A stretch of 64,000 nucleotides of DNA from an uncultured Clostridium sp. (GTDB lineage Bacteria > Bacillota > Clostridia > TANB77 > CAG-508). The notes under the pieces are model-generated. The model was not told the origin of the DNA. It was given only the letters and a program-made list of their open reading frames with translations, and searched no databases. Both the position numbers and the translations under genes were made by a program. Shown here in pieces: positions 1 to 64,000 of the stretch. The number at the start of each line of letters is the position of its first letter. Positions within the stretch are counted from its first letter, which is position 1. The stretch lies in contig USGK01000004.1 in assembly GCA_900554175.1 (NCBI GenBank), positions 1,957 to 65,956 of the forward strand, given 5' to 3'.

Positions 1-123
1 AAATTGCATATAAAAAATATCCATACGATTAAAAATATCATATAATTTCGATTTCTTCAACTTATTAATCTCTTTTAATATATCAACTTCAACTTTACTA
101 ATTTTTATGTTATCATTATCCAT
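1..123 (-). CDS. hypothetical protein, 5' part only (gene runs off the left edge)
   Basis: ATG at 121-123 (minus), 17 nt after the stop of the 141..503 gene. Reads MDNDNIKISKVEVDILKEINKLKKSKLYDIF... No motif recognised. Confidence 0.3.
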   Translation of the reverse strand, partial: MDNDNIKISKVEVDILKEINKLKKSKLYDIFNRMDIFYMQF

Positions 124-140
124 TTTTCACCATAATTACA

Positions 141-503
141 CTAACTTTCATTAATTAAATTAATACAATAATTCGGATTGTTCATGTCTTCTATTTGATA
201 TTGTATTGCTTTTTGATTACATATTCTAATTATTGCAATTTTAATTAAATAATTTCTTATATTCTCTACGTTTGAAATGCTTCTATTATTAATTTCATTA
301 TTTCTAATTTGTAATGTCATATTATTAATTTTACTTATTTCTTGACTATAATGTTTATATAAAAATTCTATATAGCCAATATCTTCTTGGCAACTTCCAA
401 ACCCATAAGTACATACTCTTTGTAAATCTACTTTAATTTCATCTATTTCTCCACTACTCTTATGTTGTAAAATCTTTAATATTAAATCTTCCACACTATA
501 CAT
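141..503 (-). CDS. hypothetical protein (120 aa)
   Basis: ORF 16 nt downstream of the ATPase gene on the same strand. No recognisable motif. Confidence 0.45.
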   Translation of the reverse strand: MYSVEDLILKILQHKSSGEIDEIKVDLQRVCTYGFGSCQEDIGYIEFLYKHYSQEISKINNMTLQIRNNEINNRSISNVENIRNYLIKIAIIRICNQKAIQYQIEDMNNPNYCINLINES

Positions 504-519
504 TTATCATTTCTCCTTA

Positions 520-1800
520 CTAATGTTTCAAAGCAGTAATTGGAACTACATATACTCCATCTGGTCTTTGATAAGCAGCATTTGTTAGTCCACAAATCAC
601 ACACAAAACTGATGGTGCTTTTCCATTTTCATCTTCAATTTGTTTCTTTAAATTTAATAATTCATTTGCTGCTTTTTCAATTTGATTTGCTCCAAGTTTA
701 ATTTCAAATGCACACCACTGCCCATTTTCTAACTCTATAACACTATCAATTTCTTTATCTTGGTAATCTTGATAATGATAACATTTGGCATTAAAACTAT
801 CAGCATAAACTTTTAAATCTCTTTCTACCATTGCTTCGAATAAAAATCCAAATGTCTCTAAATCATTTATAAGTTTATTTTCTTCTTTAATATTTAATAA
901 AGAACATGCAATAGATGGATCTGCAAAATGCCTTTTTTCAGATTGTTTTACTCTTACAGAAGAACGAACGTTAGTTGAAAATGGCTCATCATTATCTAGT
1001 AAGAATAATCTATCTAATGCATTTAAATATGATGCTAATGTATCAATATCAATATCCTCATTATCTTTTTCGTTAATATCTTTCTTCAATGTCATATTCG
1101 ATACTGTTGTACTTTCGTTTCTTGCTAAGGATTTCAATAAAAGCTTAACTTTATGCTTATCTCTATTTATTCCATCTAGTCTATATAAATCATCATCAAC
1201 TATTAAATTAATATATTCTTCTATCGCTTCACTTGCATCTTTTGCAGAATAGTCTAAATTTGCTGGCCAGCCTCCTCTAATTATTAATCTTGCTAAATTT
1301 CTTAAATCTACTTCTCCAGTTGCTTTTCCTTTAAACTTATTATTACATAAATCTTCTAATGATATATCTCCTGTAGAATCTCCTGACTCATATAAACTCA
1401 TTGTTCTTAAATGTATTTTTCCATATCTTCCAGCACCGCTATGAGCTATTCCTTTCCTATTAGGAGTAGAAGAACCTGTTAAAATATATTGGCCTTTTAA
1501 ACCTGTTTTATCAACATCGATTCTAATTTCATCCCATAGATTTGTTGCTTCTTGCCATTCATCAATTAGTCTTGGTTTTTCTCCTTCCAAAACAATAGCT
1601 GGTGACATTTTTGCCAGTTCAACATTGTTTGATTGTTCTCCAGTAGTTTTATGCAATAAAATTTCACTATTAGAATGATACCTTCCAGCCCATGTTTTAC
1701 CACAATACTTTGGTCCTTCAATACTAATTGCACCAAATATTTTTAAATAGTGTTCTATTTTCTTATCAGCTATTCTCTTTCTATAATTCTCTATTTTCAT
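520..1800 (-). CDS. AAA+ ATPase of the COG1373 / DUF4143-type architecture
   Basis: 426 aa with N-terminal Walker A GPKYCGKT. The overall layout resembles the widespread ATPase+DUF4143 family, recognised from memory and not searched. Confidence 0.7.
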   Translation of the reverse strand: MKIENYRKRIADKKIEHYLKIFGAISIEGPKYCGKTWAGRYHSNSEILLHKTTGEQSNNVELAKMSPAIVLEGEKPRLIDEWQEATNLWDEIRIDVDKTGLKGQYILTGSSTPNRKGIAHSGAGRYGKIHLRTMSLYESGDSTGDISLEDLCNNKFKGKATGEVDLRNLARLIIRGGWPANLDYSAKDASEAIEEYINLIVDDDLYRLDGINRDKHKVKLLLKSLARNESTTVSNMTLKKDINEKDNEDIDIDTLASYLNALDRLFLLDNDEPFSTNVRSSVRVKQSEKRHFADPSIACSLLNIKEENKLINDLETFGFLFEAMVERDLKVYADSFNAKCYHYQDYQDKEIDSVIELENGQWCAFEIKLGANQIEKAANELLNLKKQIEDENGKAPSVLCVICGLTNAAYQRPDGVYVVPITALKH

Positions 1801-1838
1801 AGATAATCACCTCTTAAATATTAGCATTTCATAAATAT

Positions 1839-1867
1839 ATTTTACATCAATCCGTGATATTTGTCAA
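1839..1867 (-). promoter_or_regulatory. sigma-A-like promoter for the ATPase gene
   Basis: On the minus strand: TTGACA (rc of 1862-1867), 17-nt spacer, TAAAAT (rc of 1839-1844), about 40 nt upstream of the ATG at 1800. Confidence 0.5.
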
Positions 1868-1940
1868 TTTTAATCCGTGGCATTTTTTAATTTTGTTCCG
1901 TGTTTTTTTAATATTTTGTTCCGTGATTTTTATCTGTATA
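1849..1940. repeat. four tandem 23-bp direct repeats (core TCCGTG, CACGGA on the gene strand)
   Basis: TCCGTG starts at 1851, 1874, 1897 and 1920, an exact 23-bp period. The units are aatccgtgatatttgtcaatttt / aatccgtggcattttttaatttt / gttccgtgtttttttaatatttt / gttccgtgatttttatctgtata. The array overlaps the promoter above. Confidence 0.85.
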
Positions 1941-1948
1941 ATATTCTC

Positions 1949-2716
1949 TTATTCAAATATACTTTTAAATTCTAATGGAACGATATCTTCATACAATAAA
2001 ACAAATTGGTCATTTACCTGTCTATTATCATGATAATGTCCAAAATACCACTTTTTAAATTTACATTTCTCCATAATCTTTTGAAAATAGTCTGTTAAAT
2101 AATCTTTCTTATATTTTCCTGCTCCTAATATCGTTTGAATACTTGTAGGACAACAATGAGAAATTACATAGTCAACTTTATAATTCACTTTTTCTAAATT
2201 ATTTATACCATTTTGCATTTCTTCTTTAGTTGGTAATTCCAAATCCCACCATGAAAAATCTCTTATTCTAAAATATGCTTCTCTTTTTCGATATTTATAT
2301 ATTCTTTCTTCTTCGTCCAAATTTAATATTCCGTCTTGAATATCATGTGATTTAGCTCCCCCAAATGCAAAGAATTTTTTGCTATCAATATCAAAAATTT
2401 CTCCACGCATTAAATGTAAAATTGAATCTCTTATTTTATGTACTTTTCCTCCATGCCATTCTTCTACTGGATAATCATTATATAATCTTGTAAAGTTTTC
2501 ATGATTTCCATCTACAAATAAGGTGGTAAAATTCTTATTATTCAACCAGTCTAAAGCTTCTTTTTCTCTGCTACTTTCTTCTTCAAATGTCCATACTCCA
2601 CCAAAATCACCACATATTATTATATAGTCATTCTTTGTCATTTCAGCTTGTATGGGAAATTGGTCATCAGCTAATCTTGTGAAATCTGAATGGGTGTCTC
2701 CTGTTATATAAATCAT
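1949..2716 (-). CDS. metallophosphoesterase (calcineurin-like)
   Basis: Ordered motifs GDTHSD, GDFGG, GNHEN, SHCCP, GHYH. Confidence 0.85.
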   Translation of the reverse strand: MIYITGDTHSDFTRLADDQFPIQAEMTKNDYIIICGDFGGVWTFEEESSREKEALDWLNNKNFTTLFVDGNHENFTRLYNDYPVEEWHGGKVHKIRDSILHLMRGEIFDIDSKKFFAFGGAKSHDIQDGILNLDEEERIYKYRKREAYFRIRDFSWWDLELPTKEEMQNGINNLEKVNYKVDYVISHCCPTSIQTILGAGKYKKDYLTDYFQKIMEKCKFKKWYFGHYHDNRQVNDQFVLLYEDIVPLEFKSIFE

Positions 2717-2730
2717 GCTTACCTCCTCTA

Positions 2731-3819
2731 TTATTTCTTTTCTTTCACCTTTTTCAATAATTCTTTTAAGCTAATTGGTTTAAAACCAATTACATCTACT
2801 GAAACATTAATATGTAATTTTTCAGAATATAAATCTTCTGGATATTCCATTTCATTTGTTTCAGGATTTATTTTATGTAATGGATTATTATGAATATGTC
2901 CATGAACATTCACATATCCTTTAGGTATTTCTGTATCTTTTAAAGGCTTATGAGATAATATTAATTTTTCATTATTTAATTTTAATGGATTCTCAGGTAT
3001 AAATCCAAATCCTACATTTCTGAAAAATTCTTTAGATTTTTTATCATGATTTCCTCTTATTAAAAACTTTTTACCTTTTAATTTTGGTATTAATTCTTTC
3101 ATATCACTTTCGCTTGTTAATGCTACATCTCCTAAATGGAAAACTGTATCAAAGTCGGTAACTGTATTATTCCAATTTTCAATCAAAACTCTATTCATTT
3201 CTTCTACATCTTTAAATGGTCTATTGCAATATTTAATAATATTTTTATGATTGAAATGTGTATCTGATATAAAATATGTTTTTGCATTTTTTAATCCCTT
3301 ATAATATTCAAATATATCTGTGATTTCTTTTCCTCCAAAATACCTTTTATAATCATCTTTTTCGTTTTCTTTCCACCACTCAAATTTTTCTTTAATTTTA
3401 TTTCTTATTTCTCTAGTGTCTATATCCGAATTTTCCTCAATTGCAAATAAAACATCTATGTTATCACTTCCACAAATTATAAAATCATAATTTCTTATTT
3501 CATCATATCCATATTTATCTTTTACTTTTTCTATTTTTTTATCATAAGAAATGTATAAATAATCATCTTTAAATAAATGATTTTCTTTAATATATGTATA
3601 ATATAAATCTTTTACACCTGAAGTTTTTACAAATCCTGTCATATACCATATTGTTCTGCTTCGGATCTCTGTATAATCTTTTGGTAAATCTTCTTTTTTA
3701 ATTTTAGTATGATATCTTCCTTTTGAATATAGAAATTCGTTTTCAGTATCAAGTGTATTTCTCCAATTCTTTCTATCAAATTTACCTTTTGTATACCAAT
3801 TAGATTTTATTCTTGCCAT
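2731..3819 (-). CDS. two-domain protein: unknown N-terminal ~190 aa plus C-terminal metallophosphoesterase
   Basis: The C-terminal half carries SDTHFNH, LGD, GNHD and HGHIH. The N-terminal half has no recognisable motif. It lies 14 nt upstream of the next phosphoesterase gene. Confidence 0.8.
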   Translation of the reverse strand: MARIKSNWYTKGKFDRKNWRNTLDTENEFLYSKGRYHTKIKKEDLPKDYTEIRSRTIWYMTGFVKTSGVKDLYYTYIKENHLFKDDYLYISYDKKIEKVKDKYGYDEIRNYDFIICGSDNIDVLFAIEENSDIDTREIRNKIKEKFEWWKENEKDDYKRYFGGKEITDIFEYYKGLKNAKTYFISDTHFNHKNIIKYCNRPFKDVEEMNRVLIENWNNTVTDFDTVFHLGDVALTSESDMKELIPKLKGKKFLIRGNHDKKSKEFFRNVGFGFIPENPLKLNNEKLILSHKPLKDTEIPKGYVNVHGHIHNNPLHKINPETNEMEYPEDLYSEKLHINVSVDVIGFKPISLKELLKKVKEKK

Positions 3820-3926
3820 ATCATTCTTCCCCCTTCGGATTATTTATGTTTGTTTTTCGATATTATTATGTTTATTTTTTGAACATTGTATTGTAAAATA
3901 TTAGGCAGATTTCTCTGCCTTAAATA

Positions 3927-4238
3927 TTATTTTTCTTCTAACTTCCTTTTAAATTCAATAAATTCTAACACTTCTTTTTGTGATTTATTAGATAATTCAT
4001 CAAATGTTCTTGAAAACTTTGCAATTCTTTTTTCTCTATCCTCCCCTGTATATAATTCTTCCATAGATAATCCATATATCTTTGAAAAGAAATATAATTC
4101 CTCTGCTGTAATTTTTCTTGTTCCATTTTCAATATTTGTTATAACCAAACGTCTTACTCCTAGCATTCCAGCTAATTCTTCTTGTGTAAACCTTGTTTTT
4201 TCTCTTATTTTTTTTAATCTTCTACCTAAATTTTCCAT
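3927..4238 (-). CDS. XRE-family HTH transcriptional regulator
   Basis: N-terminal LKKIREKTRFTQEELAGMLGVRRLVITNIENGTRKITAEEL is a typical Cro/C1 HTH. Confidence 0.85.
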   Translation of the reverse strand: MENLGRRLKKIREKTRFTQEELAGMLGVRRLVITNIENGTRKITAEELYFFSKIYGLSMEELYTGEDREKRIAKFSRTFDELSNKSQKEVLEFIEFKRKLEEK

Positions 4239-4353
4239 AATTATTATCCTTTATTTGATATTAATAATTTATCATATAAAGTTCGATTTTGCAACATTGA
4301 TATTTTATTTTCAAACATTTTTATTTTGTCTTATTAACTTTTATTTTTATGTA

Positions 4354-5385
4354 TCAATGTACACACTCTTTTGCATTAATATCAAAAATTCTACACCCGC
4401 CATGACAAATATTAAAATAATTACATTTATTGCAATTATTATTATTTATCTTTTCTCTAATTACTCTAAATTCTTTACCGTCTCTCCAAACATCTTCAAT
4501 ATTCCTTTTATGTAGATCTTCCCCTTTAATTTTATTAATCATAAAAGAACATGGATACATCTTCATTTCCTCTGAAATAAATGCTGAAAATCTGCCTGCT
4601 TCACAAAAATCTACACTTTCTACATTTAAATCATTAATTTCTTTTACTAAGAAAGAAATTGCACAACTATCAAATCCTACTTTAAAAGGTAATGTTTTAT
4701 GATTTATTATATGAAAAAAATCACTTAATTTTTCAGTATTTTTTAAATTATATATATCATATTCTTTTTGTGGTTTATAATTCAGAAAAATTATTGCATT
4801 AATACCTTCAATTTCTTGTGGTAATTCATCTAATATTTTAATAGCTTTATCAATAGTTTTAGAGTTCAATATAAAATGTATATTTGTTTTTATTTTATTA
4901 TTAATAAGTTTCCTTATAGCTTTGAATGATTCCGTATATGGTTCATATAAACTTACTGCAACAGCACCACAAAATTCTTGACTTGCTTTTAGTACTTCTT
5001 CTGTTAACCCTCTTCCATTTGTTGTATATGATGGAATAATTCCAAACTCACGAGTTATTTTTACTAATTCTATAAAATTAGGATGTTGATTAGGATTTCC
5101 TCCTCCAAGAGCTACTTGCATAACTCCTAAGTCGCTTGCCTGTTTTATAATATTTTTATAATTCTCTATACTCATATGCTTGCCATTTACATTTGATTTT
5201 CTATAGCAAAAATCGCAGTTGTTTTCGCAATAATTTGTTATAGATATATCAAGCAATTCTGGACCTTCTAATCTCATAAATGGATCTATTCCATCATATC
5301 CATTTCTCATCATAAAACCATTTTTCTTATTAAAGATACAATAATATTTACTTTTCTTATTATTCTTTATTATATATCTGTTCAT
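4354..5385 (-). CDS. radical SAM enzyme with C-terminal SPASM/twitch-like Cys cluster
   Basis: CX3CX2C (ITNYCENNCDFCY) near residue 50, plus a C-terminal Cys-rich CNKCNYFNICHGGC. Confidence 0.85.
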   Translation of the reverse strand: MNRYIIKNNKKSKYYCIFNKKNGFMMRNGYDGIDPFMRLEGPELLDISITNYCENNCDFCYRKSNVNGKHMSIENYKNIIKQASDLGVMQVALGGGNPNQHPNFIELVKITREFGIIPSYTTNGRGLTEEVLKASQEFCGAVAVSLYEPYTESFKAIRKLINNKIKTNIHFILNSKTIDKAIKILDELPQEIEGINAIIFLNYKPQKEYDIYNLKNTEKLSDFFHIINHKTLPFKVGFDSCAISFLVKEINDLNVESVDFCEAGRFSAFISEEMKMYPCSFMINKIKGEDLHKRNIEDVWRDGKEFRVIREKINNNNCNKCNYFNICHGGCRIFDINAKECVH

Positions 5386-5802
5386 TAAATTTCACCTATT
5401 TCTCCATTCAGATAAAAATCATCTTCTACTATTAAAAAACTTTCCATACTAAAAAAAGCTTCTGTTTCTGTTCCTCCATTATCTGTACTCAAATTTCCCC
5501 AATATACATGATGTCCGTTTTTTTATATGTTCTTCTACTTTTTTTATTGTATCTTCCTCAAAATGTTCACTTTCTAAAAATTCTCTAATACTTTTTCCTT
5601 TTCCATATCTTTTAACATACTCAACTAAGTCTTCTTTAGCTTCATCTATAGCTTTAAATAATTCATCAAATATAAAATTTAATTTTGAATTACCTTGCAC
5701 CCCTATTTTATTCATAAATAACTTCTTTGAAAGTTCATCTTTAGATGCCAGTATAAAAGATGTTGAAGAACTATTAGTTACAAAATCTGTTTTTATTTTC
5801 AT
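5385..5802 (-). CDS. hypothetical protein, 107 aa in the zero frame, 138 aa if a +1 shift occurs at in-frame CGG (rc of 5515-5517)
   Basis: N-terminus MKIKTDFVTNSSSTSFI. Skipping the C of CGG continues as GHHVYWGNLSTDNGGTETEAFFSMESFLIVEDDFYLNGEIGEI. That reading ends at a TAA (5385-5387) overlapping the radical-SAM ATG (TAATG). Confidence 0.5.
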
Positions 5803-6212
5803 TTATCTAACCTCGCTATCAATATATTAAAATTCTTTATTAAATTTTCGTCATACTTAAAATAATAAGAAATGTTATAACTATTACTGTCTATATTCAA
5901 TTTGTATAAACTATAATCTTCATTACAATGTTTTATTAATCTCTTTATCTCATTATTATTTAACAACTCTTTATTATATAAATATTTTTCAAAACTTTCA
6001 TATTCCTGCATATAATACTTTGTATACATTTCTTTCATATCAACATAACCTGTAAATACACAATTATAAATTTTCTTTAAATATTTTTCTGCAAATGAAT
6101 TTTCTCTTACTTTAGATAATTTTAAAAATCTTTCTAAATATGTATTAAAATCAATATTATTAGGAGCTATACAATAAAAATCTTCACCAATTTTAATAAT
6201 CTTCATTGCCAT
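5799..6212 (-). CDS. hypothetical protein (137 aa, Tyr/Asn-rich)
   Basis: Its start overlaps the end of the protease-NTPase gene by 20 nt. Its stop overlaps the next start (ATGA). No motif recognised. Confidence 0.55.
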   Translation of the reverse strand: MAMKIIKIGEDFYCIAPNNIDFNTYLERFLKLSKVRENSFAEKYLKKIYNCVFTGYVDMKEMYTKYYMQEYESFEKYLYNKELLNNNEIKRLIKHCNEDYSLYKLNIDSNSYNISYYFKYDENLIKNFNILIARLDK

Positions 6213-8997
6213 CCTCCTTTTTCTTTAAATATTTTAATAATTCTTCTGAAATAGTATTTTTTTCTATTTTTGTATTGTTTTTATTATAAATCATTTGTAT
6301 TTTATCTTTAATCTCTTTCTTTTGTATTATATTTCTAGAAATTATATGATTCACAATATCCTTTATATTTTTATTAACTTCTTCTGGTACATTATTATTC
6401 ATCTCATCTAACGTTTCAATTGCCATATCTGGTAAATATTTTATATAAAGTTCCCAAAATTCATCTGTCTTCCATCTAATCACATTATATAAATAAATAG
6501 TTATCTTAAATAATTCTTTATAAATTCTCGAATTTTTTCTTCTCAGTGTGGATTTTAAGTTTTCAATCATTTTGTCATATGGCCATATTGCCTTAATGCC
6601 ATAACTATAATAATTATTAGAAAAATCTGGTTGAAATTTTGTTCTTATAAAGCTCTGGTATTTTTCATAATCTTTTTTACAAAATGAATCCATTATATTA
6701 TATAAATTTTTTATATTTAATTTTTTAAAATAAGAGATATCATATCTAAAAATTAAATCTAATATGATTTCATCCCTATTTTCACCATCATTTAAAAATT
6801 CATTTTTTATTATTCCAATATCTTCATCACTTATCTTTTCGTCAACTAAGTTAAATATATTATCCCAATAAACTATATTATAATCATCACTTGTTTTTAA
6901 TATTTCAACTAAGTCTTCACTATACATTCTTCCGATAAAGAACAAATAACCATATACACCTTCTTTAATGCTAACATTGGACTTTTTATTTAAATCTTTG
7001 ATAAATTTTTCTATCTGCTCTTTGTTAAACTTTCTTGCTATATACTTAGCCATATAAAAATCCCTAAATTCATCAAATGTGAAACTAATAACCGTTTTCT
7101 GTTCATTCAAAAAACCTTCTTTTATGATTATATCATCTTTTAAAACAACATCATTTAATATTAATTCATGCACTAATTCCAACTCTTCACTATTTAGAAT
7201 ATCTATAGGTATATTATAATACTGGCAATTATTAATCATATAATCTATTATTTTATCCAAAACATTAATATATAATTTTCCTGCTCCAAATTTTTTATTA
7301 TCATATTCCTCTATTTTCTTATCAATATACATTTGAAATGTATTGTACTTATAGATATCATACATATATAGCTGTTTTTTTCCTCTATTAGCTTCGCAAA
7401 AAAATCTTAACAGCAATGTGTCTCTAGATAATCTATCAAAAATATTTTTAGATAAGCTATACTTTCTTATTGTTATATCAAAAAAATTCAAATATCCCCA
7501 AAATATTCTGTCTTGAAAGACTTGGTTATAATTAAACATTTTAACTCTTTTAAAATACTTAGAATATATTCCTGTATCTATATTTTTAAATTTTTCATCA
7601 TAAAATTCACCTCTTGTTGTCATAATAACCTTTATAAAATTAAATCCATCAATTCTTTCTAAAAATCGCCTTACTACATTAGAAAAATCATCAAATTTAT
7701 TGTTTTCATTTAAACCATCTATTACTATTACAAATGGTTTAAATGTTTTTTCATATTCCTGTTTTAGCATATCTAAAATATATTCTATATTTTTATTATT
7801 TAAAAAACTAATAATTTTATCGCATACAAATTCATATAAATCTTTATCTACTTCATAAGCATTTATGTATAATACATAAAAATTCTTTTTTAATAAAAAA
7901 TTTTTTGTAAAGTCACAAATAAAATTAGTTTTACCTTGTCCTGCTCCATTTGTAAGAATCAAATATCTGTACCTTATATATTCTATATTTTCTTGAATAT
8001 CACTAAAATCAAATTGTAAAGCTCTATTGTAATAATCTCTTGTTTCTCTATCATAAAGATCCAATCCACTCTCTAATAGCTCTTTCATTTGATTTTTATC
8101 TTCGATAAGTTTTCTAGCTTTTTTAAGATCTTCTGATAATTCTTCTGAAGCCTTTAATAGTTCTTCATCATTTTCTATTTTATCTGTAATTCTAAAATTA
8201 ATAGTATCGCTAAAATTTTTCTTTAAAAACTCATTAACATCCTTATAATTCAATGATTGTATTTCATCTATTGCTTTATTTATAAACAATTTTGGCTCTG
8301 AAAAAAATCTCATATATTCTTTAAAATTATTTTGCTCTACAAATATTTCTGGAATATATTTACCACTTTTTATATTCTTTTGTATTTGTTGCTTTGTATA
8401 TATATCCATTTTTTGTTTAAAACTTTTTTTTATTCTATTAGATTCAATATATCTTTCATTAATGTATTGTACAAATGACGATACACTAGATACTTTAATT
8501 TCACTTGCCCTATCTGCTGAAATTCTTTGTTCTTGTACAATTCCTATTATCATTTCATCTACAATTACTGGTGAACCTGACAAACCTTTGTAGTTTATTG
8601 CTTGTCCAACACTTATATTAGATGCCTGCATATCAGAAATTCTTTCTTCTTCAATTATACTATGAGTTCCTATACCTTTAATATAATGCATTATCTGTTC
8701 TTTAGTTATATATCCATATATTTCCCATTTATCATCTTCATTTGGAGTATAATCTTGAGTCAATAAATGATTAATGTTCTCATTAACTGGCCTTTCTAGT
8801 TTTAAAAGTCCTATAATTTCATTGTCGTTATTTGGATATTCTTTAGCTTTCAAAATGTCCCCATTATGTAATTCAATTTTATATTCTTCTTGATGCATTA
8901 AATGACTTGCTGTTAATATTAAATCATTATCTATTAAAATCCCTGTTCCTACATCACTGGTTCCAATTATTTTTACTATATACTTAGGAAATTCCAT
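6193..8997 (-). CDS. trypsin-like serine protease fused to a NACHT/STAND-type P-loop NTPase with a long helical C-terminal region
   Basis: The N-terminus has S1-like catalytic contexts TASHL (His) and GLSGSPV (Ser). The centre has Walker A GAGQGKT and a NACHT-like Walker B FVIVIDGLNE. About 450 aa of helical tail follow. Confidence 0.8.
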   Translation of the reverse strand: MEFPKYIVKIIGTSDVGTGILIDNDLILTASHLMHQEEYKIELHNGDILKAKEYPNNDNEIIGLLKLERPVNENINHLLTQDYTPNEDDKWEIYGYITKEQIMHYIKGIGTHSIIEEERISDMQASNISVGQAINYKGLSGSPVIVDEMIIGIVQEQRISADRASEIKVSSVSSFVQYINERYIESNRIKKSFKQKMDIYTKQQIQKNIKSGKYIPEIFVEQNNFKEYMRFFSEPKLFINKAIDEIQSLNYKDVNEFLKKNFSDTINFRITDKIENDEELLKASEELSEDLKKARKLIEDKNQMKELLESGLDLYDRETRDYYNRALQFDFSDIQENIEYIRYRYLILTNGAGQGKTNFICDFTKNFLLKKNFYVLYINAYEVDKDLYEFVCDKIISFLNNKNIEYILDMLKQEYEKTFKPFVIVIDGLNENNKFDDFSNVVRRFLERIDGFNFIKVIMTTRGEFYDEKFKNIDTGIYSKYFKRVKMFNYNQVFQDRIFWGYLNFFDITIRKYSLSKNIFDRLSRDTLLLRFFCEANRGKKQLYMYDIYKYNTFQMYIDKKIEEYDNKKFGAGKLYINVLDKIIDYMINNCQYYNIPIDILNSEELELVHELILNDVVLKDDIIIKEGFLNEQKTVISFTFDEFRDFYMAKYIARKFNKEQIEKFIKDLNKKSNVSIKEGVYGYLFFIGRMYSEDLVEILKTSDDYNIVYWDNIFNLVDEKISDEDIGIIKNEFLNDGENRDEIILDLIFRYDISYFKKLNIKNLYNIMDSFCKKDYEKYQSFIRTKFQPDFSNNYYSYGIKAIWPYDKMIENLKSTLRRKNSRIYKELFKITIYLYNVIRWKTDEFWELYIKYLPDMAIETLDEMNNNVPEEVNKNIKDIVNHIISRNIIQKKEIKDKIQMIYNKNNTKIEKNTISEELLKYLKKKEDGNEDY

Positions 8998-9009
8998 ACA
9001 TTTCTCCTT

Positions 9010-10173
9010 TTAAATTATTAATTCGTTACTAATAATACATTCATAATTATATTTATTTTTTTCTTCTTCTTCTTTTAGTATTCGTATATTATCTATGTCA
9101 TAATTAAAAATAAGTTTTTTATTATTTTTATTATTTATTATAATATCAGCTAATATGCTTTTGTCTGGATGTCCATATTTTTTTCCATCTGTAGATATGA
9201 TATAATTACTAGCAATAATATTTTCCATTATTTCACGATTATTCCAATAACTTCCGTGATGAGGAATTTTTAGAATGTCAACCTTAAGTATTTTCTCAAT
9301 GTTATGCTTTTTTTCAAAATATAAATCTCCTGTAAATACCATTTTAATATCATTAAATTTTATTAGGATACCTATTGATACATCGTTAACTATAGAATAT
9401 ATACGTTTTTTATGATTAAGCTTTAACCAGTTTATAATATCTCTGTCTATCTGATCAGATATTGTTTCTGTAGTTTCAATACATTCTTCATTATTTAACA
9501 TCAACGTTTCAAAAAAATCTATAAATTTTTCACTTTTATTAATCTCATAGTCTTTTCCAAATAATACTTCTAATTGTTTCTCTAGATATTTGGTATATCT
9601 TTCTATTTTTAATTTACTTGGTGAAATTACATCTATAATGGCATTTCCCATCTTTATATTTTCAGTTTGTACTACTATGTTATCTATAAACTGTATATTT
9701 ATTGGATAATTTAACTTATTACAAATATATTCAAAAGATTTTAAGTCATTTGCACTTACATAATTGTTGTCTTCATCAAAAGAATCCATTTCATTATATG
9801 CTTTTATTATTCGCATTTTTTTTAATTGTCTTTGATTTATATTATTAGATAACTTCTTTTGAAAAACTAAATTTTTAAAGCCATTAAACCATATATTTTC
9901 AATTTTTATAATATTTGGATTATTATAATCACCATTTTCTTCTAGCAACCTTTTTGCTCCACCAATATGATCCTTATCAATATGAGTTATTACTAATAAA
10001 GTAATCTTTTTTCCTATTTTTTTCAATTCTATAAGTAATGGCTTTAAATAATTATAATACGTTTCTTTAAATCCTGTATCAATTAATATACATTCATTAT
10101 TATTAAATTCAATTAAAAAACAATCCCCTGCATTCGCTGGTAAAATATGAATTTTAGCATTCCAATCTGCCAT
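9010..10173 (-). CDS. MBL-fold metallo-hydrolase (ComEC-type beta-lactamase fold)
   Basis: ITHIDKDHIGGA is an HxDxDH variant of HxHxDH. A C-terminal PHHGS and GHPD are also present. The gene ends 12 nt before the protease-NTPase start. Confidence 0.8.
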   Translation of the reverse strand: MADWNAKIHILPANAGDCFLIEFNNNECILIDTGFKETYYNYLKPLLIELKKIGKKITLLVITHIDKDHIGGAKRLLEENGDYNNPNIIKIENIWFNGFKNLVFQKKLSNNINQRQLKKMRIIKAYNEMDSFDEDNNYVSANDLKSFEYICNKLNYPINIQFIDNIVVQTENIKMGNAIIDVISPSKLKIERYTKYLEKQLEVLFGKDYEINKSEKFIDFFETLMLNNEECIETTETISDQIDRDIINWLKLNHKKRIYSIVNDVSIGILIKFNDIKMVFTGDLYFEKKHNIEKILKVDILKIPHHGSYWNNREIMENIIASNYIISTDGKKYGHPDKSILADIIINNKNNKKLIFNYDIDNIRILKEEEEKNKYNYECIISNELII

Positions 10174-10234
10174 ACATAATCAATTCCTTTCTAAAAAGTT
10201 ACAGAAAACATATAGTATAACTAATATAAGCTTT

Positions 10235-11371
10235 TTATTTTTCATGACTTTTAAAATAATTATAAGCTTTAACTAGACAATATAATTCTCTAATGTTCGA
10301 AATATTAGCATTAAAAGGTTTAATTCTATCACTAAAATGATTAATCAATATCATTTCCATATCTTCATTATTCCAATACTCATATAATTTAGTATAATAG
10401 TAACTTGAATTTTTAGTAAAATATTCTACTTTACTATCTATAATATTTTCAACCTCATTTATGTTTTCTACTTTTTCAGGATTTTGTAACGCATTATATA
10501 AATATGGTATTTGATTAATTAATACATTTTTAAACTTTTCATACAATTTCCTATTTTGTTTATCTGTTATTTTTGTATTTAATAACATTTTTACATCTTT
10601 TATTGCAACATTATATCTACCATTTAATCTTTTTTCATCTTCTTTTATTAAAACATTTAATTGTTTAATAGGCTTATCTATTTTTTGTATTTTTATTTTC
10701 GATAATTCTTTTTTATATGCATTGATCATTACTAAAAAATCATTATAAATATTATCTAAATAATTAATACATTTATCCAAGTACTTTTCTATATCTTTAA
10801 AGCTAAATCCGAATTCGAGTTGCTCCCATGATTTTTTCTTATCTTTTTTCCATAGCAATGTATAATAATCCCAATTTTTTACTTTTCCATAAAGTTTATC
10901 AGGCAAAGAATTATATGGAGTTGGATAAGTTGAAACAATAAATTCATTATTATCTTTAAGCTTTGTTGGATGTGCTCCAAAAATAGCTCTAATATTTTTA
11001 AAGTGCTCCCAATCATCCTTTTCTTTATCTTTAAAAATTTCACTACTTTTATAAAACAGTCTAGCTTTTTCATTATCTTTCGCTATTTTGTTAATATCGT
11101 TTATTCCTTCAATAACTATATCAACCGATGAAAGAAATAAATAAACTTCTCCCCAATTATAATCTTCTTTATTTTCTTTTAACAAATTCTCACTATTTAG
11201 ATAACTCTCAACTGTTCTAAACCAGTGTACTGCTGAACAAATAATATTCCATTTGTCATCAGAGTATTTTTTATCGAGCACTAATAAAATATCATCTTGT
11301 TTTTCACCATTAATAAATTCACTTAAGCAATTTAGTTTTCTTAATCTTTCCTCATACTTCATTTGGCACAC
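10235..11371 (-). CDS. hypothetical helical protein (378 aa), possible HEPN-like Rx5H motif
   Basis: NIRAIFGAHPT fits Rx4-6H. No other motif recognised. Its start overlaps the upstream gene by 20 nt. Confidence 0.5.
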   Translation of the reverse strand: MCQMKYEERLRKLNCLSEFINGEKQDDILLVLDKKYSDDKWNIICSAVHWFRTVESYLNSENLLKENKEDYNWGEVYLFLSSVDIVIEGINDINKIAKDNEKARLFYKSSEIFKDKEKDDWEHFKNIRAIFGAHPTKLKDNNEFIVSTYPTPYNSLPDKLYGKVKNWDYYTLLWKKDKKKSWEQLEFGFSFKDIEKYLDKCINYLDNIYNDFLVMINAYKKELSKIKIQKIDKPIKQLNVLIKEDEKRLNGRYNVAIKDVKMLLNTKITDKQNRKLYEKFKNVLINQIPYLYNALQNPEKVENINEVENIIDSKVEYFTKNSSYYYTKLYEYWNNEDMEMILINHFSDRIKPFNANISNIRELYCLVKAYNYFKSHEK

Positions 11372-12341
11372 ACCCTTGTTTTAAAAAACTTTCTAAAAAT
11401 TCAATAACAGCAACTGGATTTTCTTTTATAATCTTATCCAATTTTTTCATTTCTTCTTGAAGTTGTTTTAAATCATTATTACTTTGTTTAATATAATCCT
11501 TATTTATATCTTCATATAGTAAACCACTATACCTACTTAAGTATTCTTTTGTATATTTTTCTCTATTAATATCTGATATTAAAATATACCATCCTACAAA
11601 CATATACTCATATCCAATTGAATTACAATCATCATTAGTAATATACTTTAAACAACAATTCAATAAAACTTCTAAAAAGTACATATTTTGTTTGGCTATC
11701 ATTAAAAATAAATCCTCATCATTATTCAAAGTACCTTCAACCATTTCATTTACAACTAAAGTACTGTGTGTAAATAAACATAACTTATCATAATACTCAT
11801 CTAACAACTTCTGAATCTGCCTATTACTCATATCTCCAAACATGTCTTTATCTATCATTTTTAATTTTGCTTTAAAAAGATTTCTAAGTTTTTGCTGTTT
11901 AGTATAAAATCTATCTTCATCTCTCAATCCTAATTTTTTAAATTCTTCATATACGTTAGAATCTAAATATATCATCATTCCCATAACAAGATTTTCAAAA
12001 GCAGATCTTATTAATGTGTTTGAATCTACTAGACTATTATTTTTAACTAATTTTTGCACATTCTTTATAGTCATGTATGATTGATTTAACAAATTACAAC
12101 TTTCTTTAGGCAAGTTCTTATCATCCATTAAATATAATTTTTTAATATTTTTACTAGTACTTCTTCTTAAAGGAACTATGCATTTGCTTTTACAAAGATT
12201 TCTAAAAATTTTCTTTAATTCAATTAATCGATCTTTAGTTAAAAATTCCAATAGTTTATATAATTTTTCTTCCCTATTTTCAGTACCAAGTGTATTTAAA
12301 ATATCTTCTGCTGTTATATCTATTTCATTATCTTTTCTCAA
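11352..12341 (-). CDS. hypothetical helical protein (329 aa)
   Basis: TTG start with AAGGAG 8 nt upstream. No firm motif (IRSAFENLV ... LCLFTHST). First gene after the res terminator-like hairpin. Confidence 0.5.
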   Translation of the reverse strand: MRKDNEIDITAEDILNTLGTENREEKLYKLLEFLTKDRLIELKKIFRNLCKSKCIVPLRRSTSKNIKKLYLMDDKNLPKESCNLLNQSYMTIKNVQKLVKNNSLVDSNTLIRSAFENLVMGMMIYLDSNVYEEFKKLGLRDEDRFYTKQQKLRNLFKAKLKMIDKDMFGDMSNRQIQKLLDEYYDKLCLFTHSTLVVNEMVEGTLNNDEDLFLMIAKQNMYFLEVLLNCCLKYITNDDCNSIGYEYMFVGWYILISDINREKYTKEYLSRYSGLLYEDINKDYIKQSNNDLKQLQEEMKKLDKIIKENPVAVIEFLESFLKQGCVPNEV

Positions 12342-12414
12342 ATTCTCTTCTCCTTATTAAAAAAAGCAAAATACTCACGTAATACCTATACATCGTATCT
12401 TGCTTTTCTTTAGT

Positions 12415-15030
12415 TTATAAATTACTAATCCACTTATCTATTGCTTCTCCAAATTCTTTTCTACGATACTCCTCATTGTAAAATGGCAATCCTATTATCT
12501 TATATTCGTTTCCATAATCAAACATTGGATTAGTATATGCATTTTCTTCCATTTCTAACATAAACTCCTCTTTCCATTTATCTTCTTCTAACAGATTATT
12601 TCCTTTAGGCTCAGCATATATTTGATGTGTAATATAATTATCGTTTGTTTTCTTCCTAACAAATAATAAGAAATCTGGTTCAAATCTTTCACCATGTTCA
12701 AAACTGTATATTGCTAAATCTGAAATTCTTTCATTTCTTACTATATAATATTCTAATCCTTTTTCTTTCAATTTTGGTTCAATGTCAGTTTTAAAATATT
12801 TTATAAATAGTTTTTCTTCACTTGTACCATAATTATCATTAAATACATACCATGGTTCATTTGTTAGATCAAGTTTGTACTCTGTATTTCTGCAATTATT
12901 TTGGGAGTCACCTTTTCCACCATTTTCATCTATTTTTGATAAGTATATCACCTTATCCTTTAGCACTGCTTTAAGTTGCATTGGTTCAAATTGTTTAGTG
13001 CCTTCAAATTCCTGCTTAATTGATGTCACATGATTTGAAATATTATTGAAAGCTCTTATACAAGCATTTCTCAAATCTTTTCCCTTAATATCATTTAAAT
13101 ATGTAATTTCAATAACTGAATTTCCAAGATATTCGTCAGATGTTAAGAATTCTTTCATTGTCTTAACATTAGGGTATTTACTTTTTATAACATTGAATTT
13201 TAACTCATTATATCTTTCTGCAGCCCCAATCAAAATATTATAATCGATATCTTTAAACTTAAATGTACTAATTTTGCTTTCAATATTTAATTCATTATTT
13301 ATGTTTTCTCCCATTAAAGCAAACACGTTTCCCTGATTTGATTTTACGGTATATCTATATACCTTATTTTTTATACTATCCTCAATGTCAATAACATCTT
13401 TTCTGTCCTTAGGAATACGTTTATTGGCATATACTAATGCTTTATTATAAAATTGTGATTCTTTAAATTCTTCCTTCAATTTATATTCTAGCTTTATTGG
13501 ATCCTTATCTTGTAACCCTGTTTGTATTAATGCTTGTCTTAATTCTGCTATATATTTAGAATCATTTCTACTGTGGAAAAACATAGTTTCTAATATTCTC
13601 AATTCATTTGATAAATCATTATCATATTTTCTTTTATATTTTTCTTGTTCTTCGTTTATTTTAAAAGGACAATATCTTGCCCCACGTCCTATTAGCTGTG
13701 CTTCTTTTATTGTGTAATTTCCAATTTTACCAGCAGTTCCACTTCCTTGTCTGGTATCATATAGTCTAACAATATCAAACAAATTTAAAACATCCCAACC
13801 TTCATTAAGCATATCTACAGTAAATATAACACGTATTGGATTATCTTTATCTTCCAAGGAATTAACTAATAATTGTTTTTCTCTATTATTATCCGTAGTT
13901 TCATTCATGATTATTGCTGTTTCTTTTGTAAATGAATTTTGTATACTATGTTCTAATAATTCAAATGTCGAATCTTTACTTTTAAAATAATCTAAAGCTT
14001 TATTTAATATTTCAATATTGGAATTGTATAAATTCATTAATTCATAGCTATTTAATTTTTCCAAATTATTAAAGAAAACATCATAGAATTCTTTTGATTC
14101 TTTTATTTTTTGAGATTTTAACATTACTACAGGTTTCAAATTAATCTTATTATCATTGAAAAGATATTTTCTATATTCGCTTAATACGAGAGCCATTAAT
14201 GTTCTATCCCACAATTCACTTTCTGTAGCAAAGTTTTGAAAATCCTTAGTATATCCACTTTCTCTAAAATTCTTTAATGGATAATTATAAATTATTTTAT
14301 CCCTATATTTGACTTCAACATTTCTATCCTTTAAATCAGCTGTTGCTGTGAATTCAAGCATTATACTATCTCTATTTTGAGCTAGTGCATTTGTAACAGA
14401 ATATTCCCAACTATTTCTTTCGTTTTCTTCTGTTTTGGTTTCTTTTTTGGTAAGCGTATTTATATGATGACTTTCATCTGAAATAAATACTATTTTATTA
14501 TCCTCAAAATCTTTATATGTAAGTGCATTTTCTCTAGCTGTGAATAAATCCAAATGTAATTTCTGTGTTGTTGTAAAACAAATTTGTATATCCTCTTCTA
14601 ATGGATCTACACTAAAATTTTCTACTTTTTTTATTTTTATTTTATTTCCTAAATAACTAATCTCCTCTGAAAAAAGATATTTGCTAGATGCTGTATCTGT
14701 AAAGTTATCTATTGTTTTTTCTACAACATTAGATTGATTTACAAAGAAAAGAAACTTTCTATATCCTTTTGTATATAAATAAAGCATTAATCCTGCCATA
14801 ATAACAGTTTTTCCACTTCCTGTTGCCATATGAAAAAGAGTATGTTTTTGCTTGTTCTTATGAATATTTTCATTTTCAAAATAAGTTACAAAATATTTAA
14901 GTGCAGAAATTTGATAATCACGTAAAACTATATTATCAGATAATCCCTCGTTTATTATAGTTGGCAATTCATTAAGCATTCCCATTTCTTCTAATACTTC
15001 TATTGTTTCATATAAATATTTATTTTCCAT
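12415..15030 (-). CDS. res: Type III restriction enzyme Res subunit (SF2 helicase plus C-terminal PD-(D/E)xK)
   Basis: Walker A MATGSGKT, DEAH-type box ISDESHH, and a C-terminal EPDF...AEPKG nuclease-like motif. It starts 5 nt after mod. Confidence 0.9.
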   Translation of the reverse strand: MENKYLYETIEVLEEMGMLNELPTIINEGLSDNIVLRDYQISALKYFVTYFENENIHKNKQKHTLFHMATGSGKTVIMAGLMLYLYTKGYRKFLFFVNQSNVVEKTIDNFTDTASSKYLFSEEISYLGNKIKIKKVENFSVDPLEEDIQICFTTTQKLHLDLFTARENALTYKDFEDNKIVFISDESHHINTLTKKETKTEENERNSWEYSVTNALAQNRDSIMLEFTATADLKDRNVEVKYRDKIIYNYPLKNFRESGYTKDFQNFATESELWDRTLMALVLSEYRKYLFNDNKINLKPVVMLKSQKIKESKEFYDVFFNNLEKLNSYELMNLYNSNIEILNKALDYFKSKDSTFELLEHSIQNSFTKETAIIMNETTDNNREKQLLVNSLEDKDNPIRVIFTVDMLNEGWDVLNLFDIVRLYDTRQGSGTAGKIGNYTIKEAQLIGRGARYCPFKINEEQEKYKRKYDNDLSNELRILETMFFHSRNDSKYIAELRQALIQTGLQDKDPIKLEYKLKEEFKESQFYNKALVYANKRIPKDRKDVIDIEDSIKNKVYRYTVKSNQGNVFALMGENINNELNIESKISTFKFKDIDYNILIGAAERYNELKFNVIKSKYPNVKTMKEFLTSDEYLGNSVIEITYLNDIKGKDLRNACIRAFNNISNHVTSIKQEFEGTKQFEPMQLKAVLKDKVIYLSKIDENGGKGDSQNNCRNTEYKLDLTNEPWYVFNDNYGTSEEKLFIKYFKTDIEPKLKEKGLEYYIVRNERISDLAIYSFEHGERFEPDFLLFVRKKTNDNYITHQIYAEPKGNNLLEEDKWKEEFMLEMEENAYTNPMFDYGNEYKIIGLPFYNEEYRRKEFGEAIDKWISNL

Positions 15031-15035
15031 ATCAT

Positions 15036-16781
15036 TTACACTCCTTCATAAAAAGATTTTGTAAATGATTTTTCGTCTTCTGTTATTTTATAATTCATAT
15101 CATCAATATCACTATAATTAATGTATAATTTATTCTTATCTATTAATGAAATTAGTGCTTTTTTCTTTTCCTCCAATGATAAATTATTGAATTCTTCATT
15201 TGCTTCTTTAATTTCATTTTTTGTAATATAAGATATTATCCTATCATCATTAATAATTTTTTCTTTTATTTCATCAATGCTATTCTCATTTGCATCTAAT
15301 ACATAGTTTACTAGCTCTTGTCCGTTTTCTTTTAATTCGCAATAAACAAAATCTCCTCCACCAATCCAATTAACATCTTTTGATATTCCTGCTTTTTCTC
15401 CATTTAAAACCTTTTGCATTCTAGAAATAATAATATCTATTTGTGATTGCATCTGCTCAATACCTATGTATCTTCTATTTAATTTGTGAGCTGTAGCAAT
15501 TGTAGTTCCTGTTCCTAAATGATAATCTAATACTAAATCGCCTTCATCTGTTGACATTTCAATAATTCTTTTTAATAATTCTTCTGGTTTTTGTCCTCCA
15601 GAAAATTCTTTTATTACTTCAACATCAGCTTTATTTCCATCTTTATATGCCATTGGATTTGCATATACTTGTTGTATATCATTCCATACTGTAGATAATG
15701 GAACTCCCTTGCTTTCATCTAAATATTGTCTAGTCCATACAGCATTTCCATTTTCATCTTTTCCTCTTTGACGTCTTTGATATTTTCTACCATCTTCATC
15801 TTCATATTTAAACCAATCTTTTATGTATTTCTCAGAATATGGAATGTATACTCTATTCTGTTTTCTTTGTTGATAATTTTTAGCATAATGTAAAATATAG
15901 TCATGAATATTAACTGGCTTCGGAGTTGCAGCACGTCCTCCAGAAGGTGATCCATATGCCCATATTAACTCTTCTACAAAATTATCTTTTCCAAAAATTT
16001 CATCTGCTAAAACCTTCAAATAATGTGATTGATTAACGTCTATATGTATAAATATATTTCCATCTTGTGTTAATAAATCTTTCGCTATCGTTAATCTATT
16101 TTTCATAAAAGTCAACCATGTTGACCTATTAAATTTGTCATTATAATTAAAGCTATCATTTCCTGTATTAAAAGGTGGATCTATATAAATACAATTAACT
16201 TTACCATTATATTTTTTTAATAATGAAGTTAGTGCTATAAGATTATTTCCTTTTATAATTAAATTATCATTTTCATTAAACTTAGATAGACTTATATTTC
16301 CATCTTTTGTATATTTCTTTATATTAGTAAAAACTTTAGGTGAGAGCATTCTTGAAATCTCATCACTAGCAATCGTTTCATTAAAGAATATCTCATCACG
16401 TTTTTGATCCTCCTTTGTCTGTCCTCCCTCTAAAACACAATCTTTATATGGAAAATCTATCACAATATCATTATTTTGACTTATAAATTTATAATTAGAA
16501 GCTAATCCTATTTTATTTGTATATTTTGTATAGCTATCTGGTAAAAATTCTTTTTCTTCTACAAACCAGGCAAATCCCTGCTTATCAAAAACATAATTAT
16601 TATTAATCTCAACAAAAAATTTTTTCTTTGTAGCCTCATTTTTTAATAATGTTTCTATTAATTCTTTATTCATAGTCATAGCATCACTATATACATTAGC
16701 TTTTAATAAGTTTCCATCTTCAGATAAATATCTTTCATTACTTTTTAATAAATCTACTACTATATCATAAATATTTTTCAT
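15036..16781 (-). CDS. mod: Type III DNA methyltransferase Mod subunit (beta-class N6A/N4C MTase)
   Basis: Motif IV IYIDPPFNTG precedes the motif I-like LDYHLGTGTT, which is the beta-class order. It lies directly upstream of res. Confidence 0.9.
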   Translation of the reverse strand: MKNIYDIVVDLLKSNERYLSEDGNLLKANVYSDAMTMNKELIETLLKNEATKKKFFVEINNNYVFDKQGFAWFVEEKEFLPDSYTKYTNKIGLASNYKFISQNNDIVIDFPYKDCVLEGGQTKEDQKRDEIFFNETIASDEISRMLSPKVFTNIKKYTKDGNISLSKFNENDNLIIKGNNLIALTSLLKKYNGKVNCIYIDPPFNTGNDSFNYNDKFNRSTWLTFMKNRLTIAKDLLTQDGNIFIHIDVNQSHYLKVLADEIFGKDNFVEELIWAYGSPSGGRAATPKPVNIHDYILHYAKNYQQRKQNRVYIPYSEKYIKDWFKYEDEDGRKYQRRQRGKDENGNAVWTRQYLDESKGVPLSTVWNDIQQVYANPMAYKDGNKADVEVIKEFSGGQKPEELLKRIIEMSTDEGDLVLDYHLGTGTTIATAHKLNRRYIGIEQMQSQIDIIISRMQKVLNGEKAGISKDVNWIGGGDFVYCELKENGQELVNYVLDANENSIDEIKEKIINDDRIISYITKNEIKEANEEFNNLSLEEKKKALISLIDKNKLYINYSDIDDMNYKITEDEKSFTKSFYEGV

Positions 16782-16790
16782 ATTATCCCC

Positions 16791-17015
16791 CTATTTCTTT
16801 TTCCACTCAATTTCATATCCTATTATTTCTGCAATTCTTTTAACTTCTGAATATTTTATTGTTCCCTTTGTAAGTTTGTTAGATAAATTTTGTAATGCAA
16901 CCTTACTTTTTCCATCACTAAGTTTTTCTGCCACTTCACCCATTTGCCAACCACTTAAAGTTATATAACCTTTAACTTCATCCTTTATAGATTGTGATTT
17001 TTCTTTACTCTTCAT
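16791..17015 (-). CDS. small HTH DNA-binding protein (possible R-M controller or element regulator)
   Basis: 74 aa. GWQMGEVAEKLSDGKSKVALQNLSNKLTKGTIKYSEVKRIAEIIGYEIEW is an XRE-like layout. It ends 9 nt before mod. Confidence 0.6.
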   Translation of the reverse strand: MKSKEKSQSIKDEVKGYITLSGWQMGEVAEKLSDGKSKVALQNLSNKLTKGTIKYSEVKRIAEIIGYEIEWKKK

Positions 17016-17128
17016 CTTTCACCTCACACATTTTTATTCTATTCCTTTTATATCATATTATATATTTAAATGCAATATACTTTTATCACAATTTATTATA
17101 TTTCTATACTATTTCGTATATTTTTATA

Positions 17129-18511
17129 TTATCTCACTTTTTTCTTATTCTTCACTTTTTCCTTCTCATTCTGCTTATTCCACTTTTCTTCCTCAATAAA
17201 CTTAATCTCCTCTAATATTTTATTAGTTCTCTCAATTATATCATCACAATAAAACAATTCTCTTTTCACATTTTTAATTATATCAGTTACTTTTATAATA
17301 TCTTCAGTAACAGAATCTTTTTCAATTCCTCCATCTAAAGCTTTTCTTTTATAATAAAGTCTATTCCTCTCATTATATAAATTCTTTAACTCATCTTGCT
17401 TTGATTCTCTATGCTTTCTAACATCGTCCAAAGTTTTCAATTTATATTTACAAAGCATCTTAGCTTCAGCAGAATATTGATCTAATCTCTTTACTTCTCG
17501 TCTCATCTCTGGAGACATCTTATATTGTAATTGTTTCCTTGGGTAAACTTTTAACAAAAAACAATAGTACTTATACAATGCTATCAATCCTTTAGGTTTA
17601 TACAGATTTTTAGCATGTCCATAATAGGTAAACTTCCTTGCTGGAATTGTTGCAACAAAATTTACTTTTTCGTATTCTCTCCATGGATTTATATCAAAAA
17701 TAATATGTCTAATATTATCCATAGAATATTCTTCTCCAAATCTTCTTTCTACTCTTATATTTCTTTTATATGGTTCTTTTCTTATACTTAATTTACCTGC
17801 TCGATAATAGTATTTATATCCCATAGAAGATAATATTTTTTCAAATTGTCTTTGACTTAGTGCATGGTTTATTGCATAATCTAAATCTTCTTTTGCAAAT
17901 TGAATATATTCAGATTCTTTTGTACTTTTCTTATAATAATTTTCAAAATTTATTCCAGATTTACAAGTCTTCTCTTCTAAAACACTTAATCCATATTCTT
18001 CACAAAGTTCATCAGAAGTTTTTCTAAGTAGTGCCGTATTTTCTCTATTGCTATAATACTTTTTTCCATCTTTAAATGAAACTGAATTTAGTACAAAATG
18101 ATTATGAATATGATCTGTATTCAAATGAGTTGTAACTACAACTTGAAATCTATCTCCCCACATTTCATTAGCAAGTTTTACTCCAATTTCATGAGCAAGT
18201 TCTGGGGTAACTTCTCCTTCTTTAAAAGATTGTTCACCATGAAAAGCAAGTATGCCATCTGTCTTTCCATTTATTATTTTTACAAGTTCCATTTCTTTTG
18301 CTGCATCTTCTGCTTTACAATTTATACCTGTCACATAAAATTGTTTTTCAGTTTTATCTGCATTTGTTGCATACATCAAAACATCTCTTACATTTTCAAA
18401 TTTATCCATTCCAAATTCATAACAATCGTTTTTAGTTTTCTCTTTATTTTTTATATAATTTATTGCATTATCTATTCTTGATTCCACCTTCCAAATTTTT
18501 GTTGTCGCCAT
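17129..18511 (-). CDS. mobilisation relaxase (MobA/VirD2-type relaxase domain)
   Basis: N-terminal relaxase domain with histidine triad context TTHLNTDHIHNHFVLN. C-terminal coiled-coil, Lys-rich tail. Confidence 0.85.
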   Translation of the reverse strand: MATTKIWKVESRIDNAINYIKNKEKTKNDCYEFGMDKFENVRDVLMYATNADKTEKQFYVTGINCKAEDAAKEMELVKIINGKTDGILAFHGEQSFKEGEVTPELAHEIGVKLANEMWGDRFQVVVTTHLNTDHIHNHFVLNSVSFKDGKKYYSNRENTALLRKTSDELCEEYGLSVLEEKTCKSGINFENYYKKSTKESEYIQFAKEDLDYAINHALSQRQFEKILSSMGYKYYYRAGKLSIRKEPYKRNIRVERRFGEEYSMDNIRHIIFDINPWREYEKVNFVATIPARKFTYYGHAKNLYKPKGLIALYKYYCFLLKVYPRKQLQYKMSPEMRREVKRLDQYSAEAKMLCKYKLKTLDDVRKHRESKQDELKNLYNERNRLYYKRKALDGGIEKDSVTEDIIKVTDIIKNVKRELFYCDDIIERTNKILEEIKFIEEEKWNKQNEKEKVKNKKKVR

Positions 18512-18540
18512 CTTTTCACCTCCATTATTTTTTATAAAAA

Positions 18541-18599
18541 GGGGATTGGGGAATTTTCCCCATATTGAATTTCGAGCTGAAGAAATTCATTGCTTGCTA
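18541..18599. other. candidate oriT: G-rich palindrome, then a 7-bp-stem hairpin, then ATTGCTTGCTA (repeat copy A)
   Basis: GGGGATTGGGGAATTTTCCCC (18541-18561); gaatttc (18567-73) / gaaattc (18582-88); ATTGCTTGCTA (18589-99). It lies 30 nt upstream of the relaxase start. Related copies are at 61953 and 63713. Confidence 0.5.
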
Positions 18600-18708
18600 A
18601 TTCATAAAATACCCTATTTTTGTACCTCATTATGTTCTTATTACTACATAATAATAAAGCAAAAAGTACCTGAATCATTTACTTAATCCAGGCACTTTTA
18701 ATACATAT

Positions 18709-19014
18709 TTAAATTACATATCGAGTATAAAATCTTCTTTTAAAATTGATTCTTCTTTCTCTTTCACGTTCACTTATTACTCTACATGGTAATGTTTTAT
18801 ACCCTGATAATTTCATTGCAGTGAATCTATTAAAACAGTTATCTAGTATATAATCATCTCCTATTTTAGTAACTATAAATGGAATTATTCTCTCTCTTTT
18901 TTGCAATGATACTTGATAATTTTTCATCATTTCATCATCTAATAATCTAACATCTTTATTAATTATTTTTATTTTTTCTACTGGTATTTCAACCACTTTT
19001 TTATAATCTTTCAT
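18709..19014 (-). CDS. small ParB N-terminal-domain-like protein
   Basis: 101 aa. The pattern VEIPVEKIKI...RERIIPFIVTK...YILDNCFNRFTAMKLSG resembles the ParB/Srx fold. Weak, memory-based. Confidence 0.45.
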   Translation of the reverse strand: MKDYKKVVEIPVEKIKIINKDVRLLDDEMMKNYQVSLQKRERIIPFIVTKIGDDYILDNCFNRFTAMKLSGYKTLPCRVISERERERRINFKRRFYTRYVI

Positions 19015-19096
19015 ACTTTTTATCTTCCTTTCTCTTTACATTTTTTTCATTTTATATTAAAATATATTTACAATTAATTGGGTTAGTATTTTTAGT

Positions 19097-19918
19097 TTAG
19101 CGACTTTTACTAACTCTTTTTTCATTTATAAGTGTTACTCCATAACACATCTGATATAGTTTATTAATTACTGCATCAGCAAGATCTTCATCTTGTCCTT
19201 CTTTAAATCTTTTAGATAAACTATTCTTATCAAATCTAGTAGTAATAACTATTGGTAATCTATTCTCATTTCGATTTTCAATTATAGTATATAATTTTTC
19301 TAATGCCCATTTACTTACTCGTTCTGTTCCAAGATCATCAATTATTATCATGTCAATATTAGAATATAATTCTATTAATTCATTCTCAGATATGGTATTA
19401 TCTGCAAATGTTTCTTTTATTTTATCTAACAAAGTTGTGAGCCTTCCAATAAGAACTATCTGTCCTTTTTCTATAAGTTTATTAGCAATTGCTGCAGCTA
19501 AATGTGTTTTACCAACCCCTGACGTGCCTGTTATTATCAGTCCATTGGTTTGCTTTTTTGCAATACATTTTTCTGTATAATCTTCAATAATCTTTATCGC
19601 TATTTCATTTACTAATTCCTTATTAAAGTTTTCAAAGTTCATATTCTGATAATTCTTCTTCATATAACTATCTTTATATAATTGATTTATTATCTTTCTA
19701 TAATGCTCTCTTTTCATCTTCAAATAATCTTCTTTATCCTTTTTAGCCCAGTATTTTTTAGATTTTTCGCAATCACATCTTTCATATTCGATACAATCAG
19801 GTGAAACATTTTCATAAAGATAATCAAATCCAATTGGTTTTAATTCTCTGTTACAGAATCCACATTTTTTAAATTTTTTGTTGATAACTTTAGTTAAAAC
19901 TATATTCTCTGAAACCAT
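19097..19918 (-). CDS. DnaC/IstB-like AAA+ ATPase (replication helper) with N-terminal Cys cluster
   Basis: Walker A GTSGVGKTHL, Walker B MIIIDDLG, and an N-terminal CGFC...CDC. Confidence 0.85.
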   Translation of the reverse strand: MVSENIVLTKVINKKFKKCGFCNRELKPIGFDYLYENVSPDCIEYERCDCEKSKKYWAKKDKEDYLKMKREHYRKIINQLYKDSYMKKNYQNMNFENFNKELVNEIAIKIIEDYTEKCIAKKQTNGLIITGTSGVGKTHLAAAIANKLIEKGQIVLIGRLTTLLDKIKETFADNTISENELIELYSNIDMIIIDDLGTERVSKWALEKLYTIIENRNENRLPIVITTRFDKNSLSKRFKEGQDEDLADAVINKLYQMCYGVTLINEKRVSKSR

Positions 19919-20420
19919 TTTTGTCCTCCTTTCTTCTATTCTCTTCTTTACTTTCTTCTTTTGTTATCTCTTCTATTTTTTTCTCTTCTTCTGCGTTACC
20001 TAACGTTACTGTAACGTTACTTTTTTCACTTTCAGTCTTTAACTTTTCACGATGTTTTCTTTGTCGTTCTCGACCTTGTTCTCTAATTTTTTCACATTTA
20101 TCAATACTTTGATAAACATTCCAATTCTTAATTAGAAATGTTTCCCCTTCTTTTATAAGCATTTCTAATTCTACAAATTTATTCAAAATTTTTTCTATTT
20201 TTTTATAAGATTTTCCCATAATCTTTGAAAAATTTTGAATTGTCATTGGATTATTTTCTCCAATTTCTAATCTTCCTTCATTATTACATTCAACTGCTAA
20301 TGCAATTAACTGTATCCATACTCTAAAGTATGTATCACCATATGGAAGTTTGAGAATAATTTGTATCTTTCTATTAGAAAAGATATTTGATTCAACTTTG
20401 AACCACTGGATATCATACAT
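19890..20420 (-). CDS. phage/plasmid replisome-organiser-like protein
   Basis: The N-terminus MYDIQWFKVESNIFSNRKIQ is typical of the replisome organiser N-terminal region (memory-based). It overlaps the DnaC-like gene by 29 nt. Confidence 0.55.
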   Translation of the reverse strand: MYDIQWFKVESNIFSNRKIQIILKLPYGDTYFRVWIQLIALAVECNNEGRLEIGENNPMTIQNFSKIMGKSYKKIEKILNKFVELEMLIKEGETFLIKNWNVYQSIDKCEKIREQGRERQRKHREKLKTESEKSNVTVTLGNAEEEKKIEEITKEESKEENRRKEDKNGFREYSFN

Positions 20421-20444
20421 GTCACCTCCCTCCTAACTTTGCTG

Positions 20445-20645
20445 TTAATAATTAACTGAATCTTGCTCTTTTTTATTTAGATATTCGTCTAAGACTTGTA
20501 CTCTAAATAAATACTTGCCACCAACTTTAGAACATGGTATTTGTTTTTGTCTTACTAATTGATTAATTAACCAATATGATATTCCCAAATACTCTGCTGC
20601 TTCTTTCATTGTTAGGGTTGTTCTTTGTACTTTTTGTAGTTCCAT
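20445..20645 (-). CDS. excisionase/MerR-type small HTH protein
   Basis: LTMKEAAEYLGISYWLINQLVRQKQIPCSKVGGKYLF. The start is placed at MELQK because GGAGGTG lies 7 nt upstream; the track ORF extends to 20711. Confidence 0.75.
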   Translation of the reverse strand: MELQKVQRTTLTMKEAAEYLGISYWLINQLVRQKQIPCSKVGGKYLFRVQVLDEYLNKKEQDSVNY

Positions 20646-20678
20646 TGTACTCACCTCCAGTCTTTTTGAAAAATATAG

Positions 20679-20707
20679 TTGACTTTTGTTAACAATTGTA
20701 TTATAAT
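20679..20707 (+). promoter_or_regulatory. sigma-A-like promoter facing the 20799 gene
   Basis: TTGACT (20679-84), 17-nt spacer, TATAAT (20702-07). Confidence 0.55.
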
Positions 20708-20787
20708 ACAAATAGTTAACTTTGAAAAGATATTTTAGTTATATTTGATAACACGTTAACTATTATTTTGAAAATACAGGTGTTAAC
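20688..20787. promoter_or_regulatory. four GTTAAC palindromes in the divergent control region
   Basis: GTTAAC at 20688, 20715, 20755 and 20782, with spacings of 27, 40 and 27 bp. The first lies inside the promoter spacer. Confidence 0.5.
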
Positions 20788-20798
20788 AAGGAGGCTAT

Positions 20799-22139
20799 AT
20801 GTTAAGAGAAAAAATAGATTCAAATCATGCAATTATTCCACCTATTGGTACTATTGATATTAATGAAATCAATTCTAATATATACATTCAGTCAATTACT
20901 GATTCCCATTTTTCATTTATTCATAATTCACTTCTATACACAAATATGAAATATAGAATTAATAATTTAATTTCCTTTTATGAAGACGATTTACAAAAAT
21001 TTCAGGATGACTATATTGAAAAAAATAATATTAAAGATGACATAAATGAAATAGAAAAATTTATGACTATATTTCTGGAAATCTATGATTATAATCAATA
21101 TAAAGATACAAAACTAGAAAAACATAAAAAGTTATTTGATTCTAATAAATTTCCTATGCCTCTTTGTAATTATAAGTCTAGCTTTAAAAAAGAAGGATAT
21201 TTTATGCTTGACTATACCTTAGAAGATATATTTCCTAGTATATGCTCAACAAAAATACTATCCGATTTTTTAAATAATGATTTTTCAAACTTTGATATAT
21301 TTTTTGAATTTTTTACAAAATTTTTTCCCTCTTTTATTGATTTATTTAATAAAACTGATAGAAAAAATTTTAAACAAAATTATTTATACGAATTTAATGC
21401 AATTGTAAATCTTGCCCAAAAATATCAAACACCAATAATAAAAGAGATAACAAAATATCAAATACTTTTTAAAAATTTAATTGATTATACCTATAACTAT
21501 ACTAACGATAATGACATAATATATGAATTTGATCAATACTTTGAGCCTATGAAACGATTTCTAATTTTTAGAAGAATTAATTTTTTAGATTTTAATTATC
21601 TAATTAATAATATTAAAACAACAAATTTATATGATGTTGAACTATATCCAGTTGATACTGAAAAAATATATGATAAAGATGCATTATTAAAAAAATTCAA
21701 TAAAGAATATTGTAAGGTTAATTGGAGTCCTAAAACATATACTAATAATGTTTTTAGCTATTTTTATTATATGATTTATACAATTATTTTTAACGCCTCA
21801 TACACCATTAAAAAATGCAAAAATTGTAACAAATACTTTATTACATATTTTGATAGTAATCAATTATACTGTGAGAATATTTATTCGGGAACACAAACTT
21901 GTAAAGATATTGGCAATCAAATAGCACAACTAAAAAAGCAGAAATACGATTTAGTATATGGTAAATATAGAAAGATATATTCAAAAAAAGCTATGCTCGT
22001 AAAAAGAAATCCTGATATAAAATCATATAAAACGGAATATGAAAAATGGAAAAAAGAAGCTCAAGAATATAGAGATAAACTAAAGAAAGAAGAAATAACA
22101 AATGAAGAATTTGAAAAATGGTTAGATAATAATAAATAA
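20799..22139 (+). CDS. hypothetical protein (446 aa) with C-terminal Cys cluster, of a kind seen beside integrases in Firmicutes elements
   Basis: RBS AAGGAGG upstream. C-terminal KKCKNCNKYF...YCEN...CKD zinc-ribbon-like cluster followed by a Lys-rich tail. Confidence 0.6.
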   Translation: MLREKIDSNHAIIPPIGTIDINEINSNIYIQSITDSHFSFIHNSLLYTNMKYRINNLISFYEDDLQKFQDDYIEKNNIKDDINEIEKFMTIFLEIYDYNQYKDTKLEKHKKLFDSNKFPMPLCNYKSSFKKEGYFMLDYTLEDIFPSICSTKILSDFLNNDFSNFDIFFEFFTKFFPSFIDLFNKTDRKNFKQNYLYEFNAIVNLAQKYQTPIIKEITKYQILFKNLIDYTYNYTNDNDIIYEFDQYFEPMKRFLIFRRINFLDFNYLINNIKTTNLYDVELYPVDTEKIYDKDALLKKFNKEYCKVNWSPKTYTNNVFSYFYYMIYTIIFNASYTIKKCKNCNKYFITYFDSNQLYCENIYSGTQTCKDIGNQIAQLKKQKYDLVYGKYRKIYSKKAMLVKRNPDIKSYKTEYEKWKKEAQEYRDKLKKEEITNEEFEKWLDNNK

Positions 22140-22164
22140 ACTTTTGTACTATAAGGAGGATTTC

Positions 22165-22797
22165 ATGAAGACTAGAAAATTCTTAATAAAAATTATTATA
22201 ACAGCATTAATCGTTCTAATACTTATTGAATTATTACTTAATAAATTAAATCTATTAAATACAACTATTTTTGATATTTTTCAGGATATCTATATAAGTT
22301 TAGGTATAACCTTTTTTATTTATATTGCTGAATATTTAGATCAAAAAAGAAATATTATAAGTAAAATATTTGAAGAAATTTTGCGTATTTATAGAACATT
22401 ATTAATGATAAAAACATCACTAGCTAACCCAAATATTTCTATTGAAAAAGTAAAAAAATCTATTAATGAAGAAATATCACATAGTATAAGTAATTTAAAA
22501 ATTGTCACATCTGACTATAGTACTTTCTTTAATAGTTCAAAATCATTTACTGTACAATTAGTAAATAATATTTCTAAAACACTAATGCAATTTTTTGTTT
22601 CAATAAAAGATACTGATAATAAAGAAAAAATTGATAATTCATTAAATACTGTTGTTTTAAATATAAAAAATGAAGTACTTTCTATAAAACAGTTAAAAGA
22701 ATATATAGATGAAGCAGACGGTATGAATCCTATACTATTTGACATTTATAACAATAAAAAAAATGCAGATGAAATAGCAAATATTTTTGACAATTAA
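22165..22797 (+). CDS. hypothetical membrane-anchored protein
   Basis: Start placed at MKTRKF (TAAGGAGG upstream). N-terminal TM helices, then a helical domain. Confidence 0.5.
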   Translation: MKTRKFLIKIIITALIVLILIELLLNKLNLLNTTIFDIFQDIYISLGITFFIYIAEYLDQKRNIISKIFEEILRIYRTLLMIKTSLANPNISIEKVKKSINEEISHSISNLKIVTSDYSTFFNSSKSFTVQLVNNISKTLMQFFVSIKDTDNKEKIDNSLNTVVLNIKNEVLSIKQLKEYIDEADGMNPILFDIYNNKKNADEIANIFDN

Positions 22798-22855
22798 TTT
22801 AATAATACATTCCCCTCCCACCCATAGGTATGCCTGAAAGGAGGTGAAAAAGGTA

Positions 22856-24046
22856 ATGGCTGGGAGTATTGAAAAAAGAGGAAAGAATAGTTACAGACTA
22901 AGTTGCCTTGCTGGATACAACTTGCAAGGAAAGCCTATTAAGAAAACTAAAACTGTTCATGGTACTAAAAAAGAGGCAGAAATAGAACTTGCTAAATTTG
23001 TTGCAGATGTTCAAAATGGTATGGTTATTGAAGGAAAATCACTTAAATTTTCTGAATTTACTGAAATTTGGAAAAGAGATTATGGTTCAAAAGAACTTGC
23101 ACCTTCAACTTATAAAAGATATTGCAGAATGTTAGAAACAAGACTTCTACCCTACTTTGGACATTTCTATGTAAATAAAATAAAACCAACAGATATTATG
23201 CAATTCTATGATTTACTAAGTAAAGATACTCAATTAATTAGAAAAAAAGATAATGGTGGAAATAAAACTTTAAAACCATTATCAGGAAAGACTATATTAG
23301 AGCATCACAGGCTTTTAAGAGCAATGCTTCATAAAGCTGTTTATTGGCAAGTAATAGTATCTAATCCTGCTGAACGTGTTCAACCGCCTAAAGCTAAAAA
23401 GCCCAAACGAAAATACTATGATGATGATCAATGCAAAATATTGTTAGAAAATTTAGAACAACTTGATGAAGAACAGATTAAATACAAAACAGCAATCATC
23501 TTAACAGTATTTACTGGTGTTAGACTTGGAGAGCTTATGGGACTTGAATGGAACGATATTGATTTTAGAAATGGAATTGTAAGTATCAATCGTTCTAGTC
23601 AATATCTAGCAGACACAGGAGTATTTACTAAAGTACCAAAAACAGAAAGTTCTATTAGAGAAGTCGCAATACCTGATTTTGTCATTTCTCTACTTGAGGA
23701 ATATAAATTATGGTATGAAGAGCAAAAATCGCTTTGTGGCGAATTATGGAATAATTCAAATAGGTTATTTGTTCAAGAAGATGGAAAACCTATGCACCCT
23801 TCTACAATTAGCAAATGGTTTGTAAAATTTATTGGACAAATTGGACTGCCTGTAATTAACTTTCATGGGCTAAGACATACAAATGCTACATTACTTATAG
23901 CACAAAATGTAGATGTAGCAGTAGTAGCAGCAAGGCTTGGACATGCACAAATTACAACAACGCTTAATTTTTATGTACATCCTATTATTGCACATAATAA
24001 AAAAGCAAGTTATGTTTTAGAAAACTTGCTACTACCAAAAAATTAG
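22856..24046 (+). CDS. int: tyrosine site-specific integrase
   Basis: N-terminal SAM-like/phage-integrase layout. The catalytic region has GVRLGEL, HGLRHT and LGH...NFYVH. ATG at 22856 follows GGAGGTG. Confidence 0.9.
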   Translation: MAGSIEKRGKNSYRLSCLAGYNLQGKPIKKTKTVHGTKKEAEIELAKFVADVQNGMVIEGKSLKFSEFTEIWKRDYGSKELAPSTYKRYCRMLETRLLPYFGHFYVNKIKPTDIMQFYDLLSKDTQLIRKKDNGGNKTLKPLSGKTILEHHRLLRAMLHKAVYWQVIVSNPAERVQPPKAKKPKRKYYDDDQCKILLENLEQLDEEQIKYKTAIILTVFTGVRLGELMGLEWNDIDFRNGIVSINRSSQYLADTGVFTKVPKTESSIREVAIPDFVISLLEEYKLWYEEQKSLCGELWNNSNRLFVQEDGKPMHPSTISKWFVKFIGQIGLPVINFHGLRHTNATLLIAQNVDVAVVAARLGHAQITTTLNFYVHPIIAHNKKASYVLENLLLPKN

Positions 24047-24293
24047 TCTAAAACTTTTTTCACTAAAGTCATTAAACTTTTCACGATAAAAAAAGTAAAA
24101 GACTACTAAATATTATTTTAGGTTTCCCATAGTCTTTTACTGAAATTTTATTAGAAATATCAACAGTTTGTGAGAATTATTTCCCCAACTTTTCCCCAAT
24201 TTGACATAATAGTGCCTATTTTTAGCGTTATTGTAAACTAATTGGAGAGTAACAAAAATCGCTATAACCTTTACGATTACAGCGATTGCTAAT

Positions 24294-24343
24294 TGGTTGC
24301 GGGGGTAAGACTCGAACTTACGACCTTCGGGTTATGAGCCCCC
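24294..24343 (-). pseudogene. 3' fragment (~50 nt) of a tRNA-Met(CAU)-type gene, probable att core
   Basis: The rc reads GGGCTCATAACCCGAAGGTCGTAAGTTCGAGTCTTACCCCCGCAACCA. This gives the anticodon loop CTCATAA with three G-C pairs, a T arm and an acceptor 3' strand plus CCA. The sequence to the right (24344-24375) cannot form the D arm or the 5' acceptor strand. Confidence 0.7.
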
Positions 24344-24377
24344 AAAAGATCTCAAAAATATTAAAAACCTCTTCTTA

Positions 24378-24875
24378 CTATCTCTCGCCATCATCCACAT
24401 CTTTTACTAATGCAGTTTTCATATTATTTCTTTTTCCTCCATATATATCATCGAATAAACTATCTCCAATAGTTAATACATTTTCGGGATTCAAATTCAT
24501 CTTTTCACATGCTTTTAAAAAATTTTTCTTTAATGGTTTGTGAGCAAAACATATATAATCTATACCTTCTTCTTGAAAATACTGTTCAACCTTTTGATCT
24601 TTCCCATTACTAACAATTATAATTTTCATCTTGTCTCTTAAACCTTTTATCCATTCTTTATTGCATTTTGGAATATCTTTCATTTCTTTTCTTAAAGTTT
24701 CATCTACATCTAAAATTACCCCTTCAATTCCATATTCTTTTTTTAATTTATCAATTACCTCTAAATCTAGTTCATTTACTTTATTTAAGGTAATATCAGG
24801 CTTTATCACTTTTGATAATACATAATGTAATAAGTCTAATATTTTCTCTTCAATCAGTTTATCTAATGTTTTCAT
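24378..24875 (-). CDS. HAD-IIIA phosphatase, YqeG-like
   Basis: DxDxT motif in VILDVDETL. Size and layout fit the YqeG family. Confidence 0.7.
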   Translation of the reverse strand: MKTLDKLIEEKILDLLHYVLSKVIKPDITLNKVNELDLEVIDKLKKEYGIEGVILDVDETLRKEMKDIPKCNKEWIKGLRDKMKIIIVSNGKDQKVEQYFQEEGIDYICFAHKPLKKNFLKACEKMNLNPENVLTIGDSLFDDIYGGKRNNMKTALVKDVDDGER

Positions 24876-24951
24876 TATCTCTCCATTCTATATAAACTAT
24901 ATCTATCTTACCTTATTATATTTTCTAGCTTTTTACACTTTCTGAAGGTAT

Positions 24952-25533
24952 TTATCTGATTTTCTTTGCGATTATATTAAATATATGCCAATGCTTCATT
25001 TTACCTAAACCTGTAAAATCATCTTTTTCTACTTCTTTAAACTCTATAATTTCAAAATCTTTAAATAACTCTATTACTTGTTCTTTAGATAAAAACACCA
25101 TTTCTTTTCTAATTTCATTCCAACTATCATTCACTCCAAAAAAATTTCCCACAAAATATCCTTTATATGATATGCTTTTTTTTATTTTATCCCATAATTC
25201 TTCAAATTTATTTTTATTGCAGAATGGTAAGCAATTATTAGCTACAATTAAATTATTTTTTTCTAATTCAAGACTTTCAAAATCCTGTTTACGAAACTTA
25301 AATCTTTCTATTTCTTCATTATTCAATCTTTTAGCTATTCTCTCACCTACATCTTCTCTATCAATCGCAATAATATTCCATCCATTCTTTATTAAATATA
25401 CTGTGTCTCTTCCTGCACCACATCCCAGTTCAATTCCATTTCCTACCGTAGTATTTAACTCTATAAATCTTTTTACTGTTTTATTTGGCATTGCATCTTC
25501 TGTATTATCATAAAATTTTTCAATATTCCCCAT
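24952..25533 (-). CDS. class I SAM-dependent methyltransferase
   Basis: Motif I ELGCGAGRD. 193 aa. Confidence 0.75.
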   Translation of the reverse strand: MGNIEKFYDNTEDAMPNKTVKRFIELNTTVGNGIELGCGAGRDTVYLIKNGWNIIAIDREDVGERIAKRLNNEEIERFKFRKQDFESLELEKNNLIVANNCLPFCNKNKFEELWDKIKKSISYKGYFVGNFFGVNDSWNEIRKEMVFLSKEQVIELFKDFEIIEFKEVEKDDFTGLGKMKHWHIFNIIAKKIR

Positions 25534-25676
25534 TTTTTCCCCCTATAACCTATTAAATTTCAATTTTTATAGTAATTCTTTATTATTAAACCTTACTGAA
25601 TGTCTTATAAAATATTCTGTTGTTTTCATAACATTTTCTTTACTCATATTTTATATAATTCTATTCTATATTCAAT

Positions 25677-26150
25677 TTATCTTAAATCATTATTTATTTT
25701 ATGTATTGGAAATCTACGCTCTTTTAAAACATCCTTTATTGCCTCAGGTAACAATTTATATTCATCTATTCTATTTAAATCAATCCATTCATATTGTAAA
25801 TAATCTTTTCCTTCAATATTTTTCATTGTATATTCTATATTTTTATCTTCTGCCTTTGTAAATTCTATTTTATGTACAAATAATATCTCGTGATACTTTG
25901 AACCTTCCATCTCAAAAAAGTTTTCAATTGTTGCTATATATCCTGTTATTTCAATATTTTTCCCAAGTTCTTCTCTAATTTCTCTTTCCACAGTATCAGC
26001 AGAGTTTTCGCCTATCTTAACTCTTCCTCCTATTAAAGCATAGTAATCAGAATTAACATCTTTATGTAGTAAAATTTTACCACTATGAATCATTATTCCT
26101 GCGGCTCTTACATTTAACTTATAATCATCAACATCAATTGTTATATCCAC
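25677..26150 (-). CDS. NUDIX hydrolase
   Basis: Nudix box GGRVKIGENSADTVEREIREELG. Confidence 0.85.
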   Translation of the reverse strand: MDITIDVDDYKLNVRAAGIMIHSGKILLHKDVNSDYYALIGGRVKIGENSADTVEREIREELGKNIEITGYIATIENFFEMEGSKYHEILFVHKIEFTKAEDKNIEYTMKNIEGKDYLQYEWIDLNRIDEYKLLPEAIKDVLKERRFPIHKINNDLR

Positions 26151-26200
26151 TTTTTTCTCCCTTCAAACTTTCCACAATTAGACCACTTAATGTGTATTAT

Positions 26201-26776
26201 TTAAATATATTCCTTCAAAACATCATAGACTTTTTGAGTTGGAAGTCCCACAATACTAGTATAATTTCCATCTATTTTATCAATAAATACACAAAATTCG
26301 TTTTGTATTCCATATGCTCCTGCTTTATCCATGGCTTTACCTGAATCTATCCATTTTTCTATTTCTTTATCCGAAATATCTTTTAGAAAGACTTTTACTT
26401 CATCGTATGTATTATATTCTTTGTATTTTCCATTTTTTTCAATTAGAATACTAAGTCCTGTTATTACACAATGAATTTTATCTCCTTCAATTAACTCTTT
26501 TATCATTTTTTTTGCATCTTCTTTATCTTTGGGCTTTCCATATATTTTCATATTTTTGGTTACAATTGTATCTGAGCCAATTATTATTCTGTCCCCTGTT
26601 GTTCTATCAAAAACATCTTTTGCCTTTATATATGCTAATCTCATTGTTTGTTCTTGAGGCTCTAATCCTTCCTTTAAATTCTCTTCAACTCCACTTACTA
26701 TAACTTCAAAATTTTGAGTTATTAATCCTAATAACTCCTTTCTTCTTGGTGATGCAGATGCTAAGATAATTTTCAT
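26201..26776 (-). CDS. maf: Maf-like nucleoside triphosphate pyrophosphatase
   Basis: MKIILASASPRRKELL... and GAYGIQ motifs. 191 aa. Confidence 0.9.
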   Translation of the reverse strand: MKIILASASPRRKELLGLITQNFEVIVSGVEENLKEGLEPQEQTMRLAYIKAKDVFDRTTGDRIIIGSDTIVTKNMKIYGKPKDKEDAKKMIKELIEGDKIHCVITGLSILIEKNGKYKEYNTYDEVKVFLKDISDKEIEKWIDSGKAMDKAGAYGIQNEFCVFIDKIDGNYTSIVGLPTQKVYDVLKEYI

Positions 26777-26955
26777 ACTTTTTTCTCCCTTCCAATTTTT
26801 TACAATTATATAAAAAAAATGAAATTACTTCAACTATTTTTTTAATTTTATGTTATAATAACCATAAATTCAATTTTATTTTACACAATAAACTACTATA
26901 GAAAATAAAAAATAATGAGAAATTTATTACTATATATAGTTTGGAGGTTTTTTTA

Positions 26956-27523
26956 ATGTATAATCGCATATCCATAATTGGAGGCTCTGGCACCGGAAAA
27001 AGCACGCTTACAGATATTTTATCTAAAGAACTAAATATTCCTGCAATTCATATTGATGCTATTAACTATGAACCAAATTGGAAAAAAATTGATAAAATTG
27101 AAAGAGACAAAATCATTTTGTCAAAAATTAATGAAAAAAAAATGGATTATTGATGGAAATTATACTAAAACACTTCAAGCTAGGCTTAATAAATCAGATT
27201 TAATAATTTGGCTTGACTATTCTACCTCTGCACAATTAAAAGGTGTTTTTAAAAGATATTTGACTATGTATAAAAAAGAACGACCAGAAATTCCTGGCTG
27301 TAAAGAACGCTTTAATATAGAATTTATTAAAAACGTAGCTAGCCATAACAAAGAGAAAAGACCCATTCTTAAAAGTATATTAAAAAACATTTCTGAAGAA
27401 AAAATCCTAATCTTTAAAAAACAGAAAGATCTAAATAATTGGCTTATAGAATTCACACATAATGATACTATATTATCTGATATTAAAAATAAAAGGCCTT
27501 TTCATAATATAAATAATATTTAA
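26956..27523 (+). pseudogene. P-loop NMP-kinase-like protein (topology-modulation / adenylate-kinase-like), frame broken in an A9 run
   Basis: GGAGG lies 8 nt before the ATG at 26956. Walker A GGSGTGKST. The zero frame stops at 27151-27153. Homology continues in the +1 frame as WIIDGNY from 27143, straight after A9 (27134-27142). Confidence 0.6.
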
Positions 27524-27588
27524 CAATTTTCTTTCCATTTTATGTTATAATAACTTAAAACCTAAAATTTTTTAAGAGGTGAACTGTG

Positions 27589-28573
27589 ATGTTATATGAT
27601 GAAAAATTCGAAAAAATATATGGAAAAATTACAAATGAAAATATATTTTCTATAGAAAATATAAGAAAAAATGCAAAAGAGGTTAGAGATTCACATAACA
27701 GAATCCTAATTATTTTTGGAATAATTTTATTACTATTTGACTTTATATTATTCATTAAATATAAAGATTTTTTTCAGCTAATACTACTTATAATATTATC
27801 TGTAAATATTCTTATACCTACATATATTATCCAAAGTCAAAAAGATAAAAAAAATCCTAAAATATCTAATTATAATGCTCAATATAAAAATAAAATAATA
27901 CAACCACTTATACATTTTTTTGATGAAAATTTGAATTATCTCCCTGCAAGTCGGTATCAATCCACATGAATATTCATTTGCTAAATTTGAAAAATATTCT
28001 TTATATAACTCCGACAATTTAATTCAAGGACGATTAGAAAATAAATTTCCGTTTTCCATGGCAGAAATTTTGACACAACACGTATCTACTGATTCAGAAG
28101 GTCATACAAATTATTCTACTGTTTTCAAAGGATTATTCGTTAAAGTTGAACTTCCTAAATCAATTAATTCTAATCTTTTTTTGAGGAATGATGAATATGA
28201 TAAAAATCTTTTTCTTAAATCTTTTATAAATAATTTAGAAAAGGATTTTTTACGCATTCAAATGGATTCACCTGAATTTGAAAAAATATTTGATGTATAT
28301 TCATCAAACAATATAATTACAACTCAAATATTGACATCTGATATAATGCAATTATTATATCAATTTTATATTGACATGAATATAAAATATGAATTAACTA
28401 TAACTAATAATATTATGTACATTAGATTTCATTGTGGTAAAATATTTGAAGCATTGCCTGTAGAAAAATTTTCTTTAGACAAAGAAGTTATCTATAAATA
28501 CTATAAAATTTTAAATTTTGTTTTTGATTTAACATATGCTATTATAAAAACCATTCAAGAAACACCTATCTAA
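27589..28573 (+). CDS. DUF3137-like membrane protein, needs a +1 shift at in-frame CGG 27952-27954
   Basis: The two track ORFs (27586..27969 and 28058..28573) join if C27952 is skipped: ...LNYLPAS-GINPHEYSFAKFEKYSLYNSDNLIQGRLENKFPFSMAEILTQH... Family name is from memory. Confidence 0.6.
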
Positions 28574-28711
28574 TAGGTATATTATAAATATACACTGTTT
28601 TGTATTATTATTGTCTTATTTATATCTAAGACAAGAGGTTGTCCAACAATATAACAACCTCTCTTTTTCTTTCTTTAATTATTAAAATTTATAATATCTA
28701 TTCATATAAAT

Positions 28712-29512
28712 TTAAAATGTTAATTCCTTAAATTCTGTAGTCTTTGGGTATCCATACATTTCATATATTTCATCCACAATACAAGAAACTACACATTTAT
28801 CTTTCATGCTATAACCTAATAAATTTAATATTTGTTCAATATCCTTATCATTTTCTCCCTCAAGTTCGAAAAAAGTTGGAATTTTTGGCCAAGTATCAAT
28901 TTCTATTAAGTGATTTTTTAAAGAATATGTTGTCCTTTTCTTTTCTAAATAACATTTATGAGATAATCCTATAGCTTCTAAAAATTCATTCGCTTTTTCT
29001 TTTGATGGTACTTCTATTTCTATTTCTTTCATTTGTTGCAAATTTGTGCCTTCTTTGTCTGCTAATATATGTTTTACTGTAAGAGTAGTAATTAAATTTG
29101 ACGTTCTAATTCTTATCCACTTATTTGGGTTAATTCTAAATTGACTTATAAACTTCTTGAATTTTTCATCATTTAATATTTCTAAAAAGTTCTCTTTTTT
29201 TGTAATCTCTTCTAAGTTTCCTTTTATAGTAAATTCTTTTAATTCTTGCTTTTGTCTTGAATTTAACAAATTATCAATTTCAAAGAATAATAATTTCAAT
29301 CTTTCTATTGCAACTTCAAATTTGACATTATTTTCAGGTTCATTTAATTGTAATAATATGTCTAAATATCTTCCATAAATCGTTGGTAAATCAAATGTAT
29401 AATAATATTGTTCTTCATCACTTACTAGGATTCCTCCTAATAATTTTATTTTTTCAATTAATTTTTCCTTATTTATTTCAAGTACTTTTACTTCTAATTC
29501 CATATTACTCAT
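28712..29512 (-). CDS. CYTH-domain protein (CyaB/ThTPase-like) with an internal insertion
   Basis: N-terminal ELEVKVLEI strand motif and a C-terminal EIDTW...FFELEGE pattern. Confidence 0.65.
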   Translation of the reverse strand: MSNMELEVKVLEINKEKLIEKIKLLGGILVSDEEQYYYTFDLPTIYGRYLDILLQLNEPENNVKFEVAIERLKLLFFEIDNLLNSRQKQELKEFTIKGNLEEITKKENFLEILNDEKFKKFISQFRINPNKWIRIRTSNLITTLTVKHILADKEGTNLQQMKEIEIEVPSKEKANEFLEAIGLSHKCYLEKKRTTYSLKNHLIEIDTWPKIPTFFELEGENDKDIEQILNLLGYSMKDKCVVSCIVDEIYEMYGYPKTTEFKELTF

Positions 29513-29538
29513 TTATAATCTCATTCCTTTCATTTACC

Positions 29539-29579
29539 ATGAATATGTTTGAAAAAAATCATCTTTCAAACATATTCAT
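29539..29579. terminator. perfect 16-bp inverted repeat (terminator or operator)
   Basis: atgaatatgtttgaaa (29539-54) / tttcaaacatattcat (29564-79) with a 9-nt loop. No clear U-tract. It lies between the 29690 gene end and the CYTH gene start. Confidence 0.4.
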
Positions 29580-29689
29580 CGAAATTTGATATTTACACAC
29601 CTCAAATTATACTATAAAAAAATTTTTTTGTATAGATTTTAAAAGAATGCATATAAATTTTTTCTAACCCTATTTTTGTTATGACTTTA

Positions 29690-30337
29690 TTAAATATTAT
29701 ATTTAATTTTAAATGTTGGTATTCCTGTTGAATATGGAGCAATATCATATTGTTGGAAAAATACTTCAAAATAATTTGGAAACATATAAAAATTTTTCAA
29801 ATTAAAATTTTCTAATACTAATTGACAATAATCTTTGAAGTATATATTTTCTCCTTCCTTTTCAATTTGTTCTTTTATTTGCTTATTTATTTCCTTTAAA
29901 ATATTAATTATATAATATTGATTATTTGAAAATAGACGACTTAAATCAAATTGCATACCAACTGCCAAATCCCAATTTTGTGAGGTCCTTATCGTGGTTC
30001 CATGAGCTCCTCCTTCAAAAATGTATTTATCGGTATATAAACTCACTATATTATTATAATTTTCTGTTATATTACATGATACATATACTTCGAATACCAT
30101 TATTGGATAGCCATTTTCTTTATTATATTTATATATATCTTTTGCCGAACTATAGAGTTCTGTAAATATATATTGTTTTAAGTCATTTACAATTTTTAAA
30201 TTGTATGTATTAAAATTTCTTTGACCTAAAATATATTGTGAATTTATTATTTGAGGATATTCTATCGTATACTTTAAAATGACAGTATTATCATATATCA
30301 AATTATGTGTTATTTTTTTTATTTCTATATAATTCAT
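29690..30337 (-). CDS. DUF3298/DUF4163-like protein
   Basis: The characteristic GGAHG is present (YIFEGGAHGTT). 215 aa. Family name is from memory. Confidence 0.65.
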   Translation of the reverse strand: MNYIEIKKITHNLIYDNTVILKYTIEYPQIINSQYILGQRNFNTYNLKIVNDLKQYIFTELYSSAKDIYKYNKENGYPIMVFEVYVSCNITENYNNIVSLYTDKYIFEGGAHGTTIRTSQNWDLAVGMQFDLSRLFSNNQYYIINILKEINKQIKEQIEKEGENIYFKDYCQLVLENFNLKNFYMFPNYFEVFFQQYDIAPYSTGIPTFKIKYNI

Positions 30338-30471
30338 GCATTTAACTCCTTTTTGTTTTTATACATACTATTTATATTTTATAAAAATTGTTACTTATAT
30401 GATTTTTGAAAAGCTTATTTAACTAAAAAAGTAATTTAGGCTTTTCCTAAATTACTTTTTTACTTTCTATT

Positions 30472-32326
30472 TTAACGGCCTCCACCGCCGCCTCCTCCGG
30501 CCTCCAAATCCGCCACCAGATGAAAATCCTCCACCAGCTCCGCTTCCTGAAGAATAATTGGTTACACTTCCCATTGAAGTAGACATATTTGAAACAAATG
30601 ATGAACCAAAGTCATTATTACATGCAATATACATTAAAGTATAATTGTTCATTAAATAGTCATCATCCATCATTTGAGGATATTTAGTTTTTAACTGTTT
30701 AATAACTTTATTTGCTATACCAAAAGCTGTTGCATAAACTAAATAATGCTCCCACAATGCAAGTTCAGGTATTTCCCTTTCATTTAATTTTGAAAAATCT
30801 TGCATAAAGTTCTTAAATCCATTCCACTTTGTTTTCATATCAATTCCTTGTTGTGTTTTATCTCCAGTATTTACCATAACCTTTATACAATATACAAGAT
30901 TAATTAAACATACAAAGAATAATATTGTACTAGCTAATAAACATCCAAAGAATATAAACAATATTGCAAAAGATCCTAACATAAGAACAATATCTAAAAC
31001 TAAAAATAATATTTCTTTTTCAAAAACCTTCGATCTTTCTTCATCAAAAAATCCCTTTTCTTCTAGTGCTGTTTTTACCTTCTCATCCATTTTATTTTTC
31101 ATATTATAAAACTTTTCTGGTTGTCTTGTACCTTTTTTTTCAAAATCTTTCATAGAAAAATGATCTTTATTTATACTACATAGGTAATTATAAAACTCCT
31201 TTTCATCTTCTGTAAGTTTATCTCCGTCATTTTTTATATGAATAATCATATCTTCTTTCTTTTTAGATTTTATCTCAAATTCAATCCATTTTTTTAAGCA
31301 TAAATCCATCATTATTCCTGCTAAAGAATGTGATTCTATACATACATTTAACATTCTCGTTGCTTCAGCAGGAGAACTAAAATTATCTGGTAATTCCCTA
31401 TAATACTTCCAATCTGTTGATGGTTTCAATTTTGGAAATTTCTTTAAAAGATCCTTTTTTTTCTTTATTCCTATAATTAGAAATATTATAATAATACCTG
31501 ATATAACGTTTCCTACCCAATACAAAGCTTTCTGAATCAAAGCTTGTTGTTCTCTTTTTTTGTTTGCATCATCCGCATATTTCTGTTCTGTTGCTAAAAT
31601 ACTATCTAATTTATCTTCAGAATATATTTTTGTCGAATTTGGAAAAATAGTTTTTGGAGTTACAATTCTTACTTCTAAAAAAGTTTTACTTGGTAAATCT
31701 TTCACAGAGAATTCTACTGTATTATTGTTTACTTTATTAATAGTTCCATTTAAAGGACCATGTGCCCAAATTCTTAAATCTTCAACATTTGTTATTCCTG
31801 TTGGTATTGTAACTGTTCCTGATACATTTTTAGAATAAACTTCAAAATCGCTTCCAACCAATTGCCAATAGAAATCTGCACAATCATTGTAGACTTTTAC
31901 TGCATTTTTTACAGTATATTTTATCTCGTATGTATTTGTTTGTATTCCTGTTACATTAACACCCCAAGCAATTTCAAACTTTCCATCCGGATTTTCTAAT
32001 GCCTGAAAATTTCCTTGATTTACATGATATTTATACTCATTGCTTTGTATAAACTCTTTACTTGACTCATCATCAAAAATTTCTTTTACAGAGACATTTT
32101 CTATATAATCATAGCTTCCATTCTTATTGAATGTTTTAAATAAAGTATTAGTATCTTCTATCTCAATATCCCATTTTTCTGTTATATCAATATCACCATT
32201 ATTTTTTACATTTACTTTAAAATTTAAATCATTTAACTCTAAAGATGCATTTGATTTTGTTGAAAATGATAATAACATTATTATAAAAACCAATATTATT
32301 TTTATATATAGTTTCTTTCTTTCCAT
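30472..32326 (-). CDS. DUF2207-like membrane protein with Gly-rich C-terminal tail, +1 shift at in-frame CGG (rc of 30497-30499)
   Basis: Signal/TM N-terminus, extracellular domain, TM cluster, then SGSGAGGGFSSGGGFGG. The zero frame gives RRRRRWRPLK*. Skipping the C gives GGGGGGGR* with the stop at 30472-74. Confidence 0.7.
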
Positions 32327-32602
32327 AATACCCTCCTTATTTATATTTTGAAATTTATTAGCTTAATATTTTTAAGTCTTTTATATAAAAATCGCTTGTT
32401 TTTCTATAAATCATTTATATCATATAAAATTGTTTTATTCAATAACTTATATAATTTTTCTTTACAAATAAACTGTTATTATATAATTCTCTTTCAATAA
32501 TCTATTCTTAAAATTGTGTCATTATCAAATTTATATATTATTATTGTTTCTAAGTCTTATCTATGTTATAATATTTACATAATAAAAATTAAGGAGAACT
32601 AG

Positions 32603-35038
32603 ATGAAAAAAACGGAATTACTATCGCCAGTTGGCGATTTTGAATGTTTAAAAGCTGCTGTACAAAATGGTGCAGATAGTGTATATTTAGGAGCTAACTT
32701 GTTTAATGCAAGACAAAGAGCTTCTAATTTTGATATAGAAAATTTAAGAAAGGCTATAATATACTCAAAATTAAGAGATGTTAATGTACATCTTACATTA
32801 AATACTCTGATAAAAGATTCTGAATTTGATGACGCTGTAAAACTTGCATTAGAAGCATATAACCTAGGTGTTGATGCAATAATAATTCAAGATTTAGGCT
32901 TAAGTTCTTACCTACTAGCAAATTATCCAGAAATCCCACTACATGCAAGTACACAACTTACAGTTCATAATTTAGATGGTGTAAAACAAATGGAAGAACT
33001 TGGATTTAAAAGAGTTGTTCTTTCCCGCGAACTTTCTATAGATGAAATTACACATATTTGTCAAAACTCTAATATTGAAATCGAAACTTTTATTCATGGA
33101 GCTTTATGTATTTCATATTCTGGACAATGCTTATTTTCAAGTATGGTTGGAAATCGTTCAGGAAACAGAGGACTTTGTGCTCAACCTTGTAGACTTCCAT
33201 ACGAATTATATAATTCTTCAAATGAACTTCTTGATAAAGGTTATTTATTAAGTCCACGTGATTTAAATGGTACAACATTTTTGCCTAATTTAATAAAAGC
33301 GGGCGTTGACTGTTTTAAAATAGAGGGTCGAATGAAATCTCCAGAATATGTTTCTGAAGTCACAAAGTATTATAGAAAATACATCGATTTAGTAACTGAA
33401 AATATTAAATTACCTAATGAAGAAATTCTTAAAATTATTGAAACAGAAATTAACAAACAAAACTCCAAAACTTTTATGACAGATAAAGAAGAACTTACTC
33501 AGGTATTTAATAGAGGAGGTTTTAGTTTAGGTCACCTTTCAAATGAAAGAAATGAACATTTAATAAGTTCACAAAAATCCAATAATATGGGAATTTCAGC
33601 AGGAAAAATAAAAAAAATAAATCAAAATAAAGGACACTTATTCTTTGAAACTAAAACACTTTTAAACATTGGAGATAAAATTTCTATTAATAATAATCTT
33701 TATACAATCTCAGAACTTATGATAAATGGAAAAAACCAAAAAAATGTACCTAAAAATTCTTTTGTTGAAATTGGAAGGATGAAAGGCCAAATCAAAATAA
33801 ATGATTCTATTTATAAAATGAGTGACAACAACTTATCTAATGAATTAAGACTTACTTTTGAAAATAACAAGGAATATAAAAAAATTCCTTTAACTGCAAT
33901 CGTAACAGTTAAATCAAATCAACCTATAACATTAGAAGTATTTGGAACTCCTGGAACAATTTATAAAAATTATTCTTATAAAGCAGTGTCGAATATTTTT
34001 CCAGAAAAGGCACTACATTCACCTGTAACTGAAGAAAGAATATTAACACAAATCTCTAAAACCGGATCTACTCAATTTAAATTTTTGGATATACAAGTTA
34101 ATTTGGATGATAATTTATTTATTCCTAAAATCAGTGCATTAAATGACTTAAGGAGAGCTGCTTTAGACGGAATCGAAAACTTAGCTATAAAAAGTTTTAC
34201 GAGATGTTTAACTAGAAAAGCTCCTAATAAAAAAGAAATAAAAATTAATGAAAGTAGTTCATTAAAAAAATCCACTAATATTTCTTTACTATTAAACGCT
34301 ATTGATTTAAGCTTTGATTATACATCACTAAAAAATATACATAGATTGTACATTCCTTTAAGATTTTTTTTAGATAAAAGATATAATAAAATTCTAATAA
34401 ATATATGCGAATCACAAAATGTATATCTTTATATGCCAAATGTAATAAGAGATACATTAAATTTAGATTTAAATTCTATTCTAAATAAATTTAAATTTAA
34501 AGGTGTTGTTATATCACATATATCACAAATAAAACATTTTCCAAATTTAGATTTAATTGGAAATTATACCCTAAATACATTTAATACACATTCAGCTCAA
34601 AAATTAGAAAATTTAAAAATTAGCACTTATACAATATCACCTGAACTAAATAAAGATGAAATTATTTGTATGCAAGATTTAACCTCTTTACAATCCGAAT
34701 TAATTGTATACGGAAAAATACCTTTAATGACTAATAATTATTGCTACTTAAGTAAAAACAATAAATGCTTTAAAGGTTGCCAAATGCATTGTTTAAAAGA
34801 TAAGTATTACATGAAAGATAGGCTTGGATTTAAGTTTCCACTTTTACCTGACTATACAAACAGCACCACTACTATTTTTAATAGTAAAATCACTTCAATA
34901 AAATATTTAAGTCTAAATATAGAAAATTTAAGAATTGATATTTTGGATGAAGACCCTACTGAAATTCAAAACATAATAAATAAAATTAAAAAAGGTGAAA
35001 GATTTGAAGGTAAAGAATATACAAATGGAAATATATAA
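32603..35038 (+). CDS. peptidase U32 family protein (long form)
   Basis: The N-terminus ELLSPVGDFECLKAAVQNGADSVYLG and E..HGALC..YSGQC are typical of U32. Confidence 0.85.
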   Translation: MKKTELLSPVGDFECLKAAVQNGADSVYLGANLFNARQRASNFDIENLRKAIIYSKLRDVNVHLTLNTLIKDSEFDDAVKLALEAYNLGVDAIIIQDLGLSSYLLANYPEIPLHASTQLTVHNLDGVKQMEELGFKRVVLSRELSIDEITHICQNSNIEIETFIHGALCISYSGQCLFSSMVGNRSGNRGLCAQPCRLPYELYNSSNELLDKGYLLSPRDLNGTTFLPNLIKAGVDCFKIEGRMKSPEYVSEVTKYYRKYIDLVTENIKLPNEEILKIIETEINKQNSKTFMTDKEELTQVFNRGGFSLGHLSNERNEHLISSQKSNNMGISAGKIKKINQNKGHLFFETKTLLNIGDKISINNNLYTISELMINGKNQKNVPKNSFVEIGRMKGQIKINDSIYKMSDNNLSNELRLTFENNKEYKKIPLTAIVTVKSNQPITLEVFGTPGTIYKNYSYKAVSNIFPEKALHSPVTEERILTQISKTGSTQFKFLDIQVNLDDNLFIPKISALNDLRRAALDGIENLAIKSFTRCLTRKAPNKKEIKINESSSLKKSTNISLLLNAIDLSFDYTSLKNIHRLYIPLRFFLDKRYNKILINICESQNVYLYMPNVIRDTLNLDLNSILNKFKFKGVVISHISQIKHFPNLDLIGNYTLNTFNTHSAQKLENLKISTYTISPELNKDEIICMQDLTSLQSELIVYGKIPLMTNNYCYLSKNNKCFKGCQMHCLKDKYYMKDRLGFKFPLLPDYTNSTTTIFNSKITSIKYLSLNIENLRIDILDEDPTEIQNIINKIKKGERFEGKEYTNGNI

Positions 35039-35323
35039 TATAAAAAAGGAAAGTATTTTTGAGTTCTTTCCTTTTTTATTGTTTCATTCTAATTTGTGTT
35101 TAAAATCTATTTTTTATTTTCTTTTTTCTCTTCTTCTTTAAGATCTTTATCTTCTATTTTTTTCTTCTTATTTAAAATTCCATTTATAGAATTCATAATA
35201 TCGTCCATATTTTCATCAAAATCATCTTTTTTATATGTAAGCATTTTAATTACCTTAGTATAATAAAATAAACATATTATACTTTCCTTTCTCCATTATT
35301 TTTTAATAGGTTTAATGGTACCT

Positions 35324-36100
35324 TTACATATTAAATATCCTCTCAGCATTTTCATACGTTATCTTAGCAATTTCTTTTGGAGAACATTTTTTAAATTCTG
35401 CGATTTTTTCTACAATATATTTTAAATTGCTTGAATCATTCCTTGTTCCTCTAACAGGTTCAGGAGCTAAATATGGAGAATCTGTTTCAATTAAAATTTT
35501 ATCCAAAGGAACCATATTTACAATTTCTTTAGCATTTTTAGAATTTTTAAAAGTACAAGTTCCTCCAAAAGCAATAAAAAATCCATTTTCCAAACCAGTC
35601 TTTACTAAAAACTCGTTGAAGGGACAACAGTGTAAAATTCCTCCTCTTTTTATTTTGTTTTCCTTTAGAATTTTTATAGTGTCATCTATAGCATCTCTTG
35701 TATGTATTGAAATCGGTAGATTTAGCTTATTTGCTAATTCAATCTGCATTAAAAAAGCCTTTTTTTGCATTTCTTTTGTATCTTTATTCCAATAATAGTC
35801 CAATCCAATTTCTCCAATAGCTACAACTTTATCTGAACTTTTTATTAAATTCTCTAATTCTATTAAATCTTTTATAAGCTCCGAATCTTTCAAACTAATT
35901 TCACTAGGATGAATTCCACACATTGCATAAAAAAAATCATATTTTTTAGAAAATTCTATTGAATTTTTAGAAGATTTTAAGTCACACCCAACATTTACAC
36001 ATTTAGAAACTCCCTCTTCTTTAATCTTTTTTATTACAATTTCTCTATCATCTATAAACTTTTCATCATCATAATGTGCATGAGTTTCAAAAAATTCCAT
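35324..36100 (-). CDS. tatD: TatD-family metal-dependent hydrolase
   Basis: FETHAHY at the N-terminus, plus IGEIGLDY, SIHTRDA, LHC and ETDSPYL. Confidence 0.9.
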   Translation of the reverse strand: MEFFETHAHYDDEKFIDDREIVIKKIKEEGVSKCVNVGCDLKSSKNSIEFSKKYDFFYAMCGIHPSEISLKDSELIKDLIELENLIKSSDKVVAIGEIGLDYYWNKDTKEMQKKAFLMQIELANKLNLPISIHTRDAIDDTIKILKENKIKRGGILHCCPFNEFLVKTGLENGFFIAFGGTCTFKNSKNAKEIVNMVPLDKILIETDSPYLAPEPVRGTRNDSSNLKYIVEKIAEFKKCSPKEIAKITYENAERIFNM

Positions 36101-36172
36101 TTAAATCTAAATCCTTTCTCTTATTATTAAACTCCCATATTTTTAGTTAGAATTTCTTTTGGATATTGCTAA

Positions 36173-36547
36173 TCATTTAAATACAATTACTACATTTGCT
36201 GTAGCATACTGTCTACAATGTGATATACTAACATCTATCCCTTCAATTTTATTATTATTTAAACTAAATATTGTAACAAAAGGTCTTCCATTTTCATCAT
36301 TTAAGCATTCTATATCTTTCCAAACAATTTGATATTTATCTTCTAATACGCCAGAAACGGCCTTAAAAGCCGCTTCTTTAACTGCAAATCTTCCTGCATA
36401 ATGTTCAAATTTTGATTTTCCCCTTAACTCACAATATTTTATTTCTTCTTCTGTAAAAACTCTGTTTAAAAACTTATCTCCAAGCTTTTCTATTGATTCT
36501 TTCACTCTTGAAATTTCGATTATATCTGTACCACATGTAACTTTCAT
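36173..36547 (-). CDS. acpS: holo-[acyl-carrier-protein] synthase
   Basis: GTDIIEISR...FTEEE...AGRFAVKEAAFKA...ISH. Start placed at MKVTCGTD. Confidence 0.85.
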   Translation of the reverse strand: MKVTCGTDIIEISRVKESIEKLGDKFLNRVFTEEEIKYCELRGKSKFEHYAGRFAVKEAAFKAVSGVLEDKYQIVWKDIECLNDENGRPFVTIFSLNNNKIEGIDVSISHCRQYATANVVIVFK

Positions 36548-36590
36548 TTTCAATTCCTTTCTCAAGGTTCAAATTTTATTTAAACTTTTT

Positions 36591-38105
36591 CTATTTTTCA
36601 CAGTAATAATTCATATTCAAATCTGTTCCTAGGTGAAACTTTCCAATAAAATTAATTACTAGATTATTATCTAAATTATAAGTTGGTTCTATCACAATAT
36701 TTCCTTTACTATCTACTGCACCCCAAAGTCCATCTTTTTTTACAGCCGCATATCCATATTCATTTTGCTCTGTTGCATCATCATAAATGTAATCTACTAC
36801 CTTCTCATTTGATGAATTTACAAATCCATATTTTCCATCTTGCTTACTTAAGAATATATTATTTGTTTTAAATATATCTGCTATATTTTTTTCTTCAAAT
36901 TTGAAGTTATAATATTTATATTCACCATCTATTTTCAATTTCATATATCCTTTATCTGTATTTAATTCTGATAATATCCCTTTTAATTTTATATTGAAAT
37001 TTGAATCAATTATTGAAGAATTATAATTTTCGTCTTCTGCAATGTATATACTTGCTTTCTCATTATATGATATAGATTTATATTCAAAACTTATCTTTGA
37101 TTCTTCCTCTTCAGTTATTATTCCTTCTAATCCATCTTTTTTCGCCATAAATACATTTTTACTAAGCTCTTTTAATTCTTCATAAATAGGTTCAATTTTT
37201 ATATTTTTATCGAATTCCATTAGACCATATTTATTATCTTTTTGGAAAACAATACCTGTCGACGCAATTTGAACGATTTTATCAAATCCATCAGTTATTA
37301 ATTCTTCTCCATTTGAATTTATTAATTTTTGTTTTCCATTTTCTTCTATTACATAGTAATTTTCACTATAAATACTATCAATTTTAGTATAATTACTTGC
37401 TAAAAGTTCTTTTCCTGAAAAGCTTGTAACTCCTGATTTTCCGTCCTGATTTATTGTAATATATCCCTCTTTATAATCTTCTCCTAAAGGTGTTATCGAT
37501 GTATAATTTACGTCCAAAATTTTAACCCCAGTATCATTTACTAAACCATATACTCCTGACTTTTCAACTAATAAACTGTTCTCTATTCCTTTTATTGTTT
37601 CAATATCTTCATATTGTGGTGTTAAAATTTCATTTCCTTCAAGATTTATAAGTCCCCATAAACCATCTTTTTGAACTTTTAATACATTTTTCTCATACCA
37701 TACATTTTTATTTTTATCATAATTTTCTAAAACCTGAATTTTATCATATTTAGTGAAAATTTGCTCATTTTTAGAATTCACTACTTTTGTCTTATACTCT
37801 CCACTTTCTTCATTAACATCATACACGCATAAAAATACATCTTTTGAGCTATTTGGGACTATTATCATTTCTTGATACATTGGTTCTATAACTGTTTTTC
37901 CATCTGACCCCAGCACTCCCCACTTATCATTTTGATAAAGTGCAAAATATTTAATTGCCCCAACTGTTTTTGTATTTTTTGCTTTGCTTACTAATTTTTT
38001 TATAAGAAAAACTGACATTATAATTACAACTATTGCAATCAACACCGCAAAAACTTTTGCATAATTTAAATGCTGTTCTCCATTATATCTTCTTCCCTTA
38101 CTCAT
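36591..38105 (-). CDS. WG-repeat membrane-anchored protein
   Basis: N-terminal TM helix. Repeated (K/L)(W/Y)G(L/V/F)x...G..(I/V).P.Y units, e.g. KWGVLGSDGKTVIEPMY and LWGAVDSKGNIVIEPTY. Confidence 0.8.
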   Translation of the reverse strand: MSKGRRYNGEQHLNYAKVFAVLIAIVVIIMSVFLIKKLVSKAKNTKTVGAIKYFALYQNDKWGVLGSDGKTVIEPMYQEMIIVPNSSKDVFLCVYDVNEESGEYKTKVVNSKNEQIFTKYDKIQVLENYDKNKNVWYEKNVLKVQKDGLWGLINLEGNEILTPQYEDIETIKGIENSLLVEKSGVYGLVNDTGVKILDVNYTSITPLGEDYKEGYITINQDGKSGVTSFSGKELLASNYTKIDSIYSENYYVIEENGKQKLINSNGEELITDGFDKIVQIASTGIVFQKDNKYGLMEFDKNIKIEPIYEELKELSKNVFMAKKDGLEGIITEEEESKISFEYKSISYNEKASIYIAEDENYNSSIIDSNFNIKLKGILSELNTDKGYMKLKIDGEYKYYNFKFEEKNIADIFKTNNIFLSKQDGKYGFVNSSNEKVVDYIYDDATEQNEYGYAAVKKDGLWGAVDSKGNIVIEPTYNLDNNLVINFIGKFHLGTDLNMNYYCEK

Positions 38106-38226
38106 ATTGCCTCCTTATATTTTAATAGTTACATTCTACTATAAAATTTTAAAAATATCAATAATTTTGTATAATATTTCTTTATTTTGAAAATACTAGA
38201 CTTAAAAATATTTAAGGAGTTTATAT

Positions 38227-39888
38227 ATGTTTAAAATAAATCCATTTCCTTATGACCCTAAAGAAGAATATGGTTTTTCAATAATTCCTAATAGCAATAC
38301 AAAATCTTTAAAACCTTTAGAAAATAAAAATATTTCTAATGAACTATCTTCTAATTTAGAATACATTGAATATGTGTATAACACTTCAATAAATAGTGAT
38401 ATAGTTGTACGAAATTTTATGCTAAATTCAAGAAATAAAGAATATAAAGCTTTTATAATATATATAGATGGTCTTGTTAATACTGAATTAATAAATCATT
38501 ACATTCTCAACCCTTTAATGCTTAAAAATCAAAATAATACATTTGATCAGCCGGTCACTATAGAAACTTCTTTACCAAATAATCCTGATTCACTTTCTAT
38601 AAAAAAAGTGAAAAAATTCAATTTAGAGGACTATATTTATAAAACTTTGATTCCACAAAACAGCATTTCAAAATCCGAGGATTTTTCAGAAATCTTTGAT
38701 GGGATAAATTCCGGAAATTGTGCACTTTTTGTTGACACTGTTTCTTCCGCATTTGACATTGATGTAAAAGGATTAAAACAAAGAAATGTAAGCACCCCAA
38801 TTAATGAAAATGTAATAAAAGGTCCTCAAGAATCTTTTGTAGAAAGTATTAGAAACAACACCGCACTTATAAGACGAATTGTAAATAGTGAAAAACTAGT
38901 TATTGAAAACATCTCTGTAGGAAGAATTACAAAAACTAAATGTGCTGTTTGTTATTTAAAAGATTTGGCCAATTCTGATCTTGTTGCTGAAGCAAAATTT
39001 AGATTAAATAACCTAAAAATAGATAGTCTTTTTTCTTCCGGCCAATTGGAACAGTTGATAGAAGAAAATGATAAAATGGCTATTCCCCAAATTCTCTCTA
39101 CTGAAAGACCTGATAAGTGTGCAAAGCATTTGTTCCAAGGACGAGTTGTCATTTTAGTAAATGGAAATCCCTATGCATTAATTCTTCCTGCTATATTAAT
39201 AGATTTTTTATCATCACCAGAGGATTCTAATTTAAAAGTAACTTTTGCAAATTTCTTGAAATCAATAAGATTACTTGCCATGTTTCTTACATTACTTTTG
39301 CCAGGTTTATATATATCTGTAACAAACTTTCATCAAGAAATACTTCCAACTGAATTACTTTTTTCAATTTTAGCAAGTAGACAAAGCGTACCATTTCCAA
39401 TCATATTCGAACTTTTATTAATGGAAATTTCATTTGAAATTATTCGTGAATCTGGACTACGAATTCCTGCTCCAATAGGTCCAACTCTTGGTATTATAGG
39501 TGCTCTGATTTTAGGTGAAGCTGCTGTAAATGCTGATATAGTAAGTCCCTTTTTAATAATTGTTGTAGCAATTACTGGCTTAAGTTCATTTGCAATACCT
39601 GACTTTTCATTTGGTTTTCATTTACGTGTATATAGATTCGTTTTCATATTTCTTGGATACATTGCAGGTTTTTCAGGAATTGCTTTAGGACTTTTTGTAT
39701 ATTTAAGTCTACTTTGTAGTATGAAATCCTTTGGAGTAGATTTTACTTCACCGATTACACCTAATATTTCAAATGATTCTGAAGGATATTTTATGCACTA
39801 TGCATGGAAAAGAGAAAAAAGAGCCAACTATCTTTCTCCCAAAGCAACAATTGCCCAAAATAAAATTAGTAGAAAATGGAAATTTTAA
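38227..39888 (+). CDS. spore germination protein, GerA-family A subunit
   Basis: Soluble N-domain plus a C-terminal 5-TM region (PFPIIFELLLMEISFEIIRESGLRIP, typical of GerAA). Followed by B and C subunit genes. Confidence 0.9.
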   Translation: MFKINPFPYDPKEEYGFSIIPNSNTKSLKPLENKNISNELSSNLEYIEYVYNTSINSDIVVRNFMLNSRNKEYKAFIIYIDGLVNTELINHYILNPLMLKNQNNTFDQPVTIETSLPNNPDSLSIKKVKKFNLEDYIYKTLIPQNSISKSEDFSEIFDGINSGNCALFVDTVSSAFDIDVKGLKQRNVSTPINENVIKGPQESFVESIRNNTALIRRIVNSEKLVIENISVGRITKTKCAVCYLKDLANSDLVAEAKFRLNNLKIDSLFSSGQLEQLIEENDKMAIPQILSTERPDKCAKHLFQGRVVILVNGNPYALILPAILIDFLSSPEDSNLKVTFANFLKSIRLLAMFLTLLLPGLYISVTNFHQEILPTELLFSILASRQSVPFPIIFELLLMEISFEIIRESGLRIPAPIGPTLGIIGALILGEAAVNADIVSPFLIIVVAITGLSSFAIPDFSFGFHLRVYRFVFIFLGYIAGFSGIALGLFVYLSLLCSMKSFGVDFTSPITPNISNDSEGYFMHYAWKREKRANYLSPKATIAQNKISRKWKF

Positions 39889-39935
39889 AGAAAGGAGTTA
39901 TATGTTAGTTTAAAAAACTAACATATTAAGAAAAA

Positions 39936-41030
39936 ATGTTAGATAAAAAAATAGCTAATAAAGAAGCTGTTGCTGTAATTTTAACTATAGTTATTAATTT
40001 TATTATTTTGAATTCGAATAAACTAATTATAAGAGATTGTAAATCATCTGCAATTTTAAATTGTGTATTTATTAGTATTATAGCTATTATATTAGTACTT
40101 ATAATATGTAAACTTTTTAAAAATTTTCCAGGTCAAAGTCTATTAGATATTTCAAACTATATAGGCGGTCCATTTTTAAAGTTTATCATTGGAATTATAT
40201 ATACTGTTTATTTTATACTAATTAGTTCAATTCTACTAAGAAGATTGTGTAACTCTCTTCAAACGATTTTCTTTCCATTAACTGATATTATATTTATATT
40301 TCTTTTATTTATAATTTCAGCTGCTCTTGTATCTCAGTTAGGTAAATCTGGTGCATTTAAAGCTAATCTTATAATATCACCACTAATTTATTTAGTTTTA
40401 ATATTAGTTTTTATAGGAAACACTAAAAATTTTAACTTTAATAATATATATCCAATTTTGGGACAAAATATAGATGCTACTTTTTTCAAAGGATTTTCTA
40501 ATTTATTTGCTTTTATTGGACTTGGATATCTATATTTTATTCCATCATACTTATCTGATCCAAATAAATTTAAAAATATTGCACTATATTCTTGTATAAT
40601 TTCGGGATTATTTTTAATTTTAATTGTATCAACTGTACTCTTTATGTTTAACAATACTTTAAGTAATAGTGAACTTTTCCCTTTGTACCTAGCTGTAAGG
40701 TATATTGAATTTGGAACTTTCTTCCAAAGATTAGATTCATTCTTTCTATTTATAGTATCTTTAGCTTTCATAAGTTACTTAAGTATAAGTACTATAATTT
40801 GTACAAATATATTAAAAAAAATAAGCAATACCACTAATAATGAACCTGTTATTTACCCTTATCTATTATGCATCTTTTCAACATCTATACTTATAAAAAA
40901 TAATCCCACCTTGGAATTTTTTGAAAATGATATATTTAAAATATTATTTTTCTCAATAACACTTGCTTTGAGTTTTATTATTTTAATTCTAGCAAATATT
41001 AAAAAGAAACAAGTAGGAGGTAACAATTGA
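39936..41030 (+). CDS. spore germination protein, GerAB-type permease (APC superfamily)
   Basis: 364-aa polytopic membrane protein in the middle of a gerA-type operon. Its end overlaps the C-subunit start by 4 nt. Confidence 0.8.
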   Translation: MLDKKIANKEAVAVILTIVINFIILNSNKLIIRDCKSSAILNCVFISIIAIILVLIICKLFKNFPGQSLLDISNYIGGPFLKFIIGIIYTVYFILISSILLRRLCNSLQTIFFPLTDIIFIFLLFIISAALVSQLGKSGAFKANLIISPLIYLVLILVFIGNTKNFNFNNIYPILGQNIDATFFKGFSNLFAFIGLGYLYFIPSYLSDPNKFKNIALYSCIISGLFLILIVSTVLFMFNNTLSNSELFPLYLAVRYIEFGTFFQRLDSFFLFIVSLAFISYLSISTIICTNILKKISNTTNNEPVIYPYLLCIFSTSILIKNNPTLEFFENDIFKILFFSITLALSFIILILANIKKKQVGGNN

Positions 41031-42409
41031 AAAAATTAATTTTTAAATGGATAATAATTATTATTACATTTTTTATATTTTTATATGCTTTTTCACTTAC
41101 CTACTCTGTATATAATATTGATAACCTTAACTACGTAGTAGCTTTAATTTTAGATAAAGCTGATGATCCACAAATGATTCAAGTTACTTTCGAGTTCCTT
41201 GATATATCATCTTTTTCGGAAGATTCTTCAACAACAGAGGCTTCTACTATATTAGATACAATTACTGCTACATCTATTGACAGTGCTATAAATATTATGA
41301 ATTCTTATTCAGGTAAGGGAATAAATTTATCAACCTGTAAAGTAGTACTCTTTTCTAAAGAATTAGCAGAAAAAGGGATATATGAAGAAGTTTCTGATTT
41401 GATTAATAGTACTCAAATCAGACCTAATGTAAATGTAATAGTTACTACTGAAAGTGCCAAATACTATATTGACAATTCAACTTCCCCTCTAGAAAAAATA
41501 CTAACTAAATATTATGACGTTTTCACTAATTCAAGTAAATACATTGGTTATACATCAAATATAACTATAGGGCAATTCTATGAAAATTTTAAAAATTCTA
41601 ATATTGGAAATATCGCTATTTTAGGCGGTACAAATAAAAGTTCTATTGAAAATAAGAAGAAATCCACATCTGACAGTCAAAACGATAAATCTTCAGAGTC
41701 TACGCAAAGTTCTGAAAATCCTATTGATACTAATAAAGATCAAACTGAAGATACATCACAAAATTCAGATCAAAACACTGAGCAAAATTCATCCCCAAAT
41801 TCCGAATCAAATTCCTCTGCTCAAGTACTTCCTGAAAATATGACACCAGGAAATTCTGGTATAACTGGTCAAAGAGGTACTGAGAATATGGGGTTAGCAG
41901 TTTTTAGTGATTATAAATGTATAGGAAATCTAACTGCTGGTGAGACACTTGCACGTTCTATTATTACAAATGAAACTAGTCACTTTCTTATCTCTGTACC
42001 TGATCCATTTGAAAGTGATAAGAGAATATCCATGAATATGTCTAAAAATTCTGACTGTAAAGTAAATATAGATATTTTGGATGATCATCCTGTAATTAAC
42101 ATAACAATATCTTTAGAATCAAAAATTAATAGCATCATTGATGGTGTAAATTATGCCGATAATGAAACTCTCCTAAAGCTTGAACAAGCTTCAGAAGAAT
42201 ATCTAAAAAATCATATGCTAGATTATCTATATAAGACTTCAAAAGATTTTAAAGTTGATATTACAGGTTTTTATCATATAGCTAAAAAACACTTTTCTAC
42301 AATAGATGATATGAACAATTATAACTGGCGTGATAAATACCCAAATAGTGAGTTTAATTTGACAATAAATTCTAACTTAGTTTCAAGCCTTTTAGTACAA
42401 AACAATTAA
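41027..42409 (+). CDS. Ger(x)C-family germination protein with a low-complexity Ser/Asn/Gln/Glu insertion
   Basis: Third gene of the operon, with conserved N- and C-terminal Ger(x)C-like regions. No Cys in the signal region, so no lipobox. About 80 aa of low complexity around 41640-41880. Confidence 0.7.
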   Translation: MKKLIFKWIIIIITFFIFLYAFSLTYSVYNIDNLNYVVALILDKADDPQMIQVTFEFLDISSFSEDSSTTEASTILDTITATSIDSAINIMNSYSGKGINLSTCKVVLFSKELAEKGIYEEVSDLINSTQIRPNVNVIVTTESAKYYIDNSTSPLEKILTKYYDVFTNSSKYIGYTSNITIGQFYENFKNSNIGNIAILGGTNKSSIENKKKSTSDSQNDKSSESTQSSENPIDTNKDQTEDTSQNSDQNTEQNSSPNSESNSSAQVLPENMTPGNSGITGQRGTENMGLAVFSDYKCIGNLTAGETLARSIITNETSHFLISVPDPFESDKRISMNMSKNSDCKVNIDILDDHPVINITISLESKINSIIDGVNYADNETLLKLEQASEEYLKNHMLDYLYKTSKDFKVDITGFYHIAKKHFSTIDDMNNYNWRDKYPNSEFNLTINSNLVSSLLVQNN

Positions 42410-42608
42410 AAATGGAGGAATATTTTAATTATGAATACTTTTTTTATAAAATTCTTTTTTAGTTTATCTACCCTTTTAATTTTGGGACATGTCTTATCTT
42501 ATTCAGGTTATGAAATAAAAAAACATTGTAATATCTTTGGAGGTATATTTGTTGCTCTTTTTGGACTAGGTTGTATAATTTATAGTAATATTGTTTTTTG
42601 GATGTATT

Positions 42609-42664
42609 AAAATCCTTTTCATGTTTAATAATTAATTTTATTAAACATGAAAAGGATTTTTTTT
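42609..42664. terminator. bidirectional rho-independent terminator
   Basis: 22-bp arms aaaatccttttcatgtttaata / tattaaacatgaaaaggatttt, followed by a T-run. Lies between convergent genes. Confidence 0.75.
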
Positions 42665-42668
42665 AGAC

Positions 42669-43424
42669 TTAAATCACACTATTATAAATTTTATTCCCAT
42701 GTGCATCAGTTGCTTGAACATATACAGTATTTGCTGTATTATCTAAAGTAATACTTGTAAATTCAGCATTCTTTAAATTTAACTTTGCACTTTCTAAATC
42801 AGTTCCTTGTCCTATTTTTTTATTATAAATTAAAATATCATCTGGAAATTTTATATTAACTATTTCTCCCACTTTTTCTATTGAAATCTCTCCGTTTATC
42901 ACTTTTATTGGAGATTCATTTTTAAATATTTTTTCTTCATTTGAATAATCATCCACAATTTTTATCCATAAATAATAATTATTTTCTGTCGCATCATCTA
43001 AATTTACTGTATACTCTGTATATATAGATGATAAATATTTCCATGAATTTGGTGTGGTCTCTATATTATCGCTCCATGCATAGCTTATACTTTTTATACC
43101 ATATTGAGTTCCATTTTCCAAATTAAACCTTTGCGATATTTGCACATTAGAACTTCCAGTTGGAATAAAATAGCCTTCTTGAGATTCAAATTCTATACTT
43201 ATATTGCTTGTTTTTACATTTGATGCTTCAATTTTATATAGATTATCTTTATTATTTAAATCTACTTCATATCCTTTTTTTATTTGTATATATTGTTCAT
43301 CCATAGTTACTTCTTTATTCTTTATATATGAGAATACTCCAACTATCGAAACAAGAAAAACCATACATGAAGCCAAAATAAATAATGTTATTGATCCTCT
43401 TTCATCTCTAAATTTCTTTATCAT
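42669..43424 (-). CDS. membrane-anchored protein with TadE/pseudopilin-like N-terminal segment
   Basis: N-terminal RDERGSITLFILASCMVFLV resembles TadE/G-like anchors. The remainder is beta-rich with unknown function. Confidence 0.45.
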   Translation of the reverse strand: MIKKFRDERGSITLFILASCMVFLVSIVGVFSYIKNKEVTMDEQYIQIKKGYEVDLNNKDNLYKIEASNVKTSNISIEFESQEGYFIPTGSSNVQISQRFNLENGTQYGIKSISYAWSDNIETTPNSWKYLSSIYTEYTVNLDDATENNYYLWIKIVDDYSNEEKIFKNESPIKVINGEISIEKVGEIVNIKFPDDILIYNKKIGQGTDLESAKLNLKNAEFTSITLDNTANTVYVQATDAHGNKIYNSVI

Positions 43425-43451
43425 TATTCATCCTCCATTTGTCATATTAGA

Positions 43452-43497
43452 CAAAAATTAACTGCTGTATGAAATCACAGATTTCACGCCAGCAGTT
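43452..43497 (-). terminator. terminator of veg
   Basis: aactgctg (43460-67) / cagcagtt (43490-97), followed on the minus strand by aattttt. Confidence 0.5.
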
Positions 43498-43561
43498 ATA
43501 ATTGACTCTGTCAATAAAAATTGCAAAATATTTCTTATATTATTATATAAATTTCTAATTA

Positions 43562-43837
43562 TTATACTCTAATTCTTTTTTTTATAACTTGTTCTGCTGG
43601 CGGAATTAAAGGACTATATGTATTACCATTAAAGACCTCTACCTCAACCGTTCTCGTTAATATGTCGGTGTAACTATATGTTGCATTTCTTGATCCCTCA
43701 TCATATTTTACTGTAAAAATATTTGAATAGGCTTTTTCTATTGTAGCTTCTTTTTCAAATGACTTATTTCTTCCTAGTGAACCTTTTACTATTATCTTTT
43801 GACCAACTTTGTCTAAAATATCTGTTTTTAAATTCAT
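43562..43837 (-). CDS. veg: Veg-like protein
   Basis: KGSLGRNKSFEKEATIEKAYSNIFTV...ATYSYTDILTRTVEVEVF aligns with the B. subtilis Veg pattern. It is adjacent to yabG, as in Bacillus. Start placed at MNLKTD. Confidence 0.8.
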   Translation of the reverse strand: MNLKTDILDKVGQKIIVKGSLGRNKSFEKEATIEKAYSNIFTVKYDEGSRNATYSYTDILTRTVEVEVFNGNTYSPLIPPAEQVIKKRIRV

Positions 43838-44047
43838 AATATCTGCAGAGCAAATCATTTAATCACCTTCTATACTTTTATTGATTGCATTATATCATCT
43901 AGGTAATTAAATGTCAAAACATATCATAAGTACACTTTTTGTGTAAACTTTAGTCGTATCAAGGAAAAAAGCCACTTTTTTTTGCTTTTTTACATTTTTA
44001 TTACTTTTTTATTACAAAAATATTACAAAAAAAATCCAGAGATAATC

Positions 44048-44953
44048 TCAAAAGAAATTATCTCTAATTAATATACTCTTTTTCATACCACTAGAACCAA
44101 TTCCACCTACACCACGTTTTCCATCTCTTAATTCTTGCTCAATATCATCAATTGTTATATATTTTGTTTCTTCTGATGTCGCTATTTTTTTCGCAACTAT
44201 TATTGGATCTAACATATCTATTAAAATTCTTGCAGGAGATGAAGCAAAATTAGCTCCTGCCATTATTAGAGCCTCAAAGTAACTTTGACATGCTCCTGCA
44301 AAAATTGCTATATTAGCCCCAAAATCTCTTTCATATCTTCTTGCCTCTTGAACCGTTTGAACAAAATATCTTGAGTTTCTATAATTATATATATCATCAT
44401 AATTTCGATCTTTTTTTACTAAACCATCATGCCCAGTAATAACTAAAATATCTGGTTTATAATAAGCAAGCATTCTGTATACTTGTCTAGGCTGCATATA
44501 TTCTGGAATATTTTTAACAACTGCTGTTAATCCCATTTTTTGATAGTATTTCTGTGATTTTTGTCCATACTTTTTGTCTCCATCTAGGTGTAAAATTCTT
44601 CCCGTAATATAGTTGTAAAATAATCTTTTGTTAATTTCATTTTCTTCTTTACGCTTAATATCTATATCTTTTTGGTTAACTTTAATTCTTCTATCCAACT
44701 TTTCTTCAACAACTCTTATCTTCTCTTTAACTACTTCTTTTTTTAATAACTCTAAATCAGAAATGTCACTATCAGCTTCTATTCTTTCAGTTATTCCCTT
44801 TAAAAGTACAATTTTTTTTCCTTGTTTTGTTTTTATAATTCTTTTAACCTCAAAAATTATATCTTTTTCATATGATATCCTACCAACTATATCCCCTTTT
44901 TTTATTTTATCCATATTTAATTTCATTCCTTTCATAAGGTAATAACTAGTCAC
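44048..44953 (-). CDS. yabG: sporulation-specific protease YabG
   Basis: KKGDIVGRISYEKDIIFEV...ILHLDGD...LVITGHDG...FAGACQS are conserved YabG features. The exact start among several Met/GTG candidates is uncertain. Confidence 0.8.
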   Translation of the reverse strand: MTSYYLMKGMKLNMDKIKKGDIVGRISYEKDIIFEVKRIIKTKQGKKIVLLKGITERIEADSDISDLELLKKEVVKEKIRVVEEKLDRRIKVNQKDIDIKRKEENEINKRLFYNYITGRILHLDGDKKYGQKSQKYYQKMGLTAVVKNIPEYMQPRQVYRMLAYYKPDILVITGHDGLVKKDRNYDDIYNYRNSRYFVQTVQEARRYERDFGANIAIFAGACQSYFEALIMAGANFASSPARILIDMLDPIIVAKKIATSEETKYITIDDIEQELRDGKRGVGGIGSSGMKKSILIRDNFF

Positions 44954-45010
44954 CTCATAATGATAGGATACTATATATTATGATATATTTATAGATATTG
45001 TGCTTTTAAT

Positions 45011-45265
45011 TTACTTTTTATGCATATATTTTAGTTTAGTCGCCATCCCTCCTCTTAGATGCCTTTCAGCTTTATTTTCATCTAAAATTTTTCTAACATC
45101 TTTAGCTAAACTTGGATTTATTTTATTTAACCTGTCTGATACATCTTTGTGTACTGTTGATTTTGAGATGCCAAACTTTTTAGCTGTCCCCCTTACGGTA
45201 TCTTTTGTTTCAATTATATAATGTGCTAAATTTACTGCACGTTCTTCTATTGATATTCCTTTCAT
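45011..45265 (-). CDS. spoIIID: sporulation transcriptional regulator SpoIIID
   Basis: IEERAVNLAHYIIETKDTVRGTAKKFGISKSTVHKDVSDRL...HLRGGMATKLKY matches SpoIIID. Start at MKGIS (GGGGG 7 nt upstream); the track ORF extends to 45304. Confidence 0.9.
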   Translation of the reverse strand: MKGISIEERAVNLAHYIIETKDTVRGTAKKFGISKSTVHKDVSDRLNKINPSLAKDVRKILDENKAERHLRGGMATKLKYMHKK

Positions 45266-45465
45266 ATATTGCCCCCGTAAATACTTTTGTTTAATATTAT
45301 TCATTAAAGGGGTGTATTATGATTGTACTTTATCAATTATATTTTTTATATCATATCAATTTTTTTATAATTTACCCAACATTTTATTACTCACTTTTAA
45401 CAATAAACACCTAAAAAATTCTAACAAATAAAAATTTGAAGAAAATTTTAAGTGTTTTATTATTT

Positions 45466-47136
45466 TTAATATTCCATTATTTCATAAATAACAAAATTCT
45501 TATCAGAATAAAGCAAATTATACTTTTCAGAATCAGCTTTTTTTATTAACATATTTATTTTAGAATTTTTGTATACTATTATATGTGTAATTTCATATTT
45601 TTTGAATATATCACCATAATATGTACCTATTCCAGATGCGCTGATAAAGTCAGAAAATACATTGCATCCATTATTAAATTCTGGAGAATATAAATCTGCT
45701 CTTGAATCTATAAAAACTGGAATTCCTTTATAAAGTAAATAACTTCCATAATTGTACTCATTAAATAATCTTATGTTATTTACATCTAAATTTTCTAATA
45801 TCCATTCACTTGCATCAACTGGATATGTACTTGAACTAACATATTCATCATCTATCTTAGGTCTATAAAAATGATAACTTAATGCCACTCCAGCAATTGT
45901 CAAAATAATAAGTGTATATATATTTACTATCTTAATTGCTTCTTTAACTTTACAGATCCCATATATTTCTAATAATTCTATTAACATTTTATTTAAAATA
46001 ACTGAGCCTATTAAGACAAACATAGAAGATTGTCTTCTAGAAACAAACATTAAATATACAAGTCCTCCAAGCATAAATAAATCACATAACTTTATTTTAG
46101 ATTTTGTAAATGTCATTGTTCCTAAAATAATTATCAAAGTACACATAATAGGATTGTTTTCTGCTAAAGTTAGTGGCAAATGTTCATTTATATTTTGTGT
46201 AGTAGTTCCCTGCATTAATTTATATAAATGCGTATATGGATTATCTCCTGTTGGTGTAATTAATCCCATCAATGCACATATAACCATTATCAAAATTAAC
46301 CACTTTACATTAGGATTTCTTTCCATTCTAATTTTATATGGATTTTCTAAGTTTTCTTTTCTTGCTTCTTTAATTCTATCTACTTTTTTAGTCTTCTTTT
46401 CAAGTTCTAGCTCATATTTCTTTATTTTCTCATGAGCTTTTTCCTTTTTAGATTTATTTAAAAATTTAATTATCCTCTTTAATATAAAAATCTCTAACTT
46501 CTTATACAAAATAAAATCACACAATACAGAAATTATATATTCTCCAATATAAGGTAAAAAAAGTATAAATAAAAATGGCCATACTGCAACATGCAAATTT
46601 GCAATTAATAATGATATTGCTATTAATCCTACACCATATCTAATTTTTTTTGTATTTAAAAATCTTTCGATTAGATATATCGCCCATATAAATAATATAA
46701 ATGTTACTAACTGTGCTCTAGCCGCAACATATCCCCTTAATAAATACATAGCTCCAATTGTAATAAAAAAAGATAGTACTTTATTATTTGCTAGTTTATT
46801 ATTTACCTTATATATTGAAAGCCCCAAGATTATAGATAATATACACGTTGACAAATATACTGCATCCCAACCACCTAGATTATACACTAAATATAATCCA
46901 TAATCATAAAGCCAATGTGGGTATGTATATTCTAAATTCTCATGCCATGAAAAATGATCTTTCATGTCAACACCATTTTGAGCTATACTTTCACCTATCT
47001 TTACAGTATAATAAGTATCATTTTGCAATGTTTTAGGTGATATACTTATTGAAAATAGAATAATTAAAATAACAGCAATAATTTCAAATTGTAAACTCTT
47101 GTTTTCTCTAAATTTTTTAAATAGTTCTTTTACCAT
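45466..47136 (-). CDS. polytopic membrane protein, possibly a PMT/ArnT-like (GT-C) glycosyltransferase
   Basis: 556 aa with more than 10 TM segments and a C-terminal soluble domain. Assignment is by architecture only. Confidence 0.5.
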   Translation of the reverse strand: MVKELFKKFRENKSLQFEIIAVILIILFSISISPKTLQNDTYYTVKIGESIAQNGVDMKDHFSWHENLEYTYPHWLYDYGLYLVYNLGGWDAVYLSTCILSIILGLSIYKVNNKLANNKVLSFFITIGAMYLLRGYVAARAQLVTFILFIWAIYLIERFLNTKKIRYGVGLIAISLLIANLHVAVWPFLFILFLPYIGEYIISVLCDFILYKKLEIFILKRIIKFLNKSKKEKAHEKIKKYELELEKKTKKVDRIKEARKENLENPYKIRMERNPNVKWLILIMVICALMGLITPTGDNPYTHLYKLMQGTTTQNINEHLPLTLAENNPIMCTLIIILGTMTFTKSKIKLCDLFMLGGLVYLMFVSRRQSSMFVLIGSVILNKMLIELLEIYGICKVKEAIKIVNIYTLIILTIAGVALSYHFYRPKIDDEYVSSSTYPVDASEWILENLDVNNIRLFNEYNYGSYLLYKGIPVFIDSRADLYSPEFNNGCNVFSDFISASGIGTYYGDIFKKYEITHIIVYKNSKINMLIKKADSEKYNLLYSDKNFVIYEIMEY

Positions 47137-47160
47137 TTTATTTATCCTTTCATTTTAATG

Positions 47161-47622
47161 TTATTTATTTGTTGACCCAAATCCACCAGTTCTTACCCCT
47201 GTTGCATTATCATCATCAGATATTAAAAATGGCATAAATATAGCTTGTCCTATTACATCACCTTTTTTTATTTTAACATCTTCATCTTTAACATTAAAAA
47301 ATGCAAACATTATATGACCATCATTATCTTCATTTCCATAATAGTCTTTATCTATTATTCCAACACTATTTGCTAATATTAAACCTTTTTTACCTGGATT
47401 TGAGCTTCTATTTGCAAGCATTAAATATTCATTGTCTTGCATATAAGCTTTTATTCCTGTTTTTACAAGAGTTGGCTTTTGCCCTGCCACAAATTTTGGT
47501 ATAACAGTATCTTCTGCTGCTTCTATATCATATCCAGCAGAAAACTTTGTTTTTCTCTCTGGTAAATTTATTTCCTTTCCTTCAAATCCTTTTGCTACTT
47601 CAAAACCTCTTATTTTTTCCAT
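47161..47622 (-). CDS. dut: dUTP diphosphatase
   Basis: SAGYDI, NRSSNPGKKGL, GIIDKDY and GGFGSTN motifs. Start placed at MEKIRG. Confidence 0.9.
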   Translation of the reverse strand: MEKIRGFEVAKGFEGKEINLPERKTKFSAGYDIEAAEDTVIPKFVAGQKPTLVKTGIKAYMQDNEYLMLANRSSNPGKKGLILANSVGIIDKDYYGNEDNDGHIMFAFFNVKDEDVKIKKGDVIGQAIFMPFLISDDDNATGVRTGGFGSTNK

Positions 47623-47762
47623 TTTTAATACATTCCTTTCCAACTTTTTTTTACTTATTATTAATATATCATTTATCAGAAAAAGTCAAGAGCAATGGGA
47701 ACCTTTTGTCTCCGACATAAATACAATATATTAGACAAAAATATTTTAATTCGGAGGACATT

Positions 47763-47993
47763 ATGCAAATATCAACATTAGATAAATTACCACTAAATAA
47801 AGAGGCTATAGTTTTAAAATTAACAACTCCTAATCCACTCAGAAGACGACTTTTAGATTTAGGATTAGTTCAAAACACATCAATTAAATCATTATATGTA
47901 AGTCCATCAGGCGATCCCAAAGCCTTTGAATTTAGAGGTACACTAATAGCAATAAGAAATGAGGATGCTAAAACCATTCAGATTAAATTTTAG
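47763..47993 (+). CDS. feoA: ferrous iron transport protein A
   Basis: 76-aa SH3-like FeoA pattern (LDKLPLNKEAIVLKL...RRRLLDLGL). It lies upstream of feoB. Confidence 0.85.
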   Translation: MQISTLDKLPLNKEAIVLKLTTPNPLRRRLLDLGLVQNTSIKSLYVSPSGDPKAFEFRGTLIAIRNEDAKTIQIKF

Positions 47994-48085
47994 CAAATTT
48001 ATGTTTATAATAACTTGTATTTTAATTTTTTTATATAAATTAATATATTAACAAACGTTCATTTACAAAGATAGGCGGTGATAAA

Positions 48086-64000: not shown

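Follow-up and report, generated by a model that had tools for sequence, protein, structure and literature searches.

STAND/NLR-like proteins are central to bacterial, plant and animal immunity, and their tuning by accessory proteins is largely uncharted. In the KpAvs2 operon of this class, the STAND protein requires the small partner Avap2, which binds it, and the radical SAM protein Avap1 makes a difference with some phages; for Avap1, modified nucleotides went undetected, the roles of both accessory proteins were left open, and the Avs2 deletion 1066-1352 implies a STAND protein of at least 1,352 aa (Bechon et al. 2024, PMC11564622). In the HXS system, the radical SAM enzymes HxsB and HxsC mature the protein effector HxsA in phage defence (PMC13128918). 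The locus analysed here brings a radical SAM enzyme, two small proteins and a STAND NTPase together in one cassette, and KpAvs2-Avap1-Avap2 is the closest known system to it, with accessory proteins of different families.

The window, i.e., the whole stretch of 64,000 nucleotides that was analysed, comes from an uncultured Clostridium sp. and carries the cassette in the order STAND NTPase, p137, the small protein here called NSSS, and the radical SAM/SPASM enzyme (Table 1). The initial annotation had singled out the last two genes as a translationally coupled pair, for which conservation of the neighbourhood was set beforehand as a test. The same order with overlapping junctions was found in approximately 65 of 80 species-level loci, with a median gap of -4 nt from p137 to NSSS and gaps of mostly -1 to -23 nt from NSSS to the enzyme gene (approximately 65 independent loci). 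The hosts include Clostridia, Negativicutes, Bacteroidota, Nitrospirota, Verrucomicrobiota, Chloroflexota, Deltaproteobacteria and Campylobacterota, and further copies reside on Agrobacterium plasmids and in Methanosarcina. The pair is thus conserved far beyond the window and translationally coupled, so the suspicion that it does not recur elsewhere can be set aside; the recurrence of the gene order with its overlaps exceeds chance. In the window itself, the overlaps initially reported for the preceding genes are both present, ATGA at 5799-5802 between p137 and NSSS and the overlap 6193-6212 between STAND and p137, and the TAA of the corrected NSSS frame overlaps the ATG of the enzyme gene as TAATG (5383-5387). 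The pair is the 3' half of a conserved operon, to which an MBL-fold hydrolase gene is added upstream in the window's clade. A promoter scan of the window was uninformative, as 79 sites were found where 80 are expected in DNA with 25% GC. Literature searches with motif strings and with combinations of SPASM, STAND and anti-phage terms yielded no description of the cassette, which is widespread and, by these searches, undescribed. The initial annotation, which knew of no described system with this pairing, had missed the thematically similar and experimentally validated KpAvs2-Avap1-Avap2 operon.

Table 1. Coordinates of the cassette genes and of their sequence features in the window
Feature	Nucleotides	Strand	Residues	Remarks
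MBL-fold hydrolase gene	9010..10173	(-)		387 aa, Avs1a-like
STAND/NACHT-like NTPase gene	6193..8997	(-)		934 aa
Trypsin-like protease, STAND N-terminus			29-33; 138-143	His in TASHL (29-33), Ser in GLSGSP (138-143)
Conserved STAND linker			213-221	KYIPEIFVE
STAND NTPase motifs			351-357; 423-431	Walker A GAGQGKT; Walker B VIVIDGLNE
p137, 137-aa protein gene	5799..6212	(-)		NSSS paralogue without the DFVTNSSS motif
NSSS small-protein gene	5385..5802	(-)		138 aa if intact; frameshifted here
NSSS codons 1-16	5755..5802	(-)	1-16	MKIKTDFVTNSSSTSF; invariant N-terminal peptide of the family; proposed site of modification by the radical SAM enzyme
Annotated ORF of the broken NSSS gene	5479-5802	(-)		107 aa, starts MKIKTDFVTNSSSTSFI
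A7 homopolymer (T7 on the + strand)	5518..5524	(-)		One-base insertion; intact alleles A6
Radical SAM/SPASM enzyme gene	4354..5385	(-)		343 aa; Pfam and NCBIfam matches
CX3CX2C of the radical SAM enzyme	5206-5229	(-)	53-60	C53-x3-C57-x2-C60
GGGNP SAM-binding motif of the radical SAM enzyme	5092-5106	(-)
SPASM Cys cluster of the radical SAM enzyme	4393-4434 (CNKCNYFNICHGGC)	(-)	C241...C341

A copy of the KpAvs2-Avap operon was located on the Vibrio harveyi plasmid p345-185 (locus L096). The operon and the cassette have in common an Avs-type STAND protein (N-terminal effector, helical linker, NTPase), a location in defence islands, and a co-operonic radical SAM gene together with a small protein of approximately 130 aa. 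In the DUF6375 family of Avap2 as in the NSSS family, conservation is highest at the extreme N-terminus, which starts with MKI and which the models show as disordered. Within the N-terminal 190 residues, the segment ahead of the cluster among them, the Avap1-like protein of L096 is 26% identical to the window enzyme (E 1e-12), but it has 319 aa and no C-terminal Cys cluster, whereas the SPASM domain of the window enzyme is complete. The gene order differs as well, with radical SAM, small protein and STAND in the KpAvs2 operon and STAND, p137, NSSS and radical SAM in the cassette, which has two paralogous small proteins in place of one. Avs2-type STAND proteins have about 1,350-1,360 aa (1,361 in L096) with a long sensor domain, compared with 934 aa in the window; the window protein reaches 31 bits against a cut-off of 1000 with the NCBIfam Avs2 model NF041813, and the two STAND proteins align weakly and in the NTPase only (18% identity, E 1e-4). 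The idea that NSSS is itself Avap2/DUF6375 was rejected: hhalign against an alignment of 27 DUF6375 sequences gave a probability of 0.4% for NSSS and 0.2% for p137, and hmmscan with PF19902 had no match in 107 NSSS or 57 p137 sequences.

The window STAND has the Walker A and B motifs, the variable N-terminal effector and the defence-island location of STAND/NLR-like antiviral ATPases. Its best PADLOC match is Avs2 (9.4e-17, residues 239-670 on profile positions 241-672), Avs1b matches residues 7-207 (1.9e-14), NACHT, nSTAND and NPHP3_N give weak matches in its orthologues, and its C-terminal region is helical. The N-terminus exchanges effector domains on a conserved core; among 57 STAND proteins, it is a trypsin domain in 20, an SMEK_N nuclease in seven, a CAP12/Pycsar TIR domain in three, and PNP_UDP, DUF4062 and DUF7379/lipase in one each. 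The MBL hydrolase gene, whose product is matched by the PADLOC models LmuA (3e-66) and Avs1a (8.5e-53), co-occurs with the trypsin N-terminus in 29 loci, with three discordant loci of which one is at a contig end. Trypsin-type STAND variants have the hydrolase as their obligatory partner, which is probably the second effector component.

This arrangement resembles AVAST type 1, in which an MBL-fold gene lies directly upstream of a STAND gene with an N-terminal trypsin-like protease; Avs1a is matched by the window hydrolase (2e-72) and Avs1b by the protease domain. However, the equivalog level is missed by both proteins (Avs1a 244 against 420; Avs1b 43.8 against 1500, and over the protease domain only), the window STAND is half as long as Avs1b, and its NTPase is closer to Avs2 than to Avs1b. 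NSSS and p137 are matched by none of the 5,027 PADLOC (v2, 2023) and 18,950 NCBIfam models, so no model of an Avs1-associated partner covers them; with E raised to 10, Pfam, NCBIfam, PHROGs and PADLOC scans still assigned neither of them to a significant family.

The first reading of the enzyme, a radical SAM protein with CX3CX2C and a C-terminal auxiliary Cys cluster, holds. The scores exceed the cut-offs for Pfam Radical_SAM (64 bits; 29.5), Pfam SPASM (24.0 bits; 21.5) and TIGR04085 SPASM (40.5 bits; 27), and among 74 family members C53, C57 and C60 are each 100% conserved and the eight SPASM cysteines C241, C261, C279, C318, C321, C327, C331 and C341 are conserved at 93-100%. With both CX3CX2C and SPASM present, the enzyme belongs to the SPASM subgroup of the radical SAM superfamily. 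The best solved relative is SuiB, which cross-links peptides (5v1q; residues 45-337, E 1.6e-12), followed by PqqE, and the alignment starts only at SuiB residue 129; the stretch ahead of CX3CX2C has only about 45 aa, and domain scans detected no RRE/PqqD domain in the enzyme or its neighbours. The top NCBIfam matches include MftC, PqqE and WgkB, but no equivalog cut-off is reached and all scores are far below, and a grouping with a housekeeping maturase, which the initial annotation had foreseen as a counter-finding, is not seen. The protein- and peptide-modifying SPASM enzymes also include anSME and QhpD. The resemblance to SuiB, PqqE and MftC comprises CX3CX2C, a SPASM domain with seven or eight cysteines and a putative substrate encoded beside the enzyme. 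Unlike in the RiPP SPASM systems, the putative substrate is a folded protein of approximately 135 aa with an N-terminal conserved peptide and not a short leader-core precursor, an RRE/PqqD partner is absent, and the module is joined to a STAND immune ATPase. The HXS system offers a precedent for radical SAM-dependent maturation of a protein component in phage defence, but it uses two such enzymes, its periplasmic effector carries His-Xaa-Ser repeats, and a STAND is absent; unlike HxsA, NSSS has neither HxS repeats nor a signal peptide. In phage genomes a distant radical SAM/SPASM homologue was found and the NSSS gene was not, and radical SAM matches on E. coli and Salmonella plasmids (H8-H13) were discarded as unrelated stand-alone genes.

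Viperins are an established radical SAM defence, and the enzyme gives weak matches to PADLOC pVip (about 1e-14) and to NCBIfam NirJ2/AhbD (about 1e-16 to 1e-17). It could accordingly make or alter a small molecule, such as a viperin-type nucleotide analogue or an AhbD/NirJ-type cofactor, as an antiviral or a signal, with the small proteins as regulators or immunity factors. All these matches are confined to the generic radical SAM core, though: the viperin profile NF038283 (viperin_w_prok) covers residues 49-163 only and reaches 43.3 bits against a cut-off of 180, and NirJ2 reaches 64 against 500. A full SPASM domain is present, which viperins do not have, the strict and obligatory coupling to a protein with an invariant peptide would be left unexplained, and the analogous Avap1 gave no detectable modified nucleotides. 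The initial view that the enzyme is not viperin-like is thus borne out, a viperin-like nucleotide-modifying enzyme was dropped on domain architecture and scores, and we consider small-molecule synthesis as a whole very unlikely.

The NSSS family comprises at least 339 sequence clusters with lengths of 122-148 aa, and its motif always starts at residue 1. The N-terminal segment of 16 residues is invariant (columns M1, K2, D6, F7, T9, N10, S11, S12, S13, T14 and F16), although the sequences are otherwise 31-50% identical. Synonymous sites of codons 1-16 vary freely (S11 is always AGY and S12 and S13 are always TCN), therefore selection acts on the protein level only, and an RNA or DNA element behind the conservation is excluded. 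The AF2 model is a confident fold (pLDDT 85.8) except for residues 1-10 (pLDDT below 50), which predicts a flexible N-terminal peptide. No solved structure related to the fold was found, and for this reason the motif may instead serve catalysis or bind a ligand. Two positions that hardly vary across the family, C118 and the C-terminal W138, are missing from the window's clade, so details may differ here. By profile comparison (hhalign 98.2%, E 5.7e-14, 110 columns), p137 is a paralogue of NSSS in which the motif is precisely the part that is missing; it has its own conserved motif, Y-x2-YY-x2-EY-x-SF-x2-FLY.

The suggestion that the small protein could be a substrate or a partner of the enzyme is favoured by this comparative evidence, and the radical SAM enzyme probably modifies the invariant N-terminal peptide of NSSS. 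The substrate reading draws on the invariant terminus modelled as flexible, the presence of several NSSS genes per enzyme in some loci, the missing motif in p137, and the kinship with SuiB and PqqE. Alternatively, NSSS and p137 could be adaptor or chaperone subunits, similar to PqqD/RRE or MftB, that present the STAND, a phage protein or a host protein to the enzyme. The enzyme's short N-terminal stretch and missing RRE/PqqD domain would fit such subunits, two paralogous small proteins could make a heterodimer, and in the KpAvs2 system a small protein binds the STAND. But the STAND-less loci, in which one enzyme comes with two to four NSSS genes, suit a substrate better, conservation is highest in a flexible terminal peptide and not on a folded binding surface, and in the STAND-less loci a third conserved candidate substrate is missing. 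These points make an adaptor function distinctly unlikely.

The NSSS gene of the window is broken. The initial annotation had read it through its CGG with a +1 shift, and the outcome of that reading is right: skipping one base past the A-run gives a 138-aa protein that ends with EDDFYLNGEIGEI, is 100% identical to the database protein P0001 and restores the TAATG overlap. No signal specific to the CGG codon was seen, and the break is a single extra A in the homopolymer; the contig L007 is the same DNA with A6 for A7, which is the sole difference in 431 nt. The simplest account of the '+1 shift at CGG' is an allele with one inserted base, whose 107-aa product lacks the three C-terminal strands. 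The A6 allele is present in four other assemblies and A7 in five independent assemblies, the window included, that share 92-99% identity among themselves and differ in SNP background. Among closely related strains, the intact A6 allele and the broken A7 allele are both in circulation, and the truncated forms P0017 and P0019 represent 21 member sequences. This recurrence could also indicate a programmed recoding site (+1 ribosomal frameshift at AAA-CGG) or a phase-variable switch for full-length NSSS. The frame downstream of A7 remains open, the enzyme gene is unbroken in the loci that show it (the window, L012 and L013), and none of the 5,239 codons in 13 neighbouring genes is CGG, which would make it a 'hungry' codon behind a slippery Lys codon. 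On the other hand, the rest of the family keeps the frame, a rare codon is no surprise once the frame is wrong, the genes here, with 25% GC, have many A7 and A8 runs, and no stimulatory element was seen, so that recoding or switching is unlikely. The A7 allele would leave the module off or reliant on rare frame recovery, and the local NSSS copy may be non-functional.

The surroundings of the cassette point to defence. Its loci often lie within restriction-modification (RM) or BREX operons or next to them. The cassette was found between a BREX methylase and PglZ/BrxL in one locus and between hsdR and hsdMS in another; the window cassette adjoins a type III RM system and is on an element carrying a relaxase and an integrase, and the flanking genes elsewhere include GmrSD, Eco57I, MmeI and AbiEii-like genes. 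From this context and from the domain logic we infer that the cassette is a cargo of phage-defence islands with a defence role. The enzyme-small protein module could nevertheless be a general protein-maturation or RiPP-like module outside defence, with the STAND as its regulator or an unrelated neighbour. Some Deltaproteobacteria have STAND-less loci with tandem arrays of two to four NSSS genes per one radical SAM gene, and because these loci are among housekeeping-type genes (MCP, AbrB, MTHFR, VWA protein), the pair alone need not be defensive. For the cassette, however, such a role is highly improbable: in approximately 65 loci the STAND is inside the same overlapping operon, it has classic immune effector domains, and RM operons, BREX operons and mobile elements harbour the cassette.

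Our preferred reading, held with a confidence a little better than even, is an Avs-like defence system in which the radical SAM enzyme modifies the NSSS protein, which in turn partners the STAND. By analogy with Avs proteins, the STAND would act as an NLR-like switch that senses infection, oligomerises and fires its exchangeable N-terminal effector, in the window presumably the trypsin-like protease acting with the MBL hydrolase. The two predicted auxiliary clusters, fully ligated by Cys, would correspond to the pattern of oxidative protein- and peptide-modifying SPASM enzymes. The enzyme would modify the flexible N-terminal peptide of NSSS (F7, N10, S11, S12, T14 and F16), and the candidate chemistry is a cross-link or a C-H oxidation of Ser, Thr or Asn. 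The modified NSSS protein, probably paired with p137, could then bind the STAND and license or restrain it, as suggested by the binding of Avap2 to KpAvs2.

We further propose, tentatively and as a possible rather than a probable extension, that the enzyme makes a new posttranslational modification on MKIKTDFVTNSSSTSF and that the modified NSSS protein, paired with p137, forms the licensing or guard part of the STAND switch. This guard may sense a phage attack on the SAM supply, e.g., by SAM lyases, or the redox state, because the modification needs SAM, Fe-S clusters and a reductant and the RM and BREX operons that host the cassette depend on SAM. Avap1 and Avap2 of KpAvs2, a pair with an invariant flexible N-terminus of its own, would then be an independent instance of the same logic.

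While KpAvs2 is the one studied case of a STAND with a radical SAM partner, the cassette is a second, more widespread and sharper version. Two uncharacterised protein families, NSSS and p137, are added, which current annotation would leave unnamed because no PADLOC or NCBIfam model matches them. The cassette pairs an enzyme of a well-understood mechanistic class with a candidate substrate bearing an invariant target of 16 residues, and it comes with the motif-less p137 as a natural negative control and the STAND-less loci as natural variants.

Several tightly packed genes on the minus strand, from ~16.8 kb down to 4.35 kb of the window, end in a cassette encoding a STAND protein, a 137-aa protein (p137), a small protein named for its N-terminal NSSS motif and a radical SAM/SPASM enzyme. 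The initial annotation had described the last two as a coupled pair inside a defence-type cluster, which sequence features, gene order and context confirm, and the overlapping junctions that it listed were all recovered: ATGA at 5799-5802, 20 nt of overlap at 6193-6212 and, in the shifted frame, TAATG at 5383-5387. The radical SAM gene is preceded by its own Shine-Dalgarno sequence, AGGTGA.

Genes of the cassette and its flanks in the window (coordinates in nt)
Feature	Position	Strand	Remark
AAA_14/DUF4143 ATPase	520-1800	-	
Calcineurin-like metallophosphatases (two)	1949-2716 and 2731-3819	-	
XRE-type HTH gene	3927-4238	-	downstream of radical SAM gene
Radical SAM/SPASM enzyme	4354-5385	-	343 aa
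NSSS ORF as it stands	5479-5802	-	107 aa; N-terminus MKIKTDFVTNSSSTSFI
p137 ORF	5799-6212	-	137 aa
STAND/NACHT-type NTPase	6193-8997	-	934 aa; N-terminal trypsin-like protease
MBL-fold hydrolase	9010-10173	-	matches Avs1a/LmuA-like models; NCBIfam Avs1a 244 bits vs cut-off 420
Two overlapping ORFs of unknown family	10235-11371 and 11352-12341	-	378 and 329 aa
Type III RM Res	12415-15030	-	
Type III RM Mod	15036-16781	-	
MobA/VirD2 relaxase	17129-18511		
IstB/DnaC-like ATPase	19097-19918		
Phage replisome organiser	19890-20420		
Tyrosine integrase	22844-24046		

Homologues of the NSSS protein and of the enzyme were repeatedly found on common contigs. In a survey of one genome per species (118 loci confirmed, 80 kept, all ORFs labelled by iterative HMM), the four genes recurred in the same order and strand in ~65 loci, with a median p137-to-NSSS junction of -4 nt and NSSS-to-radical SAM junctions mostly of -1 to -23 nt; gaps of +93 nt occurred solely in the frameshifted loci L012 and L013. 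The pairing of the small protein with the enzyme, with its overlapping junctions, is thus conserved well beyond the window. The hosts include Clostridia, Negativicutes (Sporomusa, Veillonella parvula), Bacteroidota, Nitrospirota, Verrucomicrobiota, Chloroflexota, Deltaproteobacteria, Sulfurimonas, Fimbriimonadaceae and Methanosarcina, and the cassette is also carried by large plasmids of Agrobacterium, Rhizobium and Rhodobacter. Searched with an NSSS profile, a set of 1.84 billion cluster representatives gave 339 matching clusters at E<=1e-10 and 2,335 at E<=1e-3; among the 150 matches listed, the complete ones have 122-148 aa (a few are shorter and truncated) and the motif begins at residue 1 in nearly all. 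A single Anaerolineae locus (L036:401-1720) has the STAND C-terminus and p137 in one ORF; if this fusion is natural and not the product of a lost stop codon, it would speak for an interaction of the two proteins. Many Firmicutes loci have a ~310-aa gene directly after or overlapping the radical SAM gene, with a C-terminal PF21648 domain (M1E1E6-like 'integron cassette protein', PDB 3fy6) in the case of L014; this family was found in 16 flanking genes (L014:11426-12391 and 15 other Firmicutes loci) and is missing from the window locus.

In the window the NSSS gene is broken. Skipping one base yields a 138-aa protein 100% identical to database protein P0001, and the related locus L007, which differs in 431 nt only by A6 instead of A7 (window 5518-5524), encodes a 138-aa NSSS protein whose gene ends exactly on the radical SAM start codon. 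An intact form of the gene thus exists, and the window copy bears a one-base insertion; the +1 shift at CGG through which the initial annotation read the gene is most simply this insertion. The A6 allele is present in L007-L010, and A7 recurs in GTDB MAGs from water deer (L012) and goat (L013) and in metagenome contigs L093 and L094, on different SNP backgrounds with 92-99% identity to the window; truncated 107-aa forms (P0017, P0019) represent 21 member sequences. The downstream frame stays open in A7 alleles, and the enzyme gene is unbroken in those A7 loci where it is visible (window, L012, L013). CGG, which the broken frame runs into, is absent from 5,239 neighbouring codons. We favour an ordinary homopolymer indel, possibly phase-variable, over +1 recoding at AAA-CGG. 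The A7 allele is common in nature, and the NSSS copy of the window may be off.

The NSSS family has only 31-50% overall identity, yet all of 107 sequences share M1, K2, D6, F7, T9, N10, S11, S12, S13, T14 and F16. Across 77 distinct gene starts (window 5755-5802) F7, N10, S11, S12 and T14 never vary, whereas synonymous positions use every available codon, which indicates selection on the peptide and rules out an RNA or DNA element as the cause. S11 is always encoded by AGY and S12 and S13 by TCN; since a switch between these codon types passes through a non-serine intermediate, the codon pattern implies that the three serines were never replaced during the history of the family. In alignment A2 of the family, C118 (in FC-x-DSF) and the C-terminal W138 are kept in at least 90%, and the window clade has Ser and Ile/Phe instead. 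p137 is a paralogue of the NSSS protein (hhalign probability 98.2%, E 5.7e-14, 110 columns); the alignment has its gap precisely at the DFVTNS segment, and p137 has its own motif, Y-x2-YY-x2-EY-x-SF-x2-FLY. Seven loci in termite-gut Deltaproteobacteria MAGs (L050, L060, L072, L080, L083, L086, L089) carry 2-4 tandem NSSS genes among unremarkable, housekeeping-type neighbours (MCP, AbrB, MTHFR, VWA). STAND and p137 are absent from these loci, and the radical SAM gene adjoins the tandem genes in five; it was not found in the other two, one of which is cut by a contig end.

The enzyme has C53-x3-C57-x2-C60, GGGNP and eight more cysteines, all kept in 74 relatives, and so a complete SPASM domain in which both auxiliary clusters have all their ligands. 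With this domain and 43 bits for the NCBIfam viperin model vs a cut-off of 180, a viperin-like identity is ruled out, as the initial annotation had held. The best solved relative is SuiB (5v1q, E 1.6e-12), the streptide Lys-Trp cross-linking enzyme; residues 45-337 align to SuiB 129-445, so the alignment begins past the N-terminal region of SuiB. The strict adjacency and translational coupling of the genes, the presence of several putative substrates per enzyme, a terminal peptide that is both flexible and invariant, a paralogue devoid of the motif and the membership of the enzyme in the SPASM class that modifies peptides and proteins together point to the NSSS protein being the putative substrate of the enzyme, and the earlier suggestion of a substrate or partner is supported. 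Full-length radical SAM/SPASM proteins 27-30% identical to that of the window (phrog_7293, E 3e-31) are encoded by Escherichia phage Lw1 (L095, 2396-3550) and ~150 T4-like phages of Klebsiella, Enterobacter, Cronobacter and Citrobacter, which carry neither NSSS nor p137 homologues; counter-defence is one possible role.

The setting of the cassette is that of defence genes. It is flanked by BREX methylase and PglZ/BrxL in one context, placed between hsdR and hsdM/hsdS in another and, in a Verrucomicrobium, inserted between ruvA and ruvC, and adjoins type III RM in the window; GmrSD, Eco57I, MmeI, type I RM, AbiEii-like ATPases and Schlafen/BrxL are enriched among flanking genes. The window STAND protein matches PADLOC Avs1b (residues 7-207) and Avs2 (239-670) and has Walker A GAGQGKT (351-357) and Walker B VIVIDGLNE (423-431). 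Between phyla its core (residues ~190-850) is 26-27% identical, and the N-terminus is exchanged among 57 loci: trypsin-like protease (20), SMEK_N nuclease (7), CAP12/Pycsar TIR (3) and, once each, PNP_UDP phosphorylase, DUF4062 (TIR-like) and DUF7379/lipase. An NTPase that stays constant while its effectors are swapped is the signature of Avs/NLR-like immune proteins. An upstream MBL gene accompanies the trypsin-type STAND in 29 loci, with three exceptions, one at a contig end. This arrangement mirrors AVAST type 1, with which the MBL and protease-STAND effector pair is shared but the accessory module is not. The relaxase, IstB/DnaC-like ATPase, replisome organiser and integrase at 17129-24046, a stretch that also encodes a DUF6076 protein, suggest an integrative mobilisable element that carries the defence genes at 1-16.8 kb as apparent cargo. 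The ORFs at 10235-12341, with no family match except a weak one to DUF5677, are kept only in the closest relatives (L007, L012, L013), are missing from L011 as from every other cassette locus, and could form a two-gene defence candidate of their own. The genes at 520-4238 are kept in L007 and not in more distant cassettes; no terminator-like site lies between the radical SAM and HTH genes, the sole one in this region being at 3903-3920.

Of the described systems, the KpAvs2 operon comes closest. Its Avs2, which has a nuclease effector, needs the small protein Avap2, an HHpred match to DUF6375 that binds to a helical bundle located between the effector and the NTPase, and, for some phages, the radical SAM protein Avap1 (PMC11564622). 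An operon of this type (radical SAM protein 319 aa, DUF6375 protein 130 aa, STAND 1,361 aa) was found at 3692-9129 of the conjugative Vibrio harveyi plasmid p345-185 (L096), right beside qnrVC6 and dfrA resistance cassettes, and the same STAND match occurs in ~10 Vibrio plasmids. DUF6375 has no homology to NSSS or p137 detectable by hhalign (0.4% and 0.2%), and PF19902 matches neither; the SPASM cysteines are missing from the Avap1-like enzyme, which is 26% identical to that of the window over the N-terminal half only, the STAND proteins align weakly over the NTPase, and gene order differs. These differences place the cassette outside the KpAvs2/Avap family. It may still work alike. The DUF6375 N-terminus is also invariant (MKIWQSYGAEHS...; M1, K2, W4, G8, E10, H11 and S12 in alignment A8), with residues 1-11 modelled as disordered by AF2 (pLDDT <50; model m3975f92c8cb3) in front of a small alpha/beta domain. 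The NSSS family shares this design, which suggests that in both systems the radical SAM enzyme acts on the N-terminal peptide of the small protein. A second precedent for radical SAM-matured protein components in defence is HXS (PMC13128918).

We consider it slightly more probable than even that the cassette is an Avs-like STAND defence system, in which the enzyme would modify the N-terminal peptide of the NSSS protein and the small proteins, NSSS and p137, would bind the STAND protein as partners. No paper describing the NSSS motif or the cassette was found. The interest of the cassette lies in its being widespread, undescribed and directly testable.

Follow-up and report, generated by a model that had tools for sequence, protein, structure and literature searches.

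The stretch of DNA analyzed here (the window; 64,000 nucleotides) comes from an uncultured Clostridium sp. and carries seven minus-strand genes between positions 4354 and 12341. A check of open reading frames gave the same coordinates and overlaps as the initial annotation, and Pfam agreed with its domain calls (Lactamase_B, Trypsin, and Radical_SAM plus SPASM). In transcription order, the features are as follows.

11352..12341, minus strand: g1, 329 aa, TTG start, function unassigned
10235..11371, minus strand: g2, 378 aa, GTG start, 20-nt overlap with g1
9010..10173, minus strand: MBL-fold metallo-hydrolase gene, 387 aa, Lactamase_B, Avs1a/LmuA-like
6193..8997, minus strand: protease-STAND gene, 934 aa, 12-nt gap after the MBL gene
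8428..8997, minus strand: N-terminal trypsin-like serine protease effector domain of the STAND protein, approximately aa 1-190
6193..8427, minus strand: remainder of the STAND protein (helical bundle, NACHT-like NTPase, and short C-terminal domain), approximately aa 191-934
5799..6212, minus strand: g5, small core protein, 137 aa, 20-nt overlap with the STAND gene
5479..5802, minus strand: g6, truncated reading, 107 aa of a 138-aa core protein, 4-nt overlap with g5
5385..5524, minus strand: g6 frameshift site (A7 run, 5518-5524) and out-of-frame remainder (5385-5516)
4354..5385, minus strand: g7, radical SAM/SPASM enzyme, 343 aa, core component, Radical_SAM and SPASM domains

The flanks hold a Type III Mod/Res pair and an XRE gene, as had been described, and a MobA/VirD2 relaxase gene is found at 17129-18511 of the window. 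A hairpin had also been placed 3' of res; an inverted repeat with a T-run does exist there, but it is weak, and a terminator scan of the region gave one site, 3903-3920, downstream of the XRE gene.

Distribution of the g1-g2 pair

The initial annotation read the seven genes mainly as a single composite defense system, while allowing for one functional unit or two fused ones. Tight packing on one strand, with the sole predicted terminator after the XRE gene, speaks for a single system, and g1-g2 is found beside the rest of the block in the window as well as in loci L001, L002, L081, and L221-L227, the only relatives in which g1 was found. Against it, the pair is absent from L003 and L225 (STAND 70 to 73% identical) and from approximately 150 more distant related loci; in L003, the g1-g2 position holds a Type I HsdR gene instead. 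Moreover, the identities of L081 to the window are discordant, at 99% for g2 versus 81 to 87% for the other five genes. Since g1-g2 (10235-12341) is confined to the closest relatives and recombines independently, it is a separate, lineage-restricted passenger pair outside the conserved system. The two-unit option thus stands, with the seam between g2 and the MBL gene and not between the STAND gene and g7; the remaining five genes (4354-10173) form one unit, and a composite of all seven is improbable.

The family profile search gave g1 a single, sub-threshold match, to DUF5677; there was no match in PADLOC, NCBIfam, PHROG, or PDB, and no relatives were found among plasmids or viruses. For g2, no family or PDB match was found, and its homologues (30% identity), which also argue against the seven-gene composite, are lone "hypothetical proteins" encoded on conjugative plasmids of enterobacteria, next to AbiH and PIN genes.

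Synteny and effector swapping in the STAND core

The core of the five-gene unit is the NACHT-like STAND NTPase, g5, g6, and the radical SAM/SPASM enzyme. Core gene order and strand were identical in all 133 of 133 complete loci, in which the genes overlap or nearly abut. When genomes were scanned from the STAND gene, g6 and the radical SAM gene were present in 67 of 69 loci, the denominator being those STAND-anchored loci that had room; when metagenomes were scanned from g6, STAND and radical SAM genes were present in 50 of 50. The co-occurrence mapping that had been proposed recovered a conserved four-gene core to which g1-g2 is not linked. The earlier designation of the STAND protein as the hub was also borne out, and g5, g6, and the radical SAM/SPASM enzyme are its most faithfully linked partners. 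As had been suspected, the block is not an already catalogued system, and the five-gene unit is covered by none of the models in PADLOC, NCBIfam, or Pfam.

Core loci span more than 12 phyla, including Firmicutes, Bacteroidota, Alphaproteobacteria, Campylobacterota, Chloroflexi, Nitrospirae, Cyanobacteria, Planctomycetes, Acidobacteria, and Verrucomicrobia, among others. The distribution of the operon is sporadic, with mobile elements, plasmids, and adjoining restriction-modification systems; it is carried on Agrobacterium and Rhizobium plasmids and is present on 5 IMG/VR contigs. A Type I HsdR gene lies directly upstream of the system in 6 loci, and PtuA, AriA, mad3, and PDC matches occur among sampled neighbors (a sample taken without background comparison). 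A conserved transporter, immunity gene, or HTH domain was not found in the loci. The reading of g5, g6, and the radical SAM gene as a neighboring RiPP cluster is contradicted by their strict linkage to the STAND gene.

The N-terminal effector of the STAND protein is swappable. The protease domain of the window protein (Pfam Trypsin, 9e-6) gave PDB profile matches to Spl, HtrA, and V8 proteases; its catalytic motifs are intact, with His32 and G138-x-S140-G141-x-P143 invariant in alignment A1, and the Avs1b match in PADLOC and NCBIfam is confined to aa 7-207. Proteins from other phyla carry PNP_UDP, SMEK_N, TM-like, or unassigned domains in place of the protease domain, on a conserved NTPase. 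The NTPase motifs are likewise intact (Walker A GQGKT, 353-357; Walker B DGLNE, 427-431). The STAND protein matches Avs2 in PADLOC (9e-17 over aa 239-670) and in PDB (9o4e, 3.5e-10 over aa 238-464), and its relatives match NACHT, NPHP3_N, and nSTAND models. Beyond the effector domain, the protein can be aligned across phyla to approximately aa 885 with an occupancy of 91 to 100% and has no repeats; its C-terminal domain is short and repeat free.

The MBL protein matched Lactamase_B in Pfam (3.6e-14); LmuA (3e-66), Avs1a (8.5e-53), and RTasMBL (5e-39) in PADLOC; and Avs1a in NCBIfam at 244 bits versus a cutoff of 420. In 46 loci, its gene directly precedes the STAND gene, and every one of these loci is of the protease type; the MBL protein accompanies the trypsin effector as a clade-specific partner.

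Small proteins g5 and g6 and the radical SAM/SPASM enzyme

The hallmark of g5 is the helix motif EYxxYYxxEYxSFxxFLY, and F29, F53, Y66, Y67, E70, and Y71 are invariant in alignment A5. The hallmark of g6 is the N-terminal motif MKIKxDFVTNSSSTSF, in which N10, S11, S12, and T14 do not vary in alignments A2 and A4 or in a 373-sequence set; S13 does not vary in A2 and reaches 93% conservation in the 373-sequence set. Comparison of the two families by hhalign (98.3% probability; E value, 1.8e-14) identifies g5 and g6 as paralogues. AF2 gave confident models for g5 (pLDDT 87, pTM 0.81) and for the repaired g6 sequence P0219 (pLDDT 86, pTM 0.81; residues 1-10 disordered). The g5 model had no fold match in PDB and the g6 model none in PDB or BFVD; taken together, the two predicted folds matched nothing in PDB, BFVD, or Pfam. 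By sequence, g5 had no Pfam, PDB, or PHROG match, and none of 62 g5/g6 sequences matched PF19902.

Two readings of g6, of 107 and 138 aa, had been offered, and both were borne out: the 107-aa frame stops at 5479, and the next frame is open to a TAA at 5385-5387, so that the stop of the 138-aa reading overlaps the g7 ATG by 1 nt. The 31 conserved residues at the C terminus (...FFSMESFLIVEDDFYLNGEIGEI) are encoded in the remainder (5385-5516). Intact relatives encode g6 as a single 138-aa protein, and P0219 has the same protein sequence but no frameshift; intact orthologues of 131 to 142 aa lie between g5 and the radical SAM gene in approximately 130 loci. The split is attributable to one extra A, since the run at 5518-5524 is A7 in the window and A6 in intact relatives. 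The A7 allele recurs in six contigs with the STAND protein of the window and in lineages with STAND proteins 84 to 93% identical. As a consequence, the window copy may be impaired, expressed at a low level by slippage, or phase variable, and the frameshift in the window and its whole subclade could represent decay. In the clade of the window, the near-invariant g6 Cys118 and terminal Trp are both lost (to Ser and to Ile or Phe, respectively), which suggests either that these residues are not essential or that the clade works differently.

The g7 protein matched Radical_SAM (2e-17) and SPASM (5e-5) in Pfam. Its top NCBIfam matches were MftC, NirJ2, WgkB, AhbD, and PqqE, with the KxxxW (streptide) maturase next, and every score was far below cutoff; its closest solved structure was SuiB (5v1q, 1.6e-12), with aa 45-337 aligned to SuiB residues 129-445. 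Cys53, Cys57, and Cys60 and eight C-terminal cysteines are conserved in 98 to 100% of 66 orthologues, and identity across phyla is 43 to 54%. Judged by these features, g7 appears to be an enzyme of the peptide/protein-maturase type, without an RRE domain of its own.

Without exception, the g6 gene directly precedes g7, and the two genes abut or overlap. Independently, g7-like enzymes and g6-like proteins co-occur in phages: on huge-phage contigs, g7-like enzymes adjoin tandem arrays of proteins that carry the invariant N-terminal motif of g6 and resemble g6 only in that motif. A g7-like gene was found in the flank of such small-protein arrays in 17 of 53 phage-type loci and directly upstream of the array in several. 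One enzyme beside multicopy g6-like proteins is the arrangement expected of a single maturase that serves many substrates.

Relation to known systems and proposed mechanism

The closest validated relative is the KpAvs2-Avap1-Avap2 operon, in which KpAvs2 needs the radical SAM protein Avap1 and the small bound protein Avap2 for full Abi-type defense (Bechon et al. 2024, Nat Commun, PMC11564622). [quoted passage not shown] Both operons join an effector-bearing STAND/NLR-like NTPase to a radical SAM protein and a small accessory protein, and the NTPase and helical bundle found here are most similar to those of Avs2; the Walker A lysine is at a similar position (K356 here versus K337 in KpAvs2). 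However, KpAvs2 is described with a long C-terminal PAMP-recognition domain, and the solved Avs2 chain 9o4e has 1,484 aa, whereas the present proteins are approximately 740 to 1,080 aa with a short conserved C terminus. In addition, linkage to the trio approaches 100% here, against approximately 5% for the Avap genes; two paralogous small proteins replace one DUF6375 protein; and the effector is a protease, PNP, SMEK, or TM domain rather than an Mrr nuclease. Avap1 and Avap2 are likened to g7, g5, and g6 at the level of operon description.

Other systems share single features. The predicted Fxs/VMAP-ternary conflict system (FxsA, FxsB, and AP-ATPase-TPR; Kaur et al. 2020, eLife, PMC7159879) is also STAND linked, with a radical SAM/SPASM enzyme proposed to modify a gene-encoded peptide. 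Where the present system has a NACHT/Avs2-like NTPase, that one has an AP-ATPase with TPR repeats; its substrate is a short protease-released FxSxx-COOH peptide, not a folded protein of 138 aa that bears an NSSST motif near its N terminus, and it sits inside vWA-MoxR ternary systems (PMC7159879); no Fxs model was among the best 25 of 68 NCBIfam matches of g7. The SPASM peptide maturases (SuiB, MftC, PqqE, WgkB, and PapB) share with g7 the CxxxCxxC motif and complete SPASM cysteine set, alignment over the full length in the case of SuiB, and a candidate substrate gene, here g6, immediately upstream and translationally coupled. They differ in that g7 lacks an N-terminal RRE domain, has a folded protein as its candidate substrate and no conserved leader peptidase or exporter, and is embedded in a STAND operon. 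Prokaryotic viperins (pVip) are likewise radical SAM enzymes of anti-phage defense, with weak HMM matches to g7, but they are without a SPASM domain and act alone on NTPs.

The reading that we favor, and consider reasonably likely as a whole, is a passenger pair beside a widespread four-gene STAND conflict system in which g7 acts on g6 and is coupled to the STAND protein. The five-gene unit is probably a previously unnamed variant of STAND defense systems with an obligate radical SAM protein-modification module, and the MBL, protease-STAND, g5, g6, and g7 set is most likely its Firmicute form, with an anti-phage and abortive-infection role. We infer a defense role on three grounds: the effector is swapped, the context is one of defense islands and mobile elements, and the KpAvs2-Avap1-Avap2 operon offers a validated precedent. 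In the proposed mechanism, the NACHT-like STAND protein would be an ATP-driven switch, comparable to animal NLRs, whose activation would lead to oligomerization and release of the interchangeable N-terminal effector, in the window a trypsin-like protease presumably acting with the adjoining Avs1a-like MBL hydrolase. Having no long repeat sensor, the STAND protein would rely instead on the fixed module of g5, g6, and g7. The g7 enzyme would recognize or modify the flexible, invariant N-terminal KIKxDFVTNSSSTSF strand of g6, and possibly also the pair formed by Cys118 and the C-terminal Trp, with the paralogue g5 as partner or chaperone; a modified or unmodified g5/g6 complex would then license or trigger the switch. 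The enzyme-substrate relation of g7 to g6 and the coupling to STAND activation belong to this proposal; alternative targets of g7 would be g5, some small molecule, or a component of a phage.

We considered the possibility that g7 is instead a viperin-like or signaling enzyme whose small-molecule product is antiviral or a second messenger, g5 and g6 being STAND-binding adaptors and not substrates. Weak pVip/viperin matches in PADLOC and NCBIfam are consistent with this, as are the NirJ, AhbD, and MoaA matches, since small molecules are the substrates of some SPASM/twitch enzymes; the loss of the g6 Cys and Trp in the window clade points the same way, and Avap2 binds KpAvs2 constitutively while the role of Avap1 is unassigned (PMC11564622). 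Nevertheless, the viperin match (43 bits versus a cutoff of 180) covers the generic radical SAM core only, g7 has a full 7-8-Cys SPASM domain with the peptide cyclase SuiB as its best full-length structural relative, phage modules couple g7-like enzymes to multicopy g6-like proteins sharing a short N-terminal motif, and neither viperin-type nucleotides nor an NTP pocket in the Avap1 model was found (Bechon et al., PMC11564622). We therefore regard a small-molecule role as unlikely, though deserving some weight.

Least probable is a known Avs1 (AVAST type 1) system beside an unrelated RiPP cluster. AVAST type 1 (Avs1a MBL, Avs1b protease-STAND, and Avs1c) also pairs an MBL gene with a trypsin-like protease-STAND fusion, the MBL protein is a clear Avs1a homologue (2e-72), and the protease domain matches Avs1b. 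However, no score comes near its NCBIfam equivalog cutoff (Avs1a, 244 versus 420; Avs1b, 44 versus 1500, in the protease domain only), no Avs1c match occurs in the block, the 934-aa STAND protein is half the size of Avs1b (model length, 1,931 positions) with an NTPase nearer to Avs2, and the MBL-protease module is found in only one clade of the family. The strict linkage of the radical SAM trio to the STAND family in both directions contradicts this reading. Little weight, less than for a small-molecule enzyme, is also given to a role outside immunity, as a regulated module for a RiPP, a protein-derived cofactor, or programmed cell death, with the STAND protein regulating or processing the radical SAM product. 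A radical SAM/SPASM gene beside small conserved open reading frames is a classic RiPP/cofactor signature (MftC, PqqE, and SuiB matches), the protease could serve as a leader peptidase, and STAND NTPases act as regulators too. Swapping among protease, nucleosidase, SMEK, and TM domains would suit neither a leader peptidase nor a transcription factor, and the absence of a conserved transporter, immunity gene, or HTH domain, the modeled fold of g6 (138 aa, no short peptide), and the sporadic, mobile distribution next to restriction-modification systems likewise argue against this reading; furthermore, the homologous Avs2-radical SAM operon defends against phage (PMC11564622).

Gene order of the block and spread of its core

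Seven minus-strand open reading frames (ORFs) were recovered where the initial annotation had placed them, with overlaps of 20, 20, and 4 nt and with a gap of 12 nt between the MBL and STAND genes. In order of transcription, they are as follows:

11352-12341, minus strand: g1, first gene of the passenger pair
10235-11371, minus strand: g2, second gene of the passenger pair
9010-10173, minus strand: MBL gene
6193-8997, minus strand: protease-STAND NTPase gene
5799-6212, minus strand: g5, small protein
5479-5802, minus strand: g6, small protein (107-aa reading of a 138-aa protein)
4354-5385, minus strand: g7, radical SAM (rSAM)/SPASM enzyme

The annotated reading of the sixth gene also held, since g6 encodes 107 aa and the next frame is open to a TAA at 5385-5387 that has one base in common with the g7 ATG. 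The Type III R-M system described upstream was found as Mod (N6_N4_Mtase plus TypeIII_RM_meth) and Res genes, and the XRE gene was found downstream; a MobA/VirD2 relaxase gene and replication genes are located at 17 to 20 kb of the window. A terminator scan of the region gave only one terminator-like site, after the XRE gene, and a promoter scan gave 79 sites versus 84 expected, which is uninformative at the window G+C content of approximately 25%.

STAND relatives were sought in one genome per GTDB species, the best 80 of 154 loci were kept, and gene content at these 80 loci was read by tblastn with all window proteins. Co-occurrence mapping yielded a conserved core of four genes, encoding the STAND NTPase, g5, g6, and the rSAM/SPASM enzyme, which overlap or almost abut and which were found in identical order and on the same strand in 133 of 133 complete loci from genomes and metagenomes. 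When the search was anchored on the STAND gene, g6 and the rSAM gene were present in 67 of the 69 loci with sufficient downstream sequence (among the best 80 of 154). When it was anchored reciprocally on g6, by scanning metagenome contigs with the g6 profile, a STAND gene upstream and an rSAM gene downstream were present in all 50 loci with sufficient flank. The core was found in Firmicutes, Bacteroidota, Alphaproteobacteria, Campylobacterota, Chloroflexi, Nitrospirae, Cyanobacteria, Planctomycetes, Acidobacteria, Verrucomicrobia, Desulfobacterota, and others (more than 12 phyla in all), and the rSAM enzyme was 43 to 54% identical throughout the phyla. The two exceptions were a locus with a related STAND gene and none of the trio (L074) and a locus with a g6 truncated to 49 aa (12688-12837) and a shortened STAND gene (L068).

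Core loci were found on mobile elements, on plasmids, and beside R-M systems, and PADLOC matches among a random 150 neighboring ORFs included the PtuA, AriA, mad3, and PDC families. In 32 loci of the protease type, the rSAM gene is directly followed by a sixth gene, which is absent from the window clade and whose product of approximately 300 aa has an "integron cassette protein" domain, M1E1E6-like, at its C terminus. It was compared with g1 and g2 as a possible displaced copy and was neither. Its positions include the following:

L004, 14616-15536
L009, 14596-15534
L014, 14572-15477
29 further loci

The initial annotation had proposed a candidate composite defense system of seven genes, working as one functional unit or as two fused ones, and this reading is partly right. 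On the evidence of synteny, five of the seven, namely, the core plus the MBL gene, belong to a widespread, unnamed STAND-rSAM system; the discordant identities in locus L081 argue that g1 and g2 are passengers. In L081, g2 and g1 were 99% and 94% identical to their window counterparts, respectively, and the five downstream genes were 81 to 87% identical, which places a recombination seam between g2 and the MBL gene. Only the closest relatives carried the g1-g2 pair (L001, L002, L081, and L221 to L227, with L225 lacking it). In L003 and L225, whose STAND proteins were 70 to 73% identical to that of the window, the position of the pair is taken by a Type I HsdR gene and an SLFN-like helicase gene, respectively. 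Judged from these comparisons, g1-g2 is a module separate from the five-gene unit. Homologues of g2 with 30% identity stand alone, as "hypothetical protein," and adjoin AbiH-family and PIN-domain genes on 29 gammaproteobacterial plasmids, which are mostly enterobacterial and of which 22 are conjugative; no g1 relatives were detectable in plasmids or viral contigs. An example is as follows:

4893-5981: g2 homologue of E. coli plasmid pTB-nb3 (L161, NZ_CP033634.1)

Downstream of the XRE gene, the window carries the following genes:

2731-3819: calcineurin-like metallophosphoesterase
1949-2716: calcineurin-like metallophosphoesterase
520-1800: AAA_14/DUF4143 ATPase

These genes (520-3819) accompany the block in L001, L002, and L221 and not in L081 or L003, and they may be further defense-island cargo.

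Proteins of the five-gene unit

The best family matches of g7 were maturases of peptides and cofactors, namely, MftC, WgkB, PqqE, and the streptide enzyme, and both Pfam SPASM and TIGR04085 were above their cutoffs. Its closest solved relative was SuiB (5v1q; 1.6e-12), in an alignment that begins past the SuiB RRE. Cys53/57/60 and Cys241/261/279/318/321/327/331/341 were kept in 98 to 100% of 66 orthologues, and these CxxxCxxC and SPASM cysteines assign g7, by sequence, to the rSAM/SPASM maturase class. No RRE or PqqD-like recognition element, fused or stand-alone, was found in g7, g5, or g6. The candidate substrate gene is g6, which is always immediately upstream of g7. Residues 1 to 45 of g7 (5251-5385), which precede the CxxxCxxC motif, contain a conserved, beta-hairpin-like YxxxFNxxTGxFxR motif that is also present in the related enzyme of Klebsiella phage KP15; this motif could act as a minimal docking point for the N-terminal strand of g6.

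Intact g6 orthologues comprised 131 to 142 aa and began with the motif MK[IV][KR]xDF[VI][TS]NSSS[TS]SF at the extreme N terminus. Residues N10, S11, S12, and T14 were invariant in every alignment, G34 was invariant or nearly so, and S13 was invariant in one alignment (A2) and present in 93% of the 373-sequence set. In that same set, Cys118 was present in 89% and Trp was the last residue in 87% of the sequences, and the two occurred together in 312 of 373. The window clade has Ser at position 118 and Ile or Phe as the last residue (in the window itself, once the frame is repaired, Ser118 and Ile138), and one g6 of this clade retains Cys, paired with Tyr. This pattern is compatible with Cys118 and the terminal Trp being a functional pair, with the association weak as evidence of coupling because it reflects mostly one phylogenetic event, that of the window clade. 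A GG[WY]-COOH tail was considered as a glycyl-radical site and rejected, since the GG was not kept outside Firmicutes.

The g5 orthologues had the motif EYxxYYxxEYxSFxxFLY. Profile-profile comparison aligned g5 with g6 over 102 columns (98.3% probability; E value, 1.8e-14), which identifies the two as paralogues, and their AlphaFold2 models (pLDDT, 86 to 87; pTM, 0.81) had secondary-structure elements in the same order, with conserved residues 1 to 10 of g6 disordered. Foldseek gave no match with an E value below 0.2 for the two models against the PDB or for g6 against BFVD, neither protein matched PqqD or a wHTH fold, and PDB sequence-profile searches with g1, g2, g5, and g6 gave nothing significant. 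Precomputed Pfam had no match for approximately 160 homologues. Among 1.84 billion cluster representatives, the g6 profile matched 347 at an E value of ≤1e-10 and 1877 at ≤1e-3. With approximately 350 g6 clusters (50% identity; E value, ≤1e-10) in more than 12 phyla, the STAND-rSAM family is sizeable. Together, g5 and g6 constitute two new protein families, for which DF[VI][TS]NSSS[TS]SF is a diagnostic motif.

In the window, an additional A splits g6, such that 31 C-terminal codons are readable in the next frame; positions 5518-5524 are A7, versus A6 in the intact, near-identical protein P0219. The A7 allele was present in all six contigs with the STAND protein of the window and also in L001, L002, L223, L226, and L227 (STAND proteins 84 to 93% identical), and g6 was intact in L081, L225, and L003. 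Six substitutions in the out-of-frame tail separate the window from L223; read in the ancestral frame, three of them are synonymous, and the remaining three restore residues of the intact relatives. There is a hint here, in numbers too small to decide the matter, that selection still acts on the tail. Decay, phase variation, and slippage-dependent expression are all possible. As read from the sequence, the frame would not be regained by a -1 slip on the A AAA AAA heptamer, and it would be by transcriptional slippage that drops one A.

The 934-aa STAND protein consists of a trypsin-like domain (aa 1 to 190), in which His32 and GxSGxP are invariant, a helical bundle with a NACHT-like NTPase, and a short, repeat-free C-terminal region of approximately 260 aa that is alignable across phyla. 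Walker A (GQGKT, 353-357) and Walker B (DGLNE, 427-431) were invariant in an alignment with 15 STAND homologues, and STAND relatives matched PF05729 NACHT, NPHP3_N, and nSTAND1/3 near the thresholds. The Walker motifs and the NACHT-type NOD architecture are those of the NACHT clade, and the protein is accordingly classed as bNACHT/NLR-like. The trypsin domain and the MBL gene were confined to one clade, mostly Firmicutes (46 loci); the N-terminal effector of the STAND switch is swappable, and in the other loci its place was taken by PNP_UDP, by SMEK_N, by a segment of TM-like type, or by a domain without assignment. In RefSeq, a Rhizobium operon reads "SMEK domain-containing protein," "hypothetical protein" (twice), and "radical SAM protein." The MBL product matched LmuA (3e-66), Avs1a (8.5e-53), and RTasMBL (5e-39) in PADLOC and is, from these matches, a clear homologue of the defense-associated MBL family.

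A phage-borne counterpart of g6 and g7

A scan of IMG/VR with the g6 profile found five complete STAND systems and 53 loci of another kind (L167 to L219), many of them on contigs of 200 to 550 kb and some adjoining large terminase, tail-fibre-like, or DNA ligase genes. These phage-type loci are tandem arrays of 2 to 11 small ORFs of 83 to 230 aa, with a few single-copy loci, and comprise 163 unique sequences. Example arrays are as follows:

L169, 4749-11002
L172, 3120-8360
L179, 6395-9426

The array ORFs had only the N-terminal motif of g6 in common, and the invariance of N-S-S among them follows from the search pattern itself; some end in GGY. No Pfam model matched the array proteins, and their only PHROGs matches were weak ones to phrog_7397. 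No STAND gene was found in the 53 loci, and a g7-like rSAM/SPASM gene was within the flank in 17 of them, in several cases directly upstream of the array. The pairing of a g7-type enzyme with g6-type proteins thereby recurs in a genetic context that is independent. It is the strongest evidence here for a functional relation between the two, and it would be read most simply as an enzyme with its substrate, the N-terminal motif being the putative site of recognition or modification.

Against PHROGs, g7 itself matched the uncharacterized phrog_7293 (3e-31). A g7-like rSAM/SPASM protein with 27% identity, mostly labeled "hypothetical," was also observed in approximately 168 cultured T4-like phages that infect Klebsiella, Enterobacter, Cronobacter, and related hosts, for example:

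5908-7110: g7-like rSAM/SPASM gene of Klebsiella phage KP15 (L220, NC_014036.1)

Motif-bearing small proteins were absent beside the KP15 gene, and a phage g6-like query against cultured phages found nothing.

Known systems and proposed working

The first impression that the block is no catalogued system was borne out by scans of all products against PADLOC, NCBIfam, Pfam, and PHROGs, in which the matches of the products other than g1, g2, g5, and g6 were generic or subthreshold; for these four, there was no model in any of the four collections apart from a subthreshold DUF5677 match for g1. On the family criteria tested, the block was rejected as a member of Avs1, Avs2, viperin, Lamassu, or Fxs. 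The MBL product is homologous to Avs1a and not an equivalog (NF041809, 244 bits versus a cutoff of 420), and neither PADLOC nor NCBIfam gave an Avs1c match for any of the seven. Avs1b is a protease-STAND protein of approximately 1900 aa with a long C-terminal sensor, whereas the STAND protein here is 934 aa and its likeness is limited to the protease part (NF041810, 43.8 bits versus 1500; aa 8 to 177 only). The NTPase part is closest to Avs2 (PADLOC, 9e-17 over aa 239 to 670; solved Avs2 9o4e, 3.5e-10), but Avs2 has a long C-terminal recognition domain in place of the short, repeat-free one, and the score, as for Avs1b, is far under the family cutoff (NF041813, 31 bits versus 1000). Viperin has no SPASM, unlike g7 (NF038283, 43 bits versus a cutoff of 180). 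Lamassu requires the SMC-like ATPase LmuB, whereas only the MBL product matches LmuA and the block has no LmuB/SMC gene. Fxs combines an FxSxx-COOH precursor with an NB-ARC/TPR STAND protein, whereas the g6 alignments have no FxSxx tail and the STAND protein is of the NACHT/Avs2-like kind and has no TPR repeats; the Fxs/VMAP peptide-processing concept of Kaur et al. (PMC7159879) is nonetheless the nearest conceptual analogue.

Among validated systems, the KpAvs2 operon comes closest; it is an abortive-infection defense of E. coli that consists of Avs2, the radical-SAM protein Avap1, and Avap2 (DUF6375) (PMC11564622). Avap2 binds the helical bundle beside the NTPase of KpAvs2, Avap1 is needed against phage T2, viperin-type products were not found, and approximately 5% of Avs2 genes have Avap partners (PMC11564622). 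The two systems have in common an Avs2-like NTPase and a radical-SAM partner gene; they differ in protein size and C terminus, in the near-obligatory linkage found here, in effectors, and in the presence here of two paralogous small proteins. DUF6375 (PF19902) was not among the best 25 of 46 Pfam families for 62 g5/g6 sequences (E value, ≤10). A tblastn search of plasmids with g7 gave only a lone Tn3-borne rSAM gene in E. coli, and no rSAM gene adjoined the Avs2-fragment matches on plasmids of Vibrio, Burkholderia, and Bacillus. In the full-text literature on NACHT, STAND, or NLR proteins with radical SAM/SPASM, the KpAvs2-Avap paper and the Fxs concept were the sole finds. To the known kind of STAND/Avs-type defense with a radical-SAM accessory, the present system contributes two new families of proteins and a phage counterpart that was unexpected.

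STAND/NLR-like proteins are the best-understood bacterial pattern-recognition receptors and are thought to sense phage proteins directly via long C-terminal repeat domains. Here, the C terminus of the STAND family is short and conserved, and its genes are obligately linked to an rSAM/SPASM gene and to those of two small paralogues whose modeled fold has not been seen before. Because this C terminus is repeat-free and alignable across phyla, a conserved internal partner is a likelier ligand than are diverse phage proteins. A role in defense or conflict is quite likely. For its working, we favor, with some reserve, an abortive-infection-type defense in which g7 would modify g6, with g5 as a partner, and in which the state of the g5/g6 complex would control the STAND protein; that g6 is the substrate of g7 we put at even chances or slightly better. 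A long shot is that an rSAM-installed modification on g6, together with g5, is the internal ligand or license of the NLR-like switch, with the phage modules engaged in the same arms race, and this, if true, would be a sensing logic described so far for no STAND/NLR protein. Should the enzyme-substrate link prove true, an immune NTPase would for the first time be seen under the control of a radical-mediated protein modification, and the system would also open a new source of rSAM chemistry that acts on folded proteins. The system also offers a tractable, strictly conserved model for the question raised by KpAvs2, that of the role of a radical-SAM enzyme in NLR-type immunity.

The phage modules, defined here alongside the g5 and g6 families and possibly related to the host system, combine a g7-like rSAM enzyme with up to 11 tandem, rapidly diversified motif proteins, which, on the long-shot reading above, might jam the host module by serving as mimic substrates or as decoys. 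Alternatively, on that reading, the activity of the phage module might be the very thing that the host module detects. For the MBL product (9010-10173), a faint match to Anti-Pycsar_Apyc1 (PF23023) was observed in precomputed Pfam, and PHROGs grouped it with the "tail protein" family phrog_7043 (6e-25), which suggests from sequence matches that host and phage sides both use this MBL fold.

Follow-up and report, generated by a model that had tools for sequence, protein, structure and literature searches.

The mechanism of trypsin-MBL modules has been shown experimentally in Hachiman, AVAST and Avs2 systems (PMC12799240, PMC12642450, 10.1101/2025.09.03.673762, 10.64898/2026.08.25.746987). According to experiments of 2025, MBL proteins of the Avs1a/LmuA/HamM type are pro-nucleases which are switched on by a fused protease, and their cleavage residues have been mapped to I118/I218 in HamM and to I134/I234 in EpiAvs1a (PMC12799240, PMC12642450, 10.1101/2025.09.03.673762). 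A second point of reference is the KpAvs2 operon, in which Avs2 is encoded together with Avap2 and a radical-SAM protein, Avap1 (Bechon et al. 2024, PMC11564622). KpAvs2 requires Avap2, which is bound at the helical bundle preceding the NTPase, and it needs Avap1 against some phages; the published link between Avap2 and DUF6375 is an HHpred match (PMC11564622).

The locus described here shares with the trypsin-MBL modules of AVAST type 1, VcAvs2, Hachiman (HamMAB), Lamassu and DRT an MBL gene directly upstream of a trypsin-sensor gene, metal residues in the MBL like those of ComEC, a pair of insertions in its core, and the invariant serine and histidine of the protease. It differs from them in a shifted and variable triad acid, in the length of the sensor protein (934 aa, against about 1,500 to 1,900 aa in the PADLOC and NCBIfam models of Avs2 and Avs1b) and in three further conserved genes, which are not mentioned in PMC12799240, PMC12642450, 10.1101/2025.09.03.673762 or 10.64898/2026.08.25.746987. 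With KpAvs2 it has in common an Avs2-type NTPase, accompanied in the operon by a radical-SAM protein and a small protein, and an exchangeable effector, which is trypsin plus MBL here and Mrr in KpAvs2. The pre-NTPase helical bundle, the binding place of Avap2 in KpAvs2, is also conserved in both. Unlike KpAvs2, the present locus encodes two paralogous small proteins instead of one, and it has no counterpart of the distal C-terminal domain through which KpAvs2 binds Ksap1 or the terminase.

Gene organisation and distribution of the cassette

The window, i.e. the whole stretch of 64,000 nucleotides that was analysed, contains a cassette of five genes, all on the minus strand, in the order MBL, protease-STAND, small protein A, small protein B and radical-SAM/SPASM enzyme. 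The features are as follows:

9010-10173, minus strand: MBL-fold hydrolase of the Avs1a/LmuA/HamM type, 387 aa, predicted to be a gated pro-nuclease
6193-8997, minus strand: trypsin-fold protease with Avs2-like STAND NTPase and short helical C-terminal domain, 934 aa
8443-8997, minus strand: protease domain of this protein, residues 1-185 (Pfam Trypsin, PADLOC Avs1b, Foldseek)
7978-8442, minus strand: helical bundle linking effector and NTPase, residues 186-340 (modelled helices at 188-339)
7027-7977, minus strand: NTPase core with helical and winged-helix domains, residues 341-657 (alignments, profiles)
6196-7026, minus strand: C-terminal all-helical domain, residues 658-934, putative sensor (helices 659-926 in the model)
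5799-6212, minus strand: small protein A, 137 aa, paralogous to small B, without its N-terminal motif
5385-5802, minus strand: small protein B, frameshifted (called ORF 5479-5802, 107 aa)
4354-5385, minus strand: radical-SAM/SPASM enzyme, 343 aa (Pfam Radical_SAM, SPASM)

The MBL reading frame is separated from that of the 934-aa protein on the same strand by a gap of 12 nt, and the ORF of small A (5799-6212) shares 20 nt with the STAND gene, including the stop codon of the latter; both arrangements had been read correctly in the first-pass annotation. The extent given there, 5799-10173, covers the genes that it listed and falls short as the boundary of the unit, which comprises five genes rather than three and includes small B and the radical-SAM gene. 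When the frame of small B is repaired, its stop codon overlaps the start codon of the radical-SAM gene. Two genes upstream of the MBL, encoding 329 and 378 aa, were considered as cassette members and rejected because they are present only beside the cassettes of the closest relatives; they are missing in L001, L004, L005, L006 and L012. In L003, a locus outside this upstream-gene comparison, the MBL is preceded by an unannotated gene for 361 aa. A scan for promoters and terminators was uninformative in the AT-rich DNA (79 promoter-like matches against 80 expected), its single terminator-like site being at 3920-3903, downstream of an HTH gene. The low-GC Clostridia genome carries the cassette on what is probably a mobilisable defence island, with a Type III R-M system among its neighbours in the window; relatives of the cassette have as neighbours Type I R-M, GmrSD and a restriction-modification-like protein with ResIII/Eco57I domains.

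A survey of 80 genome loci found via small B, from many bacterial phyla and some archaea, reveals a fixed order of genes that abut or overlap. The STAND gene and small A lie upstream of small B in 65 of the 71 loci with enough upstream DNA, and the radical-SAM gene is found in 74 of the 77 with enough downstream DNA. One relative, L003, lacks the radical-SAM gene. The full order, from MBL to radical-SAM enzyme, recurs between differing flanks at identities of 26-38%. It is the N-terminal module of the STAND protein that changes: trypsin, SMEK_N/REase, PNP_UDP_1, TIR-like, Nuc_deoxyrib_tr-like, DUF4062, alpha/beta-hydrolase, transglutaminase-like and TM modules are all observed. An N-terminal module that varies while the rest stays is characteristic of immune sensors whose effectors can be exchanged. 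As with the NTPase of the window protein, only Avs2 models match in seven relatives belonging to other effector classes (E 1e-19 to 1e-35 for these seven). Small A, small B and the radical-SAM enzyme constitute a conserved accessory module which is tied to the NTPase rather than the effector. Longer relatives, of 1345 and 1426 aa, match the KpAvs2 layout: a nuclease-STAND protein is directly followed by one small-B-type protein and, where the contig reaches, by the radical-SAM gene, which in L178 comes after the single small gene; the contig of L180 ends inside the small gene. The accessory trio parallels the KpAvs2/Avap1/Avap2 operon and is probably homologous to it, the two being likened by layout.

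The protease-STAND protein and its MBL partner

The 934-aa protein contains the protease motifs TASHL, with His32 (nt 8902-8904), and GLSGSPV, with Ser140 (nt 8578-8580), a Walker A motif GAGQGKT (residues 351-357, nt 7927-7947, with Lys356), a Walker B motif VIVIDGLNE (within residues 422-431, nt 7705-7734, with Asp427 and Glu431) and a sensor-1-like residue, Arg462, in TTR462. The first-pass annotation had pointed to TASHL, GLSGSPV, GAGQGKT and hhhhDGLNE; these motifs are located as it claimed and are conserved in homologues, not chance matches. In an alignment of 25 homologues, with identities down to 26%, His32, Ser140, Gly353, Gly355, Lys356, Thr357, Asp427, Asn430, Glu431 and Arg462 are invariant, so that the conservation of catalytic residues which the annotation had named as a check is confirmed for both serine and histidine. 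The residues of the NTPase motifs (GAGQGKT, VIVIDGLNE, TTR462) are still invariant across 101 sequences.

The NTPase section (residues 341-657), the best-conserved part of the protein, is placed within STAND by every profile search. The PADLOC Avs2 model PDLC02164 (E 9e-17) spans residues 239-670, starting in the pre-NTPase bundle, and reaches only to about position 670 of the 1504 in the profile; NCBIfam Avs2 (NF041813) gives 31 bits against a cutoff of 1000. A search of the PDB with a homologue profile retrieves the solved Avs2 structure 9o4e (E 6e-12); the profile was needed because phmmer with the 934-aa sequence alone found nothing in the PDB. The window protein has no match to Pfam NACHT (PF05729) at E<=0.01 and reaches no Pfam NTPase model, while among the 25 homologues NACHT is matched by 8 (best E 7e-10) and nSTAND3 by 11. 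Of the proposed "NACHT-like" assignment the STAND membership stands: judged by these sequence matches, the domain is best named an Avs2-like STAND NTPase, "NACHT" being a loose term for it. The Avs/AVAST and NLR-like logic put forward for the protein agrees with its Avs2 and Avs1 profile matches and with the conserved NTPase residues. An AlphaFold2 model (pLDDT 86.5, pTM 0.75) shows the predicted strand and helix order of a STAND protein, with helical and winged-helix segments modelled at 517-655; the best 50 Foldseek matches of the full-length model cover the protease domain only, the top ones being DegS, HtrA1 and trypsin.

On either side of the NTPase section the helical segments differ in conservation. 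The pre-NTPase bundle (186-340), in which K213, Y214, K226 and R230 are invariant across 101 sequences, is a candidate docking site for the small proteins. The C-terminal helical domain is the least conserved part, with an identity of 0.26 versus 0.42 for the NTPase among relatives at about 30-38% overall. This domain is the putative sensor and is far shorter than that of Avs2; in comparison with the Avs2 equivalog (about 1,300 to 1,500 aa) the window protein is devoid of the long C-terminal sensor.

The protease domain matches Pfam Trypsin (E 9e-6) and PADLOC Avs1b (E 2e-14, residues 7-207). It is also the only part that aligns with NCBIfam Avs1b, at 43.8 bits against a cutoff of 1500; in both Avs1a and Avs1b comparisons the window proteins score far under the equivalog cutoffs. 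The protease had been described as an intact S1 enzyme, which holds for the invariant His32 and Ser140 and not for the third member of the triad, which is non-canonical. Ile61 aligns with the catalytic aspartate of the solved proteases Jep and Rv3671c, and the adjacent Glu60 is Asp or Glu in 46 of 82 protease-bearing relatives (56%). Protease activity is therefore not assured, with an isoleucine in place of the triad aspartate and an acidic neighbour in just over half of the relatives.

The MBL-fold hydrolase matches Pfam Lactamase_B (E 3.6e-14), and the PADLOC models LmuA (E 3e-66), Avs1a (E 8.5e-53) and RTasMBL (5e-39); the NCBIfam Avs1a score of 244 bits is under the cutoff of 420, and the closest solved relative is ComEC. 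On the strength of these matches the protein is assigned to the Avs1a/LmuA/HamM family. Its metal motif HIDKDH comprises His64, Asp66, Asp68 and His69, and in all seven aligned cassette MBLs H64, D66, D68, H69, D283, H305, H306 and H335 are invariant. The HxDxDH sequence had been noticed in the first reading and regarded as a variant of the metal motif; it is present, but its invariance in the seven proteins makes it a family rule and not a one-off change. The same alignment reveals two variable insertions in the MBL core, at about residues 99-139 and 225-262. Ile122/Ile123 and Ile238 may be regarded as candidate cleavage sites, a guess from their loop position only.

All 15 of the clear trypsin loci contain the MBL, and loci of the SMEK, PNP, TIR-like and other classes lack it. 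Two loci are less clear-cut: L085 has an MBL-profile match upstream of a divergent trypsin domain, which is missed by our own trypsin profile and detected by Pfam Trypsin_2, and L051 has a weak trypsin-profile match without an MBL. This distribution bears on the roles of the two enzymes, which had been proposed to be a protease effector and a second, possibly nuclease, effector or partner. Since the MBL family (Avs1a/LmuA/HamM) consists of pro-nucleases activated by a fused protease, killing is probably the task of the MBL and activation that of the protease, by analogy with the homologous modules. In these modules the protease serves as activator and an MBL DNase kills, and to call the protease the effector is probably not right in detail; the nuclease partnership of the MBL is backed by the experiments on them (PMC12799240, PMC12642450, 10.1101/2025.09.03.673762). 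Little credence is given to the opposite arrangement, in which the protease would be the terminal effector, acting on host or phage proteins, and the MBL either a second effector in its own right or a housekeeping hydrolase encoded upstream by chance. Protease-only effectors do occur in other STAND and in CHAT systems, and the catalytic serine and histidine are invariant here. However, the MBL tracks the trypsin domain and no other effector class, with the exception of one ambiguous locus, it matches the Avs1a/LmuA/RT-associated MBL family with E 1e-39 to 1e-66, and in family members the MBL is the only identified substrate and its DNase the toxic activity (PMC12799240, PMC12642450).

The small proteins and the radical-SAM/SPASM enzyme

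Small proteins A and B are paralogues (hhalign probability 97%, E 5e-11). The N-terminus of small B is near-invariant, MKIKxDF(V/I)TNSSSTSF. Neither protein belongs to a Pfam, NCBIfam, PADLOC or PHROGs family, including PqqD/RRE, and a Foldseek search of the small-B model against the PDB gave nothing better than E 2. The phage relatives of small B match at their N-terminus phrog_7397, a family of unspecified function. In contrast to Avap2, small A and B show no similarity to DUF6375 (PF19902) by hmmscan up to E 10 in 60 small-B and 9 small-A sequences, and PF19902 does not occur among the precomputed Pfam matches of 791+66 homologues. With regard to Avs1c, small A and B have no NCBIfam or PADLOC match, the inclusion of an Avs1c model in these libraries being unconfirmed. 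In a tblastn search of plasmids, small B retrieved only the Agrobacterium, Rhizobium and Rhodobacter cassette.

In the window, small B carries a +1 frameshift in an A7 run at 5518-5524, and deletion of one A restores a protein of 138 aa. As small B is frameshifted, the window copy of the cassette may be impaired. That the whole locus is a decaying, non-functional copy is unlikely, even though, besides the frameshift, the otherwise near-invariant C-terminal tryptophan of small B is replaced by isoleucine in L012/L019, the closest lineage in which the gene is intact. Against decay, the remaining four ORFs are unbroken and keep every catalytic residue, and the 107-aa product of the frameshifted gene retains the conserved N-terminal motif. 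The identical frameshift is found in L008-L011, L020 and L021; it persists in two further genomes of species level and in relatives whose STAND protein shares no more than 84% identity. Moreover, the out-of-frame tail has stayed open up to the start codon of the radical-SAM gene, with three of its six substitutions synonymous.

The radical-SAM enzyme contains the CxxxCxxC motif at C53/C57/C60 and seven SPASM cysteines (C261, C279, C318, C321, C327, C331 and C341), including a CX2CX5CX3C arrangement at 318-331. Matches are obtained to Pfam Radical_SAM (2e-17), to Pfam SPASM (24 bits, above the cutoff of 21.5) and to TIGR04085 (40.5 bits, above the cutoff of 27). The best named relative is MftC, at a score far under the MftC cutoff, and PqqE is among the others. 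More distant radical-SAM relatives were not counted as the same module: an E. coli plasmid gene (26% identity) has no STAND gene nearby at the plasmid locus, and of the genes from T4-like phages (27-30%) the one in Lw1 has no small-B gene nearby. The enzyme could in principle make a small antiviral molecule in the manner of viperin and thus supply a second, chemical effector, in line with weak matches to PADLOC pVip and NCBIfam viperin that cover the radical-SAM core only (residues 48-184 for pVip). Such a function is most improbable: the viperin score (NF038283) of 43 bits lies far under the cutoff of 180, a SPASM domain with all seven cysteines is typical of enzymes that modify peptides and proteins, and Avap1 gave no viperin-type nucleotides, its model being devoid of an NTP pocket (PMC11564622).

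The viral relatives likewise point to protein substrates. In viral contigs the same radical-SAM subfamily adjoins, and precedes, one to six tandem small-B-like genes, with no STAND gene; the pair stands alone at 44 loci of viral contigs and at a few loci in bacteria. These tandem arrays argue for an enzyme-substrate pair. With up to six putative substrates after the enzyme, they resemble multi-precursor RiPP clusters. The systems MftC/MftA/MftB, PqqE/PqqA/PqqD and anSME have in common with the window family a CxxxCxxC motif, a seven-cysteine SPASM domain and adjoining small proteins with a conserved terminal motif, and the conserved C-terminal aromatic residue of small B recalls the C-terminal tyrosine of MftA. 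They differ in that the putative substrates of the window family are folded proteins of 100 to 230 aa and not short peptides; in addition, unlike in the Mft and Pqq systems, no RRE/PqqD domain is detected, and all named families score far under their cutoffs.

These features raise the question of whether small A, small B and the radical-SAM enzyme form a separate RiPP-like or maturation cluster, derived from phages and outside defence signalling. The pair that stands alone and the peptide maturases MftC and PqqE as best named relatives of the enzyme would fit such a cluster. It is nevertheless quite unlikely, as the order and the overlap with the STAND gene are kept in the 65 of 71 loci mentioned above despite changing flanks and effectors, stop and start codons overlap, and the analogous Avap2 binds KpAvs2 and is required for its defence (PMC11564622).

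Proposed mechanism and implications

The gene order, domain identities, conserved catalytic residues, family relationships and co-occurrence statistics are observed directly. They are likely to reflect an abortive-infection anti-phage system of the Avs kind, in which the protease activates the MBL DNase and the accessory trio belongs to the NTPase. The 934-aa protein would serve as sensor and switch, with a monomer as its resting state. A phage-derived signal would be sensed, probably via the variable helical C-terminal domain, the small proteins or both. The next steps are taken from characterised homologues, namely oligomerisation, MBL cleavage and DNase activity. By this analogy, the Avs2-like NTPase would bind ATP and oligomerise, and the oligomer would gather the N-terminal trypsin-fold domains and so turn the protease on. 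The protease would then cut the two MBL loops that are predicted to occlude the active site, and the cleaved MBL would act as a non-specific DNase destroying both phage and host DNA.

For the accessory proteins, both the docking site and the role of small B as substrate of the radical-SAM enzyme are our own inference. The enzyme may modify small B post-translationally, either in the invariant N-terminal NSSS motif or at the C-terminal aromatic residue, and small A and B may dock on the conserved pre-NTPase bundle and set the threshold or the specificity of the response, like Avap2 for KpAvs2. As a tentative extension, which we regard as possible though doubtful, modified small B together with small A would form a co-sensor or brake, and phages that carry the enzyme with up to six substrates would be the source of the module or use the substrates as decoys or triggers.

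The protease-STAND and MBL pair follows a characterised effector logic, and the pair in the window, although unannotated, is ordinary on its own. The added value is in the accessory module, given that the roles of Avap1 and Avap2 in Avs2 immunity were posed as a question (PMC11564622). This module is ancient, occurring across many bacterial phyla and some archaea, and it stands behind the NTPase whatever the effector. The existence of small protein and radical-SAM enzyme as an autonomous viral pair turns the term "accessory" into a concrete, testable enzyme-substrate hypothesis. The family also offers compact natural variants (about 0.85-1 kb-protein) for structural work, and with these variants the question arises how infection is recognised by an Avs2-like protein without the usual distal sensor. 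If the tentative extension given above is true, it would be the first example of radical-SAM protein maturation wired into STAND/NLR immunity, and it would account for the unexplained accessory proteins Avap1 and Avap2.

Gene organization and genomic setting

In the window, which is very AT-rich (GC content 21-29%), positions 4354-10173 contain five ORFs that are arranged head to tail on the minus strand. The cassette is flanked on one side by a Type III R-M system, and on the other by a group of HTH, metallophosphoesterase and ATPase genes. The genes that the first-pass annotation had noted are confirmed, but the unit is larger than described there, as it also includes small protein B and a radical-SAM/SPASM enzyme.

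Features of the cassette and its surroundings (window coordinates)
520-1800, minus: AAA_14/DUF4143 ATPase
1949-2716 and 2731-3819, minus: two calcineurin-like metallophosphoesterases
3920-3903: terminator-like hairpin, the sole one, with the HTH gene
3927-4238, minus: XRE-type HTH gene, downstream of the cassette
4354-5385, minus: radical-SAM/SPASM ORF
5479-5802, minus: small B, called ORF of 107 aa, 4-nt overlap with the small A gene
5799-6212, minus: small A, 137 aa, 20-nt overlap with the 934-aa gene
6193-8997, minus: protease-STAND protein, 934 aa, starting 12 nt past the end of the MBL gene
9010-10173, minus: MBL hydrolase, 387 aa
10235-12341, minus: overlapping 378-aa and 329-aa ORFs, between the Type III R-M and MBL genes
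12415-16781, minus: complete Type III R-M system (res 12415-15030, mod 15036-16781)
17129-18511, minus: MobA/VirD2-type relaxase, adjoining the defence genes

The 378-aa and 329-aa genes may form a separate two-gene defence candidate; apart from a weak DUF5677 match for the 329-aa product, no family could be assigned to them. In the closest relatives (loci L008-L011), and not in more distant ones, the same pair precedes the cassette. The genes past the cassette (141-4238) may be further defence-island cargo, and the remaining window genes include GerA, a dockerin protein, FeoB and an FtsX-type permease. On a matching metagenome contig (L011) a TnpV gene lies at the opposite end of the island. 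Together with the relaxase beside the defence genes, this suggests a mobilisable or integrative defence island in the chromosome of a spore-forming member of the Clostridia.

The protease-STAND protein and its MBL partner

The sequence motifs reported earlier are all located at the claimed positions, i.e., TASHL (His32), GLSGSPV (Ser140), GAGQGKT (Lys356) and VIVIDGLNE (Asp427/Glu431) in the 934-aa protein and HIDKDH in the MBL protein, and the overall reading of a protease-STAND protein with an MBL neighbour is borne out. The 934-aa protein matches Pfam Trypsin (E 9e-6), and PADLOC assigns residues 7-207 to an Avs1b-like protease (E 2e-14) and residues 239-670 to an Avs2-like NTPase (E 9e-17). 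NCBIfam returns the same families, with scores far under the equivalog cutoffs (Avs1b 44 versus 1500, Avs2 31 versus 1000). A search of 5.8 billion proteins yields 144 homologues, most of them 910-985 aa long; the few with a named source belong to the Clostridia (Clostridium botulinum, [Clostridium] sordellii, Acetobacterium, and Eubacteriales and Clostridia MAGs). Pfam NACHT is matched by 8 of 25 homologues and nSTAND3 by 11 of 25; the window protein itself matches neither. In these 25 homologues, with identities down to 26%, His32, Ser140, the Walker A Gly/Lys/Thr, Asp427, Asn430, Glu431 and Arg462 are invariant, and the NTPase residues remain so across 101 sequences.

Compared with solved structures, the family profile is closest to Avs2 (9o4e, E 6e-12), followed by HtrA, DegS, V8 and Spl proteases. 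The confident AlphaFold2 model (pLDDT 86.5, pTM 0.75) begins with a β-barrel protease at residues 1-185 and continues with a helical bundle at 188-340, an α/β NTPase that includes helical and winged-helix segments and extends to about residue 657, and lastly an all-helical C-terminal domain. A Foldseek search with the model confirms the DegS/HtrA/trypsin fold of the protease. The column of the catalytic Asp in the solved proteases Jep and Rv3671c is occupied by Ile61; at the position just before it, Glu60 in the window protein, no more than 46 of the 82 relatives that carry a protease have Asp or Glu. The alignment points to a catalytic triad consisting of Ser-His and a shifted, poorly conserved acid.

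The MBL protein matches Pfam Lactamase_B (E 4e-14) and, in PADLOC, LmuA (3e-66), Avs1a (8.5e-53) and RT-associated MBL (5e-39); its NCBIfam Avs1a score of 244 is under the equivalog cutoff of 420. Its closest solved relative is ComEC. The HxDxDH motif, earlier regarded as a variant, is present, but it is no one-off change: the metal ligands H64, D66, D68, H69, D283, H305, H306 and H335 do not vary among the seven cassette MBLs aligned, so that the motif is the rule in these proteins. Two insertions are variable, at residues ~99-139 (containing Ile122/Ile123) and ~225-262 (containing Ile238).

[quoted passage not shown] The trypsin-MBL module is fused to 29 STAND families (PMC12642450). In the light of these published modules the proposal that the MBL protein is a partner nuclease is well founded. 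The protease had been proposed as the effector; by homology it is instead predicted to be the activator, with the MBL protein as the killing effector. The protease-STAND/MBL pair thus adds a new and compact example to a mechanism already understood from experiments.

An Avs2-like core with exchangeable effectors

Inspection of the contigs of seven homologues (26-84% identity) reveals the order MBL, protease-STAND, small A (133-142 aa), small B (132-139 aa) and radical-SAM/SPASM (339-353 aa) in C. botulinum, C. sordellii and several MAGs, with different genes outside the cassette in each relative; in one relative the radical-SAM gene is absent. More distant NTPase relatives are without protease and MBL, yet keep the trio of small A, small B and radical-SAM genes. 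Such loci encode a PNP_UDP_1-STAND, an 846-aa STAND, and SMEK-STANDs on Agrobacterium, Rhizobium and Rhodobacter plasmids, where the radical-SAM enzyme shares 45-47% identity with the clostridial one.

A scan with the small-B profile, using one genome per species, is positive in 234 genomes, and in the best 80 loci all ORFs were scored with HMMs from our own alignments. These 80 loci are found in bacteria (Clostridia, Negativicutes, Bacteroidota, Cyanobacteria, Nitrospirota, Desulfobacterota, Alpha-/Gammaproteobacteria, Spirochaetia, Anaerolineae) and archaea (Methanosarcina, Methanomicrobiales, Micrarchaeota). Where enough flanking DNA is available, STAND and small A genes lie immediately upstream of small B in 65 of 71 loci, and the radical-SAM gene immediately downstream in 74 of 77. 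The gene order is constant across the scored loci, with abutting or overlapping ORFs, and trypsin with MBL occurs in only 15 of the best 80. The N-terminal modules of the STANDs fall into at least 16 unrelated groups, including SMEK_N in 17 loci (a match to an Argonaute-associated REase model), trypsin in 14, a nucleoside-deoxyribosyltransferase/TIR-like domain in 11, and PNP_UDP_1, DUF4062, lipase-like α/β hydrolase, transglutaminase-like and transmembrane-helix modules. In PADLOC, seven STANDs of non-trypsin classes match Avs2 models and no others (E 1e-19 to 1e-35). In a full HMMER search, 520 of 1.84 billion cluster representatives reach E<=1e-3, and 207 reach E<=1e-30. The retention of the trio beside differing N-terminal modules, and the exclusive matches to Avs2, show that the conserved core consists of the Avs2-like NTPase, small A, small B and the radical-SAM enzyme, and that the effector is a swappable cartridge.

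The three-gene KpAvs2 operon encodes Avs2 (Mrr nuclease-STAND, 1352 aa), the radical-SAM protein Avap1 and the small protein Avap2 (Bechon et al., PMC11564622). According to that study, Avap1 is required against some phages. Avap2, which HHpred links to DUF6375, accompanies about 5% of Avs2 homologues; defence depends on it, and it binds to the helical bundle that separates effector and NTPase. In the window family, K213, Y214, K226 and R230 of the bundle (186-340) are invariant across all effector classes, which fits a putative docking site for the conserved small proteins. With hmmscan, small A and small B give no DUF6375 signal. The KpAvs2 layout recurs in two long relatives of the window protein. 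At L178 (624-6103) a 1345-aa STAND with an HNH-like N-terminus is immediately followed by a single 140-aa protein, matching both the small-B (2e-38) and small-A (1e-27) profiles, and by a radical-SAM gene of the cassette subfamily (8e-136). At L180 (4352-8810) the gene directly after a 1426-aa STAND is of the small-B type, with a centre that resembles small A; the contig ends within this gene. Short STAND forms (815-1074 aa) always have two small genes. Since small A and small B are paralogous (hhalign probability 97%, E 5e-11) and the long relatives have a single A/B-like protein, we read the window family, with Avap1 and Avap2 compared by description only, as a compact branch of the Avs2 lineage that carries Avap proteins, a branch that arose through duplication of the small protein and loss of the distal sensor. 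Judged from two long examples only, this duplication may accompany the loss of the sensor.

The small proteins and the radical-SAM/SPASM enzyme

Small B has a near-invariant N-terminus, MKI(K/R)xDF(V/I)TNSSSTSF, which is absent from small A, and a near-invariant terminal Trp. Neither the 791 homologues of small B contain a Pfam family, nor the 66 of small A any family annotation. In the small-B model, confident as a whole (pLDDT 80.7), the first ten residues, the most conserved ones, score below 50, and no structural neighbour is found in the PDB.

The 107-aa ORF of the window is a shortened small B; the gene spans 5385-5802 and has a frame shift at an A7 run (5518-5524), beyond which the final 45 codons lie in the +1 frame, up to a TAA overlapping the radical-SAM ATG at 5385. 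With one A removed, the gene encodes 138 aa and its product aligns with the family over the full length. An assembly error is ruled out, because the identical frameshift is present in independent assemblies with an 84% identical STAND and in two other species-level genomes; small B is intact in a lineage with 70% identity. By these comparisons the frameshift is real and inherited, and it may represent inherited decay, a tolerated truncation or a slippage-dependent switch.

The radical-SAM enzyme contains CxxxCxxC (C53/57/60) and a full seven-cysteine SPASM domain, with Pfam SPASM and TIGR04085 scores that exceed their cutoffs. Its best named relatives, far under cutoffs, are peptide maturases (MftC, PqqE and others), and it does not qualify under viperin models. 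In IMG/VR the small-B pattern finds 108 relatives, of which 78 loci were kept. The full STAND cassette is present in three; in 44 a radical-SAM gene of the cassette subfamily (E 1e-27 to 1e-91; complete genes at ~1e-65 or better) accompanies one to six tandem small-B-like genes, at a median distance of 16 nt from the enzyme to the nearest one, with neither STAND nor small A. Such a layout, with an enzyme followed by arrays whose products have a terminal motif in common, is the hallmark of multi-substrate maturases, and it is the main argument that the radical-SAM enzyme may act on small B.

Examples among the viral contigs (L101-L174), many of which are 100-500 kb, are L113 (4919-8339), L103 (2587-6303) and L121 (1320-6363). 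Their small-B-like proteins start with MKI(K/R)xDF(V/I)TNSSS(S/T)SF, for which phrog_7397 (unknown function) is the sole PHROGs match, and several end in an aromatic residue. A resembling arrangement occurs in five Deltaproteobacteria MAG loci (L053, L059, L079, L089, L094), with small-B-like and radical-SAM genes often among several tandem 140-160-aa ORFs, and with no STAND or small A detected. A more distant radical-SAM/SPASM protein (27-30% identity to the cassette enzyme) is encoded by the Straboviridae/T4-like Escherichia phage Lw1 (L177, gp161; 2e-52 against the cassette profile), where its gene has no small-B-like neighbour, and in 168 other phage records. These are cultured phages, mostly of Klebsiella, Enterobacter, Cronobacter, Citrobacter and Escherichia; their genomes range from about 140 to 260 kb, and most are close to 175 kb.

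New in this analysis are the five-gene unit, built on a four-gene Avs2-like core that includes the radical-SAM/SPASM enzyme and both paralogous small proteins, the wide distribution of this core, and its link to the radical-SAM and small-protein module of viral contigs.
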